From Candidatus Parcubacteria bacterium (GTDB lineage: Bacteria > Patescibacteriota > Patescibacteriia > UBA1558 > GWA2-36-10): 64,000 nt of DNA. Below the pieces are notes generated by a model. The model worked only from the letters and a program-made list of their open reading frames with translations, made no database searches and was not told the origin of the DNA. Made by a program: the position numbers and the translations under genes. How positions within the stretch are numbered: position 1 is the first letter of the stretch; each line of letters begins with the position of its first letter. This document shows positions 1 through 64,000 of the stretch, in pieces. Where the stretch lies: positions 51,127-115,126 of the forward strand of contig JABHSK010000009.1 in assembly GCA_018669975.1 (NCBI GenBank), given 5' to 3'.

Positions 1-745
1 AATCAAAAGTCAACTTCAAGAATTAGGTTTCAATGATAATGAAATCAAGGTTTATTTAGCTTTGACAGAATTAGGTGAAGCCAAGGCAGCCGCTATTGCT
101 AAACAAGCCGATCTCCCCCGTACTACTGTAATTAGTATCTTAGAAAAACTAAAAGAAGAAAATTACCTAACTGCTCATAAATATCGTGGGGCAATCTATT
201 ATTGGGTAGAGTCTCCCAAGACAATTAAAGAATCATTACTTTATAAGGTAGACATTGCTACTAATTTAGAAACTAGTCTTAATAATTTATATCGCTCTGA
301 ATCACACTTCCCTTTTGGTCAGGTCTATGACACTAAAACTAGTATCAAAAAATTTATAGAAAAGATAATATCTAACTTAAAGAAAAAAGATATCCTCTAT
401 ACTATAGACTCTCCTTTGGTAGGAAATTATGCTAAAATATTTTCCGAGGATTTTAATAAAATATTTCTTAAAGAAAAAAAGAAAAAAGAAGTGCTAACGC
501 ACACCTTGGTACCATATGGGTCTTTCGAAAAAATTGATCCCTATAAAATAAAAAGTCAAAATATACGCATTAGGGAACTACCTGCTGAAATTAAATTTTC
601 TTCTTCATTGTGGTTTATCAAAGACAATATGATACACTTTTCTGGTAAACCACCTTTTGTAACTTTAATCAAACACGAAGTAATAGTAAACAGCATGAAG
701 AGTATCTATGACTTCCTATGGAATACCTCCGAACCAAAAAACTAA
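1..745 (+). CDS. TrmB-family transcriptional regulator (5' end runs off the window; ORF track start at 62 is an in-frame TTG)
   Basis: In-frame upstream translation IKSQLQELGFNDNEIKVYLALTELG gives the N-terminal winged-HTH typical of TrmB sugar regulators; no stop between position 2 and 62. Confidence 0.55.
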   Translation, partial: IKSQLQELGFNDNEIKVYLALTELGEAKAAAIAKQADLPRTTVISILEKLKEENYLTAHKYRGAIYYWVESPKTIKESLLYKVDIATNLETSLNNLYRSESHFPFGQVYDTKTSIKKFIEKIISNLKKKDILYTIDSPLVGNYAKIFSEDFNKIFLKEKKKKEVLTHTLVPYGSFEKIDPYKIKSQNIRIRELPAEIKFSSSLWFIKDNMIHFSGKPPFVTLIKHEVIVNSMKSIYDFLWNTSEPKN

Positions 746-766
746 AACCAACACCTACTTAAAGAC

Positions 767-795
767 TTGACTTTAATCATGTTTCTTGCTATTAT
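767..795 (+). promoter_or_regulatory. sigma70-like promoter for tRNA-Glu (TTGACT, 17 nt spacer, TATTAT)
   Basis: -35 at 767-772, -10 at 790-795, about 18 nt upstream of the tRNA 5' end. Confidence 0.4.
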
Positions 796-813
796 ATTGA
801 CGTTTTCCTACTA

Positions 814-888
814 GGCCCCATCGTCTAGTGGTTAGGACACTAGGTTTTCATCCTAGCAACCGGAGTTCGATTCTCCGTGGGGTCACCA
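814..888 (+). tRNA. tRNA-Glu (anticodon TTC), CCA encoded
   Basis: Cloverleaf readable: acceptor GGCCCCA/TGGGGTC, D-loop GTCTAGTGGTTAGGAC, anticodon loop TTTTCAT, T-loop GGAGTTCGATTCTCC. Confidence 0.85.
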
Positions 889-930
889 AAAGATACTCAT
901 CTCTATGATGGGTGTTTTTTATTTATATAA

Positions 931-958
931 TTGACAAAACGTCAGATGATGTAATAAT
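931..958 (+). promoter_or_regulatory. candidate promoter (TTGACA, 16 nt spacer, AATAAT) for the HAD hydrolase gene
   Basis: Consensus -35 at 931-936; -10-like hexamer at 953-958. Confidence 0.3.
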
Positions 959-983
959 TAATCTAATTATTTATTCTAAAAAA

Positions 984-1580
984 ATGATTAAAGCTATAGC
1001 CTTTGACCTCAATGGGGTCATCATAACAGAGTCAGGTTACTTTACCCATAGACTCGAACAAAAATATAATATCCCTAACGAAGATTTTTTTAATATTTTT
1101 AGCAAAGTAATCAAGGTAGCCAGACAACCGGGCTGTGAAGATTTCTTTAAACTGTGGCAGCAAGGACTAAAAGATTTAGGATTATCAATATCTAAAGAAG
1201 ATTTTTTTGACCTATGGTTTTCTGGGGAAAGCTTAGTGCCTGCATTTTTAGAATATATAAAAACTTTACGAAAATCTGGACTAAAAATTTTTATTCTATC
1301 CAACAACTTCAAAGAGCGAACGACTTATTATAGACAAAACTTTACAGAGATTTTCGACAGCGTAGATCAGGCTTATTTTTCTTGGGAAACAGGTTTTGTA
1401 AAACCAGATCCACAGGCTTATCAAAATATATTGACAAAAAACAACCTACAAGGAAATGAATTAGTTTATTTTGATGATGTTGAAGAAAATATAAACTCTG
1501 CTAGCAACCTAGGAATAGTAGCACGAAAATTTGAGGATTTAGATAAAACAAAACAGACAATTGAAGCATTGATAAAATAA
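984..1580 (+). CDS. HAD-superfamily hydrolase (start chosen at MIKAIAFDLNGV; ORF track start 912 is less likely)
   Basis: Motif I AFDLNGVII at the N-terminus; later ILSNN and FDDV motifs typical of haloacid-dehalogenase-like phosphatases. Confidence 0.7.
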   Translation: MIKAIAFDLNGVIITESGYFTHRLEQKYNIPNEDFFNIFSKVIKVARQPGCEDFFKLWQQGLKDLGLSISKEDFFDLWFSGESLVPAFLEYIKTLRKSGLKIFILSNNFKERTTYYRQNFTEIFDSVDQAYFSWETGFVKPDPQAYQNILTKNNLQGNELVYFDDVEENINSASNLGIVARKFEDLDKTKQTIEALIK

Positions 1581-1586
1581 TAAATT

Positions 1587-1626
1587 TAAAAACACCCCAT
1601 AAATTTTACTAGGGTGTTTTTTTATT
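1587..1626. terminator. bidirectional intrinsic terminator (stem ACACCC/GGGTGT flanked by A-run and T-run)
   Basis: aaaaacaccccataaattttactagggtgttttttt lies between convergent genes. Confidence 0.5.
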
Positions 1627-1642
1627 TACTTCAAAATTTTAT

Positions 1643-2263
1643 TTAGGTTCTATTTTTGATAATAAATACCGCCAACATTATCACCAAAAGACCAAATACA
1701 ACATACACCACTATTCCCTGTGGTAATTTGGAATCACCAGCCGCATCAACAGATTGTTGTTGGATTAAATCTTCTGACTGTTCTAGAGAGCCAAATAATT
1801 CTGGCTGCGCTTCCTCGTTTGCACCTCGCTTAACTGGAGTTGGTGTGGGTACTGATGATTTAGACGCTGGTATTTTATCTAAACTAGTAGCTGGACAAGC
1901 ATAAACACTTAAACTCCCTACAGCTTCCTCCAGACCTCTTTTAATAGGTGTATCGCCGATAATATAAGTATCTCCAACAAAAACTATTGGCACTCCACCT
2001 CTGGTGATGGCATGCTTAGCAAACATTTGATTTAATAAATCCGCATTATTTTGATCCTCATAAACTTCATACCAATTAATCTGCCAGGTGGGATTATCAT
2101 TGGCAAGTTGAGTTATAAATGGTTTTACTGCTTCACAATGTGAACAACCGATACCATAGAAAAAATCAACACAAGGCCCACCAGCTGCTTGAGTTTTGTT
2201 AATATTTAACAAAAGACTACTAGCAAAAAATAATATTGATAAAATAAAAATAATTTTCTTCAT
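1643..2263 (-). CDS. secreted thioredoxin-fold thiol-disulfide oxidoreductase, membrane-anchored by a C-terminal TM helix
   Basis: N-terminal signal peptide, CSHC (CxxC) motif, Pro/Thr-rich linker (VPTPTPV), hydrophobic C-terminal helix IVVYVVFGLLVIMLAVFII. Confidence 0.55.
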   Translation of the reverse strand: MKKIIFILSILFFASSLLLNINKTQAAGGPCVDFFYGIGCSHCEAVKPFITQLANDNPTWQINWYEVYEDQNNADLLNQMFAKHAITRGGVPIVFVGDTYIIGDTPIKRGLEEAVGSLSVYACPATSLDKIPASKSSVPTPTPVKRGANEEAQPELFGSLEQSEDLIQQQSVDAAGDSKLPQGIVVYVVFGLLVIMLAVFIIKNRT

Positions 2264-2265
2264 AT

Positions 2266-4065
2266 CTACTCTACGGTTACTGATTTAGCTAAATTTCTAG
2301 GCTTATCCACGTCTAAACCTTTGAGGTCTGCTATATAATAGGCTAATAATTGTAGTGGAATAGCATTGATAATTGGTGAGAGCTCATCAATCACCTCTGG
2401 CACCTTAATAATACTATCAGCTAACTTGGAAATTTCTTTATCATCCTGACTAACAATAGCAATAATGTTTCCGTCACGAGCCTTAACTTCTTGCATATTG
2501 CTAATTATCTTTTGTGATAAATTATTCTTTGTGGCCACAAAAACTACTGGCATATCCTCATCAATTAAAGCAATAGGGCCGTGCTTAATTTCAGCAGCCG
2601 GATAACCCTCGGCATGAATATATGATATCTCTTTGAGTTTTAGAGCGCCTTCTAGAGCTACTGGAAAATTGAGACCTCGCCCTAAATACAAAAAGTTTTT
2701 ACTATCAACAAATTTAGCAGCTACTTCTTTGATATTATCCGCTTGTTTAAGCGCCTGATTAATCTGATATGGTATCTTGTCTAGTTGCTTGAGTAAATCT
2801 TTATCAATCTCATGACCCTGTTGTTGCCTAATATATAAAGCTAACAATAAAAGCGCTACTACCTGTGAAGTAAAAGCCTTGGTGCTAGCCACACCAATCT
2901 CGGGACCAACATGTAAATAAATCCCAGAATCAACTTCTCGAGTAATAGTTGAACCAACTACGTTAACTATACCTAGGGTCTTAGCTTGTTTAACTTTAGC
3001 CTCTCTGAGAGCTGCTAGAGTATCTGCTGTTTCGCCTGATTGAGAAATCACTACCATTACATCCTCTGAGCTAACTATGGGGCTGCGGTATCTAAACTCT
3101 GAAGCATAATCAACCTCAGCAGGAATTTGAGCAATTGATTCCAAAAAATGTTTACCTATCAATGCTGAGTGCCAACTAGTACCACAGGCAGTAATGATAA
3201 TTCTGTTTATTTTCTGAATATCAAAATCAACCGTTAACTTAACTTTCCCATCTTTAATGCGACCTCGTAAAGTATTAGCTATAGCTTCGGGCTGCTCCAT
3301 GATTTCTTTAAGCATAAAATGCTTAAAACCCTTTTTCTCCATTTGCTCAACATTCCATTTTATTTCATCAACCTCCTTATTAATCTGTTCACCCTCGAGG
3401 TTGGTAATAATATATTTACCTTGGGTAATAACAGCAATTTCATTATCGTTAAGATAAATTACTCTCTTAGTATGTTCTAATATGGCAGGAATATCTGAAG
3501 CAATAAACATTTCATTTTCTCCCACACCAATAATCAGTGGCGAGCCTTTACGAGCCACCACTATTTTATTCTCATCCTTATGAATTACAGCTAAACCAAA
3601 GGCTCCTTCTATTAATTTAAGTGCTTGACGTACGGCTGCCTCTAAATCATTCTTATAAAATTTTTCCACCAAATGGGCAATAATCTCTGAATCTGTTTGC
3701 GACTTTATTTTGTGCCCCTCCTTTTTTAATAATTCTGTTAGAGCTTGATGGTTTTCAATAATACCATTATGTACAATGGCTAGTTCCTGCTTACAATCTA
3801 GATGAGGGTGGGCATTAGCCTCATTAGGCTCTCCGTGGGTAGCCCAACGAGTATGAGCAATGCCGATAGCACCATTTAGGGTTTTTGATTTTACTTTTTT
3901 AGCCAGCTCTGAAATCTTACCCTTAGCCTTAACGGTCTTGAGTTGCTGCTTATCTGATACACAAATACCAGCGCTATCATAACCCCGATATTCCAACTTT
4001 TGTAAACCATCTAACAAAAGTGGTGTTATGTCTTTATTGCCAATGTAGCCAATGATTCCACACAT
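2266..4065 (-). CDS. glmS: glutamine--fructose-6-phosphate aminotransferase
   Basis: MCGIIGYIG N-terminal nucleophile, two SIS domains, C-terminal ...KSVTVE; 599 aa. Confidence 0.95.
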   Translation of the reverse strand: MCGIIGYIGNKDITPLLLDGLQKLEYRGYDSAGICVSDKQQLKTVKAKGKISELAKKVKSKTLNGAIGIAHTRWATHGEPNEANAHPHLDCKQELAIVHNGIIENHQALTELLKKEGHKIKSQTDSEIIAHLVEKFYKNDLEAAVRQALKLIEGAFGLAVIHKDENKIVVARKGSPLIIGVGENEMFIASDIPAILEHTKRVIYLNDNEIAVITQGKYIITNLEGEQINKEVDEIKWNVEQMEKKGFKHFMLKEIMEQPEAIANTLRGRIKDGKVKLTVDFDIQKINRIIITACGTSWHSALIGKHFLESIAQIPAEVDYASEFRYRSPIVSSEDVMVVISQSGETADTLAALREAKVKQAKTLGIVNVVGSTITREVDSGIYLHVGPEIGVASTKAFTSQVVALLLLALYIRQQQGHEIDKDLLKQLDKIPYQINQALKQADNIKEVAAKFVDSKNFLYLGRGLNFPVALEGALKLKEISYIHAEGYPAAEIKHGPIALIDEDMPVVFVATKNNLSQKIISNMQEVKARDGNIIAIVSQDDKEISKLADSIIKVPEVIDELSPIINAIPLQLLAYYIADLKGLDVDKPRNLAKSVTVE

Positions 4066-4071
4066 AGATTT

Positions 4072-4716
4072 TTAAATACCTCTTACTTTTCTATATATAC
4101 TTAATATAATTGGTGGGGCATACATTCTAATAAGTTCTTTCCGGCCACTTCTGAATGGACTGCTCCATTGATTTTGCCAAATCTTAAATTTAGTTTTAAA
4201 TCTTTTCATTTCCTCATCAGAAATTTCACCTTTAAAACCAGCACCTACAACAGTATGGGGAAACGTCCTGTCTCCGGCAGAGCCTACAAATGATGAGCTA
4301 AAAGGTTTAAGGAGGCTCTTAAATGCTTCAGGCGTATATCGCCAATAGTCATGCGGATGGTCATGGATGGGGAAATTCATAACAGAACTAATTATCAATA
4401 CACCGTTAGGCTTAAGTATCCTATAAGCTTCTTCAACAGCTTTATGTGGATATTCAACATGTTCTAAGGTGTCCATAATAATAACCGTACCCACTGACTC
4501 TGATGGTATATCTATTTTATGAAGATTTAAAACCACATCAACACCAATGCCCTGCCTCATATCAGCACCAACAAATTTTTTACCTTTGAAAAATGGCCTT
4601 AGGTCAGCTATCTTCTCTTGACCCTCTACCCTTAAAGATCCAAATTCATAAATCACTTCTTTCATCGGTAATGTCTGTGAGCATATTCCAACAAATTGTT
4701 TAACTAGCTTCCTCAT
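4072..4716 (-). CDS. class I SAM-dependent methyltransferase
   Basis: Methyltransf_11-like motifs (GADMRQGIGVD ... LKPNGVLIIS). Confidence 0.65.
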   Translation of the reverse strand: MRKLVKQFVGICSQTLPMKEVIYEFGSLRVEGQEKIADLRPFFKGKKFVGADMRQGIGVDVVLNLHKIDIPSESVGTVIIMDTLEHVEYPHKAVEEAYRILKPNGVLIISSVMNFPIHDHPHDYWRYTPEAFKSLLKPFSSSFVGSAGDRTFPHTVVGAGFKGEISDEEMKRFKTKFKIWQNQWSSPFRSGRKELIRMYAPPIILSIYRKVRGI

Positions 4717-4733
4717 AGATGTTTTATTAGTTT

Positions 4734-6581
4734 TTAATTCTTTCTAACTATAACTAAATAGGCTGGACTTAAATCAAAATTAACAAATAATTTTTGTAAT
4801 ACATAGAATGGAAGGACAAAAAATCCCTTGAAGAAAAAACTAAACCTTCCAGCCACACTTCTATCTATGCCACTTCTAGTAGTATTAACTTCCTTTGAAG
4901 CCATGACATCCTCTTTTTTTATGAGCTTTTTTCTAATAAACCATAACATGTTTGATAAAGGAAAGCCATAATTATAGAATTTAATAATTCTAAAGCCAGC
5001 ATCACCCAACAACTTACTTAATTCCTTTTTTTCATAACGACGATAATGCCCTGCCCACTCATCTAGAATGCTCCATTGTTTTTGATGTGCTGGCACTGAC
5101 ATTATAAATGTTCCATCTTTAGTTAATAGCTTGTTTATTTTATCTAAAGCAAATCTATCATCTTCTATATGCTCTAATACCTCTAGAGCGACTATCATTT
5201 GATACTTATCCTTTTCTGTACTTTTCAAAAAGTCAGCTAATTCAAATTTTATTTTTGGATGACCAACATTGTGCTTAGCAGTAGTAATGGCTTCCTGACC
5301 AATATCAACACCTGTACCTGAACTAAAATATGGGCTAAGACTAGCTATCATATCACCACTGCCAATGCCTATCTCTAAAAATTTATCTACTTTAATTTTA
5401 TTATTTTGTATATATTCTAAGATCGTCCTCTTCCTCATCATATAGGCCGGCGTGGGAAGCCAAGTAGACTTTTGTTTATATTGCAGAACATCTTTAAATG
5501 CTCTGCCTGTTTTAGAAATAACAAAATTATTATTAAATAAGTCAAAAGCTTTGATGGCTATCTTTTCAGCTAAAGCAGGCTCGTTCTTTATCATTAATAT
5601 CTTTTCAGCTAGAACACTTGCATCTTTTGGTGGACAAAACAAACAATTCTCCTGATCTATAAAACCAGCCGATAGAGAAGCCTGACAGTCAGCAATAATC
5701 ACTGGCTTTTTCATAGCTATCATTTGAAAAACTTTATTAGCCACCACTCGTCTACCCTTTTGGCTACCACCAAAATGACCTCCAATACAAACATCTGCCT
5801 GTGCTATCTTGGCTGGCAATCTATCAAAATCAACCCAGTCCATAAACTTAATATTTTTTACTCCTAAATCATTGGACATTTTCAGCATCTTACCATGTAG
5901 CTGACCAGTGCCAATTATTTCTAATTCTATAGATTTATCTGTGGTCAAAATTTTAGCCGCCTTAATTATGGTATCAATCCCATGAATTGGAGAAAACTTT
6001 CCATAAAATAAAACCTTAAACTTGTTAGATTCCTGTTTCTCTAAAGGAAAAAAAATATTCTCATCTGCGCCAATGTATACGTGAGATAATTTCTGTCGTG
6101 GTATCTTAAACTTCTTAGCAAAGTAATCGGCATGTTCAGGCGTGTCTAATATTACTTTATTTGCTAAACGACAACTGATCTTGTCCAAAAAATATAAAGC
6201 TTTTTTTATCAAAAAATTATTACTAGTTTTTCTATCATCAATCATAGTATCATAAATAGATAACATGGGATTAAAGATGATCTTTTTTCTCAAAAATAAA
6301 ACCCTAGCCAATAACATATCCAACTGACCAGGATAACCAACGATAACACAATCAATTTTACCTAGACCAAATCTTTTGATAATTAATTTCAAATATAATA
6401 AAATTGCCAAAAATATCAACAATATTTTCTTCCCCAGGCTAAGATTAATTTTATTTTCAAATTTAGCATATAGATCAACTCGGTATTCCACCACCTCCAC
6501 ACCATTGGCAATTAAACCATTGATAATATTCCTATTACGTGGATAATCTTTTTCATATGTACCAAAATAACAAACTCTCAT
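4734..6581 (-). CDS. bifunctional protein: N-terminal GT-B (GT1/GT4-like) glycosyltransferase fused to a C-terminal class I SAM methyltransferase
   Basis: N-terminal 370 aa glycosyltransferase-like; C-terminal LEIGIGSGDMIASL ... VALEVLEHIEDD ... KDGTFIMSV methyltransferase motifs. Confidence 0.55.
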   Translation of the reverse strand: MRVCYFGTYEKDYPRNRNIINGLIANGVEVVEYRVDLYAKFENKINLSLGKKILLIFLAILLYLKLIIKRFGLGKIDCVIVGYPGQLDMLLARVLFLRKKIIFNPMLSIYDTMIDDRKTSNNFLIKKALYFLDKISCRLANKVILDTPEHADYFAKKFKIPRQKLSHVYIGADENIFFPLEKQESNKFKVLFYGKFSPIHGIDTIIKAAKILTTDKSIELEIIGTGQLHGKMLKMSNDLGVKNIKFMDWVDFDRLPAKIAQADVCIGGHFGGSQKGRRVVANKVFQMIAMKKPVIIADCQASLSAGFIDQENCLFCPPKDASVLAEKILMIKNEPALAEKIAIKAFDLFNNNFVISKTGRAFKDVLQYKQKSTWLPTPAYMMRKRTILEYIQNNKIKVDKFLEIGIGSGDMIASLSPYFSSGTGVDIGQEAITTAKHNVGHPKIKFELADFLKSTEKDKYQMIVALEVLEHIEDDRFALDKINKLLTKDGTFIMSVPAHQKQWSILDEWAGHYRRYEKKELSKLLGDAGFRIIKFYNYGFPLSNMLWFIRKKLIKKEDVMASKEVNTTRSGIDRSVAGRFSFFFKGFFVLPFYVLQKLFVNFDLSPAYLVIVRKN

Positions 6582-6585
6582 ATGA

Positions 6586-7350
6586 TTATTTTTTCTTAGC
6601 TATATAAATAATTTCACTTTGCATCAGATTACTTTTCGTTACAGTGGCTTCATTTAATTGTTCGCAATACCTTTTTGCCTGAACATTAAAGCCAGCGGAT
6701 GCTAACCTGTCTATATAATCACGACCATACAACCTTAAATGATCATACTGCCCAAATAACCTCTCTCTGTCTATTGGCTCAACTATGTTTTTGTCTTCAA
6801 GTGTCCTGTCCCTCTTAGTATCTATCGGCACTTGCAATATTGCCCAGCCACCTGGTTTAAGTACTCGATAAACTTCCTTCATGGCTTTGACATCATCTTC
6901 TACGTGCTCCAAAACATGATTGGCAAACACAACATCAAAAAGATTGTCAGTGAACGGCATTTTGTGAATATCTAATTTTACCTCAGCTAATGGAGAATTA
7001 AGATCGCCGGTTACATACTCAAGGTTAGACATCTTTTTAAATTTTCTATAAAAACATTGTTCTGGGGCCAAATGTAAAACTTTCAATTTATCTCTAAAAA
7101 AATTAGTTTCATTTTTTAAATAAAACCATAATAATCTATGACGCTCCAAAGACAAACAGCCCGGACATAAAGAATTATTTCTATTTTTAGAACCATAAGA
7201 AAAAAACCGACTAAAGCCAGTTTCACATATTGGACAATAGTGTTTATTGCCTTTTAAAAAAATACTAAAAATATTAGAAAAAATAAAACTAAACCTAATT
7301 AGTTGATGCCTTGGTAATTTTTGTATTAAAAATAATTTGGCTCGTCTCAT
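6586..7350 (-). CDS. SAM-dependent methyltransferase with N-terminal zinc-ribbon
   Basis: CPICETGF...CPGC zinc ribbon, then VLHLAPEQ / VVFANHVLEHVEDD / LKPGGWAIL methyltransferase motifs. Confidence 0.65.
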   Translation of the reverse strand: MRRAKLFLIQKLPRHQLIRFSFIFSNIFSIFLKGNKHYCPICETGFSRFFSYGSKNRNNSLCPGCLSLERHRLLWFYLKNETNFFRDKLKVLHLAPEQCFYRKFKKMSNLEYVTGDLNSPLAEVKLDIHKMPFTDNLFDVVFANHVLEHVEDDVKAMKEVYRVLKPGGWAILQVPIDTKRDRTLEDKNIVEPIDRERLFGQYDHLRLYGRDYIDRLASAGFNVQAKRYCEQLNEATVTKSNLMQSEIIYIAKKK

Positions 7351-7366
7351 ATCTCAAGTTTAAAAA

Positions 7367-8671
7367 CTACTCAAACAAAACCATAATACTTACTAATAAT
7401 GGGAAATCTATTTTAACAATTTGCCCATTGGATAATAATATATCAGCAAGTGTTCTTCCCCAGGGATTCAAAAATCCAATCAAAGCAACTACAATTGAAA
7501 TAGCTGTTGTTGTGGTAAATAATAACAAAAAGTTATATGATCTTTTCTTGGTAAACAATAAAAGAAGGAAAAAATAAAGTAGCGGCGTAATAGCAATAAG
7601 CCAACGATAACCAAAGGATGCTCCAGTGTAAACCCTAACCTTTAAAGAATAATATAAAATTATAATTAAAAAACCCACGAAAATTATAAGTGCCTCTAAC
7701 CTAAAATGTGCTTTTCTGTTTCTTAAAATTTTATAAATTGAATAAATTGAAAATAAGAGAATTGGGGTATATAAAAATAATCCATGTGTGCCAAACAATA
7801 TATTTATCAAATAAACCAATGGTCTACTCCTTATTGCTGTGCCGTAGGCAACGCTTACTGGATCCCAGAATTCTGGATGAAATTGAGGTAGCAGAAAATC
7901 ACCAGTAACCTGGTAATTAAGTACCACCTGTAGAATCAACATAGGTAGGGCTGCCAAAATATAGTAAATTATATATTTTTTAGGAAATGTTACTAAACAG
8001 TAAATAAAAAATAAAAATAAAAATGTTAAACCAGTCGGAATATCAATTACCGCTGCCAAAGAAATAAAAAATCCTGATAAACTCAAATATTTTTTATAGT
8101 TATTGGATTTCTTTAATTTTAATTTTAACAAAAAATAAAACCCTATAAACAACAAACTACCCGCGATAGTGTGATTGTTTAAAGAAATAAAAAAAGAAAA
8201 AAATAATGTTCCTAAACCAAAACCTAGTAATAGCCATGTCCTATATTCTTTTCTAATATCTAATAATTTAATAGTTTTGTGGAGGATAAATAATAAGGCG
8301 AAAAAACTACCTCCCACCAAAATTAAATTAATAAAATAAATAGCCCAGCTTTGATCTAACATTCGAATATCAAGATTGAAAACATTGTATAGAACAAAAT
8401 ATACCCCCGCTCCAGCTACTGACAAAACTGGCGGTTTAGAAGAATAATAATTACCATCCCGAAGTATTTTATCATCAGTATTAATCTGATAATCATTGAT
8501 CACTAGTGTGCCTTGCTCAACTATGGCTTGCATAGTCATAAAGCGTGATGAGTTATTGGTACTATCTGAATGGGGTCGTGTAAAAGCTAAGGCAAAGATA
8601 GCAAAAAACATAATCACCAGCAAAAGCTGGGATTTTATAAAATATTGTGCAATGTGTTTTTTGAAACCCAT
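7367..8671 (-). CDS. polytopic integral membrane protein, possible GT-C-fold glycosyltransferase
   Basis: At least 10 hydrophobic helices; sits inside a glycosyltransferase/methyltransferase locus; no recognisable catalytic motif. Confidence 0.35.
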   Translation of the reverse strand: MGFKKHIAQYFIKSQLLLVIMFFAIFALAFTRPHSDSTNNSSRFMTMQAIVEQGTLVINDYQINTDDKILRDGNYYSSKPPVLSVAGAGVYFVLYNVFNLDIRMLDQSWAIYFINLILVGGSFFALLFILHKTIKLLDIRKEYRTWLLLGFGLGTLFFSFFISLNNHTIAGSLLFIGFYFLLKLKLKKSNNYKKYLSLSGFFISLAAVIDIPTGLTFLFLFFIYCLVTFPKKYIIYYILAALPMLILQVVLNYQVTGDFLLPQFHPEFWDPVSVAYGTAIRSRPLVYLINILFGTHGLFLYTPILLFSIYSIYKILRNRKAHFRLEALIIFVGFLIIILYYSLKVRVYTGASFGYRWLIAITPLLYFFLLLLFTKKRSYNFLLLFTTTTAISIVVALIGFLNPWGRTLADILLSNGQIVKIDFPLLVSIMVLFE

Positions 8672-8672
8672 T

Positions 8673-9623
8673 TTAAATGATTTTTTTTATGTAGTGCCTA
8701 GTTTCTTTTTTGTCTGCCTGTCGAACAATAATCTCTCCCAAAAACCCCATTGATATCAACTGGATGCCAATTATGATAAATAATACCCCTAAAAATAACA
8801 ACGGCCTACTACCAATAGCTTGCCCCTGAAACCAAACAATAGTTAAATATAAACACAGACCAGAACCGAGGAGAAAAAACATTAGACCCAAATTACCAAA
8901 GAAATGCGCTGGCTTACGAGCATACTTAGTCAATAAAATAACATTAATTGGATCTAATAAATAATTAGTAAATCTACCTAGTCCAAGATTGCCATATTTT
9001 GATTCGTCAAACTTGCGAGCATGGTGCTTAACTACGACCTCTGTCACCTTAAAGCCTTGTTGGTGAGCTAAAGCTGGCAGGAATCTATGCAGCTCTCCGT
9101 AAACGTTTATATTTTTTACTACCTCTTTTTTATAAATCTTAAAACCACAATTAAAATCATGCAGCTTTATTCCTGTCATTGATGCTACGGTAATATTAAA
9201 TATTTTAGAAGATATTAATTTTACCAAAGGATCCTTGCGATCTTTTTTCCAACCAGAAACCAGATCATAACCCTTATTTATTTTAGCTATTAGATTTGGT
9301 ATCTCATTGGGATCATCTTGCAAGTCAGCATCCATGGTAACAACTAAATCTCCCTGACATTCCTGAAACCCAATAGCTAGGGCTGCGGACTTGCCAAAAT
9401 TACGTCTTAGACTAATTACCTTAATTTGTTGATTGCTTACTTTGAGCTGCTTGAGAATATCTAGAGATCCATCATCAGAACCATCATCTATATAGACTAT
9501 CTCGTATGTTAAATTTAACCCAGTCAAAACATCAACTAATTTATCATTTAATTCCTGCAAAGAACCCTTTTCATTAAAAAGAGGAATTACTATTGATATT
9601 TCTTGATTAATTTTTTCAGACAT
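8673..9623 (-). CDS. GT2 polyprenol-phosphate glycosyltransferase (DPM1/ArnC/GtrB-like) with C-terminal TM helices
   Basis: ISIVIPLFNE, YIDDGSDDGS, TMDADLQDDP (DxD) motifs; two C-terminal TM helices. Confidence 0.85.
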   Translation of the reverse strand: MSEKINQEISIVIPLFNEKGSLQELNDKLVDVLTGLNLTYEIVYIDDGSDDGSLDILKQLKVSNQQIKVISLRRNFGKSAALAIGFQECQGDLVVTMDADLQDDPNEIPNLIAKINKGYDLVSGWKKDRKDPLVKLISSKIFNITVASMTGIKLHDFNCGFKIYKKEVVKNINVYGELHRFLPALAHQQGFKVTEVVVKHHARKFDESKYGNLGLGRFTNYLLDPINVILLTKYARKPAHFFGNLGLMFFLLGSGLCLYLTIVWFQGQAIGSRPLLFLGVLFIIIGIQLISMGFLGEIIVRQADKKETRHYIKKII

Positions 9624-9625
9624 GA

Positions 9626-10162
9626 TTAAAACTTATTTTTTTTGATTTTAAATATATACCCCAAATAATTAAAGAATGGATGAAAAAACAGAGCCATAGC
9701 CACGGCTGATAATAACATATGCCAAGGCAAGTATACATAAAACGACATAAATATGATAGTGCCTATAATCCAATCTATTTGATCAAATGGAAACCAATAT
9801 ACCCCTGGTTTAATTTGGCGGCGGCGTTTAAAAAAACTCCTAATTGCATCCCCAAACAAAGCACCGAATCCCATAAGAAAGCCTAGCAAAAAAACATTGG
9901 TCTGACTATAATCGATTATCAACCAATCTGTCATACTGCCGGTTATCGTAGTCTGCCAATATAAAAAAACCATACACGCCAAAATACCAAAAAAGAAGCC
10001 ACGAATTGTCTTGTGTGGTCCAAAGATAGGCTGATCTTTATATCTTTTATTAAAATCTATCGGATAATTAAGCCACGGCACCCATTTAAATAAAACCGGC
10101 GCCATGTTGGCTACTCCGGCTGGTAGAAAAAACCAAAATATTTTTACTAAATAAATAAACAT
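9626..10162 (-). CDS. small CTP-transferase-1 family membrane protein (CdsA/CarS-like, DUF46-sized, 178 aa)
   Basis: GPHKTIRGF resembles the SPxKTxEGF motif; C-terminal SFFKRRRQIKPG...FDQID resembles a degenerate CdsA/CarS signature; 5 TM helices. Confidence 0.4.
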   Translation of the reverse strand: MFIYLVKIFWFFLPAGVANMAPVLFKWVPWLNYPIDFNKRYKDQPIFGPHKTIRGFFFGILACMVFLYWQTTITGSMTDWLIIDYSQTNVFLLGFLMGFGALFGDAIRSFFKRRRQIKPGVYWFPFDQIDWIIGTIIFMSFYVYLPWHMLLSAVAMALFFHPFFNYLGYIFKIKKNKF

Positions 10163-10175
10163 TCAAATCAAGCTA

Positions 10176-10823
10176 TTAAAAATCTTTAAGGCTTTTCTTC
10201 TTACCCTTTAACTCCTTTTTTATTTTTGCAAAACTAACTACGGTTAATATTATAATCAGAACAGAGAATGCTAATAAAGCAATATTTAAATAATTTGCTC
10301 CTGTGAATGCCCACCATATATATAACGCATAAACCAAACCTTTACTTCTAACCACTAAACGAACGGGGATCTTGAGCCAATATCTAACAATAATAAAGAA
10401 TAGCCAAACCGTATAGAAATAAATATAAAGCAAACCAATATTAGGATCTATCAACCTAAATATACCCAGAGTTAAGACAACAATAAAAATACCTGTGTGA
10501 TCACAAACAGTATCAACTAAATCTCCCTCGGTATCATCCTGTTTAAGTAAACGGGCTAGCCCACCATCTATACCATCAATAAAAACATGTACTACTAAAA
10601 AAATACTAGCTATTTTTGGAGCATCTAAAACAAAATACACAAAACCACCCAAAATAAATATTCCAAAATAACTCAAGTGATTAGCACTAACGTTTATTTT
10701 TTTGAAAAATAAAGCTAGTGGTGAAAAAAATAAATCCCTCCAGCACCTAACTCTTTTATATAGAGTTTGCTCGGTTTCACAATAGTCATCTAAATACTTG
10801 TCTATTTTATGTATTTCGGACAT
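10176..10823 (-). CDS. CDP-alcohol phosphatidyltransferase family protein
   Basis: DGIDGGLARLLKQDDTEGDLVDTVCD matches D-G-x2-A-R-x8-G-x3-D-x3-D; multi-pass membrane protein. Confidence 0.8.
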   Translation of the reverse strand: MSEIHKIDKYLDDYCETEQTLYKRVRCWRDLFFSPLALFFKKINVSANHLSYFGIFILGGFVYFVLDAPKIASIFLVVHVFIDGIDGGLARLLKQDDTEGDLVDTVCDHTGIFIVVLTLGIFRLIDPNIGLLYIYFYTVWLFFIIVRYWLKIPVRLVVRSKGLVYALYIWWAFTGANYLNIALLAFSVLIIILTVVSFAKIKKELKGKKKSLKDF

Positions 10824-10962
10824 AACGCAAAATATTAATATGTATTTATAATACTATTTTTTCTATTTTTATTCAACAAAATATATTAGTATAAAAAAAT
10901 AACTATATAGCACATTAGACTTGTTTCTGTTATAATAATAAATAGATAATTAAAGTTTTAAT

Positions 10963-11733
10963 ATGGATGAGCAAAACAATACCCCTTTAAACAACGTGGC
11001 TACACCAACTGACGCATCAATGCCTGCTAGTGACGCCCCGGTCAACCCCACTTCCATGACTAATAATCAATTAGCCAATCAAGGCGTACCAGCTGAAATA
11101 TCTAATGAAACAGCTACTACACCTTTAGCAGCAGAACCAGCGCCAGTTACCCCCGAAGCAGTTACTCCTGCAAAAACTCAAGAGCAAACCTTTGGTAAGA
11201 GTGAACTTTTAAATGCCAAAGATATATTACTGGACATGCTAGGAATGGATATAGGGAATATGGTTGCCGATTTAGGAGCTGGCGGAGGGTTGTTTACTTT
11301 AACAGCGGCTAGAATAGTTGGGGATCAAGGACAGGTTTATGCCGTTGATATTATAAAAAATAGTTTATCTGAAATAGAATCAAAGGCTAGGATGGCCGGA
11401 CTGTATAATATCAAAACTATATGGAGTAATATAGAAATGGTTGGGGCCACAAAAATTCCCGATGCTTCCCTAGATTATGCTATGTTAGTTAATGTCTTGT
11501 TTCAATCAAAAAAACACTTTGAAATGATGAGCGAAGCTACTCGCCTATTAAAACCAAATGGAAAATTACTAATCGTAGATTGGAGTAATACTAACCCTGG
11601 TTTTGCACCAAATAATGACATGAAAGTTGATAAAGATAGCTTGATAAATAATTCTGCTCAAATAAATTTACTATTAGACAAAGAGTTCAAAGCTGGCGAA
11701 TACCATTTTGGCTTAATTTTCATAAAACAATAA
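10963..11733 (+). CDS. class I SAM-dependent methyltransferase with low-complexity Pro/Thr/Ala-rich N-terminal region
   Basis: VADLGAGGGLFT motif I, LLKPNGKLLIVDW; TGn-TATAAT extended -10 at about 10930-10940. Confidence 0.65.
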   Translation: MDEQNNTPLNNVATPTDASMPASDAPVNPTSMTNNQLANQGVPAEISNETATTPLAAEPAPVTPEAVTPAKTQEQTFGKSELLNAKDILLDMLGMDIGNMVADLGAGGGLFTLTAARIVGDQGQVYAVDIIKNSLSEIESKARMAGLYNIKTIWSNIEMVGATKIPDASLDYAMLVNVLFQSKKHFEMMSEATRLLKPNGKLLIVDWSNTNPGFAPNNDMKVDKDSLINNSAQINLLLDKEFKAGEYHFGLIFIKQ

Positions 11734-11772
11734 AATTTATACTAATGATTACCAACCTCGCTCTCAGCGGGG

Positions 11773-12237
11773 TTGACTTTATTTTACGAATTATTTAACA
11801 TAGAAATACTTATAAAATATAATTTTATGGATTTATCAAAACTTTTGAATTTCGAATACTTATTTGCACGTTTTCCTGAAGCAGGATTTTCTTGGCCTGT
11901 CAGAATCGGTCTATTGATTATTTTTGTTGGCGCCATTATAGTAGCCCTGTATACACATAAAAAACTTAAACAAAATTTGGGTGTGGCTGGAAAAGCTTGG
12001 AAAAGATTACAAGTTTGGAGCTGGTCAGTTGGACTCGTTGGTATTATGCTCGTTTATTTCAGAGAAGTAAGGGCTCTATATCTTAGTTCCAGGTTCTGGT
12101 TAATCCTCTGGTTACTAGTATCTGTAGTGTGGTTAATCTATATCATCGCAAAATGGAAAAAAGATGTCCCTAATAAAGAGACCCAAGAAAAGCATAAACA
12201 AGAATATTCTAAATGGTTACCTAAACAAAATAAATAA
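11773..12237 (+). CDS. small membrane protein, function unknown (alternative start ATG at 11827)
   Basis: Three predicted TM helices and a Lys-rich C-terminus. Confidence 0.35.
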   Translation: MTLFYELFNIEILIKYNFMDLSKLLNFEYLFARFPEAGFSWPVRIGLLIIFVGAIIVALYTHKKLKQNLGVAGKAWKRLQVWSWSVGLVGIMLVYFREVRALYLSSRFWLILWLLVSVVWLIYIIAKWKKDVPNKETQEKHKQEYSKWLPKQNK

Positions 12238-12276
12238 TTTTTACAATATAAACAGGCGAAATTTTTAGCCTGTTTT

Positions 12277-12618
12277 ATGTTTAGAAAAAAATTAGGAAAT
12301 GAAGGTGAGGAAATTGCCGCACAATACTATAAAAGCCTAGGTTGGCAGGTCATAGCCCAAAATTTTTGGACTCGTTATGGTGAGTTGGATTTGATATTGA
12401 AAAAAAATAAACAAATCTTGTTGGTAGAAGTTAAGACTAGGAGTAATTATAATTTTGGCTGGGCAGAAGAAAGCATAAATGAACAAAAAATACTAAGAAT
12501 GCAAGAGTCTTTCTACATTTTTAGTGAAGAATTTTCCTTTGGGGACACCTATTCAATTGAAATATGCTTGATTTATAAACGTGAAAATAAATTTTCCATA
12601 AAAAGATTAACCATATAA
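12277..12618 (+). CDS. YraN/UPF0102-family endonuclease-like protein
   Basis: GEEIAAQYYKSLGWQVIAQNFWTRYGELDLI...LVEVKTRS matches UPF0102. Confidence 0.7.
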   Translation: MFRKKLGNEGEEIAAQYYKSLGWQVIAQNFWTRYGELDLILKKNKQILLVEVKTRSNYNFGWAEESINEQKILRMQESFYIFSEEFSFGDTYSIEICLIYKRENKFSIKRLTI

Positions 12619-12623
12619 ATAGG

Positions 12624-12652
12624 TTGACTAATTGTACAAAAAACTGTATAGT
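12624..12652 (+). promoter_or_regulatory. sigma70-like promoter (TTGACT, 17 nt spacer, TATAGT) upstream of nusA
   Basis: -35 at 12624-12629, -10 at 12647-12652. Confidence 0.4.
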
Positions 12653-12712
12653 GTAAGAAGTTAAGCTAGTTACTCTGTAAACTAGCTTATTTTTATAAAT
12701 TAATATTGATTT

Positions 12713-14122
12713 ATGGCTACTGACAAAACCTTGGCCACTGCTATCAAACAGATTTGTGATGAAAAAAATCTGTCTATGGAAGCAGTAATCGGCGCTATAG
12801 AAGCAGCCCTAGCTGCTGCCTATAGAAAAGAATTCGGCGAAAAAGATCAAAACATCAAAGTATTATTTAATGCGGACAATGGCCAAACCGCTGTTTTTGA
12901 TGTTAAGACTGTCGTAGAAGACGTTGATCTTGAAGAGCAAGAAAAAATGCTAGAAGAATTAAGAGAAAGAAAAGAAGCAGGTGAAGAAATAGACGAGGAA
13001 GAGCTAATAAAGAAATTTAATCCTCGTACTGAACTTATGTTTTCTGAAGCTGAAGAAATCAGCAAAACCTACAAGGTTGGTGATATTATCGAGACCAAAC
13101 TTGAGGTGCCAGAAGAATATGGACGCATGGCTGCTCAAACTGCTAAGCAGGTAATTATTCAAAGGTTGCGTGAGGCCGAAAGAGATCACATCTTTAATGA
13201 ATACAAAGATAGAGAGGGTGAGCTAATACTAGGAACCATTCAACGTCGTGAGGGTCGTAGATATATTGTTGACCTGGGTCAAGCCAATGGCATTCTACCG
13301 CCAGAAGAACAAATTCGTAATGAAGGATATAATATCGGTACTCGACTAAATTTCTTTATTTATGAAGTAAAGGTTGGTAATAAGGGTCCTGAAATAATTT
13401 TATCGCGTACTCATCCAGAAATTGTCAAAGAGTTATTCGCCACTGAAGTGCCTGAAATTGCTGCTGGTTCAGTAGAGATCAAGGCTATTTCTAGAGAAGC
13501 TGGCGCACGCTCTAAAATTGCTGTGACAGCCAATGAAGAAAATATTGATCCAGTTGGATCATGTGTTGGCCAAAAAGGTGCTAGAGTACAAACCGTTATT
13601 AATGAACTAGGTGGTGAAAAAATAGACATTATTGAATGGGATGAAGATGAAAAGGCTTTTATCTCTAATGCTCTAAGCCCAGCCGAAATAGCTGACATAG
13701 ATCTTGATGAAGAGGAAAAAACTGCCTCTGTTAAGGTTAATGAAGATCAGCTTTCACTAGCCATTGGTAGGGGTGGGCAAAATGCTCGTTTAGCTGCTAA
13801 ACTAACTGGTTGGAAAATAGACATTGTATCCAATGAAACTGGTGATAAAATTAACGACAAAGGAGAAAACATACCAGAAAAAGATGAGGATGTAAAAGAA
13901 GATAAAGAGGAGAAAAAACCAGCTAAGAAAAAAGCTACTTCTAAAAAAACAGCTGATAAAGATGAAGACATAAAAGAAGACAAGGAAGAAAAGAAAAAAG
14001 AGAAAGAAGCTGTAAAAGAAGATAAAGAGGAGAAAAAACCAGCTAAGAAAAAAGCTACTTCTAAAAAAACAGCTGATAAAGATGTTAAAAAAACGAGTAA
14101 AAAGAAAACTACTAAAAAATAA
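12713..14122 (+). CDS. nusA: transcription termination/antitermination factor NusA with a lysine-rich repetitive C-terminal tail
   Basis: N-terminal domain, S1 domain (GELILGTIQRREGRRYIVDLG), two KH domains (VGSCVGQKGARVQTVINELGGEKIDII); last 95 aa are KEDKEEKKPAKKKATSKKTADKD repeats. Confidence 0.9.
   Translation: MATDKTLATAIKQICDEKNLSMEAVIGAIEAALAAAYRKEFGEKDQNIKVLFNADNGQTAVFDVKTVVEDVDLEEQEKMLEELRERKEAGEEIDEEELIKKFNPRTELMFSEAEEISKTYKVGDIIETKLEVPEEYGRMAAQTAKQVIIQRLREAERDHIFNEYKDREGELILGTIQRREGRRYIVDLGQANGILPPEEQIRNEGYNIGTRLNFFIYEVKVGNKGPEIILSRTHPEIVKELFATEVPEIAAGSVEIKAISREAGARSKIAVTANEENIDPVGSCVGQKGARVQTVINELGGEKIDIIEWDEDEKAFISNALSPAEIADIDLDEEEKTASVKVNEDQLSLAIGRGGQNARLAAKLTGWKIDIVSNETGDKINDKGENIPEKDEDVKEDKEEKKPAKKKATSKKTADKDEDIKEDKEEKKKEKEAVKEDKEEKKPAKKKATSKKTADKDVKKTSKKKTTKK
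13891..14084 (+). repeat. tandem direct repeat: identical 74-nt unit at 13891-13964 and 14011-14084 (period 120 nt) inside the nusA 3' end
   Basis: tgtaaaagaagataaagaggagaaaaaaccagctaagaaaaaagctacttctaaaaaaacagctgataaagatg occurs twice. Confidence 0.9.
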
Positions 14123-14149
14123 CTTAATATTTATTAATAATTCAACATT

Positions 14150-16207
14150 ATGCTAGATGTAAAACTATTAGCTATCTTAGCTGCCATTATCTCTATCGTT
14201 TTTGGTGTTGTATTGATCAAAAAAATACTTAAAGCACCAAGCGGTAATGACAAAATGAAAGAAATAGCCAATGCTATTCAGGAAGGCGCTAAAGCTTATT
14301 TAACTAGACAATATAAAACTATTGCTTATTTAGCAGTGGTTATATTTATTATCTTGGGATTTGCCACTCAAGATTGGATTACTGCCGTAGCCTTTTTGAT
14401 AGGTGCTATTCTATCTGCTGCTGCTGGCATCATTGGCATGAACGTTTCTGTTAGAGCTAATGTACGTACAGCTGAAGCAGCCCGAAAAGGCATTCAACCA
14501 GCCATGAACCTAGCTGTATTAGGTGGCTCTGTCACTGGCATGCTAGTAGTCGGCTTGGCACTCCTTGGAGTAGCTGGTATGTATGCCCTGCCTTTTGTTG
14601 AGGTGCATCATTTAATAGGCCTGGGTTTTGGTGGCTCTCTAATCTCTGTTTTTGCTAGATTAGGTGGTGGTATCTTCACCAAAGCAGCTGACGTTGGCGC
14701 CGATTTAGTCGGAAAAGTGGAGGCAGGTATTCCTGAAGATGACCCTAGAAACCCGGCTGTTATTGCTGACAATGTAGGTGACAATGTAGGTGACTGTGCT
14801 GGTATGGCCGCTGACCTATTTGAAACATATGCTGTTACGCTAGTAGCTGCTATGCTATTGGGTGGTCTAACCTATAAAACTATAGACGGTATGCCTATGG
14901 AAAATGCTGTACTTTATCCCTTGGCTCTAGGAGCTGTGGCTATTATCACCTCACTAATCGGTTTATTGTTTATCAAACTTGATAAGAAAAAAAGTGTCGA
15001 GGAAATAGAAAAAAATGACAGCATCATGAAGGCTTTATACAAAGGTTTAATTGCTGCTGGATTATTAACCGTAATTGGATTCTATTTTGTCACTAAAAAT
15101 ATGATGGACAGTCTAGTTATTACTAAATATATGGATATTTATTATGCTAGTTTAGTTGGGCTAGGTGTAACTGGATTCATCGTTTGGTTAACTGAATACT
15201 ATACTTCTACAAAGTATAAACCTGTACAGTCAATTGCCAAGGCCTCTGAAACAGGACATGGCACAAATATCATACAAGGATTGGCTATTAGTATGAAAGC
15301 TACCGTTTGGCCAGTATTAGTTATTGTAGCTGGTATTATTGCTGCTTATTATTTTGCTGACTTATATGGTATTGCTGTAGCTGCTATGAGTATGCTTTCC
15401 CTAGCTGGTATTATTGTCACTATTGATGCCTATGGACCAATTACTGATAACGCTGGCGGTATTGCTGAAATGGCTGAAATGCCAGAAGAGGTTAGAAAAA
15501 TCACTGACCCCCTAGATGCGGTTGGCAACACTACCAAGGCTGTTACCAAGGGCTACGCCATTGCTTCTGCTGCTTTAGCTGCGCTAGTATTATTTGCGGC
15601 TTACACTGAAGAGTTAGCTGCCGTAGGAAGAAACGCAGTCTTTGCCCTAGACAATCCTTACGTATTAGCTGGATTGTTTATTGGTGGACTATTGCCGTAC
15701 ATTTTCGGTGCTCTATCCATGGAGGCTGTCGGAAAAACTGCTGGGTACATTGTTAAAGAAGTAAGGAGACAATTTAAAGAAAAGCCTGGTATTATGGATG
15801 GTACAGAAAAACCAGATTATACAGCTGCTGTAGATATCGTCACCAAAGGCGCCCTTAAACAAATGATTGTGCCTGCATTGATACCCGTGGTGGTTCCTAT
15901 CTTGATTATTGTAGTATTCGGCAAAGATAATGGACTAGTTGCGTTAGGTGGTGCTCTAGTAGGAAGTATTGTCACTGGTATTTTTATGGCCTTATCAATG
16001 ACTTCTGGTGGTGGTGCTTGGGATAATGCTAAGAAATACATTGAAAGTGGTAATCATGGTGGCAAGGGATCTGAGGCTCACAAGGCTGCTATCACTGGAG
16101 ATACTGTTGGTGATCCTTATAAAGATACCGCTGGCCCAGCCATTAATCCAATGATTAAAATTCTTAATGTTGTAGCCTTACTATTAATAGCAATATTGTT
16201 TAAATAA
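14150..16207 (+). CDS. hppA: membrane-bound proton/sodium-translocating pyrophosphatase
   Basis: [42 protein letters not shown] and other signature motifs; 16 TM helices. Confidence 0.95.
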
Positions 16208-16212
16208 AAAAT

Positions 16213-17493
16213 ATGCAAATAACTAAAAAAGATCTAGGAAAAGGAGAGGTAGAACTAACTATTGAAGTATCACTAGAAGAATTGAAACCTCATTTGGAAA
16301 ATGCCGCTATTTCTCTTTCTAAAAAACATAAGGTTCCTGGTTTTCGACCAGGCAAGGCACCATTGGATTTGATCAAAAACAAATTCGGCGACATGGCGCT
16401 ATATCAAGAAGCTCTTGATGCTGCTATTTCAGATAGTTTTTATAAAGCAGTTACTAGAGAAAAATTACAAACCGTTGGGCAACCAAAAATCAATGTTGAT
16501 AAAATGGCTCCTGACAATCCTTTAATTTATAAAGCTGTAGTAGCCTTACTGCCCAAAGTAACTCTTGGTGAGTGGCAGAAAATCTCTGTCACCAAAAAAG
16601 AAGTTAAAGCAGAAGATAGCGACATCAACAAAACCCTCGAACAACTACAGACCATGAATGTCAAAGAAACTGTAGCGGAACGAGTTGCCAAAAAAGGCGA
16701 TAAAGTTGAACTTGATTTCGAAGTTTATTTAGACAAAGTAATTATTGAGGGAGGTAAAAATCCTAAATATCCAATCGTGATTGGTGAAAGTAAAATGATA
16801 CCTGGCTTTGAAGAACACATTATTGGTCTTAAGACTGGAGACAAAAAAGAATTTGAATTAAAATTTCCTGCTAAATACTTTCAAAATAATCTAGCTGGTA
16901 AACTAGCCACCTTCAAAATAAAAGTTTTACAAGTTTTTGATCGTGAATTACCAAAAATAGACGATGGATTTGCTAAAGGTGTAGGCTTTGAAGATTTAGC
17001 TAAACTAAAAAAACAACTAGTAGACAACATCACTCAAGATAAACAATCCAGAGAAAAACAAAGGGTGGAGAGTGAGTCTATTCAAGAAATAGTTAAGACG
17101 TCTGAATTTAGCGATCTGCCAGAATTACTCATAGATAATGAAATTCACAAAATGATTCATGAGCTGGAGCACAATATCACCAGCCAGGGCATGGACATGG
17201 CCGGATACCTAAAATCAATCAACAAGACTCATGATGATCTACATAAGGATTTTAGAGTGCAAGCCACTGAAAGGGTTAAGGCGGCACTAGTGTTACGCCA
17301 ACTAGCTACTGAAGAAAAAATCACTGCCGATGACAAAGAAGTGGAGGCTGAAATTGCTAAACAAAAAGAAACCTATAAAGACAACAAGCAGGCCTTGCAA
17401 AACATCGAAAATACCGGCCACAAACAACATATGGCCAATATGATAACCAACCAAAAAATCATTGAACTGATTGCTAAAACTGTTATAAAATAA
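16213..17493 (+). CDS. tig: trigger factor
   Basis: N-terminal ribosome-binding region with GFRPGKAP, central PPIase-like domain, C-terminal arm; 426 aa. Confidence 0.9.
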   Translation: MQITKKDLGKGEVELTIEVSLEELKPHLENAAISLSKKHKVPGFRPGKAPLDLIKNKFGDMALYQEALDAAISDSFYKAVTREKLQTVGQPKINVDKMAPDNPLIYKAVVALLPKVTLGEWQKISVTKKEVKAEDSDINKTLEQLQTMNVKETVAERVAKKGDKVELDFEVYLDKVIIEGGKNPKYPIVIGESKMIPGFEEHIIGLKTGDKKEFELKFPAKYFQNNLAGKLATFKIKVLQVFDRELPKIDDGFAKGVGFEDLAKLKKQLVDNITQDKQSREKQRVESESIQEIVKTSEFSDLPELLIDNEIHKMIHELEHNITSQGMDMAGYLKSINKTHDDLHKDFRVQATERVKAALVLRQLATEEKITADDKEVEAEIAKQKETYKDNKQALQNIENTGHKQHMANMITNQKIIELIAKTVIK

Positions 17494-17509
17494 ATCTATC
17501 ATATCCTTG

Positions 17510-17541
17510 AAAACCACCTGAATAGGTGGTTTTCTTTTTGA
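17510..17541 (+). terminator. intrinsic terminator after tig
   Basis: aaaaccacctgaataggtggttttctttttg. Confidence 0.6.
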
Positions 17542-17585
17542 ATCTTTTTCTGCTAAGATGAAAGAATCAATAAAAAAATAATCTT

Positions 17586-18803
17586 ATGCAAAAAGTAACT
17601 CCTCTGGCAGACAAACTAAGGCCTGATGAATTCAAAAAATTCTTTGGGCAGGAACACCTTTTGAATGAGGGTAAGATTCTTGATCAAATGATTAAGAGTC
17701 AAAGCCTGAGCTCCATTATTTTTTGGGGTCCTCCAGGCGTAGGTAAAACTACCCTAGCTCATGTGATGAGTCAGCAGCTCAAGGCTAAATTTATTTCTAG
17801 TAGCGCTGTGTTGATTGGTGTACCCGAAATAAAAAAAATTGCGGACAATGCTCGACAAGATGCTAATTTTCTTAAACAGAAGACAATTTTGTTTTTAGAT
17901 GAAATCCATCGTTTCAATAAAGCTCAACAGGATGTATTGCTACCCTATGTAGAGCAAGGCATTTTAACCTTAATTGGTGCTACCACAGAGAACCCTTCTT
18001 TTTCTATCAACTCTGCCCTCTTGTCACGCTGCAGGGTTTTGATTTTAAATTCTTTAGAAGAATCAGATCTTAAAAAAATTCTAAAATACGCTCTAAGTGA
18101 TAAAAAAAACGGTCTCGGCAATAAAAAATTAAACTTAAATAAAACAGCTGAAAAATTATTACTAAGTTTTGCTGAAGGAGATGCGCGTAGACTTTTAACT
18201 GCTATAGAAATTGCCAGCTACGGAAAAGAAAGAGTTACTCTAAATGAAAAAAATATCCGCGAGGCAATTCAAAGTTCAGTACTATATTACGATAAACACG
18301 GTGAAGAACATTACAACGTCATTTCAGCCCTACATAAATGTCTACGTGACTCAGATGCTGACGCTGCCCTCTACTGGCTAGCTAGAATGCTAGAAGCTGG
18401 CGAAGATCCTCTCTATGTGGCTAGACGTTTAATACGCTTTGCCTCAGAAGATGTGGGTATGGCAGATTTTCGGGCTTTATTAATAACCATGGCTGCTAAA
18501 GACACCGTTCATTTCGTGGGTATGCCAGAAGCTAAATTAGCTTTGGCGCAAGCTGTTGTATACCTAGCCCAGGCCAAAAAATCAAATAAGCTCTACACCG
18601 CTTATTCTCAAGCTGCCAAAGATGCTCAATCCACTAGTCATTTAGGTGTACCTCTAGTATTACGAAATGCTCCCACTAAATTAATGAAAGAACTAGCCTA
18701 TGGTAAGGGTTATAAATATGCTCCTAATAGTACTGAAAAGGAGATTTCTAAACAACAACATTGGCCTGATAAAATGGAACCTAAAAAATATTACTCTGAT
18801 TGA
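17586..18803 (+). CDS. rarA: replication-associated recombination protein A (AAA+ ATPase)
   Basis: Walker A GPPGVGKTT, Walker B LFLDEIHRFNK, MgsA C-terminal domain. Confidence 0.9.
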   Translation: MQKVTPLADKLRPDEFKKFFGQEHLLNEGKILDQMIKSQSLSSIIFWGPPGVGKTTLAHVMSQQLKAKFISSSAVLIGVPEIKKIADNARQDANFLKQKTILFLDEIHRFNKAQQDVLLPYVEQGILTLIGATTENPSFSINSALLSRCRVLILNSLEESDLKKILKYALSDKKNGLGNKKLNLNKTAEKLLLSFAEGDARRLLTAIEIASYGKERVTLNEKNIREAIQSSVLYYDKHGEEHYNVISALHKCLRDSDADAALYWLARMLEAGEDPLYVARRLIRFASEDVGMADFRALLITMAAKDTVHFVGMPEAKLALAQAVVYLAQAKKSNKLYTAYSQAAKDAQSTSHLGVPLVLRNAPTKLMKELAYGKGYKYAPNSTEKEISKQQHWPDKMEPKKYYSD

Positions 18804-19630
18804 TAAAATGTGATATAATGAAGCTAATATTATGGAAATTTATGTATAATAAAGAATTAAAAATCACAAAGCAGGTTGCTAAGGAAGCCGGGGAATTCTT
18901 GCGCAAAGAATTTTTACTATGGAAAAGAGGAAATGCCAGATATAAAAAACATATGGAACTGGTGACGTGGGTAGATGAAAAAGCTAATAAAATTATTTTA
19001 TCAAAATTAAAGAAGCATTTTCCAAAATACGCAATACTGTCTGAGGAAAGTGGCTTACAAGATAAGCCAAGTGATTATTCTTGGGTAGTTGATCCATTAG
19101 ACGGTACTACAAACTTTACTATCCATCACCCCTTGTTTGCTACATCTATTAGTTTATTTTACAAAAATGAAGTAGTGATGGCTGTCAGTTATCTACCAGT
19201 ATTAAAAGAAATGTATTGGGCCAGTAAAGATGGTGGCGTTTATAAAAACAATGAGAAAATCCATGTATCCTCTAAGTCTGCGTTGAGGGAGTCTATTATT
19301 TCTTATAATCATGGTCAGGGACGAATAAATACTAAAAAATCTTTTAGAATTTTTGAACACTTCCAACAAAAGGCTCTCAAGTGTCGTAATTTTCACTGCA
19401 CTAGCATGCAAACTGCTATGGTTGCAGCTGGACACATTGATGGCTACGCTGTCTCTGGGGCCAAGCTATGGGATGTAGCTGCGGGAATGTTATTTATTAA
19501 AGAGGCCGGTGGAGTTGTAACTGACTGGAAAAACAAACCATGGAGTAGAAAATCAAAAACTGTGTTAGCTGCAAATCCAAAACTACACAAAATATACTTA
19601 CGGGAGTTAAAAAAGATTGGACTTGCCTAA
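18800..19630 (+). CDS. inositol monophosphatase family protein (SuhB-like)
   Basis: WVVDPLDGTTNF motif; ATGA overlap with the rarA stop. Confidence 0.8.
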   Translation: MIKCDIMKLILWKFMYNKELKITKQVAKEAGEFLRKEFLLWKRGNARYKKHMELVTWVDEKANKIILSKLKKHFPKYAILSEESGLQDKPSDYSWVVDPLDGTTNFTIHHPLFATSISLFYKNEVVMAVSYLPVLKEMYWASKDGGVYKNNEKIHVSSKSALRESIISYNHGQGRINTKKSFRIFEHFQQKALKCRNFHCTSMQTAMVAAGHIDGYAVSGAKLWDVAAGMLFIKEAGGVVTDWKNKPWSRKSKTVLAANPKLHKIYLRELKKIGLA

Positions 19631-19661
19631 AATATGAATGTTTGCTAAATTGTTTATCCGT

Positions 19662-19736
<75 letters not shown>

Positions 19737-19743
19737 AATAAAA

Positions 19744-19771
19744 ACGAGCTAAAAAACAGCTCGATTTTTTT
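19744..19771 (+). terminator. intrinsic terminator after tRNA-Cys
   Basis: cgagctaaaaaacagctcg hairpin followed by a T7 run. Confidence 0.5.
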
Positions 19772-19807
19772 ATATAAAAAAACAGCCCAAAAGCTGTTAA
19801 AAAATCT

Positions 19808-19893
19808 GGTACCGGCGATCGGACTTGAACCGATACGGCCTTACGGCCACAGGATTTTAAGTCCTGCGTGTCTACCAATTCCACCACGCCGGC
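19808..19893 (-). tRNA. tRNA-Leu (anticodon TAA), long variable arm
   Basis: Reverse complement GCCGGCGTGGTGGAATTGGTAGACACGCAGGACTTAAAATCCTG...GGTTCAAGTCCGATCGCCGGTACCA; hairpin plus T-run terminator at 19773-19806 on the minus strand. Confidence 0.85.
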
Positions 19894-19897
19894 ATAC

Positions 19898-19974
19898 TGG
19901 AGCGAGTGACCGGGCTCGAACCGGCGACCTTTTCCTTGGCAAGGAAATGTTCTAGCCAACTGAACTACACTCGC
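19898..19974 (-). tRNA. tRNA-Gly (anticodon GCC)
   Basis: Reverse complement GCGAGTGTAGTTCAGTTGGCTAGAACATTTCCTTGCCAAGGAAAAGGTCGCCGGTTCGAGCCCGGTCACTCGCTCCA. Confidence 0.85.
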
Positions 19975-20083
19975 TTGATAAAACATAACTATTATACAAC
20001 AAAATAATAAAAAGTCAACCACTGATACTCTTGGTTTTGAACCTTAAAAATGCTATTATAAAGGAAGATTAAATTACTCAAAT

Positions 20084-22810
20084 ATGCCCAAAAAACAAAA
20101 GAAATTGGTGGTTATAGACAGTAATGCCCTACTACATAGAGCCTGGCACGCTATACCTCCTCTGAAGACTAAAGATGGCACTGTGGTTAACGCTGTTTTT
20201 GGCTATACCTCACTATTATTGAGTATTATCAGAGAGTTGAAACCCGAATACATCATCGCCTCATTTGATCTACCTGGTAAGACTTTTCGACACGAACAAT
20301 ATAAAGAGTATAAAGCTCAGCGGGTTAAGCAGGCAGATGAATTTTATGAACAATTTGATCTAGCCAAAGATGTTCTAAAAGCTTTTAATATACCAATACT
20401 AACTAAGGCTGGCTTTGAGGCTGACGACGTCATTGGCACCATTAGTCAGGAGGCCTATAACCAATATCCAGACATTCAAACTATTATCATCACTGGAGAT
20501 CTTGATGCTTTACAACTGGTCAATGATCGTGTAAAAGTCTTAACTCTTAAAAGAGGTTTTAATGACACCATCACTTATGATATTGCAGCTGTCAAAGAAA
20601 GGTACGGCCTTGATCCAGAACAACTTATAGACCTCAAAGCTATACAAGGAGACGCCTCAGATAATATCAAGGGTGTCAGAGGCATCGGTGCCAAAGGAGC
20701 CACTAATTTAATAAAAGAATTTGGTAGTTTAGAAAATCTTTATAAAAAAATAAGTGAAGCTGACATCAAAGAAAGAACAAAAAATCTTTTACTAGAGCAA
20801 AAAGATGAAGCTTTTGAAAGCAAGGAGTTGGTAACCATTGTTACTGATGTACCCTTAACATGGAAATTGGAAAATGCTACCTTTTCTGAATTTGATGCGG
20901 AAAAAGTTTATAAAATCTTTCAAGAATTAGAGTTTAGTTCATTGCTTAATAAAATACCACATAAAGAATCTAATTTAAATAATAATGCCTTTGCAGATAA
21001 AAAGGCCGCCTATCAAACTATAAGCAATACCAAAGACTTCGAAATATTCTATGGGGAGCTAAGTAAACAAAAAATATTTGCTCTAGACACAGAAACATCT
21101 GGCTTAGATGTTTTTAATGATAAAATATTAGGCATGTCATTTTCCTGGCAAGCTAAAACCGGTTTTTATATCGACCTATCAGATAATAAATTTCAAAAAT
21201 TAGTTGTCGAACAGCTCAAGCCAATCCTAGAGGATGACAAAATATCTAAGGTGGGTCATCACTTAAAGTTTGATTATAAGGTTTTTAAACAACTAGACAT
21301 AGAACTAAAGGGTATAATTTTTGACACGCTAATAGCTGCCTATCTAATTAACGCTAACCGCGGTTTACGCCTAGAAGAACTGGCTTTTAGTTATCTGGGT
21401 TATAAAAAACTAAAATTAGTAGACCTGCTAGATGAACCACCAAAAAAGAAAAAAGAAATAGATATTAAACAAATTCCAGCTGAAAAATTAGCCTGGTATG
21501 CTGCTGAAGATGCCGATATTACCTTTAGACTATATGAAAAACTGTTATCCATCATCAAAACCAATAAAAACTTTGATCTGCTAGAAAAAATGGAATTGCC
21601 ACTAATACCAGTGTTGGCAGAAATGGAATTAGCTGGTATTTCACTCGACAGTGCTTTTCTTAAAAAAATGGAACAACAGTTTAGTAAGGAAATAAATAAG
21701 ATTACCAAACAAGTATATAAATTGGCTGGCAGGGAATTCAATATCGCCTCACCCCTGCAACTTAAGGAAATATTATTTGAAGAACTAGAAATAAGTGCTG
21801 TCGGAATAAAAAAAACAAAAACCGGCCTATCAACCGCTGCTTCTGAGCTGGCCAAACTACAAAGTGCTCATCCAATAATTCCACTAATCACTGAGTATAG
21901 AGAGCTGGCCAAACTACAATCTACTTATATCATTGCTTTGCCAGAATTAGTAAACAAAAAGAGCAAGAGATTGCATACTAATTTTAATCAGGCCATCACT
22001 GCCACTGGCAGATTATCTTCATCAAATCCAAATTTACAAAACATACCCACCCGTACGACTCTGGGTAGAAAAATACGTCAGGCTTTCGTAACACCAAAAA
22101 ACTATGTTTTGCTATCAGCTGATTATTCACAAATAGAACTACGTTTAGTGGCCTCCTTGTCTAAGGATCCAAAAATGTTAGCTAGTTTTAAAAAGGGTGA
22201 AGATATTCATGCGCGTACAGCTGCTGAGATACACAAAATCTCTCTAGACAAAGTAACCAAGGAAATACGCCGCACAGCTAAAGAGGTAAATTTTGGCATA
22301 CTCTATGGACTTGGTTCTCTAGGATTATCTCAACGTACCGACCTTAACCGCAATGAAGCTAAAGAATTTATAGATAGTTACTTTGATATTTACAAAAAAA
22401 TAAAAACCTACATAGAATACACCAAAGATTTTGCTCATCAAAAAGGCTATTCGCAAACCTTATTTGGCAGAAGGCGCTATCTGCCAGACATTAACTCTTC
22501 CATGCCTATGTTGAGGGCTGCCGCTGAGCGCATGGCTATTAATATGCCCGTACAGGGCACTTCCGCCGATCTTATGAAATTGGCCATGATCAGGATACAC
22601 CGAGACTTGCCAAAAATAAGCAAGGACACTAAAATGGTTCTACAGGTTCATGATGAATTGGTTCTAGAGGTCCCCAAAACAGAACTGAAAAAAGTAGCCA
22701 AGTTTGTTAAGCAAGCTATGGAAACAATCCACAAGCTACCTATACCATTAACTGTGGATTTAGAAGTAGGTAATAATTGGGGAAAATTAGAAACTTACCC
22801 AGTTAAATAA
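20084..22810 (+). CDS. polA: DNA polymerase I (5'-3' exonuclease, 3'-5' exonuclease-like and polymerase domains)
   Basis: 908 aa; N-terminal FEN domain (LVVIDSNALLHRAWHA), C-terminal pol A motifs (DYSQIELR, KEVNFGILYG, QVHDEL). Confidence 0.95.
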   Translation: MPKKQKKLVVIDSNALLHRAWHAIPPLKTKDGTVVNAVFGYTSLLLSIIRELKPEYIIASFDLPGKTFRHEQYKEYKAQRVKQADEFYEQFDLAKDVLKAFNIPILTKAGFEADDVIGTISQEAYNQYPDIQTIIITGDLDALQLVNDRVKVLTLKRGFNDTITYDIAAVKERYGLDPEQLIDLKAIQGDASDNIKGVRGIGAKGATNLIKEFGSLENLYKKISEADIKERTKNLLLEQKDEAFESKELVTIVTDVPLTWKLENATFSEFDAEKVYKIFQELEFSSLLNKIPHKESNLNNNAFADKKAAYQTISNTKDFEIFYGELSKQKIFALDTETSGLDVFNDKILGMSFSWQAKTGFYIDLSDNKFQKLVVEQLKPILEDDKISKVGHHLKFDYKVFKQLDIELKGIIFDTLIAAYLINANRGLRLEELAFSYLGYKKLKLVDLLDEPPKKKKEIDIKQIPAEKLAWYAAEDADITFRLYEKLLSIIKTNKNFDLLEKMELPLIPVLAEMELAGISLDSAFLKKMEQQFSKEINKITKQVYKLAGREFNIASPLQLKEILFEELEISAVGIKKTKTGLSTAASELAKLQSAHPIIPLITEYRELAKLQSTYIIALPELVNKKSKRLHTNFNQAITATGRLSSSNPNLQNIPTRTTLGRKIRQAFVTPKNYVLLSADYSQIELRLVASLSKDPKMLASFKKGEDIHARTAAEIHKISLDKVTKEIRRTAKEVNFGILYGLGSLGLSQRTDLNRNEAKEFIDSYFDIYKKIKTYIEYTKDFAHQKGYSQTLFGRRRYLPDINSSMPMLRAAAERMAINMPVQGTSADLMKLAMIRIHRDLPKISKDTKMVLQVHDELVLEVPKTELKKVAKFVKQAMETIHKLPIPLTVDLEVGNNWGKLETYPVK

Positions 22811-23761
22811 ATGCTATTTTTCTATTATGGTGAAGACTCATTTCGAGCTCATCAAAAAATTCAAGCGATTGTCAAAAAATTCAAAGACAAGATAGATCCG
22901 TCTGGACAAAATATCCAGCACCTTGACGGTGAAACCATCACTGCTGATGATTTCTTTAAAGCTGTATCAGTGATGGGTTTTTTAGCTGACAAAAAACTAA
23001 TTATTATAAAAAATATTTTTGATAATAAAAAACTAACCACTTGGCAAGATATATTAATAAAATTTCTAGATAAACAAAATGATACTCCCGATGAAAATTA
23101 TTTAGTTTTCTGGCAAGGTGGTAAGGCAGACTCTAGAAAAAAAATATTCAAAAGATTGAATAAGTTAAAATTTAGTGAAGAGTTTAGCAAGCAAAATCCA
23201 AGGCAACTCTCCCAATGGATAACTAGACATGCACAAGCGCAAAAAAAACATATCACCCCAGCAGCCGTAGAATTATTAATTAGTTATGTAGGTAATGATC
23301 TCTGGCAACTACATCAAGAGATATCTAAACTGGCTCATTTTAGTGAAGAAGATATAAACGATAAAGATGTCCGTGAAATAGTACAAGCTAAGATAGATGA
23401 CAATATTTTTAATATGATAGATGCCTTGGGCAACAAAGATAAAGCCTTAACTCTTAAGCTAATAGAAGAAAAATTAAATCATGGTGTCAATCATCAATAC
23501 ATTCTAACCATGATTATCCGCCAATTCAGAATACTAATCAAAGCAAAGGCCTTATCTAAAGACACCAAATACGCAAGTGCCCTAGCACAAGCCCTAAAAA
23601 TACCACCAAGGATTGCCGAAAAAACTTTGGCTCAAAGCAAAGAATATAGTGCAGATGAGTTAAAAAAAATATACAGCCATTTATTGCTACTAGATGAAAA
23701 ATTTAAAACTACTCAAAATCAAGAAAAAATACTATTTACCCAGATGATTCATAATTTATAA
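22811..23761 (+). CDS. holA: DNA polymerase III delta subunit
   Basis: MLFFYYGEDSFRAHQKIQAIVKKF N-terminus and overall delta-subunit architecture; start codon abuts the polA stop. Confidence 0.65.
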   Translation: MLFFYYGEDSFRAHQKIQAIVKKFKDKIDPSGQNIQHLDGETITADDFFKAVSVMGFLADKKLIIIKNIFDNKKLTTWQDILIKFLDKQNDTPDENYLVFWQGGKADSRKKIFKRLNKLKFSEEFSKQNPRQLSQWITRHAQAQKKHITPAAVELLISYVGNDLWQLHQEISKLAHFSEEDINDKDVREIVQAKIDDNIFNMIDALGNKDKALTLKLIEEKLNHGVNHQYILTMIIRQFRILIKAKALSKDTKYASALAQALKIPPRIAEKTLAQSKEYSADELKKIYSHLLLLDEKFKTTQNQEKILFTQMIHNL

Positions 23762-23792
23762 AACTCCCAATATCTAACGACGAAAACATAAT

Positions 23793-23824
23793 AATAACGG
23801 CTTCGCTGATGCGAAGCCGTTATT
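23793..23824. terminator. bidirectional intrinsic terminator between convergent holA and the alkylation-repair gene
   Basis: aataacggcttcgctgatgcgaagccgttatt, perfect 12-bp stem flanked by A/T runs. Confidence 0.55.
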
Positions 23825-23827
23825 ATT

Positions 23828-24550
23828 TTAAAAATTACCTTGTAAAAATCTCTTTCTTTTGGTCTCTACCATTCTTTCGATGGCATATCGTAAAGTGGTT
23901 CTTGGTAAATATGAATAATTTTTCTTTAAAAATTCTTCTGCTCTAGCTGCATCTTTTTTCCAAGCCTCTCGAAGCATCCATCCTACTGCCTTATGCATCA
24001 AATCTTCTTTGTCTTTAAGAAGTAGTTTAGACAACTTAAAGCAATCATCTAATTGCCCCTCTCTAATAAATATCCAAGTAGTAATTATAGATATACGTCT
24101 TTCCCAAAGTTTATTGCTCTTGGCATATTTATATAATATTTGCCTTGACTCTAGTTTGTCTAAAATAGCTTGCCCTAAAATATAATGCGCTGAAAGGTCC
24201 ACTAGATCCCAATTATTTACCCCCGCTCTGTTCCTCAAATAAAAATTAAGGATTTGTTTTTGTAATTTTATATCTTTATTCTTCCGTGCTAACTTATTTT
24301 TCTCTACCAAAATTAAAATACCTGCCAAACGAATTTCATGAATATCTGAATTCAAACAATTTTTAAGTTCTGAAAAATCTAGCTCTAAAAACTTTCTAGC
24401 CACTTGCCTAATATTTGGCACACGCACACCAATAAATTTATCTCCCTCTCCATACTCTCCCGGTCCAGTTTTAAAAAACCATTCATTGGATTTTTTTCTA
24501 GCTGACGAGGCATGTTTCTTTAATTCTTTTATCAAATCTTGTGACTTCAT
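23828..24550 (-). CDS. DNA alkylation repair protein (AlkD/AlkC-like HEAT-repeat glycosylase family)
   Basis: 240 aa all-helical; N-terminal LIKELKKHASSARKKSNEWFFKTGPGEYGEGDKFIGVRVPNIRQVARKF resembles AlkD family. Confidence 0.55.
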   Translation of the reverse strand: MKSQDLIKELKKHASSARKKSNEWFFKTGPGEYGEGDKFIGVRVPNIRQVARKFLELDFSELKNCLNSDIHEIRLAGILILVEKNKLARKNKDIKLQKQILNFYLRNRAGVNNWDLVDLSAHYILGQAILDKLESRQILYKYAKSNKLWERRISIITTWIFIREGQLDDCFKLSKLLLKDKEDLMHKAVGWMLREAWKKDAARAEEFLKKNYSYLPRTTLRYAIERMVETKRKRFLQGNF

Positions 24551-24603
24551 AATTTTATTATATAAAACAAAAACAACCCCGTAAAGGATTGTTTTTTATA
24601 ATT

Positions 24604-24924
24604 TTATTTTTTATCAGCTGACTTTTCCTCTGCCTTTGGCTTGGTGGCCACTGGCTTAGCGCCTGCCTGCTTAATCATAGCCGCGAAACGTTGTTTTTTA
24701 CGATTTCCAGTGTTAACTTTAATGATGTTTGACTTTACAGCTTTATCTACTGCTTTTTGTAAAGTATGTATCAATTCACCAGATTTCTTATCAATATTAC
24801 CGGCTGATATAGCTTTTTTACCAGACTTGATGATCTCTCTGATATTTCTTTTAACTAAAGCATTACGCTTTGTAAGCTTTTCGGTCTGCCTCAAGTGCTT
24901 GATGGCTGATTTCTTATTTGGCAT
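24604..24924 (-). CDS. rpsT: 30S ribosomal protein S20 with extended basic C-terminal tail
   Basis: MPNKKSAIKHLRQTEKLTKRNALVKRNIREIIK. Confidence 0.85.
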   Translation of the reverse strand: MPNKKSAIKHLRQTEKLTKRNALVKRNIREIIKSGKKAISAGNIDKKSGELIHTLQKAVDKAVKSNIIKVNTGNRKKQRFAAMIKQAGAKPVATKPKAEEKSADKK

Positions 24925-25002
24925 AAATTCAAATTTCTATTAAAATGATAATATAAAGACTTTTAAGATGATAACATAAACTAACTATTAAGTCAATAAT
25001 AT

Positions 25003-25242
25003 ATGATATCTAGAGAACAACAGCGACTGGTTATAGAAAAACTGTATAGGTCTTCAGATTCTATTACTAGCACTAAGAAATTTAATGAAAAATATGGCAG
25101 TAGCGTTGGTCATATGGGTGAAGAAAGTATGAGAATGACTGATTTTGGTCGTAAAATGAAGAAAACAGACTTTATGAGCAGTAGAGTAGAACAGGCCATG
25201 CGAGAGGTTACAGGCCGAAGTGTTGATTTAGAGAGCTTATAA
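25003..25242 (+). CDS. hypothetical 79-aa protein (may be non-coding; lies in the rpsT upstream region and overlaps the truB 3' end)
   Basis: ORF only; no SD; no recognisable motif. Confidence 0.15.
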   Translation: MISREQQRLVIEKLYRSSDSITSTKKFNEKYGSSVGHMGEESMRMTDFGRKMKKTDFMSSRVEQAMREVTGRSVDLESL

Positions 25243-25993
25243 TTTGCTCAGCACTTATAGCATTTTTTGCTAAAACTTCTTGATCTACCTTGTCCAAATG
25301 AATAGCTTGGTCAATATAAAACTCTCCAATAGCTACTCGGCGTAAATCTGACAACAATGCGCCCTGTTTTGTAGCTTGCCCTAAATCGTGAGCTAGGCTA
25401 CGTATATAGGTGCCAGCTGAACAGCTCACCTTTATTTTTAACTTGGGGAAATTAAAATCTAACATCTCAATCTCATATATCTCCACCTCTTTACTAGGCG
25501 GAGTTACTACCTTACCTTGTCTGGCTAAGACGTGCAGTTTTTTGCCAGCTACTTTCTTAGCTGAATACATTGGTGCCTGTTGATTCTGTTTTCCAGTAAA
25601 CTTTTTTAACTGCTGTTTTAGAAATATTTTATCAAACTCTTCTGCATCTGTATTGTTGACTACCTGACCCTCTAAATCATAGGTATCTGATATTTGACCA
25701 AAAATAATATCTGCCTGATAAATCTTAGGCAAAAAATGAAACAAGTCTAATAGGCGAGTAGCTCGTCCAGTGGCCATGATCAACAAGCCTGAGGCTAGCG
25801 GATCTAATGTGCCAGCAAAACCAACTTTCTTTATATCCAATACTTTACGCAAAACAGACACTGCTCTAAAAGAGTGTATATTTTTAGGCTTATCTATCAA
25901 ATAAATGTTTGCCTGGGGGTCAGAAATAATAGATTGTTTTTTAGTCTCAGTTAGAAACTTTTGAGTAAATTCTTGCGCTGTTTTTATCTGCAT
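25208..25993 (-). CDS. truB: tRNA pseudouridine(55) synthase
   Basis: GFAGTLDPLASGLLIMATGRATRL catalytic-Asp motif, PUA-less short form, 261 aa. Confidence 0.9.
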   Translation of the reverse strand: MQIKTAQEFTQKFLTETKKQSIISDPQANIYLIDKPKNIHSFRAVSVLRKVLDIKKVGFAGTLDPLASGLLIMATGRATRLLDLFHFLPKIYQADIIFGQISDTYDLEGQVVNNTDAEEFDKIFLKQQLKKFTGKQNQQAPMYSAKKVAGKKLHVLARQGKVVTPPSKEVEIYEIEMLDFNFPKLKIKVSCSAGTYIRSLAHDLGQATKQGALLSDLRRVAIGEFYIDQAIHLDKVDQEVLAKNAISAEQIISSLNQHFGL

Positions 25994-26043
25994 TATCTAT
26001 TCATTATCTTATATATCTTACACTATAGTACTAATTACAAAAA

Positions 26044-26073
26044 TTGACAAAATTTTATAAAGTTGGCTACAAT
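26044..26073 (+). promoter_or_regulatory. sigma70-like promoter (TTGACA, 18 nt spacer, TACAAT)
   Basis: -35 at 26044-26049, -10 at 26068-26073; followed by AGGAGGTG SD at 26111-26118. Confidence 0.45.
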
Positions 26074-26124
26074 ATAGACATGAAAGTTCCCTCTTCAACT
26101 TTATAAAGAAAGGAGGTGAAAAAT

Positions 26125-26367
26125 ATGGGTCAGCGTTGCTATTGCCCAGTTTCCTTAAATGTTACTGTTGGACTATTCCTTATTTTTTTGTCCATATTAT
26201 CTTTTTTTGAAATCTGGGATGTATATATGCCATTTTGGCTATCGGTGTTAAGTTTGTTTCTTGGCATTATGGCTATTATCATGAATTCTATAAATCGTAT
26301 ACATGATAAGGTGAATGATCTGAGTGTCGAGAAGGCTGATGAATTACATGCCAATGAAGGTTACTAA
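26125..26367 (+). CDS. small two-helix membrane protein (80 aa), unknown function; start set at ATG 26125 (ORF track GTG 26116)
   Basis: Strong SD 6 nt upstream, own promoter and terminator; two hydrophobic helices, CYCP motif. Confidence 0.45.
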   Translation: MGQRCYCPVSLNVTVGLFLIFLSILSFFEIWDVYMPFWLSVLSLFLGIMAIIMNSINRIHDKVNDLSVEKADELHANEGY

Positions 26368-26384
26368 AAAGAATAAACTAAAAT

Positions 26385-26419
26385 AAAAACACCCGTAATA
26401 AACAAATAGGGTGTTTTTA
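26385..26419. terminator. bidirectional intrinsic terminator (shared by the small gene and PBP1A)
   Basis: aaaaacacccgtaataaacaaatagggtgttttt. Confidence 0.55.
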
Positions 26420-26421
26420 TT

Positions 26422-29349
26422 TTATTCAATATTTACAATTATCGACGGAGTAGTCATTAGATTGTCAGACACATCTTTAACAAGCATATATATCTTATAA
26501 ACCCCTGACTCCAAATCATCCCCCCAACTAACAGACACATTATTATCGGCTGGCGATGAAACATAATCAAACCAATGAGACTTATCATCTGGAGATAGGT
26601 AGTAAAAATCAATTTTCTTAATTTGTTCTGGCTTATCTATACTCAACCGCAAATCAATAGGTAGCCCCGATTGATTGATAGTGTCCCCATTGGACGGGTC
26701 AAGCCAAACAATATTAAAGGCTCGCTCTGAGCTGTCTATATCTAAATTAATATTAATAGTCTTAGACTGAAAATTATCCTGATCATCAAAAGCAATAGCT
26801 TTGAGCTGATGCCGACCATTACCAAGAAAAGGGTTGACCTGATAACTATAATTAAATGGACTATTATAGCTAGTACCGACTAAGTTATCATCCATAAAAT
26901 ACTCAACTCTACGTACTTCCCTAGGAGCATCAGTGTTTACCCGCATAGAAAAACTAACGTCACGAACAGTATCATTGTTGTTTGGAAATTGCCAAGATAT
27001 ATCTGGTTTAAGCTCTGGCAGATGTATATCATCATATTCAGTCGGCGCGGCCTCAGCCTCATATCCTTTGTCCTTAGCCCAAACCATGATTGGCTCTTCC
27101 CAAAGACTATATTGCGGCTCATGATTTGGATCTGATAACGGATCTCCTAGAGGGTCGTTTATGTTTACATAATGTAAAATATTATGAGCTTCTAAAAACT
27201 TCTTTTCTTGAATTTGAGTGTACGGGGTATATTCAGTGGCCAATTTACCAGACATTTTATCTATTCTAACTGGCTCTGCGCCAGAAAGCTCCCCACAAAC
27301 CATAGGCTTATCACAACCATCAAGATTGTGTTCTTTAAAATCCTCTATCGGCATATCCTTGGTAACCTCACGCATAAATGCATTCCAAATTGGCGCAGCT
27401 ACAACTGAACCACTGGACCCTTCTTTCATTTCTGTATTATCATTATTACCAACCCAAACACCTGTAGCAATCTGTGGTGTAAAGCCCATTAACCAAGCAT
27501 CTCGATAATTATTGGTGGTGCCAGTCTTAGCTACCACTGGCCTATCACCTAGGGTTAGATAATTATTTTCCCCAAAAACATAGGCCCTAGCTGAATTATC
27601 AGACAGTATATCATTAATTAAACGAACATACTCCTTATCGATGGCTCGACGTCCTTTATTTTTATCATTTTCTTCTATAACCTTTCCTTCGTGATCTTTA
27701 ATTTCTACTATAGCCACTGTGTCTTGATACACACCCTCTCTAGCTAATGTGGCATAACCATTAACATGCTCTAACAACTTTACTTCTGCACCTCCTAATA
27801 CCAATGATAATCCATAACGATCTGGGTCTCCTAGGGTAGTATAGCCAAATTTACCTGCTAACTCTGTCACATTACGCACACCCGCTAAATATATAGCTTT
27901 TACAGCTGGGATATTGAGTGAGCCCGCCAGAGCTTGTTTCATACTGACTGGTCCACGCTCTTCTAGGTCATAATTATGTGGAATATAGTCATCACCAGCT
28001 GAGGCAAAATTAGTCACCACATCAAAAAGTATAGTATCTGGACGGAAACCTTTCTCAAAAGCTTTAAGATAAACAAAGGGCTTCATGGAGCTGCCTGGTT
28101 GTCTGTTAGAAATTGAAACATTAACCTGCCCATCTATCTCATCATCAAAATAATCCTTGGAACCAACCATAGCAATTATTTGCCCAGTCTCTACATCTAA
28201 AGATACTAAAGAGGCGTTGCTGGCCTGATGATTTTCAGCATTACCCTTGGCCTTTTCTGTTATAATCTCCTCTGCTTTTTGTTGAATCTCCCAATCTAAA
28301 GATGTTCTTATTTCCCAACCGCTTTGCTCAACTAGAGACGCGCCATATTTCTGTTCCAATAATTCTCTAACATACATCACAAAATGAGGGGCTTTAATTT
28401 GCTCAGCGCGTTTTTTAAAGGTTAACTCCTGAGCCTCAGCACTCTCTGCCTCTTCTTCTGTAATATAACCCTGATCAACCATGAGACCCAAAATAGTCTG
28501 CTGACGAGCAATTAACAAATCCTTATTATTACCATAGGGCGAATACAATGTCGGCGCCTGTGGTAAAGCAGCTAATATAGCAGCCTCTGCCAATGTCACA
28601 TCCTGAATTGATTTATCAAAATAATATCTAGCTGCTGCCTCAGTTCCATAGACGGCTCCACCATAGGGAATTTCATTGAAATAAAATTCCAAAACTTGAT
28701 CTTTACTATATTTTTGTTCTATTCGATAAGATAAAATCCATTCCTTAATTTTTCTAGAAAGCTTTCTCTCATTGGTTAAAATAGCATTTTTGACAAATTG
28801 CTGTGTTAAAGTAGATCCGCCCTGGGCTCGTTTACCTTGTAATCTAGGTACAATTTGTCCGCGCAAAATACCCCACAAAGATACCCCTTTGTGGCTATAA
28901 AAATCTTTATCTTCAATAGCAATGGTCGCATACTTTACGTGGTCTGGAATATCTTCTATATGCACCATGGTTCTATTCTCATCACCATGCACTTCATAAA
29001 GCAAAACCTCGCCAGTGCGATCATATATCTTAGTGCTCATAGCTACTGATCTGTCCAATAACTTACCCTCTTCTGGTAAGTCCTTGGAATACCAGGCAAA
29101 TAAGCCAACCATAGAAATACCAAATAAAAGAGTTCCCCCTAATAAAAACGGCCACAATTTTCTGAGTAATCGTCTAAACCAACCTCCACCTTTGGATCGT
29201 CTTGGTTTTTTGTGAAAAGAAACACGCTGAGTGCGCTTGTTTTTACTTTTGACGTCACTCATTATTCGTCGAGAAGAAAAGCCCGCTGATTGGGCTCCGC
29301 TAATTTTACGACGACGAAAACCTGATTTTTCTAGTTGTGGTATAGGCAT
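26422..29349 (-). CDS. mrcA: class A penicillin-binding protein (transglycosylase/transpeptidase) with a 270-aa C-terminal extension of two Ig-like repeats
   Basis: N-terminal TM, GT51 motifs (EDKDFYSHKGV, GGSTLTQQ), transpeptidase SxxK (SSMKP), SxN, KTGT; 975 aa. Confidence 0.9.
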   Translation of the reverse strand: MPIPQLEKSGFRRRKISGAQSAGFSSRRIMSDVKSKNKRTQRVSFHKKPRRSKGGGWFRRLLRKLWPFLLGGTLLFGISMVGLFAWYSKDLPEEGKLLDRSVAMSTKIYDRTGEVLLYEVHGDENRTMVHIEDIPDHVKYATIAIEDKDFYSHKGVSLWGILRGQIVPRLQGKRAQGGSTLTQQFVKNAILTNERKLSRKIKEWILSYRIEQKYSKDQVLEFYFNEIPYGGAVYGTEAAARYYFDKSIQDVTLAEAAILAALPQAPTLYSPYGNNKDLLIARQQTILGLMVDQGYITEEEAESAEAQELTFKKRAEQIKAPHFVMYVRELLEQKYGASLVEQSGWEIRTSLDWEIQQKAEEIITEKAKGNAENHQASNASLVSLDVETGQIIAMVGSKDYFDDEIDGQVNVSISNRQPGSSMKPFVYLKAFEKGFRPDTILFDVVTNFASAGDDYIPHNYDLEERGPVSMKQALAGSLNIPAVKAIYLAGVRNVTELAGKFGYTTLGDPDRYGLSLVLGGAEVKLLEHVNGYATLAREGVYQDTVAIVEIKDHEGKVIEENDKNKGRRAIDKEYVRLINDILSDNSARAYVFGENNYLTLGDRPVVAKTGTTNNYRDAWLMGFTPQIATGVWVGNNDNTEMKEGSSGSVVAAPIWNAFMREVTKDMPIEDFKEHNLDGCDKPMVCGELSGAEPVRIDKMSGKLATEYTPYTQIQEKKFLEAHNILHYVNINDPLGDPLSDPNHEPQYSLWEEPIMVWAKDKGYEAEAAPTEYDDIHLPELKPDISWQFPNNNDTVRDVSFSMRVNTDAPREVRRVEYFMDDNLVGTSYNSPFNYSYQVNPFLGNGRHQLKAIAFDDQDNFQSKTININLDIDSSERAFNIVWLDPSNGDTINQSGLPIDLRLSIDKPEQIKKIDFYYLSPDDKSHWFDYVSSPADNNVSVSWGDDLESGVYKIYMLVKDVSDNLMTTPSIIVNIE

Positions 29350-29469
29350 TAGGAATCAATAGGAAATATTAATCTAGTACCTAAATTATAGCAAAAATAA
29401 GCTATAATTTAAACACCAAACAAAGTATGCATAAGCTTAATATAAATAGAGTAAAAACTCAAGTACTAT

Positions 29470-29494
29470 AAAACCCCAAATTGGTTGGGGTTTT
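29470..29494 (-). terminator. intrinsic terminator downstream of the GalT-like gene
   Basis: aaaaccccaaattggttggggtttt. Confidence 0.5.
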
Positions 29495-29527
29495 ATATAA
29501 TCAATATCATTAAAGTATTTTGGCTTC

Positions 29528-30466
29528 TTACAGTCCTTGTCTATAAAAATCAGCAGCATCAGCTGGATCAATTGGATTAATAATCAAACCAGAACCAATT
29601 TCTACTCCAGCCCAAACCGAACCACGCGGAACTACCTTCATATACAAATGCTGATCATTATCATTTATAACTTGGTGGAAATAAAAATTGTAAGGTAAAT
29701 TCAGTTGCCCTATTTTTGTTAGGAGGTGTTTTAAGGACTTAGCAAAAGACTTCCTCTCTAGGTCATTCAACTCTGTAATATTATCTCTATGCTTAATAGG
29801 CATAATCCATGCCTCATAATTAAACATGGATGCATATGGAGTAAAGACAATTATATGTTTATCTTTATAAATCAATCTAGGACTTTTTGACTCTTTGGCT
29901 ATTACATCACAATAAACACAGTGCCCATGCTTCAACTTATAAGCTTGCTGACGTTGTGATTTGTCGAATAAATGTGGTGGTAAAAATTTTGTAGCAAAAA
30001 TTTGTGAGTGTGCGTGTTGCAAGCTAGCTCCGGCCACACCACCATTATTCTTAAATATTAATATATATTCAATTTTATTATTCTTGGAGATCTCTTTAGT
30101 GCGCTCTGAATAAGCCACTAATAAATCAGATATATGCTCAGTTGATAAGTCCTCAAGCTCTTGTGTATGGTCTGGTGTTTCTACTACTACCTCCTGTTGA
30201 CCATAGGCCTCTTTATTATCCAAAGAAACGGCTGGGTATTTATTGGCAATTATTTTTATCTGCCAATCATTATTTTTTCCTTTTTTATAAAGCGCTGGCA
30301 CACCCTTTAAACTGTCTGGGCAAAAAATACAAGAAGATACCATTTCTTTACGATGATTCTTAGGCACAATTGTGTCGTGTGGCCTCTTGCCACGTTTAGG
30401 GGCAATAATAACGTACTTTTCCTGAATATAATCTTTTCTTATTTCTGGACCTTTCATTTTACTCAT
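29528..30466 (-). CDS. galT: galactose-1-phosphate uridylyltransferase-family (GalT, HIT-like) nucleotidyltransferase
   Basis: IIAPKRGKRPHD and CIFCPD zinc motifs, HGHCVYCD, active-site HAHSQIF (HxHxQ). Confidence 0.65.
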   Translation of the reverse strand: MSKMKGPEIRKDYIQEKYVIIAPKRGKRPHDTIVPKNHRKEMVSSCIFCPDSLKGVPALYKKGKNNDWQIKIIANKYPAVSLDNKEAYGQQEVVVETPDHTQELEDLSTEHISDLLVAYSERTKEISKNNKIEYILIFKNNGGVAGASLQHAHSQIFATKFLPPHLFDKSQRQQAYKLKHGHCVYCDVIAKESKSPRLIYKDKHIIVFTPYASMFNYEAWIMPIKHRDNITELNDLERKSFAKSLKHLLTKIGQLNLPYNFYFHQVINDNDQHLYMKVVPRGSVWAGVEIGSGLIINPIDPADAADFYRQGL

Positions 30467-30470
30467 ATAA

Positions 30471-31970
30471 TTATTTTAATTTTTTATAAAGTTTTATATA
30501 ATCTTTAGCTGATCTATTCCAAGAAAAATCTTCACGCATACCAGCTGCTCTAATTTTCTTAAATTTGGTTTTGTTGTTATATATACGAATAGATCGCTCT
30601 AGTGCTTTCCTCATCTCAATCTGAGTATATTTTTTGAAAACAACCCCTGTTTTGTTGTTATTAACCGTATCCTTAAGTCCTCCTGTTTGTCTAACTATTG
30701 GTATAGTACCATAGCGCATAGCTATCATCTGACCCAAGCCACATGGTTCAAAACGAGAAGGCATTAAAAAGAAATCTGAGCCAGCATATATTTGTTGTGC
30801 CAATTTTAAACTAAAAGTAATATCAGCTCTAACTTTTTCAGGATATTTTTTAGCTAGCTCTTTAAAACCATCTTCATACTTATCATAACCTGTCCCCAAA
30901 ATAACCACTTGAATATCATGTTTCTTAACAATGCTCTCTAAAGCTGGTAGTAGTATATCTAAACCTTTTTGCTTGACTAAACGAGTGACTAACCCAAACA
31001 CTGGCTTGTCTTCAACTGGCAATTTAGAGGTTTTCTGTAAATATTCTTTATTACTCTGTTTGCCTTGAACGATAGTTTTAAGGGTATATCTTTTTTTAAT
31101 TAACTTATCCTTGGCTGGATCAAATAATTTAAGATCCAAACCATTTACTATGCCGGCTAAATGATTCTTTCTACGCAGTAAATATTTCTCTAGACCTGCT
31201 CCATACTCTTTGGTTAAAATCTCTTTAGCATAATTAGGACTAACTGTGTTAATGTAGTCGGCTGATAAGATTCCAACTTTCATAGAATCTATCTTGTGTC
31301 CATCCTTGTCATAATAATCTTCCATGAGAGCCGGCGTCAGCCTATGGTCCATGCTGCCATAATCTACTATGTCCAATCCAGTCACCCCTTGATTTGCTAA
31401 ATTATGAATAGTAAATAATGTTCTAATATTATCAAAGTGTGTATCCTCTAAATTATATTCATCTACAAATGTGGGTAACAATGCTGTATGCCAATCATGA
31501 CAATGAATCACATCGGGCCTCCACTTAAACTCCTTGACCATCTCAACTACAGCTTTAGAAAAAAATGTGAATCTCTCTACATCTCCAACACCTTTAATAC
31601 GTTTTTTCTTACTAGCACGCCTAACATTCTTTACATAATTACCACGACCCAAATAAACATTAGGACCATCAAATATTTTATGTTTAATAAAATAAATCTT
31701 TACTTGACTACCTGGCAATTTTCCTTGATAGATATCAAATTTAGCCTGCCTGTCTTCTATGAGCATGCTTAAATTTTTTTTAAAAAGTTTTATCTTATAT
31801 TTTCTTTTATTAATGCTGCCATATAATGGTAATGCTACCTTTATGTTAGTATTTAACTTTGCTAGAGCTATTGGCAAAGAACCCATTACATCACCCAGTC
31901 CACCAACCTTGGCAAATGGCGCTAATTCTCCTCCTACTAATAATACTTCAAGTTTATTTTTGTTTGGCAT
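30471..31970 (-). CDS. glgA: glycogen/starch synthase (GT5)
   Basis: N-terminal KVGGLGDV variant of the KTGGLADV motif; GT-B C-terminal domain; 499 aa. Confidence 0.85.
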   Translation of the reverse strand: MPNKNKLEVLLVGGELAPFAKVGGLGDVMGSLPIALAKLNTNIKVALPLYGSINKRKYKIKLFKKNLSMLIEDRQAKFDIYQGKLPGSQVKIYFIKHKIFDGPNVYLGRGNYVKNVRRASKKKRIKGVGDVERFTFFSKAVVEMVKEFKWRPDVIHCHDWHTALLPTFVDEYNLEDTHFDNIRTLFTIHNLANQGVTGLDIVDYGSMDHRLTPALMEDYYDKDGHKIDSMKVGILSADYINTVSPNYAKEILTKEYGAGLEKYLLRRKNHLAGIVNGLDLKLFDPAKDKLIKKRYTLKTIVQGKQSNKEYLQKTSKLPVEDKPVFGLVTRLVKQKGLDILLPALESIVKKHDIQVVILGTGYDKYEDGFKELAKKYPEKVRADITFSLKLAQQIYAGSDFFLMPSRFEPCGLGQMIAMRYGTIPIVRQTGGLKDTVNNNKTGVVFKKYTQIEMRKALERSIRIYNNKTKFKKIRAAGMREDFSWNRSAKDYIKLYKKLK

Positions 31971-32047
31971 ATTATATTTAACAAATATTAATTAACATTC
32001 TTATTATATCAAAAAACACCCTTTATCAAAAGGATGTTTCTGTACAA

Positions 32048-32626
32048 TTATGTTTCCTTTAAAAAACCTAGAATATCCTCTACCAATGCCGGGTTTGGTA
32101 ATACAGAGGCGTTGACTATCAAATATTCTAATTGGCTTGATTTTATTAAATCAATATACATTCGTTGTTGCTTAAGGTACTCCTTTGGCTGCTGAGCAAT
32201 ACGATCATAATGCGGATAAAGATTAAGCCTGTCCTCTAGACGTTTAGCTATTAATGACTCGTCTTCATCAAAAATAACCAAAATAATCTTAGCCTTAATT
32301 AATTTCAACCTTGCTTCTATGTCACTAAAATCAAAGGTTTTATTATTATATAGTTTTTGATAAACAGTTTCAGTTAAATGAAATTTTTCTACCATTACAT
32401 TAGTATCATTTATCTCTTCCATCAACTCTAGATACTTAAGTAGTGCTGTTTGTCCAAACTTAGTACCAAAAATACCTACATCACAGTTAAACCAATGACA
32501 ACCATCCATAATTTTTCCGCCACTATAATATTTTTGCTCCAAATGATTAAATATTTGGCTCATTAAATAACTTTTTCCTCCCAATTCTGGTCCTTCAAAT
32601 ATTATATTATGCTTAGGATTCTTCAT
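32048..32626 (-). CDS. P-loop kinase, thymidylate/deoxynucleoside-kinase-like fold
   Basis: IIFEGPELGGKSY Walker A resembling the TMK/dNK xEGxxGxGKS/T motif; 192 aa. Confidence 0.35.
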   Translation of the reverse strand: MKNPKHNIIFEGPELGGKSYLMSQIFNHLEQKYYSGGKIMDGCHWFNCDVGIFGTKFGQTALLKYLELMEEINDTNVMVEKFHLTETVYQKLYNNKTFDFSDIEARLKLIKAKIILVIFDEDESLIAKRLEDRLNLYPHYDRIAQQPKEYLKQQRMYIDLIKSSQLEYLIVNASVLPNPALVEDILGFLKET

Positions 32627-32627
32627 C

Positions 32628-33704
32628 TTAATGAAGGTTAATTATTTTTTCTTCTTTTTTGACTACTGCTAGATAACCCTGGGAATCTTGTAATAAATCA
32701 TCAATAGGGTTTTCTGCATCATTCATATAAAACAAAAATATGGCCGTTCTCAATGCTGTCCAGGCTTGATATAGGTTGATCCTAGATATATATTCAATGT
32801 CAATTTTGTCAAAATCTTTTTTAAAATAAGCTGAAATAAAAAATGTCTTATAATTGTTTATCTGCTCCCGAGAAATAAAATTGTGCCCCATGAAATCTAA
32901 TTGTTGTAGAAATGTTCCTAAATCCATCATTGGGTCACCATAGGCCAAATCTGTAAAATCTATCATCTCTAGGTCTTTAGAGTTAAGATCAAAAACAATT
33001 ATGTTCTCTGGATGATAATCACCATAAATAACTATATTACCCATCTTTGCTCTAAATTTATTTTCTAGAGCATTCATTTCCTCAGTTAACTCTTTAACTA
33101 GCTTTCCCTGCGTTTCGTCCTGATCCATAAAGTCTGCAATAAACTTACTAGGCTTAGGAGTCATGCCACTAATCTTAAAGGTGGGCCAATCAAACTTAAA
33201 TTTATTAGTATCAAAACAATGTAGTTTTTTTATCCAACCAGCTGCTAGAGTCAAACTTGGACCTAAATCAGCCTTGGGATCTTGAGTAAAAAAATGAAAT
33301 AAACTACGTCCAATAGAGGCCTCATAGAAGAAAGCCATTTGTTCCTTGCTAAAAAACAACGGCTTGGTCACTCGATATTTTCCTTTCCCAAAACCATGCT
33401 CATATAAGAACTTTGTTTTTCTATAGGCCTCCTCTTTGGTGCCATCTGAGTGCGCACCCGCAAAAATATCAATACTCTGTTGTTCATTTTGCTTGTCAAT
33501 ATATTTGACTCTGTATTCAACAACAAAGACTGCACTGGTAGCTCCCAAATGTTTTTTGTGAGCCTCTAACTCTACACTCTCTAACTCCTGAAAACCATCA
33601 AGGTGCTCTGGTAGATGCTTTCGCAATATTTCCTCCGCAAAACTTTTGTCTAGCAATTTAGCTATCCTATTTTTAGTTTGCTCTGTCGGTGTTTTTTTGT
33701 CCAT
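32628..33704 (-). CDS. aminoglycoside-phosphotransferase-fold small-molecule kinase (APH/maltokinase/fructosamine-kinase-like)
   Basis: Catalytic loop IYGDYHPENIIVF and DFTDLAYGDPMMDLG (DFG/GDP motifs); start 2 nt after the stop of the P-loop kinase gene. Confidence 0.6.
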   Translation of the reverse strand: MDKKTPTEQTKNRIAKLLDKSFAEEILRKHLPEHLDGFQELESVELEAHKKHLGATSAVFVVEYRVKYIDKQNEQQSIDIFAGAHSDGTKEEAYRKTKFLYEHGFGKGKYRVTKPLFFSKEQMAFFYEASIGRSLFHFFTQDPKADLGPSLTLAAGWIKKLHCFDTNKFKFDWPTFKISGMTPKPSKFIADFMDQDETQGKLVKELTEEMNALENKFRAKMGNIVIYGDYHPENIIVFDLNSKDLEMIDFTDLAYGDPMMDLGTFLQQLDFMGHNFISREQINNYKTFFISAYFKKDFDKIDIEYISRINLYQAWTALRTAIFLFYMNDAENPIDDLLQDSQGYLAVVKKEEKIINLH

Positions 33705-33718
33705 ACCACAAATTTTAT

Positions 33719-34936
33719 CTATTTATTATACTTGCGCCAATGTGTTAGCCAGGTATTTTTCTTAATATCTATATAAAGTTTCTCTGCTTTTATTTTTTCT
33801 TTACTAGTAGCCTTTTTCAATGATCTAACAGCTCGTATCAACTCTTCTGAGCCATTATCAATCATATCTGGATTCCATGTTAAAGGAGAAAATTCTGATG
33901 GCTTCTTAGCTGATGACCACCAAAAAGTACATGACGATACTCCACGGTCTAAGTGTTGCCTAGCCCACTGCCAATTACTATCACGCCTATATTTATAAAC
34001 TAAGTCACTAGCTAAATCCACCATCTGCCATAGCAGTTGATGAATTTTATTACTAGGATGATTCCATAAGGCATAGGGAATGTTTTTTCTAAGCTCTGCT
34101 TCGGTACTCTCCCAAGAAGCATCGCGTAAACCTATTATTTTTTTACTCCTTATTCCTGACAAATATTCTCCAACAGTCAAAACATCTAACTGTTTATTTT
34201 GTAAAATCTTTTCCAAATGACCTTGCCAATCCTCGTGCTGATGGCCATATATCTCTCCGTCTGTAGCAGTGATGATTGTTTCTGACTTTTTAAGTTGTTT
34301 TCTGAATTTCAAATAAATAACTTCTGCTGGGTATGCTTTAGATATTTTTCTGTTTCTAAAAATGACTTTTAATCCTATGTTTTTTATTTGATATAGAACA
34401 TCATCTTCTATTTTATCTTGAAAGTTGATAGCATCTAATATTATCCATTTGAAGCCTAATTTCTTCACTACCTTAGCAGCCTTAAAACTATAAGACATTT
34501 CTGGAAAATAAAATCCTTTAGTTTGACGTATGTCAAAATACTGTGCCAAAACTTCTTGATTAAGCTCAATCTGACGTTTAATTTCCCGCTCATTCAGTAG
34601 TGGTAGTAAAGCATGATATTTAGAAGATCCAGTTATCTCTATTTGTCCACGATCAACTAATTTTTTTAGCTTAACTAATAAATCTGGGCGTACATTGGCT
34701 AGTTGCTCTACCAAACTACCTGTAACGTTCAGCGTACAGCTAAAATTTCTATATTTATTCAACAGGGTAAACAAATACTCATAGCTCTCACTAGCTATTT
34801 GTTCAATCACGCCCCTGTGTTGCCAGGGTGGTTGGTAAATATGTAAAAAATTAACCCAGGTTATTTTATTTTTCATCTTGTTTTTTAAATTTAATCGCTT
34901 TTTTATAAAGTTCAATGTATTCCTTACCTGGTACAT
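33719..34936 (-). CDS. glycoside hydrolase family 57 alpha-glucan-active enzyme (alternative start at 34876)
   Basis: FLHIYQPPWQ (H-x-Y/H-Q-P) and EITGSSKYHALLPLL motifs characteristic of GH57. Confidence 0.55.
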   Translation of the reverse strand: MYQVRNTLNFIKKRLNLKNKMKNKITWVNFLHIYQPPWQHRGVIEQIASESYEYLFTLLNKYRNFSCTLNVTGSLVEQLANVRPDLLVKLKKLVDRGQIEITGSSKYHALLPLLNEREIKRQIELNQEVLAQYFDIRQTKGFYFPEMSYSFKAAKVVKKLGFKWIILDAINFQDKIEDDVLYQIKNIGLKVIFRNRKISKAYPAEVIYLKFRKQLKKSETIITATDGEIYGHQHEDWQGHLEKILQNKQLDVLTVGEYLSGIRSKKIIGLRDASWESTEAELRKNIPYALWNHPSNKIHQLLWQMVDLASDLVYKYRRDSNWQWARQHLDRGVSSCTFWWSSAKKPSEFSPLTWNPDMIDNGSEELIRAVRSLKKATSKEKIKAEKLYIDIKKNTWLTHWRKYNK

Positions 34937-36344
34937 CCCATGAAAATGAAGGTTTCATGCCTCTACAAACCAAGTCACGCCAAACCTTATGATATTTATA
35001 TGTCTCTAATGCTCGTGTAATAGCTACTAGTAGTTCCTGGGAGCTATAATTTTTAAATTTGAAACCATTTCCTTCATTTCCAGGTTCAAAATTTATTACA
35101 GTATCATTTAAACCACCTGTACTTCTAACGACTGGCACACATCCATAACGAAAAGCTTTCATTTGATTGATACCACAGGGCTCATGGTGTGAAGGCAAAA
35201 GTATTATGTCAGACCCCGCGTAAAGCTGATTCTCGTATTTAAGAGTTTTTTCATGTGACGGTATAACTGCTAATTTATCAGGAAATTTTTTGGCAACTTT
35301 TTTTAGTTTGCTAATAAAGTTCTTATCCCCACTACCTGCAATAATCAATTGAATATCAAAGTGCATCAAACGATTAACGATTTCTAATATTAACTCAAAG
35401 CCTTTTTGATAGGTCACCCTAGAGGTGGTACACAAAATTGGCACATCCTGATCAACTTTAAGTTTAAAAAGCTTCTGAATATATTTTTTGTTGAGCTTTT
35501 TGCGTTGAATCTTCTTATGATCATAATTTCGGTAGATAGTCTTATCATTCTTTGGATTAAGATCTTTATAATCAATGCCATTTACCACACCAAATAGTTT
35601 GTGTTCTCTATTTATTAAAACACGATGTAGATCCTGCCCAAAACTTCTCTTTAAAATTTCTTGGGCATAGGTTTCTGAAACTGTATTAATAGCATCAGCG
35701 CTAAGAATGGCTCGTTTAGCAAAGTTAATATATTCAATTTTTGGATCATTAAAAAGTGGTAGTGCTTTTTTACCCTTATCTTTATATTTGGGTGGTATTT
35801 CCCACCAATTAGAGCCGAGTTGAAAAACCAAATTATGAATAGTAAAAACAGTAGCTGCATTAGCCAATGTCCTGCTCTTTTTAAAACGAGTATTTTTCAA
35901 ATATGGCACTAGCCCTGTCTGCCAATCATGACAATGAAGAACATCAGCTTTAAATTTTAATAAAGAAACCAATTTTAATGCGGCCACATTAAATAAATAA
36001 AACCTAGCCCCTTCATGACCAGAGCCATATAACTCTTTCCGTCTAGAGAAATGTTTATCGTTGCGTATAAAATAAACCTTGAGGCCTGGTAATAACTCGG
36101 CCCTGTAATAACTGACTTTAACCTCGTTTTTTTTATCTATATATAACTTAACATCACTATATATTTTTTCTAGTTTGTGTTTTTTCCTATCAATTACCTT
36201 AGCATAAAATGGCGTAATAATTATTACGTCATTGCCAGCCCTATGCAAAGCCTTAGCCAATGATCTAGACACATCAGCTAGACCACCAGTCTTGGAATAA
36301 GGGTGTACTTCTGAGGTAATTGATACTATTTTTAACTTTTTCAT
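34866..36344 (-). CDS. second glycogen-synthase-family GT5 paralog (GlgA/GlgM-like)
   Basis: Canonical KTGGLADV motif at residues 18-25; 492 aa. Confidence 0.85.
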   Translation of the reverse strand: MKKLKIVSITSEVHPYSKTGGLADVSRSLAKALHRAGNDVIIITPFYAKVIDRKKHKLEKIYSDVKLYIDKKNEVKVSYYRAELLPGLKVYFIRNDKHFSRRKELYGSGHEGARFYLFNVAALKLVSLLKFKADVLHCHDWQTGLVPYLKNTRFKKSRTLANAATVFTIHNLVFQLGSNWWEIPPKYKDKGKKALPLFNDPKIEYINFAKRAILSADAINTVSETYAQEILKRSFGQDLHRVLINREHKLFGVVNGIDYKDLNPKNDKTIYRNYDHKKIQRKKLNKKYIQKLFKLKVDQDVPILCTTSRVTYQKGFELILEIVNRLMHFDIQLIIAGSGDKNFISKLKKVAKKFPDKLAVIPSHEKTLKYENQLYAGSDIILLPSHHEPCGINQMKAFRYGCVPVVRSTGGLNDTVINFEPGNEGNGFKFKNYSSQELLVAITRALETYKYHKVWRDLVCRGMKPSFSWDVPGKEYIELYKKAIKFKKQDEK

Positions 36345-36347
36345 ATT

Positions 36348-36842
36348 CTAAACTAATTTCTTATTAAAGAAAGATGCTGTTATAGCTATCGCCAAAGCAT
36401 CTGCTGCATCATCTGGCTTAGGCACTGATTCTAACTTCAGAATCGTCTTAACCATTAGACCCACTTGTCGTTTAGCAGACTGCCCGTTACCAGTAACAGC
36501 CTGTTTTATTTGCGGAGGAGTAAATTCTAACAATTCTTTCTTGTTCTGCTGAATTGCTAGTATAACCACACCCCTAGCCTGTCCTACATCCAAGGCAGTT
36601 TTTACATTTTTCCCAAAATACAATTTTTCCACGGCTACCAAATCTGGATTGTATTTTTTTATAAGTTCGTCAACGCTATTATATATCTCCTGTAATCTAA
36701 CACTAAGATTTTTATTTTTTGAAGTCTGAATGCTACCTGTATCAATAAACTCTAATTTATTACCCTCTTTAGCAATAACACCAAAGCCAGTGTCTGCTAT
36801 GCCTGGATCGATGCCTAAAATATTTGTTTTTGTAGATGTCAT
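36348..36842 (-). CDS. ruvC: Holliday junction resolvase
   Basis: ILGIDPGIADTGFGVI N-terminus with catalytic Asp; 164 aa. Confidence 0.9.
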   Translation of the reverse strand: MTSTKTNILGIDPGIADTGFGVIAKEGNKLEFIDTGSIQTSKNKNLSVRLQEIYNSVDELIKKYNPDLVAVEKLYFGKNVKTALDVGQARGVVILAIQQNKKELLEFTPPQIKQAVTGNGQSAKRQVGLMVKTILKLESVPKPDDAADALAIAITASFFNKKLV

Positions 36843-37558
36843 TAAATGTCAGCGTTAGTATAAATGTTGTTGACGTCATCATCATCGTCTAATGCATCCA
36901 TTAAATTCAAAACTTTCTCAGAATCTTTTAATCCTACCTTATCTTTGGCCAAATAAATCATCTCTGAAGACTCAACATCAAAATTTGCAGTCTGTAAAGA
37001 ATTCTTTATTTTTTCTAAATCATCAATATTGGTGATAATCCTAATTTTATCTTCCACTAAAATATCCTCCGCTCCAGCTTCAATTAGCTTCATTTCTTCC
37101 TCTTCGGTCAACTCGCTCTTATCTAGAATAACCTCGCCCTTCATTTCAAACATCCACAAAACACTACCATTGCCGCCTAAACTACCATTATGTTTACTCA
37201 AAATATGTTTAACATTAGACACTGTTCTGTTTTTGTTGTCTGTTAAAATCTCAATTATCAATGCTGCTCCGTCTGGACCATAGGCTTCGTACAAGAGACT
37301 TTCTATCTGCCCCTCATCACCGGTACCACTGCCCTTTTTAACAGCTCTGTCAATATTATCTTTGGGCATAGACATTGCTTTAGCCTTGTCTATGGCCATT
37401 CTTAATTTAAAATTTGAATCTGGATCAGCCCCACCACGAGCTGCTACAGCAATATTCTTTGATAACTTGGTAAATAAATTGCTTCTTTTGGCGTCCTTGG
37501 CTTCTTTGGCTCTTTTGATTGTTGACCACTTGGAATGTCCGCTCATAAAAATTGACAA
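36842..37558 (-). CDS. yebC: YebC/PmpR-family transcriptional regulator
   Basis: MSGHSKWSTIKRAKEAKDAKRSNLFTKLSKNIAVAARGGADP. Confidence 0.9.
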   Translation of the reverse strand: MSIFMSGHSKWSTIKRAKEAKDAKRSNLFTKLSKNIAVAARGGADPDSNFKLRMAIDKAKAMSMPKDNIDRAVKKGSGTGDEGQIESLLYEAYGPDGAALIIEILTDNKNRTVSNVKHILSKHNGSLGGNGSVLWMFEMKGEVILDKSELTEEEEMKLIEAGAEDILVEDKIRIITNIDDLEKIKNSLQTANFDVESSEMIYLAKDKVGLKDSEKVLNLMDALDDDDDVNNIYTNADI

Positions 37559-37728
37559 TTAATCTATTTTTTATATGTTTTGTATAGATATCTTAGCAAT
37601 TATGCCTTAAAAAATCAACCAAAAAAAGCTATCCACTTGACTAGTTAATAAATAAATAATAAACTACAAATATCATTCGTTCTGTATTAAAAACTTTTGC
37701 TCCTTGTATAATAAACCTAACTTTTTAT

Positions 37729-37765
37729 CCCCGCACCCATGCCTGACGGGGATTTTATTTTTATC
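37729..37765 (+). terminator. orphan GC-rich hairpin plus T-run (terminator or attenuator-like) in a divergent intergenic region
   Basis: atccccgcacccatgcctgacggggattttatttttat; no upstream plus-strand gene. Confidence 0.3.
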
Positions 37766-37800
37766 TTTATTCTTATAGTTTTTTTTGCTAAAATGTAAGC

Positions 37801-39426
37801 ATGCCTGAAAAATCTCAAAATAAACATAATAAACTATTCACTTGGATTAAACAACACAAATTATTGCTACTAATAATAGTCGTGTTTTTGATTCTAAACA
37901 ACCTTTCTTATATCATAGGTTTTTGGCAAAGCAGTCAAAGCTCTGAACTAATATACAGAGTTACTCCACTTATGAACAGAGCCGATCATTTTGTCTACCT
38001 ATCACACATAGAACAAGGTAAAGAGGGTCATCTAATGACTAAGTTGCTCTATAATCACCTGGCTGAAAACAATGTTATGTTCTCACCACACTGGTATATA
38101 ATTGGGCAGTTTAGCAATATAACAAATATCAGTGTAGTCACTAGTTATTTTATTTGGCGAATATTATTATTAATTCCGTTTCTATTTTTACTATGGTGGT
38201 TTATCAAAAAAATATTCTCTAGTTATAAAAAATCAATTTTGGCCATGCTGACGATATTGTTTGGCAATGGTATAGGAACCATCTTTATAAATATATTTCC
38301 AGAAAGCACTCTAAAACCGACCAATTTGTGGATGCCTGAAAGTATTACATTCTTATCACTCAATCAGACGCCGTTATTTGTCTTGGCGCTGATATTGATC
38401 CTGTTGGTGTTTATATCATTTATAGAAAGTGTAAAAAGTAAAAAAAATTATTTAATACTAATCTGCTGTTCACTAAACCTGCTACTAACTCTAATACACA
38501 CCTATGATATGGTGATCACCCTAGCTGTTTTAACTGGTTGGTCAGCTTTTAAATTTTATCAAACTAGGCATAAAAAAATAATCCTCTACTTAGCTTATTT
38601 ATACTTTGTATCTGGAACGGGTGCGCTCTACTATGCCTGGCTATTAAGGCGTGACTTAGCGATGATTCAATGGAACGCTCAAAACCTGTGCATCTCTGGT
38701 CCATTAACTGAATATCTATGGGGAATGGGACTTTTATTCGTATTCTCAATAGCTGGTATAGTGTACATTATCAAAAAAAGATTATTCCAAAACGATTACC
38801 TAAATCTAATCACTGTCTGGGCCGCTATTGGTTGGGTGTTAATTTATCTACCAGTACATTTTAATCGTCGCTTATCTAATGGTTGGCACATGGCCCTGGC
38901 TATTACTTCTTTGTATTTTTTCCTTTGGCTACACAAAAAATTTCCTGTGGTGCTGCGGGGCGCATTAATTACTGTAGTGGGCTTCCTGGTGTTCTTTGAT
39001 ACTATGATATTTTTATCCGTAGACTCATCAGTAACACGCAGTAATGAGTCACATTATTTTTTTCATAGCCAGACTAAGCAAGAAATATATCAACAAATAC
39101 AAGCCACCACCGATGAACACGATGTTATACTGACCCGTGGCATAGATGGTAATCACTTGCCTGGTTTTACTGCTAGAAAAGTATACACTGGGCACCTAAT
39201 GGGCACCTGGGAAGCCGTTCTAAAAAATAGAGAAGTTGAAAAATTATGGTCAAACCCTAATGATATATCAGAATGGTTAGTAGACAAAAATATTGCCTAT
39301 ATTTTTGCTAGTCGTTTTTATATCCCTGAATTTGATAAAATAAAATGGCTCGCTAAAGAAAAATATATCGAGCCAATCATAGATAATGATGAATTTATAC
39401 TTTATAAAATATTGTTAGAAGAATAA
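37801..39426 (+). CDS. large polytopic membrane protein, unknown function (possible GT-C-like)
   Basis: 541 aa, at least 11 TM helices, C-terminal soluble domain; TGn-TAAAAT extended -10 at about 37783-37794. Confidence 0.35.
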   Translation: MPEKSQNKHNKLFTWIKQHKLLLLIIVVFLILNNLSYIIGFWQSSQSSELIYRVTPLMNRADHFVYLSHIEQGKEGHLMTKLLYNHLAENNVMFSPHWYIIGQFSNITNISVVTSYFIWRILLLIPFLFLLWWFIKKIFSSYKKSILAMLTILFGNGIGTIFINIFPESTLKPTNLWMPESITFLSLNQTPLFVLALILILLVFISFIESVKSKKNYLILICCSLNLLLTLIHTYDMVITLAVLTGWSAFKFYQTRHKKIILYLAYLYFVSGTGALYYAWLLRRDLAMIQWNAQNLCISGPLTEYLWGMGLLFVFSIAGIVYIIKKRLFQNDYLNLITVWAAIGWVLIYLPVHFNRRLSNGWHMALAITSLYFFLWLHKKFPVVLRGALITVVGFLVFFDTMIFLSVDSSVTRSNESHYFFHSQTKQEIYQQIQATTDEHDVILTRGIDGNHLPGFTARKVYTGHLMGTWEAVLKNREVEKLWSNPNDISEWLVDKNIAYIFASRFYIPEFDKIKWLAKEKYIEPIIDNDEFILYKILLEE

Positions 39427-40050
39427 TTATTTTTTAAATTTAACCAAACAACCTAGCGACATAAAAAAAGGAAAGCTGAAAGGCAGTCCTCTTTTTTTTA
39501 ATACTTGCAAATCAACCTCTCTGGACATTCGTCTTGGTGTAAAAAAATTTATATGATCAACAACACGGATAGGTCGACGCCCTAAAAGAAATCTAGATAT
39601 TGTCCATAAAACTTCATTGGGAAATGTAACTACCAGCAAGCCCCCTGGTTTTAATACTCTTTTAAATTCCGCTAATACTGCCTGATATTCGTCAACATGC
39701 TCTAAGGTCTCGGTACAGGTGATGAAGTCAAAAAAATTATCCTCAAAATCAAGCTTACTCAAGTCTGCTTTAATAAAATGCGTGTCCGGGCATCTTCTGG
39801 TAGCCATATCCAAAGCTTCCTGTGTTAAATCAATACCATAATATCTATTACTTTTATTTCTATTGTATAGTTTCTCCAATAAATGCCCCTCCCCACAACC
39901 AGCGTCCAAAACCTTCATCCCATCTTGGCTAGGCATGGTTTTAACAATATTGTCTAGTCTATTTAGATGCACGTATCTAACAAAAAAATTATCAGCACTA
40001 TATAATTTCTCCATATGATTTTCAGGCATATATAAAGGTGTCTTCTGCAT
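39427..40050 (-). CDS. class I SAM-dependent methyltransferase
   Basis: VLDAGCGEGHLLEKL motif I, LKPGGLLVVTFPN. Confidence 0.7.
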   Translation of the reverse strand: MQKTPLYMPENHMEKLYSADNFFVRYVHLNRLDNIVKTMPSQDGMKVLDAGCGEGHLLEKLYNRNKSNRYYGIDLTQEALDMATRRCPDTHFIKADLSKLDFEDNFFDFITCTETLEHVDEYQAVLAEFKRVLKPGGLLVVTFPNEVLWTISRFLLGRRPIRVVDHINFFTPRRMSREVDLQVLKKRGLPFSFPFFMSLGCLVKFKK

Positions 40051-40150
40051 ATTCAGATAAATAGTAAATTAAAACAATAAACTAATGATAGCCTAAATAC
40101 CACCTTCTTTCAAGCTTTATTATTGTTCGTTTTTTTGATAAAATAAGACT

Positions 40151-41755
40151 ATGCCAAGAAAAAAACGTACCACTTTATTAAACAAAATAACTGCTCTCAA
40201 ATTAGACTATGTGTTGCTTTTTGTTTTAATGTCACTATACTATGGACGATTACAGTGGAATAATTTCATCGGTGATCCAGATGGCTTTTACCATGCTAAA
40301 ATAACCACCTTTCTAGGCCAGGGCACTTTACTTAAAAGCTTACCCTGGATGCAGTTTACCACCCTAAAAGAACACTATACTGATCATCATCTACTATATC
40401 ATTTGTTACTTTTGCCTTTTACCTATATAACCGACAATGCTCTATTGGCTGTAAAGATAGCTACAGTTTTGTTTGCTGTAATAATGATTTTAGTCTTTTA
40501 TTGGCTACTCAAACAATTCAAGATTGTTTGGCCATTTGTCTTTGCTTTGTTATTTATAAGCCTGGAGGCGGTCAGCTTTAGATTGGCGCTAGTTAAGGCT
40601 AATTCTTTATCATTATTAGTCATTTGGTTATTGATATATGCCATGTTCCGTCAAAAAACATGGCTAATGGCTTTGCTGGGTTTTGTTTTTGTATGGCTTT
40701 ATGGTGGTTGGGCACTATCCATTATTATTTTCTTTATTTATTTCTTTAGTGAAAAAATATATGAACGCCTTAATACAAATAAATTAAAATTATTTTGGTC
40801 CAAAGTAGTCCATACTTTTAATTTTAAAAAGGGAAGCGCTAAAAACCATCGTATATTTCTAGGATTAATTCTGGGACTATTAGCTGGACTAGTTATTAAT
40901 CCCTATTGGCCACATAATTTATATTTTTATTATCAACAAATAATACAAATTGGCGTTATCAACCTTGGTGGTCAACTACAAGTAGGCGGTGAATGGTATG
41001 GCACATCTTTTATGCATATTATTTCTTCCTTGCCGCATATTTTTGTTCTAGCTAGTCTTTTGATTTTAATGTTATTTATAAACTACCAAAAAATTAGTAA
41101 AAAAACTTGGTTTAGTTTTTTGTTAAGTTTTGTCTTCTTGTTATTGACTGTAAAATCACGTCGTTATATAGAATACTTCTCTCCTTTCTTACTATTATTC
41201 ACGGCCTGTGCTTTCACTGATGTTAAATCTATGGTTAATTGGAAAAAAATAAAAAAATTCTGGAGTAATAATCCAACTTATTTAAAGGTGTACTTAGGTT
41301 TGGCCGGCACACTGTTTACCATATTGATACTACCGGTTATTTTCACTAAAACCTGGGATGTGGCTATCCCACAGAATTGGACCCTAGAAAAATTTCGCCC
41401 TGGCTTACTCTGGCTAAAACAAAACACACCAGCGGACACACTAATTTTCCATGGAGATTGGGATGAATGGCCAATACTCTTTTATCATAATGATCACAAC
41501 CGCTACATAGTTGGCTTAGACCCTACTTTTATGTACAACTTTGATGCTAATCTACAGCAAGAGCACACTGATATCACTGCTGGAAAAATAAAAGGGATAG
41601 TTTCAGAAAAAATAAAAAAAGACTTTGGTGCTGACTATGTTTTTATAGAAAAAAAAGAACATGCCGCGTTTGGAAACAACTTAGACATGGACTCCTTTGC
41701 TACGCTTGTTTATGAAGACGAAGAAGTGGCTATTTATCACTTGATAAGTCCCTAA
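40151..41755 (+). CDS. large polytopic membrane protein, unknown function
   Basis: 534 aa, about 12 TM helices, C-terminal soluble domain. Confidence 0.35.
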   Translation: MPRKKRTTLLNKITALKLDYVLLFVLMSLYYGRLQWNNFIGDPDGFYHAKITTFLGQGTLLKSLPWMQFTTLKEHYTDHHLLYHLLLLPFTYITDNALLAVKIATVLFAVIMILVFYWLLKQFKIVWPFVFALLFISLEAVSFRLALVKANSLSLLVIWLLIYAMFRQKTWLMALLGFVFVWLYGGWALSIIIFFIYFFSEKIYERLNTNKLKLFWSKVVHTFNFKKGSAKNHRIFLGLILGLLAGLVINPYWPHNLYFYYQQIIQIGVINLGGQLQVGGEWYGTSFMHIISSLPHIFVLASLLILMLFINYQKISKKTWFSFLLSFVFLLLTVKSRRYIEYFSPFLLLFTACAFTDVKSMVNWKKIKKFWSNNPTYLKVYLGLAGTLFTILILPVIFTKTWDVAIPQNWTLEKFRPGLLWLKQNTPADTLIFHGDWDEWPILFYHNDHNRYIVGLDPTFMYNFDANLQQEHTDITAGKIKGIVSEKIKKDFGADYVFIEKKEHAAFGNNLDMDSFATLVYEDEEVAIYHLISP

Positions 41756-43631
41756 GCTCTGTTTCTTCAGTCAATTCTAATTTAGGTACAACGTCCTTGA
41801 TTAGGCTAATTGCATTAATTCCCTGATAAGAAAAAATTTGATAAGAGTTTATATCTGAACTGAGATAGTAATAAAAATGTACTAACTCATTCTCTGGCCA
41901 ATCTTTTTCTGAAAATACACCATAGTCTAGGGGCATATCAAAATCATAATTTCGCCCATAAAAACGCACCAGATAACTATTGTCCTCGGTGTGATTTTTT
42001 TGTAAAGTAAGCTCCAGTACCCCATCAGTAAAATTTGCCCCTATTAAAAAATCATCTTCCGCAAACCCTATTGGTTTCTCGTCGGTGCGATATAATTCTA
42101 TATTATCCTGAGTGGCATGTTGCTTGTTTTGCCAAAGTAATAAATTATTCCAAGCCTTAATTAAAGAATAATCGTTTAATACCTGTTGCCAATTATTTGG
42201 AATATCATCTCTCTTGTATTCTAAAAAAGAAGCTATATTTTTTTCTACAATAGTGGCTAAAAATTGAGAATTGTCCACCAGTATATAATCTACTGGCGGT
42301 AACTCAAACTCAAAACCACAAAACTGCCCACAACCAAAGTATGAGCCAGCCAAAGTGTAAACCTCTTGTCTGGTGCTAGCTGGCGCAATAAAGGTTGACT
42401 CCGCCACCAAGCTAGCCTCTGGTGGTATCTGAGCAAAAAATTCTTGCTTAGCTTGAACTAATTCCCTTGGATACTTTTTAAATAATATATCTTTAGCTGG
42501 CGATAAAAAGATTGAAAAATAAACTATTGTGACTACAAAAATTAATGTAACAAAACCAAAATTTTTATAAATATGTTTACTGCCCGAAAATCTTTCCTGT
42601 AGAAGAACCCTTTTAAAAGCAAAAATTAGGGCTATAAAAATCCCCGGCATAAATAATAGAGTATAGTGCGTACTATAAGCCATGAAATTAAAACCGCTAC
42701 CACTTAAAAGAATCTGTAAAAAAGGTAAAAAGGCCAAAGAGAGGTATCTAGATTTCAAAAATGGCAGAAATAAGACTGGCAACATAATTACTGCAATGCT
42801 GAGAAAATTATTTATATTTATTAAATGCCAAATAAACTGTATTGGATGAGTTAACCAACTAATAATGATACCTAAAATACTTTCTCCCCCCAGCCAACCA
42901 TAATAAGCAAAAAACTTATAGCTACCCGCTATAGAAAAATAACTAATAATCTTAAGTGCAGATAAAAAATAAACAACTGGTAATAACAAACTAAACAGTT
43001 TCCATTTTAAACTACGTTTATGCAGTATTGCCAACCAAGTGAATGCTAACAGTATTAAGCTAATATCTTCTCTGACAAGTAGTGCTAAAATAAAAAATAA
43101 CACAAATAATTTAAAACTTCTCTGCTGATAAAAATAAAATACCCAGAAAATAAAAAATACAGCTATCGGCAACAGGTGAAATTCAAAGACATTGGCGCTG
43201 TGCACAAAAGGATTAAGTAGCCACATTAAAGCAACAATCAATGACACTACTTTGTTTTTAACGATATTTCTACTAATTAAATATATAGGCCAAGCGCTCA
43301 ATCCCAAAATAACGCTCTGTAATATTAGTAATGTTTCTGGCGTCTGCCAAAACCAATAAAAAGGCAGTAATAAAAAAATGATTGGTGTAAAATGGTCAGC
43401 TAAATAAATGTTGAAATTAACCGTTCCGGCGAACCAATCACCGTGCAGGGTATTAAAAAAGACTTGATTAAAGATTGCTAAATCATAGGCGTTGTAGCTA
43501 AAATTATAGTACTTCTTAAGGCTTAAAAAGGCCATTAGGAGCACGTATAGCACTGTGGCAATACCCAACACCAAAGCACTGTGTTTATTAGCAAAATTGC
43601 TTATTTTTGAGCTAAAATGTGACATATCCAT
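41730..43631 (-). CDS. large polytopic membrane protein, DUF2079-like (putative GT-C-fold glycosyltransferase)
   Basis: 633 aa; N-terminal YDLAIFNQ ... LADHFTPIIFLLLPFYWFW resembles DUF2079 conserved block; C-terminal extracytoplasmic domain. Confidence 0.4.
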   Translation of the reverse strand: MDMSHFSSKISNFANKHSALVLGIATVLYVLLMAFLSLKKYYNFSYNAYDLAIFNQVFFNTLHGDWFAGTVNFNIYLADHFTPIIFLLLPFYWFWQTPETLLILQSVILGLSAWPIYLISRNIVKNKVVSLIVALMWLLNPFVHSANVFEFHLLPIAVFFIFWVFYFYQQRSFKLFVLFFILALLVREDISLILLAFTWLAILHKRSLKWKLFSLLLPVVYFLSALKIISYFSIAGSYKFFAYYGWLGGESILGIIISWLTHPIQFIWHLININNFLSIAVIMLPVLFLPFLKSRYLSLAFLPFLQILLSGSGFNFMAYSTHYTLLFMPGIFIALIFAFKRVLLQERFSGSKHIYKNFGFVTLIFVVTIVYFSIFLSPAKDILFKKYPRELVQAKQEFFAQIPPEASLVAESTFIAPASTRQEVYTLAGSYFGCGQFCGFEFELPPVDYILVDNSQFLATIVEKNIASFLEYKRDDIPNNWQQVLNDYSLIKAWNNLLLWQNKQHATQDNIELYRTDEKPIGFAEDDFLIGANFTDGVLELTLQKNHTEDNSYLVRFYGRNYDFDMPLDYGVFSEKDWPENELVHFYYYLSSDINSYQIFSYQGINAISLIKDVVPKLELTEETELRDLSSDK

Positions 43632-43669
43632 ATTATATCACATTAAAAATGCCGGGGGTATGCTAAATA

Positions 43670-43698
43670 TTGACAAAATAGATGAAATATGATATAAT
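43670..43698 (+). promoter_or_regulatory. perfect sigma70 consensus promoter (TTGACA, 17 nt spacer, TATAAT)
   Basis: TTGACA at 43670-43675, TATAAT at 43693-43698; drives the GC-rich lipoprotein gene. Confidence 0.6.
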
Positions 43699-43780
43699 TA
43701 TAAGATTCTTAATGTGGCCTTTGTATAAGGTCCGACTGTTCATTTCTTCGCTAGGAAACTCTAAATAGGAGGTCGTCATC

Positions 43781-44503
43781 ATGAAGACGTCACAATTGTT
43801 AATCTCGTTACTCTTGGTAGCAGTTATGAGCGCTATCCTGAGTGGCTGTGGTGCCACAAAACAATGGTATGGTTCATCACCTAATGGAACCTACGATCAT
43901 CGAGGCCCGCGCCTCGATACCAACAACTCACCCAAGGTCGAAAATATCATCGACAACCAAAGCAAAGAAATGCTTTTTGTCGACATCGAAGGACATGACC
44001 TGAGTTTCAGTGAGCATTTGGTTCAGGTCAACCCTGGTACCAAGCTGACTCGCAAGGGTCGTAGCTATCGTCGCCTCAAGGTGACTGTTCGCTGGATGGG
44101 CACTGGCTTCCGCAACACCATCGGTCACACCGAAGAGGAGATGAAATTCCTGATGCCCGGCCTATACTCCGGTGACCCTATTGTCATCACCGATGCCATG
44201 CTTCGAGGTCAGATGCCTATGCGTGGCATCATCATCTGCCAGGGTGACCCCACCCTATATCAAGATGATCGAGGTCATCGCTTCAAGATGAACAACGGTG
44301 ACAAAATTGAAGTCAACATGTCTTCTGGTCCAATTGAGTTCAAATTCAGATCACTGCGAGATCCCTCTCGCTTTGGCAGCAGGACTTATCCTGATTGCAT
44401 TGATCTCGAAACTGAACAATATGAAGTCGTTGGACCCGATGGCAAAAAGAAGCGTTATGACTTCACTGTCATTGTCGATGAATCCTGGCGTCATCGCTGG
44501 TAG
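43781..44503 (+). CDS. lipoprotein of unknown function, compositionally foreign (GC about 50%)
   Basis: AGGAGG SD; signal peptide plus lipobox ILSGCG; codon usage rich in CGC/CGT/CTG/GGC/ATC unlike neighbours; no family recognised. Confidence 0.6.
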   Translation: MKTSQLLISLLLVAVMSAILSGCGATKQWYGSSPNGTYDHRGPRLDTNNSPKVENIIDNQSKEMLFVDIEGHDLSFSEHLVQVNPGTKLTRKGRSYRRLKVTVRWMGTGFRNTIGHTEEEMKFLMPGLYSGDPIVITDAMLRGQMPMRGIIICQGDPTLYQDDRGHRFKMNNGDKIEVNMSSGPIEFKFRSLRDPSRFGSRTYPDCIDLETEQYEVVGPDGKKKRYDFTVIVDESWRHRW

Positions 44504-44525
44504 TCAAAAACTACCGAAATACAAA

Positions 44526-44559
44526 GCGCCGCAGCTCGAAAGCTGCGGCGCGTTTTTTT
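44526..44559. terminator. strong GC-rich intrinsic terminator (11-bp stem, T8), shared with the convergent pilin-like operon
   Basis: gcgccgcagctcgaaagctgcggcgcgttttttt. Confidence 0.7.
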
Positions 44560-44572
44560 AATAAAAATATAT

Positions 44573-44956
44573 TTATGGATTAAGCGGAGTATTACCAGTT
44601 GAAGCTTTTAGTAGGCTATCAAAAACAAATCTAACAATAGCATACGAAGTAACAACTATAACTAAACCTATGGTTGCATTCTTAATTGATTCCTTGGCTT
44701 CTTTTATTCTATCTGCATTACCTTGAGAAGTCATCCATTTGAAACCACCTAAAATAATCAAAACAACAAAGAGTGTCCCTAAGACAGCGAGCAAACCTCT
44801 AACGATAGATGCAATTACATCTGTAATTGGTCTTTCAATTAATCCCGTTTGACCAGCTATTTGATCTAGTCCTCCAGCAGACTCTAAAGGACCCGCTGAA
44901 GCAACCAACGGAGCTAAAGCAAACAATAAAATAAACTTGTATTTTAAATTTTTCAT
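44573..44956 (-). CDS. small secreted two-helix protein, paralog 1 of 4 (pilin-like, VirB2/TrbC-type architecture)
   Basis: Signal peptide, hydrophobic helix, conserved GGFKWMTSQGNADRIKEAK core, second hydrophobic helix. Confidence 0.45.
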   Translation of the reverse strand: MKNLKYKFILLFALAPLVASAGPLESAGGLDQIAGQTGLIERPITDVIASIVRGLLAVLGTLFVVLIILGGFKWMTSQGNADRIKEAKESIKNATIGLVIVVTSYAIVRFVFDSLLKASTGNTPLNP

Positions 44957-45043
44957 TATATTTAGAAAGTAAAGCCTAGTGGAGGCTAAGCTCTAGTAGG
45001 TCATAATTCAATGACCTACTATAGTCTAGACTACATAGGTCTA

Positions 45044-45388
45044 TTAGATAGTTTCGTTTTGTAAAGATGTTAGTACGAAACGTGATATTGCGTAAGCAGT
45101 CAAGATGATGACCAAACCAACTATACCTGCTCCAATAAGCTTTTTAGCTTCATCAACTTTATCAGTGTTGCCTTGAGAAGTCATCCATTTGAAACCACCC
45201 ATAAGGATGATCAAAGTAGCTAAAATTCCCAAGAAACCCAAGACGATGTTTACAACAGAAGATGCAGTGTCACCTAGTTCTTTAGTACCCAGGTTTGAAT
45301 TCTTCATTGAATTAACACCGTATACGTCAAGCTGAGCTGATGCTGCCATCGGCATGAAAAGTAATGCGCTAGTGATAAGTTTGTTCAT
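45044..45388 (-). CDS. small secreted two-helix protein, paralog 2 of 4 (pilin-like); has its own promoter and strong SD
   Basis: GGFKWMTSQGNTDKVDEAK core; GGGGGTG SD 7 nt upstream. Confidence 0.45.
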   Translation of the reverse strand: MNKLITSALLFMPMAASAQLDVYGVNSMKNSNLGTKELGDTASSVVNIVLGFLGILATLIILMGGFKWMTSQGNTDKVDEAKKLIGAGIVGLVIILTAYAISRFVLTSLQNETI

Positions 45389-45427
45389 TGTTTCACCCCC
45401 TTTCTAAAAAATAAAAGTATTGTTTAA

Positions 45428-45456
45428 ATTATAAAACAAAATTGACTTTTTTACAA
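45428..45456 (-). promoter_or_regulatory. sigma70-like promoter on the minus strand (TTGTAA, 17 nt spacer, TATAAT) internal to the paralog array, driving paralog 2
   Basis: Reverse complement reads ttgtaaaaaagtcaattttgttttataat; -35 at 45451-45456, -10 at 45428-45433. Confidence 0.5.
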
Positions 45457-45460
45457 TAGA

Positions 45461-45793
45461 TTAGCTAGTGCCAGCCAAAGTACTGAAAAAGTATCTTATT
45501 ATAGCATAGCTCATGAAAATAGCCACTAGTCCGAAAATAGCCCAAACTATAGTGTCTTTTCCTCTTTTTACTTTGTCAGTATTACCAGCTGAGGTCATCC
45601 AAGTGACGCCTCCCCAAACCAACATTAGTAAAGCCACAGCACCAACTATGCCTAATATACCTTTGACAGCAAAACCTATAACCGTAGGTATATCTTCCGC
45701 TGGCAATGGATTGGGCAACTCGGCCGCCTTAACCAACAAAGGCGCAAAGAATAATAATGTAGCCAAAAATGTTTTATGTTTGTTTTTAATCAT
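45461..45793 (-). CDS. small secreted two-helix protein, paralog 3 of 4 (pilin-like)
   Basis: GGVTWMTSAGNTDKVKRGK core; 25-nt gap to paralog 4. Confidence 0.45.
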   Translation of the reverse strand: MIKNKHKTFLATLLFFAPLLVKAAELPNPLPAEDIPTVIGFAVKGILGIVGAVALLMLVWGGVTWMTSAGNTDKVKRGKDTIVWAIFGLVAIFMSYAIIRYFFSTLAGTS

Positions 45794-45818
45794 ATCTATA
45801 TATTAATTTAATATTACC

Positions 45819-46472
45819 TTAAAGTGACGCAGCATTTAATGTGCAAAGATTAGTGTTGCTTCCTGGACACAAGCCAGCTTCAGTTACAGGACCTACTGGA
45901 ATAGCGCCCATTTCACTAAAATCAAAACAAGACCAATTTCCTGAATCATCCAAAAGATTCTTTAATTGACATTTTGTTACGCAGGTTTCGTTGTGGCTAG
46001 ACTTATCACCACTAAAGGTGTCCGTGCCAGTACAAACATAGTTTGTTTCTGTTTCATTACAACGACTATCTTTTGCTTTCTCAGTACAAGAAGCTGCTAT
46101 TTTATATCTTGAATTTGTAACACCCAAAATATCATTAACAAAAAATGATGTTAATAAATAACTACTAAAAGCTATAAACAAAGCAATGAGGGTATTAATC
46201 ATAATCTGCTGACCACGCTTTACTCTGTCAGCATTACCACCAGAAACCAACCATTGAATACCTCCCCAAATAAAATATAGTAGCGCTATTGCTCCCATGC
46301 CACCGAGCAACATTTGAATTAAATAGGTAAAACCTAAAGTGATATCTTCTAGGCTACAATTTCCATCTTTAATACAGGTCTCTGGAAGTTTATCTAAAAA
46401 TCCTTGAGCAAAGCCAACATTTGGCGCCAAGATGACAATTAATAAAATTGAAAAAAATAAAATTTTATTCAT
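45819..46472 (-). CDS. paralog 4 of 4: pilin-like N-terminal module fused to a 110-aa Cys-rich C-terminal domain
   Basis: GGIQWLVSGGNADRVKRGQ core; C-terminal region with 12 Cys (CTEKAKDSRCNETETNYVCTG...CVTKCQ...CFDF...CPGSNTNLC). Confidence 0.45.
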   Translation of the reverse strand: MNKILFFSILLIVILAPNVGFAQGFLDKLPETCIKDGNCSLEDITLGFTYLIQMLLGGMGAIALLYFIWGGIQWLVSGGNADRVKRGQQIMINTLIALFIAFSSYLLTSFFVNDILGVTNSRYKIAASCTEKAKDSRCNETETNYVCTGTDTFSGDKSSHNETCVTKCQLKNLLDDSGNWSCFDFSEMGAIPVGPVTEAGLCPGSNTNLCTLNAASL

Positions 46473-47838
46473 TTGTTTTTGTGTATGTTTTATTAATACG
46501 TTCTACAAATAGTTTGAGCGGTGTGCCCGCTAAATCAAAGGTATATTCTCCAGATACAAGCCCATCTATAATTTCAGCTGTATATTGTTCGGCTAAATCT
46601 ATATTATAACCCTCATACCAGTTATCAGCTGTTAAAACCTGAGAGGCAAAAACCTTTAAATCGGTGTCTTCCATCTGCTCTGCTATCAGAGATCTTAACG
46701 CAGTTGGTTTTTTATTAGCATTTAAATAAACCCTGACAATTTCCTTACCAGAAGCATTCTGAATAAAATCCCAGGCTGAAGGAGCATTGATAGATTTCTT
46801 AGCTACTACTGTTATCCAATAATCTGTATAATATTTTGTCCCTTCGGCTCCTCTAGTTTGAGGAAAGTTAGTAATACCCCAATCAAATACCACACCCCTA
46901 TCTCTTAGCTCATCCGCGTGGTAACTATAGCCGAAAAAATAGGCCAGCCTACCATTGGCAAACATCTCAAAAGCATTTGGCAAATCATCGCTCCAGCTAT
47001 AACTCAGCCTACCAGGTCTAGCAAAATCAGTATAAAAATTAAGCACTTGTGTCAGCCTATCTCTTGATCCGCCATCTTTAATTGGACTAAACCATTCTCC
47101 TTTCATGTTAACATCGCTCTGCAATAATAAACTAGATAAAATATCAAAAAAACGAGGTATGTTATCAGTTCCGCCTAGGGAAACAGCTGAGTACAGCACC
47201 CTATTATCCTCTGTAACCCTGGTTATCTTTGGTACCTGCTCAATTAAATCATGAAAATCTCTCATTGGCTCTGGAATACTAGATTTGTCCAATAGGCTAG
47301 AATTATAAAAAGTCACTAGGGTTTCCAGAGAAAATGGTAAACCGTATATTTTATCATCCAATACTACATCATCATATACTACTGGCACATACCTTGTTTT
47401 AACATCCTGGGGAGATAGACTTTTAAAAGATTTGAGCGTCAGTGTTCGCTCTGGCTTAATAGAGCCCTTCATTTCCCAAATTGGCACGTTAATACTTGGT
47501 GGTATTGGCACTAAACGATGCTGATATTCTTTAAGCCAGGTAACTGGAATAGCGAAAAGGTCTGGACCACGATCATCTGCCCAGGCTTCTAATAATTTTT
47601 GCTCGTACTCCTCGTACCTAAAATTACGATAAGTTATCTTAATTGTTGGATGCTTAGCTTGATATGTATTGATTAAGGGTGCTACTTGAGCAGCTGTATC
47701 CCAAACACCCCAGTATTCTAAATATACTGGTCTATATTCTACTCCTTTTTTACAAGTCATTCCCTGACAACCAAATCCAGCAGAAACAACAAAAACTGCT
47801 AATATTAGAAGTGTGAAAAGTTTTAAATGTCTTTTCAT
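46465..47838 (-). CDS. extracellular solute-binding lipoprotein (ABC-transporter family 1 SBP-like)
   Basis: Signal peptide with Cys (AGFGCQG), 457 aa periplasmic-binding-protein-like; overlaps the paralog 4 start by 8 nt. Confidence 0.55.
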   Translation of the reverse strand: MKRHLKLFTLLILAVFVVSAGFGCQGMTCKKGVEYRPVYLEYWGVWDTAAQVAPLINTYQAKHPTIKITYRNFRYEEYEQKLLEAWADDRGPDLFAIPVTWLKEYQHRLVPIPPSINVPIWEMKGSIKPERTLTLKSFKSLSPQDVKTRYVPVVYDDVVLDDKIYGLPFSLETLVTFYNSSLLDKSSIPEPMRDFHDLIEQVPKITRVTEDNRVLYSAVSLGGTDNIPRFFDILSSLLLQSDVNMKGEWFSPIKDGGSRDRLTQVLNFYTDFARPGRLSYSWSDDLPNAFEMFANGRLAYFFGYSYHADELRDRGVVFDWGITNFPQTRGAEGTKYYTDYWITVVAKKSINAPSAWDFIQNASGKEIVRVYLNANKKPTALRSLIAEQMEDTDLKVFASQVLTADNWYEGYNIDLAEQYTAEIIDGLVSGEYTFDLAGTPLKLFVERINKTYTKTNE

Positions 47839-47846
47839 ATTTTAAA

Positions 47847-48707
47847 CTAAATATTTTTTAAATACTTTTTTAAATAAGCCTTTAACTCTTTCCTTTCGCT
47901 AGCATATTCTAGGGTGGCCTTTAATAAATTCAGTGGATCACCCGTAGTAAGCCATTCTCCGTCTTTAACTTCTTTAGCATAAAATTCTCCGCCAGACTTA
48001 ATATAATCACGAATAGCGTCTACTATCCAAAGTTCCTTGCCTTTGCCTAGTTTGGTTTTCTTCAAAACATCAACAATCTCTTGATTCAAAATCATTCGAC
48101 CAAAGTCAGCTAAACGAGAAGGTGCTTGATCTATCTGTGGTTTTTCCACTATGCCGTCGAGTTGCATTGTTTTTTTATCTTTTAGGCTAACTATACCGTA
48201 TCTATCTACTTGATTACGCGGAACTTCCTGCACACCAATCATCAGATGACCAGTTTTATTATAATCATCTATCATTTGCTTAGCAAAGGGAATTTTAGAT
48301 TTGACCAAGTCGTCTCCCCAGACATACATAAATGGCTCATCCTGGACCAGACTAGATGCTGATAAAACTGGCGTTCCGTTTCCATAGGGACCTTTTTGTC
48401 TAACATAAATAAAATTAGCCATCTCGGAAATCTTTTTAATTTCAGCTAATTTTTCTTTTTTACCTGCTTTAGCTAATTCGTTTTCTAAAGCCCAAGAATG
48501 ATCAAAATGATCTTCTAGTGGTTTCTTATCCCACTTAGTAACTAAAATTATATCTTCGATGCCACCAGCTACTAATTCCTCAACTACCAATTGAATAATT
48601 GGCTTGTCAACAATTGGCAACATCTCTTTGGGCATAGATTTAGTAGCTGGTAATAACCTTGTTCCTGAACCTGCTACCGCTACTATGGCCTTTTTAACTC
48701 TTTTCAT
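47847..48707 (-). CDS. galU: UTP--glucose-1-phosphate uridylyltransferase
   Basis: AIVAVAGSGTRLLPATKSMPKEMLPIVDKPIIQ N-terminal nucleotidyltransferase motif; 286 aa. Confidence 0.85.
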   Translation of the reverse strand: MKRVKKAIVAVAGSGTRLLPATKSMPKEMLPIVDKPIIQLVVEELVAGGIEDIILVTKWDKKPLEDHFDHSWALENELAKAGKKEKLAEIKKISEMANFIYVRQKGPYGNGTPVLSASSLVQDEPFMYVWGDDLVKSKIPFAKQMIDDYNKTGHLMIGVQEVPRNQVDRYGIVSLKDKKTMQLDGIVEKPQIDQAPSRLADFGRMILNQEIVDVLKKTKLGKGKELWIVDAIRDYIKSGGEFYAKEVKDGEWLTTGDPLNLLKATLEYASERKELKAYLKKYLKNI

Positions 48708-48742
48708 GTATATATTATACTAAAATTTAAGCTTTATGTAAA

Positions 48743-49414
48743 TCAATGTCTCTTGAAGATTAATCTGTGATGTTCTACAACGTGAATCAATGCATCAAAA
48801 ATGATTTTAATTAAAACCAATAATATTATAGCTGCAACGTTTAAATCTAAATTGGTCCATACTATAAAATATCCTAATAAAAATAAAGTTATGTGCATCA
48901 CTAATATTCTTTGGTATGGAACAAGCATCTGTTGTCGTAAGCTAATTTTCTTATATTCTTTTTTCCATAAAAAATTATATAAAAATGATGCGCCGTGGCT
49001 AACAAACAGAAAAAATAATGATAATAGAATTCCACCAATATATTCCGTGACCAATAAGAAGGCATTGTAGCCAGAGCTAACAACTTCTAGGTTTGGTTTA
49101 AATATAATCAACACCAATGATAAATGCACAAACATAAATAGTGCATAATGAACTATAAACATTGGAATTAACGAGGAATTCATTGATTTGTTTATTTTTA
49201 TCATTCGCAGCACGTTCAAAAAACCAACCACCCCACTCTCCAACCAATACAAAAGCATTATGGAAAAAATATCCCATTTAAAAAATAAAACACCGATCAG
49301 AGGAACTAAATTTGCACCGATCAATAAAAGCACTGACGGATGTTTTAAACTTTTTACCAATAATTCCTTTCGGCTTGGTTTTTTGAAAGTCGCGCTAAAA
49401 TCAAAAGCTAACAT
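48743..49414 (-). CDS. polytopic membrane protein, unknown function
   Basis: 223 aa, about 6 TM helices. Confidence 0.3.
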   Translation of the reverse strand: MLAFDFSATFKKPSRKELLVKSLKHPSVLLLIGANLVPLIGVLFFKWDIFSIMLLYWLESGVVGFLNVLRMIKINKSMNSSLIPMFIVHYALFMFVHLSLVLIIFKPNLEVVSSGYNAFLLVTEYIGGILLSLFFLFVSHGASFLYNFLWKKEYKKISLRQQMLVPYQRILVMHITLFLLGYFIVWTNLDLNVAAIILLVLIKIIFDALIHVVEHHRLIFKRH

Positions 49415-49417
49415 AAA

Positions 49418-50701
49418 CTATTTTATTTTTTTATCTTGTTGCACCACCAAGGTTAAACCAAGCATAATAAAAAATAGAACACTTAGATCATTCTTAAAAT
49501 ATGGAACATCTACTAAACCATGGATAAACCAAGTTAACCACATCATACTAAGTGGCCAAGCCCAAACACTTCGATTAGCAAATAATCTCTTGAGCAAATA
49601 GATGATCGATATTAGTATAAGCAAAAATACAATGAGTCCAGCTAAGCCGAGCTCTGTCCAAAAATTCAAAAATATATTATGCGGGTATAAATAAATTTCC
49701 AACCATTGATACTGATGATAAGCCAATAAACCGTCCTGATAACCATCAATACCTAATCCAAAGATAAGGTTATCCTGAAGCATATCGGTTGTTTCTTGCC
49801 ATTGATTCAGACGGATATCTACCGAACTAGATTGTAGGTCTAGTTTTGGATTTATATTTGTTGTCAAAGCTGACTCTATTTTTTCTGTTGGTAAAATTAC
49901 AATTGCAATTAAGGTCATTATTACTAGGGGAATGCCGATTTTCCGAATCTTTTTAGCTAAAATTAGCCAAAGTAAAATCGACAAACCTAGAGCTAAAATC
50001 GCTCCATCACTCCTAGACAATAAAGCCAAAATTAGACCCGCTATAAAGGCTATTAAGTAGATAATTTCTTTCAGCTTATTTTTACTGTAGGCCCACAGCC
50101 CAAAAAACAAAGCTGTTATTGGCGCTACTAATAAAGCCAAGGCATTGGGGTAAGAAAATACTCCTGTTAATCTTTTTATATTAGGTGGATTATAAGCAGC
50201 AATAAAATTCCAATCACTAAAATTTTGATACATGGTTGTTATCAATAACCAAATCACCAACACACCTAGAGCCTTAATAATATTTATAATATCCTGTCGA
50301 CTTTTTACTGAGTATATAAAAACTAAAAAAAACATAATTGGTTCCAGCCAATAGGCTCGCCATAAACCCAAAGAAGTATAGGTGAAATTGATAACAAGGG
50401 CTAAAATGCTAACTAATAACCAAGTCACTAATAAATATCGCCACTTAACCGGCAAAACATTGTACGCTTTTTTACTTAGTGAAAAATTTATCTTAGTTAT
50501 CCTCTTACCCTTAAGTAACCAAATAACAAACAACGAAATTATCATCAACTCTAAAAACGTTGACGGTAAATTGAACAACGTAACACGCCATAAATATGTA
50601 GGTAGCAAGGCTACGATAATAGCCACACCCCAGATTGTACGTTTATAGCTTGATATAACAAAGGCTATTAACGCTATCAGCATAAATATCTCGCTAATCA
50701 T
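49418..50701 (-). CDS. O-antigen ligase/polymerase-like (Wzy/WaaL family) polytopic membrane protein
   Basis: 427 aa, about 12 TM helices with a large loop; operon context with the Wzx-like flippase. Confidence 0.4.
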   Translation of the reverse strand: MISEIFMLIALIAFVISSYKRTIWGVAIIVALLPTYLWRVTLFNLPSTFLELMIISLFVIWLLKGKRITKINFSLSKKAYNVLPVKWRYLLVTWLLVSILALVINFTYTSLGLWRAYWLEPIMFFLVFIYSVKSRQDIINIIKALGVLVIWLLITTMYQNFSDWNFIAAYNPPNIKRLTGVFSYPNALALLVAPITALFFGLWAYSKNKLKEIIYLIAFIAGLILALLSRSDGAILALGLSILLWLILAKKIRKIGIPLVIMTLIAIVILPTEKIESALTTNINPKLDLQSSSVDIRLNQWQETTDMLQDNLIFGLGIDGYQDGLLAYHQYQWLEIYLYPHNIFLNFWTELGLAGLIVFLLILISIIYLLKRLFANRSVWAWPLSMMWLTWFIHGLVDVPYFKNDLSVLFFIMLGLTLVVQQDKKIK

Positions 50702-52125
50702 GTTTGTTTATTAAATAATTCTTTAACTAATTTTTTATCCACTGCTTTGGTCCAATATAAGACAGTCAAATAAACAAGGCCGGTTATCAGTATAGCAAAA
50801 ATTAAATTAAATTCTTTTATTGCCCAACCTGAAAGTAACGCTACTGTACCAGCTAATAAACTTTTATTAAAAACTTTAAAATTTAAAGATATCTTTAGTT
50901 GTTGTCTAGCAACTAGATAAGCAAACACCACTATCAGCGCTTCTATAAATAGCGTCATATAGGCTGCCCCCCAATATGAATATCTAGGAATAAAAATAAA
51001 ATAACCTATGGCGCCAATAATAGCTGCAAACAAAAAATATTTTATCATTTTCTTTTGTGCACCCAATGCAACTATCATATAAGTAAATAAGGTGCCGAAA
51101 AAAATGATAGCTGTAGCCACTACCAGCACATTCAAAATTGCCCCTGAAGCAGCAAATTCTTTTCCTGCCAACAAAATCATCAACGGTCGATTAACAATCC
51201 ATATACCCACTATCATTCCTATGGTTAATATACTAAAAAAATCAAAACTATGTTGCCAAAGCATTTTCAACTTTGACAGATTCTTACTAATCCAAGCAGC
51301 TGTAAATAAAGGCAGAATTAAACTCATAAACATATGAGGGAAAGTGGCTAATACTTCCAAAACTTTGTAGGGAGCACCATAAAGACCAACGTCCTCCGGA
51401 GAATGAAAGGCTGAGAGAATTAATGTGTCAGCCTTAAAATAGACCAAATTTAAAACTACTGTTATGGCTAAAGGCCAGGTACGGAAAAAAACTTTTTTCC
51501 AGTATCTAAAATCCCAGGCAAAACGTAATGTGACGTATTTCTTTAATAGAAAATAAAAAATAATAAAACTAATAACAAAAACAATTGAGTGTAGCAGTAA
51601 AACCACATTTAAACTTCCACCTGCTTTGAAAAGATAAACTAAAGATCCTAAATATAACACTCTGTTTACTAGGTCAACTGAAGCTGCCTTGGGCATATCT
51701 AGTTTCTTTGAAAAAACTGCAGTCAGGGTAGACATTAGGCTTTGAAAGAAAAATACAAAAACAAAAAATACGACGCCATCTTTTACTATTTGATCATAGG
51801 GAAAGAACTTTATAACTACTGGTACTAATAACAAAATAAGTAAAGAGGAAAAAAATCTAATAGTAAAAATGTTGTTTACTACCCGGCTTTCTTCTGAACG
51901 TGTCTCAACTGCGGAAATTTCCCTAAGTAAAGTAAGAAATAATCCTAGGTCAGCTAATATCATGAACATCTGCACAAAAGCAAAAACAGTAGTATAAAAA
52001 CCAAAGCCAGTTTGACCTAAAATTCTAGTAATTAAAGCTAAATTAAAAACACCTATTACTACGGTAATCACACGAATAACAACTTGCCACAGAGTGTTAG
52101 TAAATATTTTATTGGCTACAGACAT
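50698..52125 (-). CDS. polysaccharide biosynthesis protein / oligosaccharide flippase (Wzx-like, MOP superfamily)
   Basis: 475 aa, 12-14 TM helices, N-terminal region typical of Polysacc_synt family. Confidence 0.6.
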   Translation of the reverse strand: MSVANKIFTNTLWQVVIRVITVVIGVFNLALITRILGQTGFGFYTTVFAFVQMFMILADLGLFLTLLREISAVETRSEESRVVNNIFTIRFFSSLLILLLVPVVIKFFPYDQIVKDGVVFFVFVFFFQSLMSTLTAVFSKKLDMPKAASVDLVNRVLYLGSLVYLFKAGGSLNVVLLLHSIVFVISFIIFYFLLKKYVTLRFAWDFRYWKKVFFRTWPLAITVVLNLVYFKADTLILSAFHSPEDVGLYGAPYKVLEVLATFPHMFMSLILPLFTAAWISKNLSKLKMLWQHSFDFFSILTIGMIVGIWIVNRPLMILLAGKEFAASGAILNVLVVATAIIFFGTLFTYMIVALGAQKKMIKYFLFAAIIGAIGYFIFIPRYSYWGAAYMTLFIEALIVVFAYLVARQQLKISLNFKVFNKSLLAGTVALLSGWAIKEFNLIFAILITGLVYLTVLYWTKAVDKKLVKELFNKQT

Positions 52126-52160
52126 ACTAAGATTATACTAATTTAAGGTAAATAAAACAA

Positions 52161-52184
52161 CCCGCCCGGCAAATGCCGGGCGGG
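52161..52184 (-). terminator. GC-rich intrinsic terminator downstream of recA
   Basis: cccgcccggcaaatgccgggcggg followed on the minus strand by a T-rich run. Confidence 0.6.
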
Positions 52185-52198
52185 CATAAAATATAAAT

Positions 52199-53221
52199 TT
52201 AAGCTTCTGCAGTTTTGTATTCTTTCCAGATTTTTTTTCTTAGTTCGGCGATTAGTTTTTTATCACCCTTTAAAAAACTTTTAGCGTTTTCTCTGCCGAC
52301 ACCTATTTTGGTATCACCATAAGAATATGAATTACCAGCCTTACTAATAATACCAAAGGCTAGTCCAGTATCTAAAATGTCTCCGGCTACAGAAATACCT
52401 TCGTTGTACATGATATCAAAAACAGTATTCTTAAATGGAGCCGCTACTTTATTCTTAACTACCTTAGCTTTAACTTGGTTACCTATAATCTTTTCACCTT
52501 GTTTAATCTGAGCAGAACGTCTAACCTCTATTCTAACTGATGAATAAAATTTAAGCGCATTACCACCCGTAGTTGTTTCAGGGTTTCCAAAGAAAACACC
52601 TATCTTCATCCTAATCTGATTAATAAAGACAACAGTAGTCTTACTTTTGTGTACTATGCCGGCCAACTTTCTAAGTGCTTGACTCATTAACCTAGCCTGT
52701 AAGCCCATATGAGAATCTCCCATATCACCCTCTATCTCTGCCTTTGGTACCAAAGCAGCTACAGAGTCAACCACTATTACATCAACCCCACCTGAACGTA
52801 CTAGAGTCTCTACTATTTCTAAGGCTTGCTCACCTGTATCTGGCTGTGATATCAATAAATTATTAACATCAACTCCAATTTTTTTAGCATATTCAGGGTC
52901 CAGAGCATGCTCAGCATCTACAAAAGCGGCTATACCACCTTCTTTTTGTACTTCAGCCACTATATGTTGTGCCAGAGTGGTCTTACCTGAAGATTCTGGT
53001 CCGTAAATTTCTACAATACGACCCTTCGGCACTCCGCCAATACCCAAAGCTATATCTAAAGATAAACAACCAGTACTAACTGCGTCTACATTCATTGCTT
53101 TGGCTTCACCAAGGCTCATTATAGAGCCCGCACCAAAACGAGTTCTAATTTGCTCAATAGCTGTCTTTGTCGCCTGATCAAATTTATCCTTTTTTTCTTT
53201 TGGTTTCTTTTCTGTTGCCAT
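52199..53221 (-). CDS. recA: recombinase A
   Basis: [10 protein letters not shown] Walker [11 protein letters not shown]1/L2 loops; 340 aa. Confidence 0.95.
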
Positions 53222-53277
53222 ATGTTTGTCCTTCTTTTGAGCAAACTAGCCTGTATTGCTTGCTTATTACTTATTAT

Positions 53278-53955
53278 TTATTCTATTACCTCTCTTAAAA
53301 TATCTAATTCTAAAACATTGGTTTTACTATGTTTCTTTTTAGCACTTATTTGTAAATTATTCAAGCCAACAATCAAATTAATGACCTGACTAAAATTTCC
53401 ATCATGGTCCAGTAAAACAGTTTCGTTGTTTATTGTTAACTGAACCTCTGCCTGTGTCTGCCCTTTAACCAAAACACTGCTTTCGGTAGTACGAAAATTA
53501 TCACCTGGTTCCAAAATAACAACTTTTGGAGGGGCTACAATATTATACAGCTCCCAGCCCAAATATCCAAGTAGCACCCCTACCACTAAAGCAATCACGA
53601 CCACTTTAAGGGTCTTTGGACCTAAAAAATTGTGCTTAGAAACCTCTTTCACCTTAACTGGCTTATCAATACTACTAATTTTATCACTAATGTTCTTTTC
53701 TACCTTATAATCAAATAACAATTCTTGACTAGGAATTTCTAAAAACTCTGCATATAGTTTTATCCATGCTTTAGCATACATATTACCCGGCAATAGATGA
53801 TAATCACCGCTTTCTAATATTTCGAGATATTTTATTTGAATACTTGTGCCCCTATAAACATCTTCTAGGGATAATTCCTTATCAAGTCTAACCTGTTTTA
53901 ATTTATCTCCAAGTGTCTGTCCCTTACTGATTTGCTTTCTTTTGAATCTCTGCAT
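53278..53955 (-). CDS. HTH (XRE-like) domain membrane protein, RodZ-like
   Basis: N-terminal LGDKLKQVRLDKELSLEDV HTH, single TM helix (VVIALVVGVLLGYLGW), C-terminal beta-rich domain. Confidence 0.5.
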   Translation of the reverse strand: MQRFKRKQISKGQTLGDKLKQVRLDKELSLEDVYRGTSIQIKYLEILESGDYHLLPGNMYAKAWIKLYAEFLEIPSQELLFDYKVEKNISDKISSIDKPVKVKEVSKHNFLGPKTLKVVVIALVVGVLLGYLGWELYNIVAPPKVVILEPGDNFRTTESSVLVKGQTQAEVQLTINNETVLLDHDGNFSQVINLIVGLNNLQISAKKKHSKTNVLELDILREVIE

Positions 53956-53962
53956 AAATCAC

Positions 53963-56227
53963 TTATTTATCTTCGTCTTCCTCTTCATATTCATAATCCT
54001 CATCTTCTTCTGACTCATCACCATCCTCCTCATCTACGTCTTCTTCCTCAATCTCCTCCTCATCTAGTGGTGATGAAAAATTTTCTTCTAGCTCTTCTTG
54101 TGATATAAAAACTTCCCTTGGTTTTGCTCCATCAGCTGGACTAACCACTCCCATTTCTTCTAAAATGTCTAGCAATCTAGCTGCTCTAGCATAACCAACT
54201 CTTAAACGGCGCTGTAATAATGTAGCTGAAGCTTTACCAGCCTTAATAACTATTTCTTTAGCATCTAGTGTTAGTTCGTCTTCAAAGTCTTCGTTACCGC
54301 CAAAACCTGGCACCCCTTTACCAGCTTTTTCAGTTACCTTATCATTGTATTCTGGTTCCGCTTGATCTTTAATAAACTCCATAACATCTGTTATCTCTTC
54401 ATCGGAAACAAAAGCTCCTTGAATACGCCTTTGTTGTGAGCTGTCAGAAGTCATAAATAACATATCTCCTTTACCTAGCAATTTTTCTGCACCAGAAGTA
54501 TCAATAATTGTTCTGGAATCCATAGACGATGCTACCGCAAAAGCAATACGAGATGTAATATTAGCCTTAATCAATCCCGTAATAACATCGACAGACGGCC
54601 GCTGAGTAGCTAGAATCAAATGTATACCTGCAGCTCTGCCTAGTTGGGCCAAACTAACCACGGCCGCTTCTACCTCCTTGGCTGCCAAAGACATTAAAGC
54701 AGCAAATTCATCGACTATAACTACTATATAAGGCAGGCGATTAACTATTACTGCTTTATTATAACTGTCTATATTTTTTTTTCCAGCTGCTTGCAACAGT
54801 TTATACCTTTCTTGCATCTCTGAAACCACCCAACGAAGGGCGTTGATGGTTTTATCGGTCTCATTAATAACTGGTGTCAAAAGATGTGGACTGTTATTAA
54901 ATGAGGTTAATTCCACTCTCTTGGGATCAATTAAAATAAATTTTAAATCCTCTGGGGAATTCTGATAAATCAAACTAAGAATAATATTATTAATAGCAAC
55001 TGATTTACCAGATCCAGTTGAACCAGCAATCAATAGGTGCGGCATGGCTGCTAAGTTAGCCAGGATAGCCTTGCCGCTGACATCCTTACCTAAGGCTAAA
55101 TGAAGATTATTTTTTCTTTTTTTATATTCACTGCTCTCCAAAATATCCCTAAGTTTTACTATAGACACACTCTGGTTGGGAACCTCGATTCCTACTAATG
55201 ATTTACCAGGAATGGGTGCCTCCATACGCAAAGGGTGTGCAGCCAAAGCTAGAGACAAATCGTTCTGTAAAGTCAACATTTGTGAAAGCTTAACACCATC
55301 AGCTGGTCTTAAAGTATATTGCGTAACAGTAGGACCAACATTAACATCGCTCATAGTTACATCAATGCCAAAGTTTTCCAGAGTCTTCTTAATCTTGTTC
55401 ATGTTAGCATTAACGTCCCCTGAGTCTGGTTTACCACTAGATTTCTTGAGCAACTCAATAGGTACAACAATTTTTTTACGCGGCTTTTTCTTAGCTGGCT
55501 CTTCATCCTCCTCTGGATCTCCTTCGTCGTCTTCCTCTTCTTCTCCCTCATCCTCCTCTGGATCTCCTTCGTCGTCTTCCTCTTCTTCTTCATCGGGCTC
55601 AAACTCTGACCCCTCCTCGTCGTCTTCCTCTTCATCATCTTCTTCGTCATCTTCCTCCGTCAAAAACTTTTCCTTGAGTATACCCAAGGCCTTAGCTCTT
55701 TCAGTAATATCTTTAAATGATGTATTAAAAGCCAGAAATATTCCGATCAATAACATGGCTATTAAAACTACCAATGTGCCCCAAAATCCTAATAATTTTT
55801 CAAAGCCCACGCCAACACCAAATCCCAAGGCACCACCACCGGTTCCTGCTTTAGTAATTTCTTTAAATGTAAACTCATCTACAAAAAAGTGTAATATACC
55901 AGCAAAAGAAACAATAATTAAAAAAAGTCCAATATAGCTAATGAGCTTAACTTTGTATTGTCCGCTCTTTAATAAAATAAATCCTAAAAATATCAACACT
56001 AATATAAACAACCAATCACCCCAGCCAAATAAATAAGCTAAAGCAAAATTAAGACCCCTGCCCAGAGCCCCAGCCAAATCAAACATTGATAGAATACTTA
56101 AAAAAGCAATTACAAAAATCAGAATAGTGAAAATGGCTCCCTTGGTCTCGGGATTGAGATGAAAACCATCCTCTTCATACTCATCTCTATAAGATCTCCT
56201 TTTTTTAGGTTTTTTTCTTCCAAACAT
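53963..56227 (-). CDS. ftsK: DNA translocase FtsK/SpoIIIE with long acidic linker and acidic C-terminal tail
   Basis: 4-5 N-terminal TM helices, poly-Asp/Glu linker, motor domain Walker A GSTGSGKS, gamma domain LLQRRLRVGYARAARLLDILEEMGVV, then a 50-aa acidic tail. Confidence 0.9.
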   Translation of the reverse strand: MFGRKKPKKRRSYRDEYEEDGFHLNPETKGAIFTILIFVIAFLSILSMFDLAGALGRGLNFALAYLFGWGDWLFILVLIFLGFILLKSGQYKVKLISYIGLFLIIVSFAGILHFFVDEFTFKEITKAGTGGGALGFGVGVGFEKLLGFWGTLVVLIAMLLIGIFLAFNTSFKDITERAKALGILKEKFLTEEDDEEDDEEEDDEEGSEFEPDEEEEEDDEGDPEEDEGEEEEDDEGDPEEDEEPAKKKPRKKIVVPIELLKKSSGKPDSGDVNANMNKIKKTLENFGIDVTMSDVNVGPTVTQYTLRPADGVKLSQMLTLQNDLSLALAAHPLRMEAPIPGKSLVGIEVPNQSVSIVKLRDILESSEYKKRKNNLHLALGKDVSGKAILANLAAMPHLLIAGSTGSGKSVAINNIILSLIYQNSPEDLKFILIDPKRVELTSFNNSPHLLTPVINETDKTINALRWVVSEMQERYKLLQAAGKKNIDSYNKAVIVNRLPYIVVIVDEFAALMSLAAKEVEAAVVSLAQLGRAAGIHLILATQRPSVDVITGLIKANITSRIAFAVASSMDSRTIIDTSGAEKLLGKGDMLFMTSDSSQQRRIQGAFVSDEEITDVMEFIKDQAEPEYNDKVTEKAGKGVPGFGGNEDFEDELTLDAKEIVIKAGKASATLLQRRLRVGYARAARLLDILEEMGVVSPADGAKPREVFISQEELEENFSSPLDEEEIEEEDVDEEDGDESEEDEDYEYEEEDEDK

Positions 56228-56310
56228 ATTTAGTATATTTTATAATTTTTTACCTAAGTTGTATATATTTTAACATATAATTAGATAAAAATAAACTGCT
56301 CAAATATAAG

Positions 56311-56336
56311 AAAAACCCTTAATTTTAGGGGTTTTT
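56311..56336 (-). terminator. intrinsic terminator downstream of rpoC
   Basis: aaaaacccttaattttaggggttttt. Confidence 0.6.
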
Positions 56337-56364
56337 CTATGATAAGTTTTCTTTTATAATTCCT

Positions 56365-59300
56365 CTATCCTTTAAAGCCAGTGCCGGCTGGTATTTTACG
56401 ACCAATGATAACGTTTTCTTTAAGGCCTCGCAGATGATCTACTTTACCAGTGATGGCTGCATCAATTAATACTCTGGCTGTTTCCTGAAATGAAGCAGCG
56501 GATAAAAACGAGTCTGAGGTTAAAGATGCTTTGGTAATACCTAATAACAACACCTCACCTTTGGCCTTCTTACCTTTAGCTTTAACCTTGGCATTGGCTT
56601 CTCTAAATTGTGTAGAAGTAATAATCTCACCTGGTAATAAATCCGCATCACCAACATCTTTAACTAACAATCTAGAAAACATCTGCTTAACAATCAACTC
56701 AACGTGTTTATCATTTAAATTCTGACCTTGTGATGAGTAGATATTCTTAATCTCTTTGATAATATATTCCTGCACAGCTAGTTTGCCCTGCAAACTAAAC
56801 AGTTCGTGTAAATCAATACTACCCTCGGTTATCTGCTGACCCTCAATAACAATGTCTTTATTTTTAATCCATAAATTGTATCCGGCTGGGATAATAACTT
56901 CTTGTGTTTCAGTTTCTTGGCTAACAACCTTTATTTCCTTATCGGTCAATTTAACTAGGCCATTCAATTTAGTTCTAACTTCTTTACCATCTTCAACAAA
57001 TAAGACTTGATCGGCTTCTATTTCTTTACCATCCTTAACTTTAATTTCTATTTTTTTATTAAGATCATAGGTTTCTATACGGCTACCCTGAGGTTTAACC
57101 TTGATAATTCTTGGATCTTTGCTGACTAACTTATTATCATCATCAATACTAACTATTCCAGCTAATGGTGCTAAAATCGCTTTCTTCTTAGGTGGGCGAG
57201 CTTCAAACAACTCTTCAACTCGAGGTAAACCTTGAGTAATATCACCTCCAGCTACACCACCCATATGAAAAGTTCTCATGGTTAACTGCGTACCAGGCTC
57301 ACCAATACTTTGAGCAGCAACAACTCCAACAGCAGCACCCATTTCAACTAGTCTATTATGTCCTAAGTCGTATCCATAACACTTCTGACAAGTACCCCTG
57401 ATAGATTTACAGGTAAGCACAGCGCGAACTCTAATTTGCTCTGGATCAGCATCTTTTATTTGCTCAGATACCTCTTTAGTAATCAATGTGCCTTTTTTAA
57501 CAACTATTTTATCTTTCTTGTCTTTTATGCCTTCTGCTAAAACACGACCAACTACCCTACCAAATAAAGGTTCGTTAACCTTCTCACTTTCTTCTTTGGT
57601 CAAAATTAAACCTTCATCATCTTTACAGTCTGTTTCTAATACCACCATATCTTGTGATACATCAACTAGTCTCCTAGTTAAATATCCAGCACTAGCTGTA
57701 CGTAGAGCAGTATCAGACAAGCCTTTACGTGTACCATGAGTAGAAATGAAATATTCCAGCACATCTAAACCTTCTTGAAAATTAGCCTTCACCGGCAATT
57801 CAATAATTTCACCAGCCGGATTAATCACCAAGCCTTTCATGCCCATTATTTGAATCATCTGTGACATTGATCCTCTAGCACCAGAATTAATAATGGTAGA
57901 GATAGAATTGTCTGGGGCCATAATACCAGCACCATGCTCAGTAATACGATTTTTTATTTCTGTCCAAACCTCAATTACTTTAACGTATCTTTCTTTGTTG
58001 GTTAACAAACCATCGTTATATTGCTCTTTAATTGCTTCAATTTTCTTTTCTGCTTCTTTAATAAGGTCTTCTTTGATATTTAATTTAGGAATATCATCCA
58101 TACCCCATGACAAACCTGAAGCAGTGATGTATTTAAAGGTTATATTTTTTATGTTGTCCAAAAGTTTTACTGTTTCTTCGTGAGGAAATAGACGAAAAGA
58201 GTCAGCAATTATATCTTTTAGGCCTTTCTTGTCTAATAACTTATTTACGTAATCCATTTTGGCTGGCAAAATCTTATTTAATAGAATACGTCCAATGGAT
58301 GTTTCTATAACATTCTCCCCAGCCCTCTCTACTCTAACCTTAATTGGATCCTGTAAGCCAATAATACCTAAATTAAAAGCCTTTTCAGCTTCATCCTCAT
58401 CGGAAAAAGCCTTGCTAGCTTTAACGCCTTCTTTTATAAAGGTTAAATAATAACCACCCCAAACCATATCTTGACTAGGAATGGCTACTGGTTCACCAGT
58501 GGCTGGTTTAAGTAGATTTTTTGAAGACAACATAATTTCAGCCGCCTCCTTCTTACCATCTTCTGTTAGAGGCACATGGACAGCCATTTGGTCGCCATCA
58601 AAGTCAGCATTAAAAGCACTACACACCAAAGGGTGTAAATGAATGGCTTTACCTTCAATCAAAACTGGTTGAAAAGCTTGAATACCAAGTCTGTGCAAAG
58701 TAGGAGCACGATTAAGCATAACATGCGCACCTTTGACTACTTCTTCTAAAATAGCCCAAACTTCTTGGTGCCCTGCTTCAATATATCTATTAGCACTACG
58801 TACATTATGTACTAGCTCGTCTTTTATTAATCTAGAGATAACAAACGGCTTAAACAACTCTAAAGCCATTGTCTTTGGCAAGCCGCATTGATTTAATTTT
58901 AAGTGTGGCCCAATAACAATTACTGAACGACCTGAATAATCAACACGTTTACCTAATAAGTTCTGTCTAAAACGACCCTGCTTACCTTTTAACATGTCGG
59001 CAATACTCTTGAGGGTTCTTTTTTGACCAGTAGAAGCAGTGACCGTTTTACCATGACGAGCATTATTATCAATCAAGGCATCAACAGCTTCTTGAAGCAT
59101 GCGTTTTTCATTACGTTGAATAACTTCGGGAGCATTCAAATCTTTCAACCTCTTAAGACGATTGTTTCTATTAATAACTCTTCGATATAAGTCATTTAAG
59201 TCAGAAGACGCAAAACGTCCACCGTCCAATTGAACCATTGGTCTTAGGTCTGGAGGAATAACTGGAATAGCTGTCATGATCATCCACTCTGGTTTAATCT

Positions 59301-60249
59301 TGTTAACAACCAAGCTTTTAACTAGTCTTGATCGACGAACAAGTTTCTTTTGTTTGGAAAGGATAGCTGTTTCTATTTCTTCTTCTAAATTGTCGTACAA
59401 CTCTTTAAGATTGACCTTGCTCAATAAATCTCTAATCGCTTCTGCACCAATACCAGCTTCAAATACATGGCCATAACGCAAAGATAGTTCTTGATATTTT
59501 GTTTCCGAAATAATTTGTAGTTCTTTAAGTTCTTTAAGTTCTTTAAGAGCTATATCAGCAGCCTCTTCTAGAGTTTTAACCTTGTCTATCTTGGCTACAT
59601 TAAGAACCATTAACTCCTGTTCAATATCTTTTTCAACCTTTCCTTTTGGTTGACCATCTGCAATCATCTTATCACGACGATTATTTATCTCTTGTGTTCT
59701 TTGATTAAACTCATTATCAATTTGTTTACGTTTGCTCTTGAGCTCTGTCTTGATCTGCTCCATAGTTTCCTGACGAGCTGGATTGTCAACTTTGGTTACA
59801 ACAAAAGAAGCAAAGTAAATAACTTTTTCTAAATTCTGAATACTCAAATCTAAAACCAAACCAATCTTTGATGGAATACCACGCAAAAACCAAATATGTG
59901 ATACTGGAGCAGCTAAATCAATATGACCCATACGTTCACGACGCACAATGGCTCTGGTAACTTCTACACCACATTTATCACAAACAATACCCTTGTAACG
60001 GATGCGTTTATATTTACCGCAATAACATTCCCAATCTTTGGTCGGTCCAAAAATCTTTTCGCAAAACAAACCATCTTTTTCGGGTTTTTGTGTCCGATAA
60101 TTAATTGTTTCTGGTTTTACTACTTCGCCAAAAGACCAGTCATGTATGTCTTCTGGTGAGGCTAATCTTAACTTAATGGCATCAAATTCCAGCACAGTAG
60201 TTTTCTCTGCTGCCATGAAAGTTGTTTTTGTTGAAGAAGGAGTAGGCAT
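56365..60249 (-). CDS. rpoC: DNA-directed RNA polymerase subunit beta'
   Basis: 1294 aa; Zn-binding [33 protein letters not shown] catalytic motif, trigger loop, C-terminal ...PAGTGFKG. Confidence 0.97.
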
Positions 60250-60272
60250 ATATTTATAGTAATATTATTTAT

Positions 60273-63200
60273 TTACTCGTTGGACTCTTCAGCGTCCCCT
60301 TTGTCAGAATCGCTGGTTATAATTGGTGCTTCTTTCTTGAGAACGTCTTCTATTTTTTTATCAACGTGTTCAATTTTTCTTTCTCTTTCACCAATCAATT
60401 CAACTTCCAGGCCTAGACCTTTTAACTCTCTAACTAGGACGTTAAATGATTCTGGTATATTTAACCTATTAATTGACTCACCTTTAATAATGGCTTCGTA
60501 AGCCTTAGAACGACCTGGTACATCATCAGATTTAATAGTGATCATCTCTTGCAGAGTGCTAGCTGCGCCATAGGCTTCCAATGCCCAAACTTCCATCTCA
60601 CCAAATCTCTGTCCACCAAATTGAGCTTTACCACCCAAAGGTTGTTGAGTAACCAAGGAATAAGGACCAATAGAACGTTGATGTATTTTATCTTCAACCA
60701 AATGATTCAATTTCAACATATAGGCTACACCAACGGTAGTCTTGTTATCAAATGGTTTACCAGCACGACCATCATACAATTGTAGTTTTCCATCTTCTGG
60801 CCAGCCAGCTTTCTTGAGTTCCTTACGGATGGTTTCTTCTGACACACCATTTAGGGCTGGACTAGCAACTTTATAATCCAATGTTCTGGCAGCTAGACCT
60901 AAATGAGTTTCCAATAATTGCCCTAGGTTCATACGAGAAATAACACCTAGAGGATTCAAGATAATATCTACTGGTGTACCGTCGGCTAAGAATGGCATGT
61001 CAGCCTCTGGAACAACTCGGGAAATAACACCTTTATTTCCATGACGTCCGGCCATCTTATCGCCAACTTGTATTTTTCTCAATTGGGCTATAGTAATTTG
61101 AATTGTCTTAATGACACCGGCTGGTAGCTTATCACCCTTATCGCGAGAAAATACTTTAATATCAATAACCCTACCTCTTTCACCGTGTTTTAAATACAGG
61201 GAAGTGTCTCTAACATCTTTAGCTTTTTCACCAAAGATAGCTCTAAGCAGTTTTTCTTCAGCAGATAATTCAGTCTCACCCTTTGGTGTAATCTTACCGA
61301 CTAAAATGTCTCCAGAGGAAACATTAGCTCCAATTCTAACTACACCCTCTCTATCTAAATCTTTTAATTTTTCTTCACTGACATTTGGTATGTCTCTAGT
61401 GATTACTTCTGGCCCCAGTTTAGTATCACGAACATCAATAGAATAATCTTCGATACTAACTGAAGTATAATTATCATTCTTTACAACTCGCTCGGAAACC
61501 AAGATGGCATCTTCATAATTACCACCATCCCAAGTCATATAAGCTACCAACATGTTTTGACCAAGCGCTAGCTCTCCTTGATCGGTAGCAGCACCATCAG
61601 CCAATACATCACCCTTTTTTACTTTTTGTCCCTTATCAACTATTGGGTGCTGGTTCATACTAGTAGAGGTATTTGAACGAGCAAACTTATTTAAATTATA
61701 AGTTGTAGTAACTTTATCTTTGTTGGTTACCTCAATAACCCGACTGTCTACTCTAGTAATCTCGCCAGCCTCCTTAACTATTAAAGCTTGACCAGAGTCA
61801 ATGGCAGCCTTGGCTTCTACGCCAGTGCCCACAATAGGCGCCTGTGGCCTAATCAGAGAAACTGCTTGTCGTTGCATGTTTGTTCCCATCAACGCTCGAA
61901 CAGCATCATCGTGTTCCAAAAATGGAATAAGTGATGTGGCAATACTGATAATCTGATTTGGTGCGACGTCTAACAAATCAATATTTTCTACCTTTTCATA
62001 GGTAGGCTCACCCTTAATTCTAATTTCAGCATAACTATTTATGAAGTGACCATTTTCATCAATCTTAGTAGTAGCAGGAGAGGTATTATACCTTTCTTCT
62101 TCAAAGGCATCCATATAAACAATCTCATTGGTTACCACTGGTTTAATGGGCACTGTTTCTATTTTTTTATTCTTAGCAATCTCCTTGGCCAAGGTAGCAG
62201 TGATAGTGTCTCCGGCAACTACAATAATCTTGCCGCTGGCATCCTTGATATCCTCTCTAGCAATTTTATCAGTAGTTATTTTTACTTCGTTCTCTACATC
62301 GTGTAATACCTTTTTAAATGGAGTCTCAATAAAACCAAAATCGTTAACTTTGGCATAAGCGGCCAAGTGTCCAACTAGACCAATATTTGGACCCTCTGGA
62401 GTAGCAATCGGACAAATTCTACCGTAATGAGTACGATGTACATCACGAACCTCAAAACCAGCTCTTTCGCGAGATAGACCACCAGGACCCATGGCTGACA
62501 AACGACGTTTGTGTTCTAATTCAGCCAAAGGATTAACCTGGTCCATGAATTGTGATAATTGAGAACTCATGAAGAATTCTTTAATCACACCAATAACCGG
62601 CCTAGAATTAATCAACTGATTTGGATTTAAGGCATTAATATCCAATGTGCTCATCCTGTCCTTGATAATTCTTTCCATACGAGCCAAACCAATGCGGAAT
62701 CTATTTTGGACCAACTCACCAATAGCTCTAACTCTTCTGTTTCCTAGGTGATCAATATCGTCAGCGTTGTCCTGTGTTAGGTTGAGTTTAATAATTTCTT
62801 TAATAACTAAAATCAAATCCTCTTTTCTAAGGATTCTTGTTTTTTTGTTATTTGGCAGATCCAAACTAAAACGAGCGTTTATTTTATATCTACCAACTCT
62901 ACCAAAATCATATCGATCAAAATCGAAAAACATGGAGTGGATTAAACTACGAGCATTATCAGTGGTGGCCAAGTCTCCTGGTCTAATACGACGATAAACC
63001 TCTTTAAGTCCTTCTGCTTCATTTTTAGAAGTATCTTTCTCTAAGGTATTTTTTATAAAACTAACCTCAGGATGTGTATCTACATCCTTAAATAGTCCCA
63101 TTATTTCTTCATCTGTAAAATAACCAAAAGCTCTAAGTAAGGCTGTAATAGGTAGCTTTCTCTTTCGGTCTATTTTTACATATATAATATTATTGAGGTC

Positions 63201-63710
63201 TGTTTCTATTTCTAACCAAGCACCACGATTTGGAATAATCTTAGCACCATAGTGTTTTCTACCACGTAGAATTTCTGAAGTAAAAAATACACCAGCACTA
63301 CGAATCAACTGAGAAACAACCACTCTCTCTACTCCATTGATAATAAAAGTACCGCGATCAGTCATTAGTGGAAAATCCCCTAGGTACACCTCTTGCTCTT
63401 TTACCTCGTTACTCCTCTTGTTTACCAAGCGGACATTTACTCTGAGTGGAGCCTCATAGGTAACGTTTTTATTTTTGGCAGTAACCTCATCAAACTTTGG
63501 TTCATCCAAATAATAATCTAGAAAATAAAGTTCTAGATCACGACCAATAAAATCTTTAATTGGGGAGATTTCGTCAAAAAGTTCCTTTAGACCTTCGGAA
63601 AAAAACCAATCATTGGATTTTTTCTGCACTTCAATTAAGTCGGTCAAAGGAATAGCCTCTCGTAACGTGGTGAAATACTTACGAGATACGGAAGTTTTTA
63701 CTTGGGGCAT
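60273..63710 (-). CDS. rpoB: DNA-directed RNA polymerase subunit beta
   Basis: 1145 aa; Rif-cluster region FFGSSQLSQFMDQVNPL, GDKMAGRHGNKGVISR, C-terminal clamp. Confidence 0.97.
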   Translation of the reverse strand: MPQVKTSVSRKYFTTLREAIPLTDLIEVQKKSNDWFFSEGLKELFDEISPIKDFIGRDLELYFLDYYLDEPKFDEVTAKNKNVTYEAPLRVNVRLVNKRSNEVKEQEVYLGDFPLMTDRGTFIINGVERVVVSQLIRSAGVFFTSEILRGRKHYGAKIIPNRGAWLEIETDLNNIIYVKIDRKRKLPITALLRAFGYFTDEEIMGLFKDVDTHPEVSFIKNTLEKDTSKNEAEGLKEVYRRIRPGDLATTDNARSLIHSMFFDFDRYDFGRVGRYKINARFSLDLPNNKKTRILRKEDLILVIKEIIKLNLTQDNADDIDHLGNRRVRAIGELVQNRFRIGLARMERIIKDRMSTLDINALNPNQLINSRPVIGVIKEFFMSSQLSQFMDQVNPLAELEHKRRLSAMGPGGLSRERAGFEVRDVHRTHYGRICPIATPEGPNIGLVGHLAAYAKVNDFGFIETPFKKVLHDVENEVKITTDKIAREDIKDASGKIIVVAGDTITATLAKEIAKNKKIETVPIKPVVTNEIVYMDAFEEERYNTSPATTKIDENGHFINSYAEIRIKGEPTYEKVENIDLLDVAPNQIISIATSLIPFLEHDDAVRALMGTNMQRQAVSLIRPQAPIVGTGVEAKAAIDSGQALIVKEAGEITRVDSRVIEVTNKDKVTTTYNLNKFARSNTSTSMNQHPIVDKGQKVKKGDVLADGAATDQGELALGQNMLVAYMTWDGGNYEDAILVSERVVKNDNYTSVSIEDYSIDVRDTKLGPEVITRDIPNVSEEKLKDLDREGVVRIGANVSSGDILVGKITPKGETELSAEEKLLRAIFGEKAKDVRDTSLYLKHGERGRVIDIKVFSRDKGDKLPAGVIKTIQITIAQLRKIQVGDKMAGRHGNKGVISRVVPEADMPFLADGTPVDIILNPLGVISRMNLGQLLETHLGLAARTLDYKVASPALNGVSEETIRKELKKAGWPEDGKLQLYDGRAGKPFDNKTTVGVAYMLKLNHLVEDKIHQRSIGPYSLVTQQPLGGKAQFGGQRFGEMEVWALEAYGAASTLQEMITIKSDDVPGRSKAYEAIIKGESINRLNIPESFNVLVRELKGLGLEVELIGERERKIEHVDKKIEDVLKKEAPIITSDSDKGDAEESNE

Positions 63711-64000
63711 AGCAATTTTGCTAATTATTTAAATTAGCCGCTAAGTGCGGACTTGATTATATCAAACAAATATAAAATTAAAATAAGGGCGCAAAAAAAT
63801 AAACTCACCCAGTCTTAGGGTCAGTTCTCAGTTCTTTTTATAGGTTAAAATAGGTCGCTCGGCAAAATTTGCATGACTAAATGCTACCAAAATTTTAGTC
63901 CTTTGTCAAGGACTTTGACGCTTTTTAGAAAATTCTTGTTAAAAAATTACTATTTTTGTCTAATATTAGCCAAATTTATGCTATATACATTTTAAAAAAA

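Follow-up and report, generated by a model that had tools for sequence, protein, structure and literature searches.

The closest described systems are the three-component transmembrane glycosylation systems GtrB/GtrA/GtrC, CsbB/GtcA/YfhO, GacI/GacK/GacL and ArnC/ArnEF/ArnT, which provide the precedent for a scheme in which a GT2 enzyme acts first, the lipid-linked sugar is flipped and a GT-C enzyme acts last (PMC8035078, PMC11127046). Multidomain enzymes combining glycosyltransferase and methyltransferase modules are known from Geobacillus stearothermophilus (WsaE; PMC2943079) and Klebsiella pneumoniae O7 (ORF6; PMC11231755). Both place a methyl group on the just-built sugar of a polyprenol-linked glycan at the cytoplasmic face, are composed of an N-terminal methyltransferase, GT2-type modules and a coiled coil or kinase, and serve as chain terminators in combination with Wzm/Wzt ABC export (PMC2943079, PMC11231755).

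The locus considered here is located in a 64-kb window, i.e., the whole stretch of DNA that was analysed, from the genome of an uncultured Candidatus Parcubacteria bacterium. As in the three-component systems, a membrane-anchored GT2 homologous to ArnC/GtrB is followed by a polytopic transferase of the GT-C fold whose first loop carries an invariant acidic residue, and the two form a conserved pair. The locus differs in that its GT-C family has neither a Pfam model nor a solved relative at the sequence level, in that no GtrA-type flippase occurs near the pair, and in that the pair has a GT4-methyltransferase fusion and as many as three additional methyltransferases in its neighbourhood. To our knowledge, a GT4-methyltransferase fusion and extra methyltransferases embedded with a three-component system have not been described. 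The fusion resembles WsaE and O7 ORF6 in carrying a SAM methyltransferase and a glycosyltransferase module in a single polypeptide, whereas its order is GT4 followed by methyltransferase, it has no coiled coil, and the associated genes are Wzx and Wzy_C, with no ABC transporter in the window. Its GT4 domain shares only 12–19% identity with GT4 enzymes acting on lipid-linked acceptors (PglA, PglH, PimA, PimB' and the WcaI family), and the canonical E-x7-E pair is replaced by R278...Q286. Polymethylated polysaccharides of mycobacteria are MMP, with ManT and MeT1/MeT3, and MGLP, with Rv3032 and Rv3030; a structure match to ManT was obtained by search. These polysaccharides are soluble and cytoplasmic and do not need a polyprenol-phosphate GT2 or a GT-C enzyme, whereas membrane machinery is the conserved core of the window locus.

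Organisation of the nine-gene operon

The five ORFs at 4072–9623 form the middle of a nine-gene operon transcribed from the minus strand (10823 down to 1643), with spacing of 1–17 bp between genes. The closest relative carries the identical nine genes in identical order, with protein identity of about 69–82%. Because the genomes of the Parcubacteria group are very compact, the presence of genes in one operon says less about a common function. The genes, in order of transcription, are as follows:

10176–10823, minus strand: CDP-alcohol phosphatidyltransferase, first gene, about five TM segments (Pfam CDP-OH_P_transf)
9626–10162, minus strand: CarS-like membrane protein of the CTP:lipid-phosphate cytidylyltransferase family, 178 aa (Pfam CarS-like, CTP_transf_1)
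8673–9623, minus strand: ArnC/GtrB/PgfS-like GT2, 316 aa, two C-terminal TM helices (Pfam Glycos_transf_2)
7367–8671, minus strand: GT-C-fold glycosyltransferase, 434 aa, about 11 TM segments (no Pfam match)
6586–7350, minus strand: zinc-ribbon class I SAM methyltransferase, 254 aa (Pfam Methyltransf_11)
4734–6581, minus strand: GT4-methyltransferase fusion, 615 aa, bifunctional (Pfam Glyco_trans_1_4, Glycos_transf_1, Methyltransf_23)
4072–4716, minus strand: small class I SAM methyltransferase, 214 aa, divergent motif I 'YEFGS' (Pfam Methyltransf_11)
2266–4065, minus strand: GlmS, glutamine-fructose-6-phosphate transaminase (NCBIfam TIGR01135)
1643–2263, minus strand: thioredoxin-like protein, 206 aa, last gene (translation; weak glutaredoxin match)

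An earlier note on this DNA had described the five central ORFs as a glycan-assembly locus, and the present analysis supports this view. The ORF coordinates it reported are exact, with lengths of 214, 615, 254, 434 and 316 aa, all five genes are on the minus strand, and its domain calls were right, with Pfam matches for the methyltransferases, the fusion and the GT2. Its count of methyltransferases was too high: the region 4072–7350 contains three methyltransferase domains (two stand-alone and one fused), not four in 3.3 kb, and the title's three stand-alone enzymes beside the fusion are reduced to two, the fourth methyltransferase gene lying outside 4072–9623, at 10963–11733 on the plus strand, and being divergently transcribed.

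The GT2/GT-C pair and a second gene set

The GT2 (Pfam Glycos_transf_2, 113.8 bits) matched the solved ArnC (E = 3e-49), GtrB sll0501 (E = 5e-43) and DPMS (E = 2e-21) over its full length. The motif 'MDADLQDD' was found in its translation, and its C-terminal TM helices were placed at 245–263 and 275–293 by hydropathy; no NCBIfam equivalog cut-off was reached. This protein is a predicted membrane-anchored polyprenol-phosphate sugar synthase of the ArnC/GtrB type. The 434-aa protein is indeed polytopic, as the earlier note stated (11 hydrophobic segments in the hydropathy scan), but its identity as a GT-C-fold glycosyltransferase had been missed. It represents an undescribed family, for which the Pfam search gave no match or model and sequence comparison found no solved relative. 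The acidic residue in its first loop is invariant, and its closest counterpart is ALG12, an enzyme acting on lipid-linked glycans. It is predicted to be a polyprenol-P-sugar-dependent transferase working outside the cytoplasmic membrane.

Of the 76 loci that could be assessed, 27 have the GT2 gene directly upstream of the GT-C gene on the same strand, and 11 others have it at another position in the locus; loci with this pairing include those of Gemmataceae, Isosphaeraceae, Terriglobia and Singulisphaera acidiphila. Consequently, GT2 and GT-C are a gene pair conserved across several phyla. The related loci L008, L012 and L014 have the pair but no fusion, and in L006 it occurs with no GT4 at all. 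It is this pair, not the methyltransferases, that is the evolutionarily conserved core, whereas the fusion, like the other methyltransferases, is a lineage-specific addition seen in Patescibacteria. Neither a GtrA-type flippase nor a priming phosphoglycosyltransferase was found in the 64-kb window.

A second set of genes was identified at 37.8–52.1 kb by Pfam search and TM count:

37801–39426, plus strand: polytopic protein, 541 aa
39427–40050, minus strand: MetW-like methyltransferase (MT207), the fifth methyltransferase of the window
40151–41755, plus strand: polytopic protein, 534 aa
41730–43631, minus strand: DUF2079 protein
47847–52125, minus strand: sugar-1-phosphate nucleotidylyltransferase, DUF6498, Wzy_C (polymerase or ligase) and Wzx-type flippase

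The Wzx-type gene (50698–52125) is the sole flippase candidate within the window. Orthologues of the 37801–43631 genes directly adjoin the GT2/GT-C(/fusion) module in other Patescibacteria: the 541-aa protein matches a 546–564-aa gene of L003, L004, L005, L008, L012 and L017, MT207 matches the methyltransferase immediately behind the GT-C gene in L005, L006, L008, L017 and L033, and orthologues of the DUF2079 and 534-aa proteins occur in L014. The fusion locus and the orthologues of Wzx and Wzy_C form one continuous stretch in L001, L004 and two JGI contigs; when L003 and L005 are included, the genes contiguous with the fusion comprise Wzx, Wzy_C, an MptA_B-type GT-C, DUF2079 and the 546–564-aa polytopic protein. 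Thus, the Wzx, Wzy_C, DUF2079 and polytopic genes of the second set, being physically joined to the module in related genomes, belong to the system of the operon.

The fusion and the stand-alone methyltransferases

As the earlier note had proposed, Pfam placed a glycosyltransferase in the N-terminal part of the 615-aa protein (Glyco_trans_1_4 at aa 188–330, 54.8 bits, cut-off 27; Glycos_transf_1, 41.7 bits, cut-off 26.4) and a methyltransferase in its C-terminal part (Methyltransf_23 at aa 395–533, 58 bits, cut-off 27). The GT-B (GT4-type) domain spans aa 1–367 with a hydrophobic helix at aa 49–71, and the class I SAM methyltransferase domain spans aa 378–615 and ends in a hydrophobic helix; both folds were confirmed. 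Some homologues have E at the second position of the altered pair. The GT4 domain reached no NCBIfam equivalog cut-off, its score for the WcaI family being 43 bits against a cut-off of 276.

Comparative genomics, which had been suggested for this locus, showed recurrence of the fusion beyond the operon conserved in the relative: among the 150 best representatives clustered at 50% identity, about 11 carry it (at least 11 distinct protein clusters), and it is kept down to 30% identity. Fusions of full length and the same domain order are present on many independent contigs, which rules out an assembly artefact as the origin of the gene. The architecture, previously called unusual, is a minority but recurrent form within its GT4 clade, and enzymes of the glycosyltransferase-methyltransferase kind were already known. 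Its methyltransferase domain also exists as a stand-alone protein (P0384, P0408), and an unfused GT4 relative lies within a Wzm/Wzt polysaccharide locus of Aminicenantes.

The match of the 214-aa methyltransferase to Methyltransf_11 (40 bits, cut-off 21) covers only the C-terminal half of the profile. An orthologue with 76% identity lies directly downstream of the fusion in L002, and a small methyltransferase likewise directly follows the fusion in L013 and the JGI 214-kb contig. In the 254-aa methyltransferase (Methyltransf_11, 60 bits), the zinc ribbon noticed earlier was borne out by four cysteines (C39, C42, C62 and C65) invariant in 25 homologues, as are 'SLERHR', 'LHxAPEQ' and 'NHVLEH'. 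No methyltransferase of the locus reached an NCBIfam equivalog cut-off, including those for housekeeping methyltransferases of the rRNA, tRNA or ubiquinone type, in agreement with the earlier assignment. Across differing Patescibacteria loci, the GT2/GT-C pair is flanked by four different methyltransferase families; from this recurrent synteny and the gene fusion, we infer that the methyl groups are placed on sugars, and several methyltransferases probably decorate the sugars of a surface glycan.

Proposed pathway and alternative readings

It is judged somewhat more probable than not that the operon provides some of the enzymes of a cell-surface glycan pathway based on polyprenol phosphate, with the steps given below. 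According to the enzyme classes, the GT2 would use a nucleotide sugar to charge polyprenol phosphate at the cytoplasmic face, the resulting lipid-sugar would be flipped, with the Wzx-type protein as the candidate, and the compact GT-C enzyme would hand the sugar to an external acceptor, which is probably a glycan linked to lipid or wall and not a protein. The fusion and synteny suggest that the GT4 domain, which is membrane-associated, extends a lipid-linked intermediate on the cytoplasmic side by a residue derived from a nucleotide sugar and that the fused methyltransferase domain O-methylates the product. Further methyl groups may be added by the 214-aa methyltransferase and, less certainly, by the zinc-ribbon enzyme; since SAM is cytoplasmic, methylation would necessarily precede export. 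GlmS would supply hexosamine. Against this pathway stand the missing GtrA-type flippase and priming phosphoglycosyltransferase in the window, the R278...Q286 replacement in the GT4 domain, the related loci that have the GT2/GT-C pair but not the fusion or any GT4, the equivalog cut-offs missed by the GT2, the GT4 and the methyltransferases, and the prevalence of the zinc-ribbon family elsewhere than in glycan loci.

It appears unlikely that methylation occurs on the polyprenol-phosphate monosaccharide at the cytoplasmic face before flipping, by analogy with ArnD acting on undecaprenyl-phosphate-Ara4FN, so that GT-C would deliver a pre-methylated sugar and GT4 would perform a separate, optional step. 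In loci L006, L007 and L010, GT2 and GT-C are the only glycosyltransferases and are accompanied solely by the zinc-ribbon methyltransferase and another methyltransferase of 197 aa, and therefore the lipid-phosphate sugar is the only sugar substrate in these loci; moreover, the MetW-like methyltransferase immediately follows the GT-C gene in five distinct loci, and in six Bacteroidota-type loci, which have no GT-C gene, the zinc-ribbon methyltransferase gene is immediately downstream of that for an ArnC-like GT2. However, it is the GT4 domain and not GT2 that shares a polypeptide with the fused methyltransferase, which points to the GT4 product as its substrate, and about 90% of the zinc-ribbon methyltransferase loci have no adjacent ArnC-like GT2. 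No characterised methylated polyprenol-phosphate monosaccharide was found in the literature searched, and we know of none.

Some or all of the stand-alone methyltransferases might be non-glycan enzymes that share the operon only through genome compactness, the zinc-ribbon enzyme in particular methylating a lipid head group, protein or small molecule; this, too, is rather doubtful. The zinc-ribbon family is found mostly outside glycan loci. It has more than 8000 members with about 55% identity across Bacteroidota, cyanobacteria, Desulfobacterota and Parcubacteria, which fits a universal substrate, and methionine aminopeptidase (upstream in 33 loci) and ApbE (27 loci) are the neighbours it has most often, whereas 6 of the 83 loci examined (4 of the 61 with a scored upstream sequence) have an ArnC-like GT2 immediately before it. 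Among its weak PDB matches are phospholipid and phosphoethanolamine N-methyltransferases, and lipid head-group genes are close to it here, with GlmS and the thioredoxin-like gene also in the operon. Nevertheless, it recurs beside ArnC-like GT2 genes in unrelated phyla, adjoining GT2/GT-C in the Komeilibacteria-type loci L006, L007 and L010 and, in Marinifilum, an ArnC-like GT2 with 46% identity to that of the window, and another GT2 family adjoins it in 11 loci. The 214-aa methyltransferase is always directly behind the fusion, no curated housekeeping cut-off was approached, and the methionine-aminopeptidase synteny may reflect only sampling, as most of the contigs appear to be closely related Bacteroidota.

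Glycosylation by the GT2/GT-C pair of proteins (pilins, S-layer or Ser/Thr-rich disordered regions) rather than a glycopolymer, as by streptococcal PgfS/PgfM1 or PMT, is improbable: the PgfS score was 157 bits against a cut-off of 500, the GT-C protein, closest to ALG12, has no soluble acceptor-binding domains of the PMT and OST type, and in relatives the module is accompanied by Wzx and Wzy_C.

The CDP-alcohol enzyme (Pfam CDP-OH_P_transf, 42.6 bits, cut-off 22) retains an intact DGx2ARx8Gx3Dx3D motif in translation (DGGLARLLKQDDTEGDLVDTVCD), its best NCBIfam match being archaetidylinositol-phosphate synthase with 43 bits, far below the cut-off of 180. The CarS-like protein (Pfam CarS-like, 88 bits; CTP_transf_1, 41.6 bits), whose gene is separated from that of GT2 by only 2 bp, scored 124 bits as CDP-archaeol synthase in NCBIfam, under the cut-off of 148. 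The two genes belong to the operon in this genome and its closest relative alone, with no such pair in L001–L017 and L033; in the favoured pathway, they would be an addition specific to this lineage and may serve to make a lipid anchor or head group. A phosphatidylinositol-mannoside or lipomannan-like lipoglycan decorated by the methyltransferases, with these two enzymes making a phospho-alcohol lipid anchor, GT4 glycosylating it inside the cell like PimA/PimB, GT2 acting like Ppm1 and GT-C extending the glycolipid outside like PimE, MptA and MptB, is very unlikely in view of the CDP-alcohol score and the relatives without the pair, the failure to find an inositol-1-phosphate synthase in the window, a phosphatase-family gene matching best as histidinol-phosphatase, also below cut-off, and similarities at the fold level that are common to all GT4 and GT-C enzymes.

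GlmS was assigned with 842 bits (cut-off 418); it is syntenic in four loci and follows the small methyltransferase also in L002, L013 and the JGI contig. In the 206-aa protein, a thioredoxin-like domain with a CxxC motif (weak glutaredoxin match, E = 0.006) is flanked by a signal-like segment at the N-terminus and a TM segment at the C-terminus, with TM segments at 4–22 and 184–202, and a 194-aa gene occupies its position in the closest relative. The sharing of one operon by these two genes and the glycan genes was counted against the favoured pathway.

Organization and setting of the operon

The ORF calls and their translation placed five consecutive genes at exactly the positions reported in the earlier note, and Pfam agreed with it on two methyltransferases (4072-4716 and 6586-7350) and the GT2 (8673-9623). 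These five genes sit in the middle of a nine-gene operon (10823 to 1643) in which neighbouring genes are separated by 1-17 bp and whose members are, in order of transcription:

9626-10823 (-): CDP-alcohol phosphatidyltransferase, then a CarS-like protein (archaeal-type CDP-archaeol synthase family)
8673-9623 (-): GT2 glycosyltransferase
7367-8671 (-): 434-aa polytopic GT-C protein
6586-7350 (-): zinc-ribbon methyltransferase
4734-6581 (-): 615-aa GT4-methyltransferase fusion
4072-4716 (-): small, 214-aa methyltransferase
between the preceding and the following gene (-): GlmS
1643-2263 (-): thioredoxin-like membrane protein

The region 4072-7350 contains three methyltransferase domains rather than the four counted earlier; a fourth methyltransferase gene is divergently transcribed (10963-11733), and a fifth is located at 39427-40050. 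The divergent gene (UbiE/ArsM-like, 256 aa) opens a pair at 10963-12237 (+), the second member of which is a small protein with three transmembrane (TM) segments and without a family match; the pair was syntenic beside the GT2/GT-C operon in the homologous loci L002 and L006 and in a JGI contig. The last operon gene (1643-2263) codes for a protein whose N terminus is signal-like and which has a thioredoxin-like domain with CxxC, a low-complexity linker and, at the C terminus, a TM segment; this protein is probably an extracytoplasmic thiol-disulfide oxidoreductase; in the closest relative, the position of this gene is held by a 194-aa gene.

The CarS-like and CDP-alcohol phosphatidyltransferase genes lie here in a bacterial operon. 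The motif of the CDP-alcohol enzyme is intact, but the enzyme scored 43 and 27 bits with families whose cut-offs are 180 and 170. Only the window and its closest relative had the pair, and the 18 other related Patescibacteria loci lacked it; the pair could serve as a CdsA substitute, in a lipid-anchor pathway or in a polyprenol-related activity. An archaeal origin of the DNA, suggested by the CarS-like gene, was rejected, since the window codes for NusA, trigger factor, PBP1 and PolA of bacterial type and its proteins are 100% identical to Candidatus Parcubacteria records: the 434-aa protein to hypothetical protein HOB10_05110, and the 254-aa zinc-ribbon methyltransferase likewise to a Parcubacteria protein. 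The neighbouring genes are bacterial housekeeping genes, with H+-pyrophosphatase and RecA in addition to those named, and the G+C content of the window is ~31-40%. Rfam and tRNA scans of the window revealed four tRNAs only, none within the locus, and the scan for promoter and terminator consensus sequences was uninformative (50 promoter-like sites observed versus 45 expected).

The GT2 and GT-C pair

The GT2 protein (Pfam GT2, 113.8 bits) has a DAD motif and matched solved ArnC (E-value = 3e-49) and GtrB (E-value = 5e-43) over the full length, including the two C-terminal TM helices. It is consequently a membrane-linked GT-A/GT2 enzyme of the GtrB/ArnC/CsbB type and the predicted producer of a polyprenol-phosphate sugar. 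The polytopic 434-aa protein encoded together with it has no Pfam match, and a search of PDB sequences with this protein and its 42-sequence profile gave zero matches even at E = 10; it was recognized solely through fold comparison, as a GT-C-fold glycosyltransferase, with ALG3, ALG9, STT3B, AftD, AftB, PglB and PimE among the lower-Z matches. Residues D67 (invariant) and E52 (at least 90% conserved in 42 sequences) are located between TM1 (11-29) and TM2 (81-98), that is, in the first extracytoplasmic loop, which thus carries a conserved acidic (DxD-like) residue; D67 is followed by the motif YSSKPPVLS, and both acidic residues are putatively catalytic. The protein has no large soluble domain and appears to resemble the ALG/PimE type, which uses lipid-linked acceptors.

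Relatives of the GT-C protein were found in at least 557 genomes (motif scan, one genome per species). They were 42-50% identical in Patescibacteria and 24-30% identical in Planctomycetota, Terriglobia, Verrucomicrobia and others, including Singulisphaera acidiphila DSM 18658. An ArnC-like GT2 gene (E-value below 1e-40) was located directly upstream of the GT-C gene on the same strand in 27 of the 76 assessable loci and elsewhere in the locus in 11 more, several of which are actually adjacent. The conserved core is the GT2 and GT-C pair. This gene arrangement is the same as that of the multi-component transmembrane glycosylation systems reviewed earlier (PMC8035078, PMC11127046). The pathway type is already known; what is new is that an unannotated, widespread family has the GT-C fold and is the partner of an ArnC-like GT2. 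A function class is thereby assigned to a family without a Pfam model, which occurs also in culturable Singulisphaera.

It should be noted that in the deposited annotation of 7367-8671 (-) (P0121, 390 aa) the protein starts 44 codons after the ATG at 8671. The alignment with homologues such as P0122 (434 aa, coverage 100%) begins at residue 1 of the 434-aa protein, so that the public version probably does not include TM1. The GT-C gene was duplicated in loci L001 and L003/L011, with one copy upstream of the ArnC-like GT2 gene and the other downstream of the fusion gene.

The GT4-methyltransferase fusion and the stand-alone methyltransferases

The N-terminal half of the 615-aa protein is a glycosyltransferase, as had been proposed from the sequence alone: the structural model (pLDDT 88.6) has a GT-B domain with two Rossmann domains at aa 1-367, followed by a class I methyltransferase domain at aa 378-615. 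The Pfam matches were Glyco_trans_1_4 at aa 188-330 (54.8 bits, cut-off 27), Glycos_transf_1 (41.7 bits, cut-off 26.4) and Methyltransf_23 at aa 395-533. Motif I of the methyltransferase domain is intact (LEIGIGSG). The canonical E-x7-E of GT4 is absent from the glycosyltransferase domain, where R278 and Q286 are aligned with it; the second position is E in some homologues (e.g., YEALAMKKP), and K275 and K283 are invariant. Since comparable variants occur in some GT4 subfamilies, this makes donor binding less certain and leaves the certainty of the fold unaffected. Membrane association of the fusion is suggested by a hydrophobic helix at aa 49-71 and another close to its C terminus.

Fusions of the same domain order were detected in Patescibacteria (47-80% identity) and in more distant clusters (30-37%), and made up ~11 of the best 150 representatives at 50% identity, out of 1267 clusters with E ≤ 1e-30. 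The methyltransferase domain was also found as a stand-alone protein; thus, the architecture recurs as a minority form within a GT4 clade that is widespread. In Aminicenantes, an unfused GT4 relative is located in a Wzm/Wzt polysaccharide locus. The apparently unfused GT4 of a Patescibacteria MAG (L005/L009) was rejected as a case of gene fission, because two ORF fragments behind it match the methyltransferase domain, indicating a broken fusion; here the gene (3458-5352) is split into three ORFs (GT4, 73 aa and 142 aa), representing either a pseudogene or a sequencing error.

Fusions of glycosyltransferases and methyltransferases are already known, for instance WsaE (PMC2943079) and Klebsiella O7 ORF6 (PMC11231755), but both differ from the present one in domain order and glycosyltransferase family. 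In addition, chain-terminating modules of the WsaE/WbdD type go together with an ABC exporter (Wzm/Wzt) and a coiled-coil ruler, neither of which was found here: no ABC2_membrane or Wzt genes were found in the window, where Wzx and Wzy_C are present instead, and the fusion model contains no long coiled coil. Also new are the GT4-methyltransferase fusion and, in Candidate Phyla Radiation (CPR) bacteria, the clustering of several methyltransferases around a GT2/GT-C pair.

The methyltransferases have the Rossmann-like fold of class I SAM enzymes. Motif I (E/DxGxGxG) is partial in the 214-aa enzyme (YEFGS), and the zinc-ribbon enzyme has an invariant LHxAPEQ instead. No methyltransferase came near a curated housekeeping cut-off: the best NCBIfam scores of all three domains and of the divergent methyltransferase were 21-43 bits versus cut-offs of 100-500. 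With scores so far under the curated cut-offs, roles in UbiE, UbiG, rRNA or tRNA methylation were rejected as positively supported assignments. The 214-aa methyltransferase always follows the fusion, and in five distinct loci the gene next after GT-C codes for a MetW-like methyltransferase.

The zinc ribbon predicted earlier is real, its four cysteines being invariant in 25 homologues. The family is unusually conserved and has more than 8000 close members, with ~55% identity across phyla; for 6586-7350 (-) and the homologous loci L088-L170, the mean column identity across Parcubacteria, Bacteroidota, cyanobacteria and Desulfobacterota was 67%. An ArnC-like GT2 gene was found beside the zinc-ribbon gene in six loci overall, including that of Marinifilum, the GT2 of which is 46% identical to that of the window, and another GT2 family was a neighbour in 11 loci. 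The most common neighbour was methionine aminopeptidase, located directly before it (33 loci). The zinc-ribbon enzyme was rejected as a general partner of the ArnC-like GT2, which was directly upstream in only 4 of the 61 assessable metagenomic loci, and it is therefore not claimed as a confirmed pathway member; its tie to the pathway is recurrent, not general.

Locus versions and the predicted pathway

At the same chromosomal position, by the block of the divergent methyltransferase and NusA, three nested versions of the locus were found.

Versions of the locus (version; where found; gene content)
1; window and a relative (proteins 69-82% identical); the full set of nine genes, order unchanged
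2; L002, L013; GT2, GT-C, fusion, small methyltransferase and GlmS, without zinc-ribbon methyltransferase and CDP-alcohol genes
3; L006, L007, L010; GT2, GT-C, zinc-ribbon methyltransferase and 197-aa methyltransferase, without GT4

Enzyme folds and families, gene pairing and operon conservation are directly supported. In another Patescibacteria lineage, the genes make up one larger array with the order Wzx, Wzy_C, a sulfatase, an MptA_B-type GT-C, GT2, GT-C, an ArnC-like GT2, the fusion, another GT-C paralogue, a polytopic protein of 546-564 aa and DUF2079; pilin genes come next. Orthologues of the flanking genes occur elsewhere in the window.

Window orthologues of the flanking genes (coordinates; product)
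37801-39426; 541-aa polytopic protein
39427-40050; MetW-like methyltransferase
40151-41755; 534-aa polytopic protein
41730-43631; DUF2079
47847-52125; sugar-phosphate nucleotidyltransferase, Wzy_C and Wzx, with DUF6498 in the same stretch

The region 37801-52125 is a second envelope-glycan region, the genes of which are contiguous with the GT2/GT-C/fusion module in related genomes; consequently, the surface-glycan gene set is split in two, and the operon makes up one half. Its Wzx-type gene (50698-52125) lies 40 kb from the module and is contiguous with it in relatives. A hydropathy screen of small multi-TM ORFs of the window (90-200 aa) revealed no GtrA-like flippase, giving only two T4SS-pilin-like genes that do not resemble GtrA; this screen is conservative and missed the 178-aa CarS-like protein as well. 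In the window genes scanned with Pfam, no annotation pointed to a priming phosphoglycosyltransferase or to an inositol-phosphate synthase, which would supply the inositol phosphate of a PIM/lipomannan-type lipoglycan pathway. Together, GT2, GT-C, the GT4-methyltransferase fusion, several methyltransferases, Wzx and Wzy_C make up a gene set that can be tested.

Which way the sugars flow, where and on what methylation takes place, and the acceptor are predictions, and GlmS in the operon hints weakly at a hexosamine. One speculative reading, which we consider unlikely, is that in Patescibacteria sugars are O-methylated on a polyprenol-phosphate carrier and delivered across the membrane by the undescribed GT-C family found in more than 550 species genomes, perhaps coupled in this lineage to a lipid anchor made by the CarS-like and CDP-alcohol enzymes. 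Pairs of the zinc-ribbon methyltransferase and the ArnC-like GT2 in Bacteroidota suggest that such methylation might extend beyond Patescibacteria. This reading would give a previously undescribed path to methylated surface glycans, and anchor coupling would mean a lipoglycan in organisms thought incapable of their own lipid synthesis. Under any reading, should sugar methylation be confirmed, the fusion would be a compact enzyme for two steps that glycoengineering might exploit; should it not be, the locus would still belong to a well-known type of pathway, as an ordinary member. To our knowledge, almost nothing is known about CPR cell envelopes, and no paper in the literature library searched mentions Patescibacteria along with GT-C glycosyltransferases. 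CPR cells live attached to hosts, and their surface glycans are therefore likely to mediate contact.

Several further features of the window were observed. The 541- and 534-aa polytopic proteins are unannotated and have ~8 TM segments each and a large first loop. Several small T4SS-pilin-like (PF18895-type) genes are located at 44573-46472 (-), and in related genomes, the glycan locus has arrays of 6-10 of them on its flank, next to DUF2079. An alpha-glucan metabolism cluster at 29528-36344 (-) contains two GT5 starch/glycogen-synthase-like genes, GH57, a GalT-like HIT-family transferase and an APH-type kinase, and might be related to maltose-1-phosphate or trehalose-type glucan pathways.

Follow-up and report, generated by a model that had tools for sequence, protein, structure and literature searches.

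A CarS-family cytidylyltransferase gene paired with a CDP-alcohol phosphatidyltransferase gene in a Parcubacteria genome: a candidate phospholipid headgroup module

Described relatives and the locus under study

Besides the CDP-lipid synthases CarS and CdsA, the CTP-transferase superfamily includes dolichol kinase and phytol kinase. Among bacteria, mycobacteria carry the phosphatidylinositol phosphate synthase gene pgsA1 and the glycosyltransferase gene pimA in one operon. CarS is treated as an archaeal enzyme, and its Pfam family, PF01864, is one of the archaeal markers of CheckM (PMC10134863). The CarS of A. fulgidus strongly preferred DGGGP over phosphatidic acid (PA), and an E. coli cdsA mutant was not complemented by it (PMC9385802). 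In the CdsA of T. maritima (TmCdsA; 4Q2E/4Q2G) the metal-binding Asp dyad is formed by D219 and D249 (PMC7018664). Only acylglycerol lipids were found in the size fraction of CPR (Patescibacteria) cells, organisms whose lipid synthesis is incomplete (PMC7242380), while for Saccharibacteria a salvage route from PA via CDP-DAG to PI was proposed (PMC6031116). A module of CarS and a CDP-alcohol transferase, sometimes fused and accompanied by a phosphatase, a lipid kinase or myo-inositol-1-phosphate synthase (MIPS), offers a testable entry point to how CPR acquire and tailor their membrane lipids. None of the papers covered by our literature search discusses CarS in CPR.

In the window (the whole 64-kb stretch of DNA analysed) two adjoining minus-strand ORFs were found exactly as given in the first-pass annotation. 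The one at 9626..10162 (-) encodes a 178-aa protein of PF01864, a CarS-family CTP:lipid-phosphate cytidylyltransferase homologous to CDP-archaeol synthase; the other, at 10176..10823 (-), encodes a 215-aa CDP-alcohol phosphatidyltransferase of PF01066, of a divergent 'type B', and is the first gene of the operon. The transferase gene had been placed 4 nt downstream of CarS; on the coding strand it in fact lies upstream, with a gap of 13 nt.

Families, folds and active sites of the two proteins

The 178-aa protein scored 88.4 bits (E 7e-25; cut-off 22) with the CarS-like family PF01864, residues 5-175 of 178 aligning with HMM positions 5-172 of 175, whereas the match to the CdsA family PF01148 was partial (41.6 bits; residues 42-118 on HMM positions 161-231 of 264). 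The AlphaFold2 model (pLDDT 92.6) contains five helices, in agreement with the five-helix membrane protein predicted earlier, and its sole match with E<=0.001 in a Foldseek search of the PDB was the CarS of A. pernix (ApCarS, 5GUF; E 4e-5, TM 0.66/0.73), the runner-up being TmCdsA with E 0.56; phmmer comparison with 5GUF gave E 2e-6. The CarS rather than CdsA type suspected at first reading is thereby upheld, and the protein is already labelled CarS by NCBI. With ApCarS and AfCarS it has in common the Pfam family, the size, the fold and the motifs P-A-x3-N, P-x-D, G-x2-K-T-x-[ER]-G, G-D-x3-S-F-x-K-R-R, G, D-Q-x-D and H-x3-N; with TmCdsA it shares the superfamily, the reaction type, the C-terminal catalytic core and the Asp-Asp metal dyad, but it has neither the N-terminal nor the dimerisation domain of CdsA, and five helices instead of nine. 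Membership of the CarS family is certain. Substrate equivalence with CarS is not assumed, as the protein stays under the cut-off of the NCBIfam CarS equivalog NF003114 (124.4 bits against 148). It is ~27% identical to ApCarS and falls into a separate CPR/DPANN clade.

The strings quoted in the first-pass annotation, FGPHKTIRGFFFG and SFFKRRRQIKPGVYWFPFDQIDWIIG, are present in the 178-aa protein. The CdsA signature S-x2-K-R-x4-K-D-x5-P-G-H-G-G-x2-D-R-x-D is not reproduced, as the protein reads SFFKRRRQIKPGVYWFPFDQID, with neither KD nor GHGG. On these grounds the motifs had been regarded as degenerate and a non-catalytic role had been considered. However, no CarS has KD or HGG, and ApCarS, which is active and has been crystallised, is no exception, so the motifs represent the CarS norm and a degenerate or non-catalytic enzyme was ruled out. 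Across 27 sequences of the clade 28 columns are invariant, and 24 of them are identical in ApCarS; no variation was seen at D105, K112, R113, G120, D127 and Q128 among 79 clade members or among 120 canonical CarS. The whole set of family-invariant polar residues from G48 to Q128 (G48, K51, G55, G104-D105, F110, K112-R113, G120, D127-Q128) is present in the 178-aa protein, each residue being shared by 112-120 of the 120 canonical CarS and by 75-79 of the 79 clade members. Such a pattern argues for strong purifying conservation acting on the clade. The substitution of E by R in K-T-x-E-G (R54) was tried as a clade-specific signature and rejected, since R also occurs in 27 of the 120 canonical CarS.

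The missing KD and HGG could also be taken as a sign of a non-catalytic remnant, or of archaeal DNA that ended up in a bacterial bin through mis-assembly. Apart from the conservation described above, an identical CarS gene was found on 23 independently assembled contigs with bacterial flanking genes (NusA, trigger factor, Pol I, GlmS and RpoB/C-sized ORFs). Conservation and context contradict this reading, and we give it practically no credence.

Roles of the CarS residues were assigned by mapping onto TmCdsA (PMC7018664). D219 of TmCdsA stands four residues before S223, which fits GD105-x3-S109 of the 178-aa protein, and D249, belonging to the D-R-x-D motif, fits D127-Q-x-D130. By this match D105 and D127 fit the predicted role of metal-binding aspartates.

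The 215-aa protein matched PF01066 with E 1e-10 and 42.6 bits (cut-off 22). Its CDP-alcohol transferase motif is intact, as had been stated: DGIDGGLARLLKQDDTEGDLVDTVCD corresponds to D-x2-D-G-x2-A-R-x8-G-x3-D-x3-D, at positions D83-x2-D86-G87-x2-A90-R91-x8-G100-x3-D104-x3-D108, and all eight motif residues are invariant among 19 homologues. In the AlphaFold2 model (pLDDT 79) the protein adopts the six-helix CDP-OH-PT fold. Profile comparison with the PDB gave AF2299 (2e-12), PIPS (8e-12 to 2e-10), DIPPS (4e-9), PgsA (9e-7) and PssA (7e-5), and the best Foldseek matches of the model were PIPS 5D92 (TM 0.70), DIPPS, AF2299 and MtPgsA1, with a probability of 1.00 to PIPS, DIPPS, AF2299 and PgsA and a small margin over PgsA (2e-4 vs 5e-3). 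By profile and modelled fold the transferase thus appears closest to the inositol-phosphate transferases (PIPS, AIPS, DIPPS, AF2299), and in the JGI annotation it is named archaetidylinositol phosphate synthase (AIPS). It shares the fold and the full eight-residue motif with its best matches, PIPS/AIPS (RsPIPS 5D92, MtPgsA1 6H53) and AF2299/DIPPS, but its NCBIfam scores, 43.3 bits for AIPS (NF040950) and 27.3 bits for PIPS (NF045883), fall far short of the respective cut-offs (180 and 170), and the 'type B' cluster to which it belongs is separate from the clearer AIPS-like proteins found beside CarS in Saccharibacteria and Levybacteria. Assignment of the acceptor by profile-profile comparison with neighbouring subgroups was dropped, as hhalign did not separate the PssA-like group (2e-15) from the AIPS-like one (3e-13).

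The CarS clade in CPR and DPANN and the predicted reactions

The clade that includes the 178-aa protein is distinct from 40 canonical CarS (100/100 NJ bootstraps) and was detected in at least 546 species genomes. It spans many CPR phyla, among them the Saccharibacteria, known in culture as epibionts of Actinobacteria, and is interleaved with sequences of DPANN archaea; the NJ tree is star-like, and its topology does not give the direction of CPR/DPANN transfer. Of 80 loci, 58 have a CDP-alcohol transferase gene within 8 kb of CarS; as a rule it directly precedes CarS in the same orientation. Natural transferase-CarS fusions were found as well (P0135, P0215 and P0231), of which P0215 is flanked by gyrB on one side and secE-nusG-rplKA on the other in a complete Ca. 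Nomurabacteria genome. The supposition of the first-pass annotation that the two enzymes form a CDP-lipid activation and headgroup-transfer pair is borne out by these data. CarS is also fused to PAP2 and to DUF212, and phospholipid-type genes recur in its neighbourhood in the 80 loci: PHP phosphoesterase (21), phosphatidylserine decarboxylase Psd (12), GDPD (8), divergent PAP2 (7) and DAGK_cat/YegS lipid kinase (6). In Levybacteria MIPS stands beside AIPS-like, PHP and CarS genes, and L043 and L058 are the loci of CPR other than the present one in which MIPS and PHP accompany AIPS-like and CarS genes. Beside the pair studied here, no phosphatase, lipid kinase or MIPS gene was found within the 64-kb window. 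Signatures of canonical CdsA, PlsY and PlsC were detected neither in the window nor in the ~436,000 ORF residues around CarS in the 80 loci.

The nature of the conserved partner also bears on another possible function of CarS, that of a CTP-dependent polyprenol kinase regenerating polyprenyl phosphate for the adjacent GT2 glycosyltransferase. The partial PF01148 match and the position of the CarS gene directly upstream of a polyprenyl-phosphate glycosyltransferase gene would agree with such an activity. Nevertheless, both sequence and fold match CarS best and over the full length, no kinase-family model (dolichol, polyprenol or phytol kinase) from Pfam or NCBIfam scored on the 178-aa protein, adjacency to GT2 is rare (see below), and the conserved, at times fused, CDP-alcohol transferase needs a CDP-activated donor and not a kinase product. 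We therefore consider a polyprenol kinase highly improbable.

Considering these facts, we assume that CarS and the transferase probably constitute a two-step phospholipid headgroup module, which would be a housekeeping one in the lipid-auxotrophic CPR and shared with DPANN. In the first step the CarS-family enzyme would bind CTP in its cytoplasmic polar cavity, where a Mg/K centre is held by D105 and D127, and transfer CMP onto the phosphate of a phosphatidic-acid-type glycerolipid, with the release of pyrophosphate and formation of a CDP-activated lipid. In the second step the six-helix transferase, via its D-x2-DG-x2-AR...G-x3-D-x3-D site, would move the lipid-phosphate to an alcohol, freeing CMP. 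The most likely lipid substrate is phosphatidic acid in diacyl (or lyso) form, obtained by scavenging, because CPR are devoid of de novo lipid synthesis and fatty-acyl glycerolipids are present in their cell fraction. As for the acceptor, an inositol-phosphate-like polyol phosphate is most likely, because PIPS, DIPPS and AF2299 are closest to the transferase by profile and fold. Unlike the hosts of canonical CarS, the host here is a bacterium with expected fatty-acyl lipids, which makes a lipid substrate different from that of canonical CarS probable. An archaeal-type CarS would then act in the role of bacterial CdsA, and its predicted cellular role, the conversion of PA to CDP-DAG, would match that of CdsA. 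Given the substrate preference of the A. fulgidus enzyme, activity of the clade on acyl lipids would mean a change of specificity.

The alternative is genuine archaeal chemistry, in which CarS would activate an isoprenoid ether lipid (DGGGP or archaetidic acid), whether taken up from a host archaeon or synthesised with archaeal genes that the bacterium had acquired, and the transferase would convert it to an archaetidyl headgroup lipid, in the manner of canonical CarS with AIPS. The CarS family itself with all its invariant residues, the clade common to CPR and DPANN and the JGI name of the transferase are consistent with this possibility; moreover, GGGPS/DGGGPS homologues were reported in one Parcubacteria genome (PMC7852524), and a preprint bears a title on Parcubacteria (Ca. 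Nealsonbacteria) as ectosymbionts of methanogenic archaea (10.1101/2022.04.20.488981). On the other hand, the clade is spread over many CPR phyla, Saccharibacteria among them, the CPR cell fraction yielded acylglycerol lipids only (PMC7242380), and GGGPS, DGGGPS and G1P dehydrogenase genes were neither found in the window, 64 kb of a contig of ~844 kb, nor recurrent near CarS in the 80 loci. Archaeal chemistry thus seems unlikely to us.

The proposed action on scavenged lipids may be extended, with caution, from this pair to the whole clade: as a tentative suggestion that we rate below an even chance, the clade might be the general CDP-lipid synthase of CPR, replacing CdsA, acting on scavenged fatty-acyl PA, repeatedly exchanged between CPR and DPANN and forming, together with its linked or fused headgroup transferases, phosphatases and lipid kinase, the core of the machinery with which these ultra-small symbionts rebuild host lipids. 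If this is true, it would be a natural case of an 'archaeal' lipid enzyme that crosses the lipid divide to act on 'bacterial' lipids. The mere commonness of a distinct CarS clade in bacteria bears on the 'lipid divide'. This CPR-wide CarS pattern is wider than the present locus, both genes of which belong to known families; for the window itself the outcome is mostly clarification, the two genes being intact, ordinary members of these families and their association with glycan genes being recent and lineage specific.

Transcription unit and adjacent glycan genes

The pair belongs to a run of eight genes on the same strand, from 10823 to 2266, with intergenic gaps of 1-17 nt. The first gene of the glycan cassette, starting 2 nt past the CarS end on the coding strand (8673..9623, -), encodes a GT2 polyprenyl-phosphate glycosyltransferase of the ArnC/GtrB/PgfS type (PF00535, E 1e-32). 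Its NCBIfam scores were 197 bits for ArnC and 157 bits for PgfS, both under the cut-offs, and its matches to PDB sequences 171 bits for ArnC, 151 for GtrB and 80 for DPMS. The next product, a polytopic 434-aa membrane protein (7367..8671, -), is a putative GT-C-like glycosyltransferase; the assignment is weak, as the one match was to the NCBIfam family of LA_3751/LA_3752 putative glycosyltransferases (53 bits against a cut-off of 200), with no match in Pfam or among PDB sequences. It is followed by a 254-aa class I SAM methyltransferase (6586..7350, -; PF08241, E 4e-16), a 615-aa fusion of a GT4 (GT-B) glycosyltransferase with a SAM methyltransferase (4734..6581, -; PF13692, PF00534 and PF13489/PF08241), and, as the last cassette member, a 214-aa SAM methyltransferase (4072..4716, -; PF08241, E 5e-10). 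The best NCBIfam match of the GT4 was WcaI-like (43 bits), and none was PimA-specific. The run is closed by the glutamine-fructose-6-phosphate aminotransferase gene glmS (2266..4065, -), its product having GATase_6/7 and SIS domains. The noted co-location of the pair with a GT2 and methyltransferases therefore holds, with three methyltransferase domains downstream of the GT2.

A scan of the eight-gene run revealed no convincing internal terminator. The AT-rich intergenic region at 10824..10962, from which the operon and a methyltransferase gene on the opposite strand diverge, is the presumed promoter region. Weak sigma-70-like matches were located in it on the minus strand at 10961..10932 and 10876..10848; the promoter scan overall gave 57 matches against 46.8+/-7.5 in shuffled sequences, which is not above chance. 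Co-transcription of the CarS pair with the glycan genes is likely in this lineage.

Such an arrangement raises the possibility of a glycolipid-anchor route, in which the pair would supply a PI-like anchor and the GT4, the GT2 with the GT-C-like protein and the methyltransferases would build a methylated lipoglycan on it, by analogy with mycobacterial PI, PIM and LM/LAM. The compact gene run, the closeness of the transferase to PIP synthases and the type of the GT2, a polyprenyl-phosphate sugar synthase, would be in line with it, as would an IMPase-family gene 8 kb from the CarS pair and the PI to PIM scheme proposed for Saccharibacteria (PMC6031116). The likeness to mycobacterial pgsA1-pimA consists in the likely co-transcription of a PIP-synthase-like gene with a GT4 gene, plus genes for glycosylation dependent on polyprenyl-phosphate sugars; unlike in mycobacteria, the GT4 is not PimA-like and the locus has its own CarS instead of relying on CdsA. 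The weakness of the GT-C assignment also counts against the scheme. An ArnC-like GT2 adjoins CarS in three other loci, L034, L038 and L057, yet no GT2 is adjacent in 76 of the 79 other loci.

The comparison of related loci also speaks against a functional tie to the glycan genes, which the first-pass annotation had suggested. In the relatives of ~59% identity (L005, L006, L007, L013 and L022) the order is transferase-CarS-glmS, CarS and glmS being directly adjacent with no glycan genes between them, and the cassette is common to one relative only (L085, ~80% identical). The synteny is thus not conserved; glycan genes between CarS and glmS are confined to this genus-level lineage, and so is the resemblance to the mycobacterial arrangement. 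For these reasons we find the glycolipid-anchor route improbable. Re-tailoring of scavenged lipids is probably the role of the pair, rather than participation in the work of the neighbouring sugar-chain genes, which would represent a later insertion in this lineage, outside the conserved module. In the related Parcubacteria the gene ancestrally downstream of CarS is glmS.

The transferase-CarS locus and its two enzymes

The 215-aa CDP-alcohol phosphatidyltransferase (10823..10176) and the 178-aa CarS (10162..9626) are encoded on the minus strand at the head of a single-strand gene run, whose successive genes lie 1-17 nt apart. After the pair come, in order, genes for a GT2 glycosyltransferase, a membrane protein of GT-C-like type, a methyltransferase, a fused GT4-methyltransferase and a further methyltransferase, and then glmS. 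The five genes between CarS and glmS (8673-9623 down to 4072-4716, minus strand) are referred to as the cassette; its GT2 gene starts 2 nt past CarS. All the peptide strings quoted in the first-pass annotation, as well as the D-x2-DG-x2-AR-x8-G-x3-D-x3-D motif, were found in the two ORFs, its one factual error being the placement of the transferase four nt downstream of CarS: the transferase gene lies upstream, with a gap of 13 nt. The window has a low GC content (about 33-39%) and carries bacterial housekeeping genes (NusA, trigger factor, Pol I, GlmS, RpoB/C-sized ORFs); the 178-aa protein was found identical on 23 contigs assembled independently and up to 844 kb long, and in the NCBI entry MBT6691682.1, 'CDP-archaeol synthase [Candidatus Parcubacteria bacterium]'. 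A dead gene or contamination appears extremely improbable.

The 178-aa protein matched PF01864 (CarS-like) end to end with 88 bits, versus a partial match of 42 bits to PF01148 (CdsA family), in agreement with the initial proposal that it is of the CarS type; its score with the NCBIfam CarS equivalog (124 bits) was below the 148 cut-off. The AlphaFold2 model, built from 27 homologues, comprises five helices (pLDDT 92.6), and A. pernix CarS (ApCarS, PDB 5GUF) was its sole significant PDB match (E 4e-5, TM 0.66/0.73), T. maritima CdsA (TmCdsA) being a remote second (E 0.56). Activity of the protein as a CTP-dependent polyprenol kinase is regarded as very unlikely. ApCarS, in which the motifs read GKTIEG ... 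GDMAGSFVKRRLGIERG ... LLDQLD, shares with the window protein PF01864, the five-helix fold and the lack of K-D and H-G-G, a trait of the whole CarS family that had earlier been taken for degeneration of the catalytic motifs. The metal dyad of TmCdsA, which holds the catalytic Mg/K centre, consists of D219 and D249 (PMC7018664), D219 standing four residues ahead of S223, the residue mutated in PDB 4Q2G. Motif spacing suggests that D219...S223 corresponds to G-D105-x3-S109 of CarS and D249 (D-R-x-D) to D127-Q-x-D130, which would align the metal-dyad aspartates of the two enzymes. D105, K112, R113, G120, D127 and Q128 are shared by all 120 canonical CarS and by 78-79 of the 79 clade members, and ApCarS is identical at 24 of the 28 clade-invariant positions, though overall identity is 27%. 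Considering the family-wide motif norm and these invariant active-site residues, the CarS sequence bears no sign of catalytic decay. R54 (KTxRG for KTxEG) was ruled out as a clade signature, R being also present in 27 of the 120 canonical proteins.

The 215-aa protein passed PF01066 (42.6 bits), and its eight motif residues are invariant (8/8) in 19 homologues with identity down to 19%. The profile of these homologues matched best, in the PDB, AF2299 (2e-12), then PIP synthases (8e-12 to 2e-10) and DIPPS (4e-9), with PgsA (9e-7) and PssA (7e-5) ranked lower, and the fold ranking of the transferase model (pLDDT 79; RsPIPS TM 0.70) agreed with this order. Since the scores with the AIPS and PIPS equivalog models lay far under the cut-offs and profile-profile comparison did not discriminate between the neighbouring subgroups, the acceptor is put no more finely than as probably an inositol-phosphate-like alcohol.

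Neighbours of CarS and the glycan cassette

A CDP-alcohol transferase was encoded at most 8 kb from CarS in 58 of the 80 fetched loci, mostly immediately upstream on the same strand. Its kind varied: in DPANN it was PssA-like, with phosphatidylserine decarboxylase next in order; in Saccharibacteria and Levybacteria it was AIPS/PIPS-like, with a PHP phosphoesterase after it; in Falkowbacteria it was PgsA-like, and in the window it is of the divergent 'type B' subfamily. Other repeated neighbours were a DAG-kinase/YegS-type lipid kinase, divergent PAP2 (DUF212), GDPD and an EEP phosphoesterase. CDP-OH_P_transf-CarS gene fusions formed three clusters (P0135, P0215, P0231), that of P0215 (USN53187.1, L086:10001-10993) being flanked by gyrB and secE-nusG-rplKA in the complete Ca. 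Nomurabacteria genome CP060223.1; natural PAP2-CarS and DUF212-CarS fusions also occur (P0161, P0226). Given this pairing, the phospholipid-enzyme neighbours and the fusions, the coupling of CarS with a CDP-alcohol transferase, anticipated in the first-pass annotation, is very well supported, and the module is placed in phospholipid headgroup metabolism. In two Levybacteria loci (L043:5590-8531 and L058), CarS is grouped with myo-inositol-1-phosphate synthase, an AIPS-like transferase and a PHP phosphoesterase. On paper this set makes up a complete inositol-phospholipid route from a lipid phosphate, the PHP protein being a candidate PIP phosphatase.

The GT2, named at the outset as a polyprenol-phosphate glycosyltransferase, clearly belongs to the ArnC/GtrB type of polyprenyl-phosphate enzymes; the glycan linkage proposed for the pair was not borne out. 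The cassette is missing from relatives with CarS about 59% identical, where the order is divergent methyltransferase, transferase, CarS and glmS, or simply CarS and glmS, with the genes directly adjacent; it is common only to the window and an approximately 80% identical relative, and GT2 adjoins CarS in only 3 of 79 other loci. This distribution marks the cassette as a recent insertion between CarS and glmS. Co-transcription of the pair with the cassette is likely but unproven, as promoter and terminator scans of the operon were uninformative, and would suit a dedicated glycolipid anchor route with a lineage-specific product (PI to PIM-like); such a route, however, seems rather unlikely with the cassette absent from the more distant relatives.

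Distribution of CarS relatives and the proposed role

In a scan of one genome per species, relatives of CarS were encoded in at least 546 genomes, drawn from many CPR phyla (Parcubacteria lineages, Saccharibacteria, Peregrinibacteria, Peribacteria, Levybacteria, Falkowbacteria, Dojkabacteria, Gracilibacteria and others) and from DPANN archaea (Woesearchaeota, Nanoarchaeota). When 1.84 billion cluster representatives were searched exhaustively, 1542 clusters passed E<=1e-3 and 777 passed E<=1e-10. The CPR/DPANN set split from 40 canonical archaeal CarS in 100/100 neighbour-joining bootstraps, the two sets having been collected with different seeds, so that intermediates may be unsampled. CPR- and DPANN-labelled sequences interleave (biggest CPR-only group, median 7 of 36 sequences), and the trees carry no direction of transfer. 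PF01864 serves CheckM as a universal archaeal single-copy marker (PMC10134863); it is nonetheless found in many CPR genomes and, in bins that mix CPR and DPANN, could distort estimates of domain or contamination. Several third-party MAG records titled 'uncultured Methanosarcinales', 'Gammaproteobacteria' or 'Muribaculaceae' (L005, L016, L019, L033, L037, L043, L045-L047, L067, L069, L071, L083) group with DPANN or CPR by gene content and CarS, and their titles look like placeholder or wrong taxonomy.

CPR bacteria are without complete lipid synthesis, and a CPR size fraction contained acylglycerol lipids only (PMC7242380); the mechanisms of lipid acquisition in Patescibacteria are unidentified, according to a 2024 review. 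For Saccharibacteria, a route from PA through CDP-DAG to PI was proposed from annotation (PMC6031116). No canonical CdsA was found in the 64-kb window or near CarS across the 80 loci. We consider it reasonably probable that CarS would use CTP to convert a phosphatidic-acid-type lipid into a CDP-activated glycerolipid, and that the transferase would hand the lipid-phosphate on to an alcohol, the organism thereby re-headgrouping scavenged lipid. The main counter-argument is the selectivity of A. fulgidus CarS, which disfavours phosphatidic acid as a substrate and fails to complement E. coli cdsA (PMC9385802); acyl-lipid activity of the CPR enzyme would therefore be a specificity shift. True archaeal-lipid chemistry by the same two enzymes is held to be improbable. 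As annotation pipelines already name the proteins CarS and AIPS, they are additional members of known families; the breadth of the CPR/DPANN-specific clade, the fusions and the phospholipid-operon contexts were not found discussed in the literature searched. The finding is informative for CPR membrane biology, though mechanistically not new.

Other features of the window and of related loci

A methyltransferase (10963-11733, plus strand) is transcribed divergently from the pair; it has a UbiE/ArsM-like domain and an N-terminus of low complexity, approximately 80 aa long and rich in Pro/Ala/Thr. Six related Parcubacteria loci retain this arrangement, with a small TM protein, UPF0102, NusA and H+-PPase behind the methyltransferase, which may act on the lipid or may just reflect inherited synteny. 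An inositol-monophosphatase-family protein (18800-19630, plus strand; HisN-like 172 bits, SuhB-like 139 bits, both below cut-off) is encoded 8 kb away from the pair, with comparable spacing in the relative L013; any link to the chemistry of inositol-phosphate headgroups would be speculative. The 122-aa minus-strand ORF at 19654-20022 was rejected as an ORF-calling artefact overlying a tRNA-Cys/tRNA-Leu/tRNA-Gly cluster (19662-19974).

A second envelope-glycan region (37801-52125) encodes two polytopic proteins of 530-540 aa without Pfam matches, DUF2079 and DUF6498 proteins and a Wzy_C O-antigen-ligase-like protein; judging from the ORF sequences alone, 47847-48707 may encode a sugar-nucleotide pyrophosphorylase and 50698-52125 a flippase. 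Four tandem small paralogues (44573-46472, minus strand) match T4SS_pilin / TrbC-VirB2 pilin (PF18895, PF04956) and could supply the pilins of a type IV secretion or conjugation-like system of Patescibacteria. In two Saccharibacteria loci, a 217-aa polytopic protein with no Pfam match lies upstream of CarS, directly in L021 and several genes away in L010 (L010:3834-4487), and in both a window-type transferase is convergent, downstream of CarS.

Follow-up and report, generated by a model that had tools for sequence, protein, structure and literature searches.

A lysine-rich, mixed-charge C-terminal tail with variable repeat modules on NusA of a Parcubacteria lineage

The NusA protein encoded in the stretch of 64,000 nucleotides analysed here (referred to as the window) continues beyond its second KH domain into a lysine-rich tail of mixed charge, and alleles of the gene differ by whole in-frame modules of this tail. 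We regard the tail as a lineage-specific disordered extension of NusA whose modules are gained and lost, and which may act as an electrostatic tether of low specificity for RNA or the ribosome. We put the probability of this reading at about one half. That the tail would bind RNA or the ribosome is suggested by its composition and by analogy to other systems.

The open reading frame at 12713..14122 (forward strand, as are all features described below) encodes 469 amino acids followed by a TAA stop codon and is the nusA gene. In front of it, a conserved nusA leader hairpin is located at 12662–12689. Its product matches TIGR01953 with an E-value of 7e-114 across residues 8–374, at a score of 380.4 bits as compared with the curated cut-off of 253.4. 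The Pfam domains NusA_N, KH_5 and KH_NusA_C are present, the best NusA chains in PDB match at 1e-78, and the domain architecture consists of an N-terminal domain (NTD), S1, KH1 and KH2. According to the AlphaFold2 model and the PDB alignments, these domains make up a folded core of residues 1–375 (12713..13837). KH2 ends at about residue 375, with the PDB NusA chains ceasing to align at residues 371–383. In the AlphaFold2 model, which was computed from an alignment of 61 sequences, pLDDT exceeds 90 for core residues 160–375. The core has a net charge of −28. Its NTD bears an acidic insertion of 30 amino acids, and NusA of Thermotoga maritima (1hh2) aligns with residues 7–72 and 103–371.

The tail comprises residues 376–469 (13838..14119). 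Among its 94 residues are 36 Lys, 15 Glu, 12 Asp, 8 Thr, 7 Ala and 3 Pro, while Arg and Gln do not occur. As 38% lysine is found together with 29% Asp/Glu, the tail is a mixed-charge polyampholyte. Its net charge is +9 (+0.10 per residue), distributed as −6, +4, −2, +8 and +5 over consecutive 20-residue blocks. An acidic stretch adjoins KH2 and is followed by three lysine blocks spaced by KEDKEE-type stretches. From the sequence and the charge string, the first block, KKPAKKKATSKK, was located at residues 401–412 (13913..13948) and contains seven Lys and no acidic residue. The second block, again KKPAKKKATSKK, covers residues 441–452 (14033..14068), and the protein ends with KKTSKKKTTKK at residues 459–469 (14087..14119). 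The model gives the tail pLDDT values of 42–53 and no secondary structure; on this prediction it is best called intrinsically disordered. A single alpha-helix of the E/K-rich type was considered and rejected, as AlphaFold2 gives no helix and only these low values in residues 376–469, a verdict to which the limits of AlphaFold2 apply.

Tails of the histone H1 type, such as the H1 C-terminal domain, AlgP, Hc1 and the mycobacterial HupB tail, are strongly net basic and have few acidic residues. The original prediction had described the NusA tail as a basic, histone-H1-like tail, and there are indeed common features: lysine rather than arginine in blocks with Ala, Pro, Ser and Thr, disorder and short repeats. 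The likeness may extend to short motifs of the (S/T)KK or KPxKKK type: KKPAKKKATSKK occurs twice, and [ST]KK and K[PS]x?KKK are more frequent among related tails than in shuffled sequences, although these counts are suggestive only (see below). Nevertheless, the acidic residues and the small net charge of the tail set it apart from the H1 type, and the description as histone-H1-like had to be abandoned. Net charge averages about 0 in the related tails and ranges from −17 to +15, so net-basic nucleic-acid binding is not a family-wide property. Searches with the tail alone assigned no family in Pfam (E <= 10; best value E = 4.2, for DUF4662), found no chain in PDB (E <= 10) and returned nothing at E <= 1e-3 from 5.8 billion proteins in a word/HMMER search. 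Homology to H1, Hc1 or AlgP was rejected on these grounds. The tail thus resembles H1 only superficially.

The AR1/AR2 domains of Escherichia coli NusA are likewise located directly after KH2, are rich in acidic residues and represent a lineage-restricted addition to the NusA core. However, each of the two is a folded (HhH)2 domain with a length of about 70 amino acids, whereas the tail is modelled as coil at low pLDDT and has its high lysine content. No HhH or AR family was found in Pfam or NCBIfam, in agreement with the earlier proposal of an appended tail different from AR1/AR2. No helices are predicted in residues 376–469, and the alignment of E. coli NusA chains containing AR1/AR2 is confined to residues 104–373.

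Two copies of a 24-residue peptide, VKEDKEEKKPAKKKATSKKTADKD, are found in the tail (V394–D417 and V434–D457). They are encoded by nucleotides 13891..13964 and 14011..14084 (repeat family D2), which are identical over 74 nt, with the identity ending there on both sides. The chance expectation of an exact 74-nt repeat at the same DNA composition is about 3e-25. TRF reports a period of 120 nt at 13891–14108, so that the unit, its period and its coordinates as given in the original prediction were reproduced exactly. Since the two units do not differ by a single nucleotide, a recent copying event is indicated, which upholds the earlier interpretation of this identity. The mechanism proposed at that time, a 120-bp duplication, needs correction, as the duplication covers just 74 of the 120 nt. 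A simple tandem duplication in one step would leave 120 nt of identity; the neighbouring 46 nt match at chance level or at 75% identity, and this mechanism was rejected because it does not explain a layout of 74 + 46 + 74 nt. The 46-nt spacer (13965..14010, EDIKEDKEEKKKEKEA) holds an older, diverged partial module (family D1, 75% identity; alignment A2). Three modules therefore make up the layout, namely A, an older copy in truncated form, and A once more. We infer from the sequence that it probably arose by an old module duplication together with recent copying or conversion of the 74-nt tract.

An allele with one copy, which lacks 13965–14084 or an equivalent register, is present in public data. 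The 429-residue protein (P0123) corresponds to the window protein minus exactly 40 amino acids, and the pair P0121/P0123 has no mismatch. In contigs L082 and L083, position 13964 is joined straight to 14085, with 120 nt absent, and both are elsewhere 100% identical to the window. The one-copy contigs (L082 from ENA, SAMN05224481; L083/L089 from JGI 3300004111) originate from a different sample than the window and from two assembly pipelines. When JGI metagenome contigs were scanned with a 25-mer from the junction of KH2 and tail, the known one-copy contig was the sole match. Most simply, the one-copy allele would have arisen by deletion between the two 74-nt repeats.

Comparable length differences occur in two sister lineages. 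In the first (P0002/P0124) the proteins have no mismatch and differ by an indel of 54 amino acids, corresponding to one versus three units of 27 amino acids; in the second (P0125/P0128), again with no mismatch, the indel comprises 58 amino acids. The contigs from these lineages are 99.5–99.9% identical in the flanks and, as they carry a few SNPs there, represent distinct strains. Together with the one-copy allele, these indels bear out the earlier suggestion of a length-variable site. Alleles differing by whole in-frame modules in otherwise identical genes are thus found, as known from assembled contigs and proteins.

The one-copy allele, which is known from contigs of about 2 kb, could be an assembly collapse, and the difference between one and two copies would then be a mis-assembly of a short repeat. 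An exact repeat of 74 nt is below what many assembler k-mers resolve, and the one-copy contigs measure only 2077 and 1894 nt, with flanks completely identical to the window. We consider such an artefact very unlikely, however. Only a template carrying two or more copies can have supplied the unique 46-nt spacer. The 469-residue two-copy protein is encoded without any change on 5–6 public contigs (GenBank MBT6691687.1), which stem from several sources and reach 844 kb in length, and the two-copy state is thus not peculiar to one assembly. A two-copy contig comes, for instance, from sample SAMN05224487. The one-copy form was obtained by two pipelines (ENA re-assembly and JGI), and the ENA pipeline behind the one-copy contig yields two copies in another sample. 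Finally, the indel polymorphism recurs in the two sister lineages, whose flanks bear SNPs.

Perfect direct repeats, alleles that vary by complete in-frame modules and the reappearance of this pattern in sister lineages are features shared with VNTR-like coding repeats of bacteria. Classical contingency loci differ in that surface or restriction genes are switched on and off by frameshift, whereas the changes described here are in-frame and affect a housekeeping transcription factor.

The nearest relatives belong to uncultivated Patescibacteria, carry the annotation Parcubacteria or Komeilibacteria and share 67–88% identity in the NusA core. Judging by the names of MAGs and samples, the DNA probably originates from a marine water-column series. 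Alignment of the orthologues, which the original prediction had proposed as a check, revealed a tail in 128 of 128 close relatives, with a length of 19–110 amino acids (median 52); the sampling is biased because KEDKEEKK was among the search patterns. Lysine is almost the only basic residue of the two counted in the pooled tails (2181 Lys versus 26 Arg, n = 128), and the acidic fraction (D+E) is about 0.32. In 109 of the 128 tails the half next to KH2 carries a net acidic charge, and in 92 the distal half is net basic. Internal repeats that are exact over 8 amino acids or more are found in 14 of the 128.

In a comparison of 71 species-level genomes, the lysine fraction of the tail drops as GC content rises (Spearman rho = −0.59), with acidity constant at about 0.3 throughout. 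The tails of the high-GC Uhrbacteria are rich in Ala, Pro, Glu and Asp. Of 32 low-GC tails, however, 11 are lysine-poor. Lysine richness is a trait of low-GC lineages, and part of it may be AT-driven. As acidity is independent of GC and lysine is not, the phylum-wide constant is described by the terms acidic and disordered, and this is perhaps the conserved property.

The constancy of the acidic fraction, which is the least variable tail property across Patescibacteria, would also fit a protein-docking element, either as a substitute for AR1/AR2 or as an expressome tether of the Mycoplasma type. The acidic stretches would then either engage a partner of basic charge or loop back onto the RNA-binding S1/KH surface (auto-inhibition, as by AR2), and the lysine blocks would bind acidic surfaces of the ribosome or of RNA polymerase. 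There are precedents for both versions. AR2 binds to KH1 in E. coli and prevents the binding of RNA (PMC7414142). In Mycoplasma pneumoniae, NusA has a disordered C-terminal extension, absent from E. coli and Bacillus subtilis, which crosslinks to 30S ribosomal proteins including S10 (bioRxiv 10.1101/2020.02.28.970111). The latter extension is similar to the tail in being disordered, lineage-specific, located after KH2 and encoded in a small AT-rich genome, but it is proline-rich, whereas the window's tail has only its three Pro and is rich in Lys, Glu and Asp. Of the two marks of a Mycoplasma-type tether, the disordered extension after KH2 is thus present and the proline-rich composition is absent. 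Furthermore, Uhrbacteria tails hold the conserved motif LDEHGE[HKR]AER..EAD, which shows that some NusA tails in Patescibacteria carry linear motifs. In the tails of the lineage studied here, however, no conserved linear motif was found except ETGDKI beside KH2 and generic lysine motifs. A change of copy number would be unusual in a docking site, and the acidic insertion in the NTD does not co-vary with the lysine content of the tail (rho = 0.01). We consider a docking element unlikely.

The main rival to the tether reading is a near-neutral, solubility-selected appendage, followed by docking or auto-inhibition; the artefact is unlikely. As such an appendage, the tail would be a tolerated low-complexity sequence without specific binding, in which slippage in A-rich DNA makes and removes modules at a permissive C-terminus and selection purges only harmful (hydrophobic, aggregation-prone) variants. 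It would serve at most as a solubilizing ‘entropic bristle’. We rate this reading as rather doubtful. It is consistent with tails that cannot be aligned even where core identity reaches 88%, with their wide length range and the variation of whole modules between otherwise identical proteins, with a lysine content that follows GC, with the failure to find homologues, and with a charge patterning of the window's tail that does not differ from permutations. On the other hand, a tail of at least 19 amino acids is retained in every close relative, and four results point to selection.

First, a lysine-rich low-complexity region is present in only one of the 54 window ORFs, namely NusA. Second, the composition deviates from what is expected from the tail's own nucleotide content: per 94 codons there are no Arg (about 10 expected), 2 Asn (7.3), no Gln (4.2) and no stops (about 7), and the avoidance of Arg, Asn and Gln is strong despite the A-rich DNA. 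At the second codon position, 69% A and 3% G are found. Third, the older module pair, KDEDVKEDKEEKK (residues 390–402) and KDEDIKEDKEEKK (residues 416–428), differs by seven synonymous changes and one conservative change (V/I), indicating purifying selection on the module peptide. The corresponding probability is P = 3e-6 with Nei–Gojobori site proportions and about 0.003 in a hand calculation with a transition-only model. Fourth, the tails have the acidic-to-basic polarity in common and are enriched in short motifs. As compared with composition-preserving shuffles, [ST]KK occurs in 81 of 115 distinct tails of relatives (52 expected), K[PS]x?KKK in 25 (7.7 expected) and a C-terminal KK in 50 (16.6 expected); because the sequences are related, neither these counts nor those of the polarity are independent, and they are suggestive only.

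A generic product of AT bias as the sole cause was rejected in view of the single lysine-rich ORF among 54 and of a composition off the nucleotide-shuffle expectation, even though the lysine fraction still tracks GC. As regards the degree of constraint, the 5-fold variation in length, the dispensability of modules between strains and a charge segregation no greater than that of permutations speak against a strong one.

In the tether reading, the tail occupies the position which the folded AR1/AR2 domains have in proteobacterial NusA. It would change as modules in the A-rich DNA are added or removed in frame, either by slippage or because direct repeats recombine with each other, so that close strains differ by whole modules (here 40 amino acids). 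Selection would keep the composition and the short motifs of the tail rather than a fold. The lysine blocks would probably provide additional, salt-sensitive nucleic-acid contacts of low specificity near the RNA exit path, the candidate partners being nascent RNA or the rRNA of the 30S subunit. In turn, the acidic stretches may temper or compete with this binding and maintain the solubility of the tail, and the number of modules would set its valency. An association of lysine-rich low-complexity regions with nucleic-acid binding has been described for prokaryotes (PMC6821194). The 30S crosslinks of the M. pneumoniae extension and the influence of AR2 on RNA binding by way of KH1 in E. coli, both cited above, are further precedents for this reading.

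The tail had also been proposed to be condensate-forming. In its most far-reaching form, this reading assigns to NusA a scaffold role in a transcription condensate which, in these ultra-small cells, would resemble a nucleolus. The tail would be convergent with the disordered regions of eukaryotic Pol I and fibrillar-centre proteins, and the number of modules in a strain would tune phase behaviour or RNA valency of the machinery for rRNA transcription. NusA is a member of rrn antitermination complexes. The reading draws on the droplets formed by NusA in E. coli (PMC7414142) and on the nucleolar grammar of lysine blocks and E-rich regions described for LYAR, PolR1F/G and NUCKS (PMC11938373). With these proteins the tail shares polyampholytic, disordered lysine blocks among acidic stretches on a protein of rRNA transcription, as well as at least as many Glu as Asp (15 and 12). 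However, the grammar calls for a patterning z-score of at least 3, whereas the window's tail reaches only 0.65 (p = 0.24) by a kappa-like blockiness measure, which is a proxy and not the published metric. The charge blockiness is thus within the expectation from permutations and lends no support to the proposed condensate formation. Among the relatives the mean z is 1.05, with values above 2 in 24 of 106 tails. We regard a condensate scaffold as very unlikely.

Charged low-complexity tails on nucleic-acid-binding proteins are frequent in AT-rich genomes. In the literature on lysine-rich NusA tails and on lysine-rich disorder in Patescibacteria or the Candidate Phyla Radiation, no description of the tail was found. 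Lineage-specific C-terminal extensions of NusA and charged low-complexity tails on RNA-binding proteins are known kinds, and the tail belongs to both. Taken alone, the finding is a modest curiosity, a clade-wide yet modest peculiarity and not a histone-like domain.

NusA is universal and essential, and its C-terminal additions decide on its partners: in E. coli these are the RNA polymerase alpha-CTD, lambda N and IF2, and in Mycoplasma the partner is the ribosome. The genomes of Patescibacteria are reduced and, to our knowledge, there are no cultured models. The natural alleles with one, two and three modules constitute a ready series in which the influence of disordered-tail valency on a core machine can be studied. 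A charged tail which is found clade-wide, is under selection and is rapidly remodelled suggests that RNA tethering or the coupling of transcription and translation is handled differently in these organisms.

The nusA gene lies between a gene for a UPF0102/YraN-like nuclease and those for an H+-pyrophosphatase (14150–16207) and trigger factor, in that order (12277–17493). In the usual operon, nusA is preceded by rimP and followed by infB. The gene order at 12277–17493 departs from this arrangement in that rimP is missing before nusA and infB after it, and relatives retain the order found here.

The nusA leader region (12624–12712) contains a sigma-70-like promoter, TTGACT-17-TATAGT (12624–12652), followed, 24 nt ahead of the nusA ATG, by a 10 bp hairpin (12662–12689) and a U-run. 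Promoter, hairpin and T-run were all found again in the nusA upstream regions of relatives (loci L001, L003, L006, L009, L010, L015, L064, L084, L086 and L088), and comparison with relatives revealed compensatory changes in three of nine stem pairs. The hairpin with its U-run is a candidate for a leader terminator or attenuator through which NusA would regulate its own gene.

In comparison with Thermotoga maritima NusA (PDB 1hh2), the N-terminal domain carries a strongly acidic helical insertion of 30 residues (residues 73–102, encoded by 12929–13018), of which residues 73–88 are predicted by AlphaFold2 to form a helix. The N-terminal domain segment is 92–150 residues long in most sampled Patescibacteria and 65 residues long in several sampled loci from outside this group. 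Its length did not correlate with the lysine content of the tail among the sampled NusA loci. The DNA encoding the tail contains nine A6–A7 runs (13913–14120), which could favour transcriptional or replicative slippage.

The acidic NusA tails of high-GC Uhrbacteria-type genomes (loci L030, L032, L036, L037, L038 and L041) have a short conserved motif in common, LDEHGE[HKR]AER..EAD, outside of which they cannot be aligned. The motif may serve in docking.

Among the 54 ORFs of the window, highly charged low-complexity sequence is present, besides NusA, only in FtsK/SpoIIIE (754 residues; 53963–56227, minus strand). Its membrane and motor domains are joined by a linker of about 55 residues consisting exclusively of Asp and Glu, and its C-terminal tail, EEDVDEEDGDESEEDEDYEYEEEDEDK, is also very acidic.

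Four tRNA genes, Glu(ttc), Cys(gca), Leu(taa) and Gly(gcc), were found at 814–888 and 19662–19974, the last three forming a cluster flanked by a 276-residue ORF and polA. Over 5.8 kb, contig L081, which stems from a different sample, matches the window at every position but 15556 and 15559 in hppA, 3 nt apart, each of them a C/T difference. These differences show that the organism has microdiversity at strain level.

Follow-up and report, generated by a model that had tools for sequence, protein, structure and literature searches.

Braun's lipoprotein, the major lipoprotein of E. coli, is encoded by lpp, whose promoter is strong and whose mRNA is notably stable and abundant. Genes that are GC-rich within AT-rich genomes are familiar among those for rRNA, tRNA and other structured RNAs. 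For synonymous sites in bacteria, a genome-wide selective force favoring G+C was reportedly put forward by Raghavan, Kelkar and Ochman in 2012 and is said to have been followed up by Kelkar et al. in 2015, and a study of designed mRNAs is said to bear the title 'mRNA structure regulates protein expression through changes in functional half-life'. A transcriptome-wide study in mycobacteria found that the secondary structure of coding sequences correlates positively with mRNA half-life, and its introduction cites work that links GC content with stability in further bacteria (bioRxiv 10.1101/2024.06.02.596988). VirB2-like pilin arrays have been described in Patescibacteria, in a cultivated member of which they were reported to be essential (PMC12102498). 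The lipoprotein gene considered here lies beside such an array, in a stretch of 64,000 nucleotides that was analyzed as a whole (the window), and its composition departs sharply from that of its surroundings.

A GC-rich gene between AT-rich flanks

The gene occupies positions 43781-44503 on the plus strand (240 aa plus stop) and has a GC content of 48.7%, with 52%, 40% and 53.5% at the first, second and third codon positions. GC content is 35.3% in the 64-kb window and 33.1% and 35.6% in the 2 kb to the left and right of the gene, in agreement with the original prediction of a GC-rich ORF between AT-rich flanks. The most GC-rich 723-nt stretch of the 64 kb (723-nt mean 35.3%, sd 3.2%) falls within this ORF. 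Its third-position GC (GC3) is 0.535, compared to 0.287 +/- 0.034 (maximum 0.36) for the 51 other genes of the window. Codon fractions in the gene versus the other window genes are 0.42 versus 0.07 for CGC, 0.28 versus 0.06 for CTG, 0.67 versus 0.14 for ATC, 0.05 versus 0.39 for AGA, and 0.11 versus 0.39 for TTA, and avoidance of ATA, AGA and TTA is strong. The contrast between CGC-, CTG- and ATC-rich codons and AGA- and TTA-favoring neighbors had been noted originally, along with the proposal that GC, GC3 and codon usage be computed across the locus; in that comparison, the gene is an outlier relative to the 51 others.

The GC boundary at the ORF is sharp, with 33% GC in the adjoining intergenic DNA, and in none of the lineages does the GC excess extend beyond the ORF. 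A chimeric assembly was ruled out by an independent metaSPAdes contig (L010) that is 99.98% identical over 12,447 nt spanning both junctions, and by the assemblies of at least 10 other samples, in which near orthologs have the same surroundings. Overlapping or antisense coding was also rejected, the alternative ORFs being short and non-conserved. No integrase, transposase or flanking direct repeats were found at the locus, as had been stated originally, nor was a tRNA gene.

Genomic context and expression signals

The divergent neighbor on the left encodes a DUF2079 membrane protein of 633 aa (41730-43631, minus strand). On the right, four VirB2-like pilin genes (PF18895 T4SS_pilin; 127, 114, 110 and 217 aa) occupy 44573-46472 on the minus strand, convergent with the lipoprotein gene, and the surface-type neighborhood that had been postulated from this arrangement holds. 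The DUF2079 gene and the pilin array provide the left and right syntenic anchors for comparison with relatives.

A sigma70-type promoter on the plus strand (43670-43698) combines the -35 hexamer TTGACA (43670-75), a 17-nt spacer, an extended -10 TG (43690-91) and the -10 hexamer TATAAT (43693-98), the TG being an addition to the exact hexamers recognized from the outset. It is the sole 12/12 consensus match in 64 kb, where shuffled sequences give an expectation of 0.05. The AT-rich flanks contain many promoter-like hexamer pairs (34 in 8 kb). The promoter is conserved in the family lineages as TTGACAAAA...A(T)ATGATATAAT, and similar promoters also precede unrelated genes found at the same site in two further lineages (L021 and L024).

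The predicted 5' UTR of about 76 nt (43705-43780, plus strand, from an inferred transcription start) includes a small hairpin (43716-21/43727-32), which recurs with differing stems (GGCC/GGCC, GCCC/GGGC, GUCC/GGAC and UAGCC/GGCUA), and a CU-rich tract (43743-50) with predicted pairing to a Shine-Dalgarno (SD)-like AGGAAA. In most relatives, the predicted partner of the CU-rich tract is the SD itself, with a loop of 3-4 nt between the two; in the window, a 14-nt insertion relative to L001 and L005 shifts the real SD downstream. The 5' UTR gave no match to Rfam at the gathering threshold. The SD sequence AGGAGG (43767-43772, plus strand) lies 8 nt before the ATG, as predicted, and SD-like sequences stand upstream of the start in every family lineage (AGGAGG, AAGGAG, or the weaker AAAGGA and AGAGG).

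An intrinsic terminator (44526-44559, plus strand) is formed by an 11-bp stem (44526-36/44541-51) with nine GC pairs and a 4-nt loop; the stem is as first described, while the tract given as eight T residues is a G followed by seven, a trivial difference. It can also serve the convergent pilin gene. Compensatory substitutions occur in the stem in L001 and L005, with four pairs doubly changed, and a strong terminator is present at the corresponding place in every family lineage. The set of signals is strong and, as first noted, unusually complete. Promoter, 5' UTR hairpins and terminator are conserved along with the gene. Since a consensus extended -10 promoter and a strong terminator would delimit a single-gene unit, the product is probably very abundant. 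Judged by these consensus signals, expression would be high, and the transcript and protein are probably among the most abundant of the cell.

A previously undescribed lipoprotein family

The protein begins with a signal peptide (aa 1-22; 43781-43846) followed by the lipobox LSGC, whose Cys23 (43847-49) does not vary across an alignment of 19 family members. The sequence MKTSQLLISLLLVAVMSAILSG-C23 fits the pattern [LVI][ASTVI][GAS]C, which bears out the signal peptide and lipobox of the original prediction. Two Ig-like beta-sandwich domains are predicted for the mature lipoprotein by AlphaFold2 (pLDDT 77 from the 19-sequence alignment, pLDDT 31 from three close homologs), and the only PDB entries matched by sequence are de novo designed Ig domains (E about 1e-3). 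That no known family had been recognized is consistent with the profile searches: Pfam, PHROG and PADLOC gave no match, and NCBIfam scores were far under the cut-off, the weak matches spanning lipoprotein signal regions only. The coding sequence had no Rfam hit.

An exhaustive HMMER search of 1.84 billion representative proteins yielded about 15 clusters and, at E <= 0.001, no homolog outside this small family, which a word-indexed search with the family profile had represented by 5 proteins only. Members that could be placed are syntenic, and no relative was found on the viral contigs searched. A previously undescribed lipoprotein family is thus defined here. With a dN/dS of 0.10-0.15, it is under purifying selection. 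In the Pfam scan of about 30 proteins of the window, neither Lgt nor LspA was noticed. The protein would be located at the surface, probably ranking among the major surface proteins of these episymbiont-type cells, making it a candidate for a function in host contact or envelope structure.

Conservation of position and composition

DUF2079 and T4SS_pilin genes flank the lipoprotein gene in the window and in P0002, P0003, P0004, P0005, P0010, P0012, P0013 and P0016, and in P0006 (L033) the gene lies by the pilin array in the same neighborhood without the DUF2079 gene; all family members that could be placed are syntenic with the window gene. The ten placed genes have 47-55% GC and a GC3 of 0.54-0.68. 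Flank GC3 is 20-33% in nine lineages; in L033, it is 0.49 and that of the gene is 0.62. The GC content of the gene lies at an absolute level rather than at a fixed offset from its own genome.

Three close lineages, including that of the window, differ in the lipoprotein gene by a dN of 0.11-0.16 and a dS of 0.8-1.35, with copies of 49-55% GC; amino acid identity within this trio is 77-82% for the lipoprotein and 70-90% for DUF2079 and the pilins. In seven distant lineages, the site is occupied by a copy with a GC3 of 0.54-0.68, at 21-41% identity for the lipoprotein and about 45-60% for flank proteins, and in deep pairs the lipoprotein is 17-30% identical versus 55-67% for SBP. Between L016 and L030, the lipoprotein is 78% identical and most flanking genes 81-96%, as against 46% for DUF2079, a gene that has clearly been exchanged between close relatives. 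Among the genome contigs scanned with DUF2079, only distant relatives (26-35% identity) were found.

The site is empty in L015, L011, L017, L018, L020 and L025. Because L015 lacks the gene, though nested among carriers, the gene is dispensable in that lineage. Empty sites are confined to L015, whose distance is similar to that of the deep carriers, and to more distant lineages; all close relatives (76-80% identity) and seven deeper lineages carry the gene. In L021 and L024, the site is filled by unrelated lipoprotein genes that are somewhat GC-richer than their flanks, and the same gene order is found on Patescibacteria-like contigs with genome GC contents of 28-70%.

Agreement at the third base of shared fourfold codons is typically 0.32-0.33 in deep pairs, compared to 0.28-0.31 expected from independent draws, and is above expectation in 4 of 14 pairs, including 0.69 versus 0.35 (n=29) for the window and L016. 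For most pairs of deep lineages, synonymous sites are therefore saturated, and a decaying foreign signature should be gone. Within the close trio, flank dS is mostly at least 1.4 (0.59 in one pilin pair), a span over which a neutral GC3 excess is estimated to decay to roughly a quarter, given an equilibrium GC3 of about 0.30. The dS of the lipoprotein gene (0.83-1.35) is below that of these flanks at a similar dN, which suggests that its synonymous sites are constrained. In third-position differences (35 versus 13), the window copy has shifted further toward AT than have its two sisters; parsimony polarization of GC-to-AT against AT-to-GC changes was set aside as unreliable because of saturation. 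The gene is best read as a vertically inherited resident of one Patescibacteria (CPR) clade. It may have been acquired anciently, at the root of the clade, which would leave its present composition unexplained.

Excess folding of the coding sequence

The coding sequences of all ten lineages are predicted to fold more stably than their own synonymous-codon shuffles, with z scores of -8.1, -4.9, -4.35, -3.9, -3.7, -3.4, -3.1, -2.6, -2.5 and -2.2, whereas 21 controls range from -2.0 to +2.0. Ten of these are window genes (z -1.4 to +2.0), and the 11 others (z -2.0 to +0.8) comprise nine ordinary genes from relatives of higher GC content, together with the pair of unrelated lipoprotein genes from the same site. 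Minimum free energy (MFE) per nucleotide is -0.31 to -0.38 in the family and -0.18 to -0.27 in neighboring genes. The excess also appears against dinucleotide shuffles (z -7.0, -3.1 and -4.6) and, in 9 of 10 lineages, against shuffles within 30-codon blocks that keep local composition (z -2.3 to -5.3). Compositional heterogeneity as the source of the negative scores was ruled out by these block shuffles together with the GC-matched control genes.

The individual base pairs of the folds are not conserved. Pairs in single-sequence MFE structures were kept in orthologs at 0.29-0.41, versus 0.38-0.42 in a null of matched random complementary positions, so no single conserved architecture was found. 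An RNAalifold count of consensus pairs and covariation was discarded as circular, because one alignment served for both the structure and the count, and the independent matched-null test was negative. The reverse complement has a similar folding excess (mean z about -3), so that the excess does not discriminate between the sense RNA and the DNA.

Probable selection at synonymous sites and alternative explanations

With moderate confidence, the gene is taken to be a vertically inherited, highly expressed lipoprotein gene whose GC- and C-rich, self-complementary coding sequence is kept by selection at synonymous sites, likely for mRNA stability. At fourfold sites, the family genes have C fractions of 0.32-0.48 (mostly 0.12-0.21 in the flanks), with G at 0.08-0.26 and A at 0.08-0.18. 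Synonymous-site selection would oppose the AT-biased mutation of the genome, making high GC a stationary property; third positions would be held C-rich and A-poor, and the coding sequence more self-complementary than its codons and amino acids require. The benefit might be a compact, nuclease-resistant and long-lived mRNA, aided by hairpins at its two ends, one in the 5' UTR and one in the 3' terminator, which in turn would lead to high output of a surface protein. The trait under selection is most likely mRNA stability. The excess of predicted folding would be an independent signal pointing to a cause at the mRNA level. A bolder version is advanced more tentatively: that a GC-rich, hyper-self-complementary, 'armoured' mRNA is held by selection across this clade of ultra-small bacteria with AT-rich genomes, that the physics of the mRNA (its stability or compactness) overrides mutational bias by 25-35 GC3 points in this one gene, and that neither codon adaptation nor foreign origin is the cause.

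Extreme translational selection, in which the gene is the most highly expressed, C-ending codons are optimal and folding is a by-product, is unlikely to account for these features. It would accommodate the consensus promoter and SD, the strong avoidance of ATA, AGA and TTA, and a preference for C-ending (NNC) codons in twofold families that is shared by other genes likely to be highly expressed (pilin114, 0.77; S20, 0.43; pilin110, 0.40; Tig, 0.36). At fourfold sites, however, these genes take T or A: in the likely highly expressed genes of the window, fourfold C is 0.05-0.21 versus 0.41 in the lipoprotein gene, and S20, the pilins, Tig and RpoBC do not have its C at these sites. This comparison is drawn from the window, where S20 is the sole ribosomal protein and none lies upstream of rpoB. 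No shift in codon usage was found in RpoB, RpoC, NusA or RecA, G-ending twofold codons are raised in the lipoprotein gene as well, and shuffles that preserve its codons fold far less stably. Translational selection is, moreover, expected to be weak in slow growers with tiny genomes and few tRNA genes.

Less probable still is a recombination hot spot with repeated replacement by alleles from GC-richer Patescibacteria through the conserved flanks, or with GC-biased gene conversion. The shared gene order on contigs of widely differing GC content (28-70%), the exchange of the neighboring DUF2079 gene (46% versus 81-96% for most neighbors), the somewhat GC-rich unrelated lipoprotein genes at the site in L021 and L024, and the fourfold agreement between the window and L016 (69% versus 35% expected, n=29) are what such replacement might produce, but divergence of the lipoprotein follows that of the flanks, and in L033, the sole carrier of higher GC content that was found, the gene still exceeds its genome in GC. 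Gene conversion is expected to be strand-symmetric and to spill into the flanks; because the excess here is specific to C on the sense strand and sharply bounded by the ORF, it fits this process poorly. The excess self-complementarity would be unexplained in either case.

Little credence is given to a function at the DNA level, whereby a segment rich in GC and inverted repeats would be under selection in its DNA form, for instance because it keeps AT-binding nucleoid proteins away, rids a heavily transcribed gene of spurious intragenic or antisense promoters, or acts as a structural element. The about equally strong self-complementarity of the antisense strand and the abundance of promoter-like hexamer pairs in the flanks speak for such a function, which is also partly compatible with selection on the mRNA. 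Against it, the fourfold bias is strand-asymmetric, with C much greater than G, the effect is limited to the ORF, and no palindromic or methylation word (TCGA, GATC) is enriched in the gene.

The recent horizontal acquisition originally proposed, from a GC-richer donor into the site between DUF2079 and the pilin array and without amelioration since, is hardly credible: the atypical composition and codon usage, the self-contained cassette, complete with promoter and terminator, and the empty sites favor it, but, in the pattern originally named as contradicting it, an equally or more GC-rich gene occupies the same site in 10 of 10 placed lineages, including those with 21-30% identity and saturated sites, its divergence is proportional to that of its flanks, its promoter is conserved with it, mobility genes and repeats are absent, and no donor was found, there being no homolog beyond the family in the 1.84 billion representatives or the viral contigs.

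Significance and comparison with known systems

Atypical GC content and codon usage are standard markers of horizontal transfer, and at this locus, where both are present, they would be a false positive. If selection at synonymous sites is indeed responsible, a compositional island need not be evidence of horizontal transfer, and the elusive force that favors GC in bacteria becomes testable on one defined gene. The locus would then constitute a natural experiment in which synonymous-site selection is set against AT-biased mutation, with a very large effect in one gene across at least 10 lineages.

A close parallel is lpp, which likewise encodes a lipoprotein on a monocistronic unit, combines very strong expression signals with a strong terminator and has synonymous usage that departs from the genome average, and for which mRNA stability is thought to aid output. 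Lpp, however, is a 58-aa coiled coil with no sequence or fold relationship to the two predicted beta-sandwich domains described here, lpp is not a compositional island, and the abundance of the present protein is inferred. The combination of a secretion core cluster with specific fold or sequence similarity that marks the TssJ (type VI) and VirB7 (type IV) lipoproteins was not found.

With genomic islets and phage 'morons', the gene shares a compositional contrast confined to one gene and a self-contained transcription unit; unlike them, it retains its position and anomaly across saturated lineages, and has no mobility genes, repeats, prophage context or viral-contig relative. Like the genes of structured RNAs, it produces a local rise in GC and folds more stably than composition explains, but it is protein-coding, as reflected in its dN/dS, and is without a conserved base-pair architecture or Rfam match. 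Finally, as with the force reportedly identified in 2012, GC-rich synonymous sites appear to be kept against AT-biased mutation, beyond classical codon adaptation. In contrast to that genome-wide force, the effect is found here in a single gene, with GC3 raised by +0.23 to +0.38, and is conserved throughout a clade and accompanied by excess self-complementarity.

Gene neighbourhood

The lipoprotein gene (43781-44503, + strand) lies in a window that also encodes rpoB/rpoC, recA, ftsK, nusA, tig, polA, an H+-pyrophosphatase, glycogen-type glycosyltransferases and polysaccharide genes; relatives of the window among public genomes carry the label Patescibacteria. It is flanked by a divergent gene for a DUF2079 membrane protein and by a convergent array of four VirB2-like pilin genes (PF18895), followed by an SBP gene and an NTP-transferase gene. 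VirB2-like pilin arrays have already been described in Patescibacteria (PMC12102498). The order NTP-transferase, SBP, pilin array, DUF2079 is kept in related contigs L011-L029, with contig GC of 28% to 70% and pilin copy number from 2-3 up to more than 10; a 70% GC contig, L013, carries the label 'uncultured Gammaproteobacteria', perhaps by misclassification. One pilin gene of the window, pilin114 (45044-45388, - strand), has NNC at 77% of its twofold codons ending in a pyrimidine, against about 20% for the genome, and is nearly devoid of C at fourfold sites (0.05). This resembles the pattern of classical translational selection, here in a CPR genome, and pilin114 is probably the major pilin.

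The DUF2079 proteins of two closely related contigs (L016:5986-7890 and L030:5920-7686, orthologues of window 41730-43631) are only 46% identical, against 81-96% for the proteins of most other genes, and in L016 DUF2079 adjoins two additional ORFs of 511 and 476 aa. From these comparisons, the exchanged, hypervariable part of the locus appears to be the DUF2079 region, not the lipoprotein gene. In the window, positions 43632-43644 (- strand; reverse complement TGTGATATAAT) form an extended -10 box that abuts the ATG of the divergent DUF2079 gene, with a second ATG 6 nt further on, a placement that suggests a leaderless DUF2079 mRNA; the motif TTATATCA is kept in many related loci. Elsewhere, contig L039 (positions 1-1418 and 8953-9582 being of interest) encodes an RpoB identical to that of the window, with dnaA and dnaN about 9 kb upstream of rpoB and a type IV pilin-like (N_methyl) gene immediately upstream. 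Because the RpoC sizes differ (1326 aa, versus 1294 aa in the window), L039 is perhaps a related strain; if its arrangement applies to the window's genome, the window would lie near the replication origin.

A lipoprotein family

The 240-aa product has a signal peptide and the lipobox LSGC and, as originally predicted, belongs to no recognised family: searches of Pfam, NCBIfam, PHROG and PADLOC returned no family match. A word-indexed search of 5.8 billion proteins recovered only the protein itself and two relatives (80% and 76% identity); searching 1.84 billion cluster representatives exhaustively with HMMER added 14 clusters (E 1e-44 to 4e-4). These members are 223-270 aa long, apart from one truncated to 150 aa. 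A truncated member adjoins DUF2079 in L022. All have an N-terminal hydrophobic region up to an invariant lipobox Cys, the full-length ones carry a complete signal peptide and lipobox, and the alignment contains the motifs N-x-S, PG, LPGLY-G-P-IVITD, GDP-x-Y-DD-G and SGP. The family is previously undescribed; the window holds no paralogue. An AlphaFold2 model from the family alignment is all-beta, with two beta-sandwich domains (pLDDT 77), and the product is probably a very abundant surface protein of this fold. A dN/dS of 0.10-0.15 among three close lineages indicates that it is functional. Its sequence changes somewhat faster than those of most neighbours (78% versus 81-96% identity between L016 and L030). 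The adjoining pilins and envelope-polysaccharide genes suggest an envelope or host-contact role.

Expression signals

The promoter (TTGACA-17-TATAAT, 43670-43698, + strand) matches the consensus exactly, has an extended -10 TG, and is the sole 12/12 match in the window, with 0.05 expected by chance. Across lineages it is nearly base-for-base the same (TTGACAAAA-N8-AAATATGATATAAT and variants). A Shine-Dalgarno AGGAGG (43767-72, + strand) stands 8 nt before the ATG, and a strong terminator closes the gene in each lineage; that of the window has an 11-bp stem (44526-36/44541-51, + strand) followed by G and T7, and the stem covaries within the close trio (the window, L001 and L005 lineages). Every lineage has a small hairpin in the 5' UTR, its stem sequence varying by lineage, and in most a CU-rich tract is predicted to pair with the Shine-Dalgarno across a 3-4 nt loop. 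When window 43742-43772 was compared with the matching UTRs of L005, L016, L030, L036 and L038, the pairing segments changed together (UCCUUC/GGAGGA versus CCUUU/AAAGG versus CCUU/AAGG); in the window, a 14-nt insertion causes the CU tract to pair with a pseudo-SD (AGGAAA) instead, leaving the true AGGAGG unpaired. Such pairing may act as a translational throttle or RNA thermometer.

Composition and its maintenance

All sequence features named in the original prediction were found in place, and its codon contrasts were borne out by counts across 52 window genes: CGC, CTG, ATC, GTC, AAC and TTC are raised and AGA, TTA and ATA lowered. The ORF has 48.7% GC (GC1 52%, GC2 40%, GC3 53.5%), against 35.3% for the window and 33.1% and 35.6% for its 2-kb flanks. 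Stretches of 723 nt average 35.3% GC (sd 3.2%) over the 64 kb, with the highest value in this ORF, and its GC3 of 0.535 is 7 sd above the other genes (0.287 +/- 0.034, maximum 0.36). No mobility genes, nearby tRNA or flanking repeats were found at the locus. An assembly chimera was ruled out, as contig L010, assembled independently, matches 12.4 kb spanning both junctions at 99.98% identity, and the same gene context recurs around orthologues assembled from many other samples.

All family members that could be placed (the window, P0002, P0003, P0004, P0005, P0006, P0010, P0012, P0013 and P0016) occupy one site in one orientation. Across all ten lineages, GC of the gene is 47-55% and its GC3 0.54-0.68, and in nine the flanking genes have 31-38% GC and GC3 of 0.21-0.33, a gene-minus-flank GC3 of +0.23 to +0.38. 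Because the gene of L033, the only carrier whose genome is GC-richer, reaches GC3 0.62 against 0.49 in its flanks, the gene holds an absolute composition rather than one set relative to its genome. Of the close trio, the window's copy has the lowest GC. In most pairs of deep lineages, the third bases of shared fourfold codons match no more often than independent draws would, so synonymous sites are saturated. The window and L016 share the third base at 69% of 29 such codons (35% expected), which may be chance or an alignment effect; L005, the window's sister, matches L016 at 36%. Flank dS is at least 1.4 even inside the close trio; with an equilibrium GC3 of about 0.30 and GC/AT interchanges making up about 80% of changes at third positions, a neutral GC3 excess is estimated to drop to roughly a quarter over the close-trio interval and to be gone over deeper splits. 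GC-richness is a stationary, maintained property, and we are largely confident that this is a resident, clade-wide gene and not one bearing a relict composition.

Several contigs have empty sites (L015:5895-6001; also L011, L017, L018, L020 and L025), with about 50-220 bp between pilin array and DUF2079. L015 is related to the window about as closely as several carriers are (88% identity in the NTP-transferase, 61% in the SBP), so it has either lost the gene or never gained it. In more distant relatives, unrelated lipoprotein genes of similar size occupy the same site and orientation (L021:5102-5821(-) and L024:5121-5729(-)), with similar TTGACA-17-TATAAT-type promoters and GC3 above the flanks (+0.17 and +0.07), though without a folding excess (z about 0). 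From this arrangement, the site seems to be favoured by strongly expressed lipoprotein genes.

Causes of the bias

Extreme translational selection is the best-placed alternative, although an unlikely one. At twofold codons the gene (0.54) shares its preference for NNC with pilin114 (0.77), S20 (0.43), pilin110 (0.40) and Tig (0.36), all of them likely to be highly expressed; at fourfold sites, however, those genes favour T or A (C 0.05-0.21), whereas the lipoprotein gene has C at 0.41; ordinary translational selection covers part, not all, of the bias. A hot spot of repeated replacement or biased conversion is less probable still. GC-biased conversion, or plain import from a GC-rich pool, fits poorly because the excess ends at the ORF boundaries (intergenic DNA, 33% GC) and is strand-asymmetric: across lineages, fourfold C is 0.32-0.48 (flanks mostly 0.12-0.21), G only 0.08-0.26, and A down to 0.08-0.18. 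The gene's divergence follows that of its flanks at every depth, and its dS lies below that of most flanks at similar dN, which indicates synonymous-site constraint.

Under codon permutation, with protein and codon usage fixed, the coding sequences folded more stably than their permutations in 10/10 lineages (z -8.1, -4.9, -4.35, -3.9, -3.7, -3.4, -3.1, -2.6, -2.5 and -2.2), compared with -1.4 to +2.0 for ten ordinary window genes and -2.0 to +0.8 for nine ordinary genes of GC-richer relatives plus the two unrelated same-site genes. Dinucleotide-preserving shuffles concurred (-7.0, -3.1, -4.6), as did shuffles within 30-codon blocks, which keep local composition (-2.3 to -5.3 in 9/10). Wobble C would supply pairing partners for G-rich first codon positions, accounting for C far exceeding G. 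No palindromic word was found behind the self-complementarity, and predicted base pairs were kept between orthologues no more than in a matched null; what is selected, if anything, is overall foldedness, not one architecture. RNAalifold covariation counts were set aside as circular. Because the antisense strand has an excess of similar size, RNA-level and DNA-level causes are inseparable by computation; a DNA-level function is considered quite improbable. The original prediction stands in its description and fails in its reading of recent horizontal acquisition, for which very little probability remains, equally GC-rich homologues being syntenic in ten lineages, the very finding it had named as its refutation.

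Proposed selection for foldedness and comparison with other bacteria

Together, the expression signals and folding excess point to a transcript made for high, durable output. The full proposal, held with moderate confidence, is that a probably abundant two-beta-sandwich surface lipoprotein has a coding sequence that selection would keep GC/C-rich and self-complementary, with mRNA stability the most plausible selected trait. New here are the lipoprotein family and an unusual clade-wide, single-gene compositional island that is not foreign. Transcriptome-wide in a mycobacterium, coding-sequence secondary structure correlates positively with mRNA half-life (bioRxiv 10.1101/2024.06.02.596988), and the introduction of that study cites work that associates GC content with the stability of mRNA in other bacteria.
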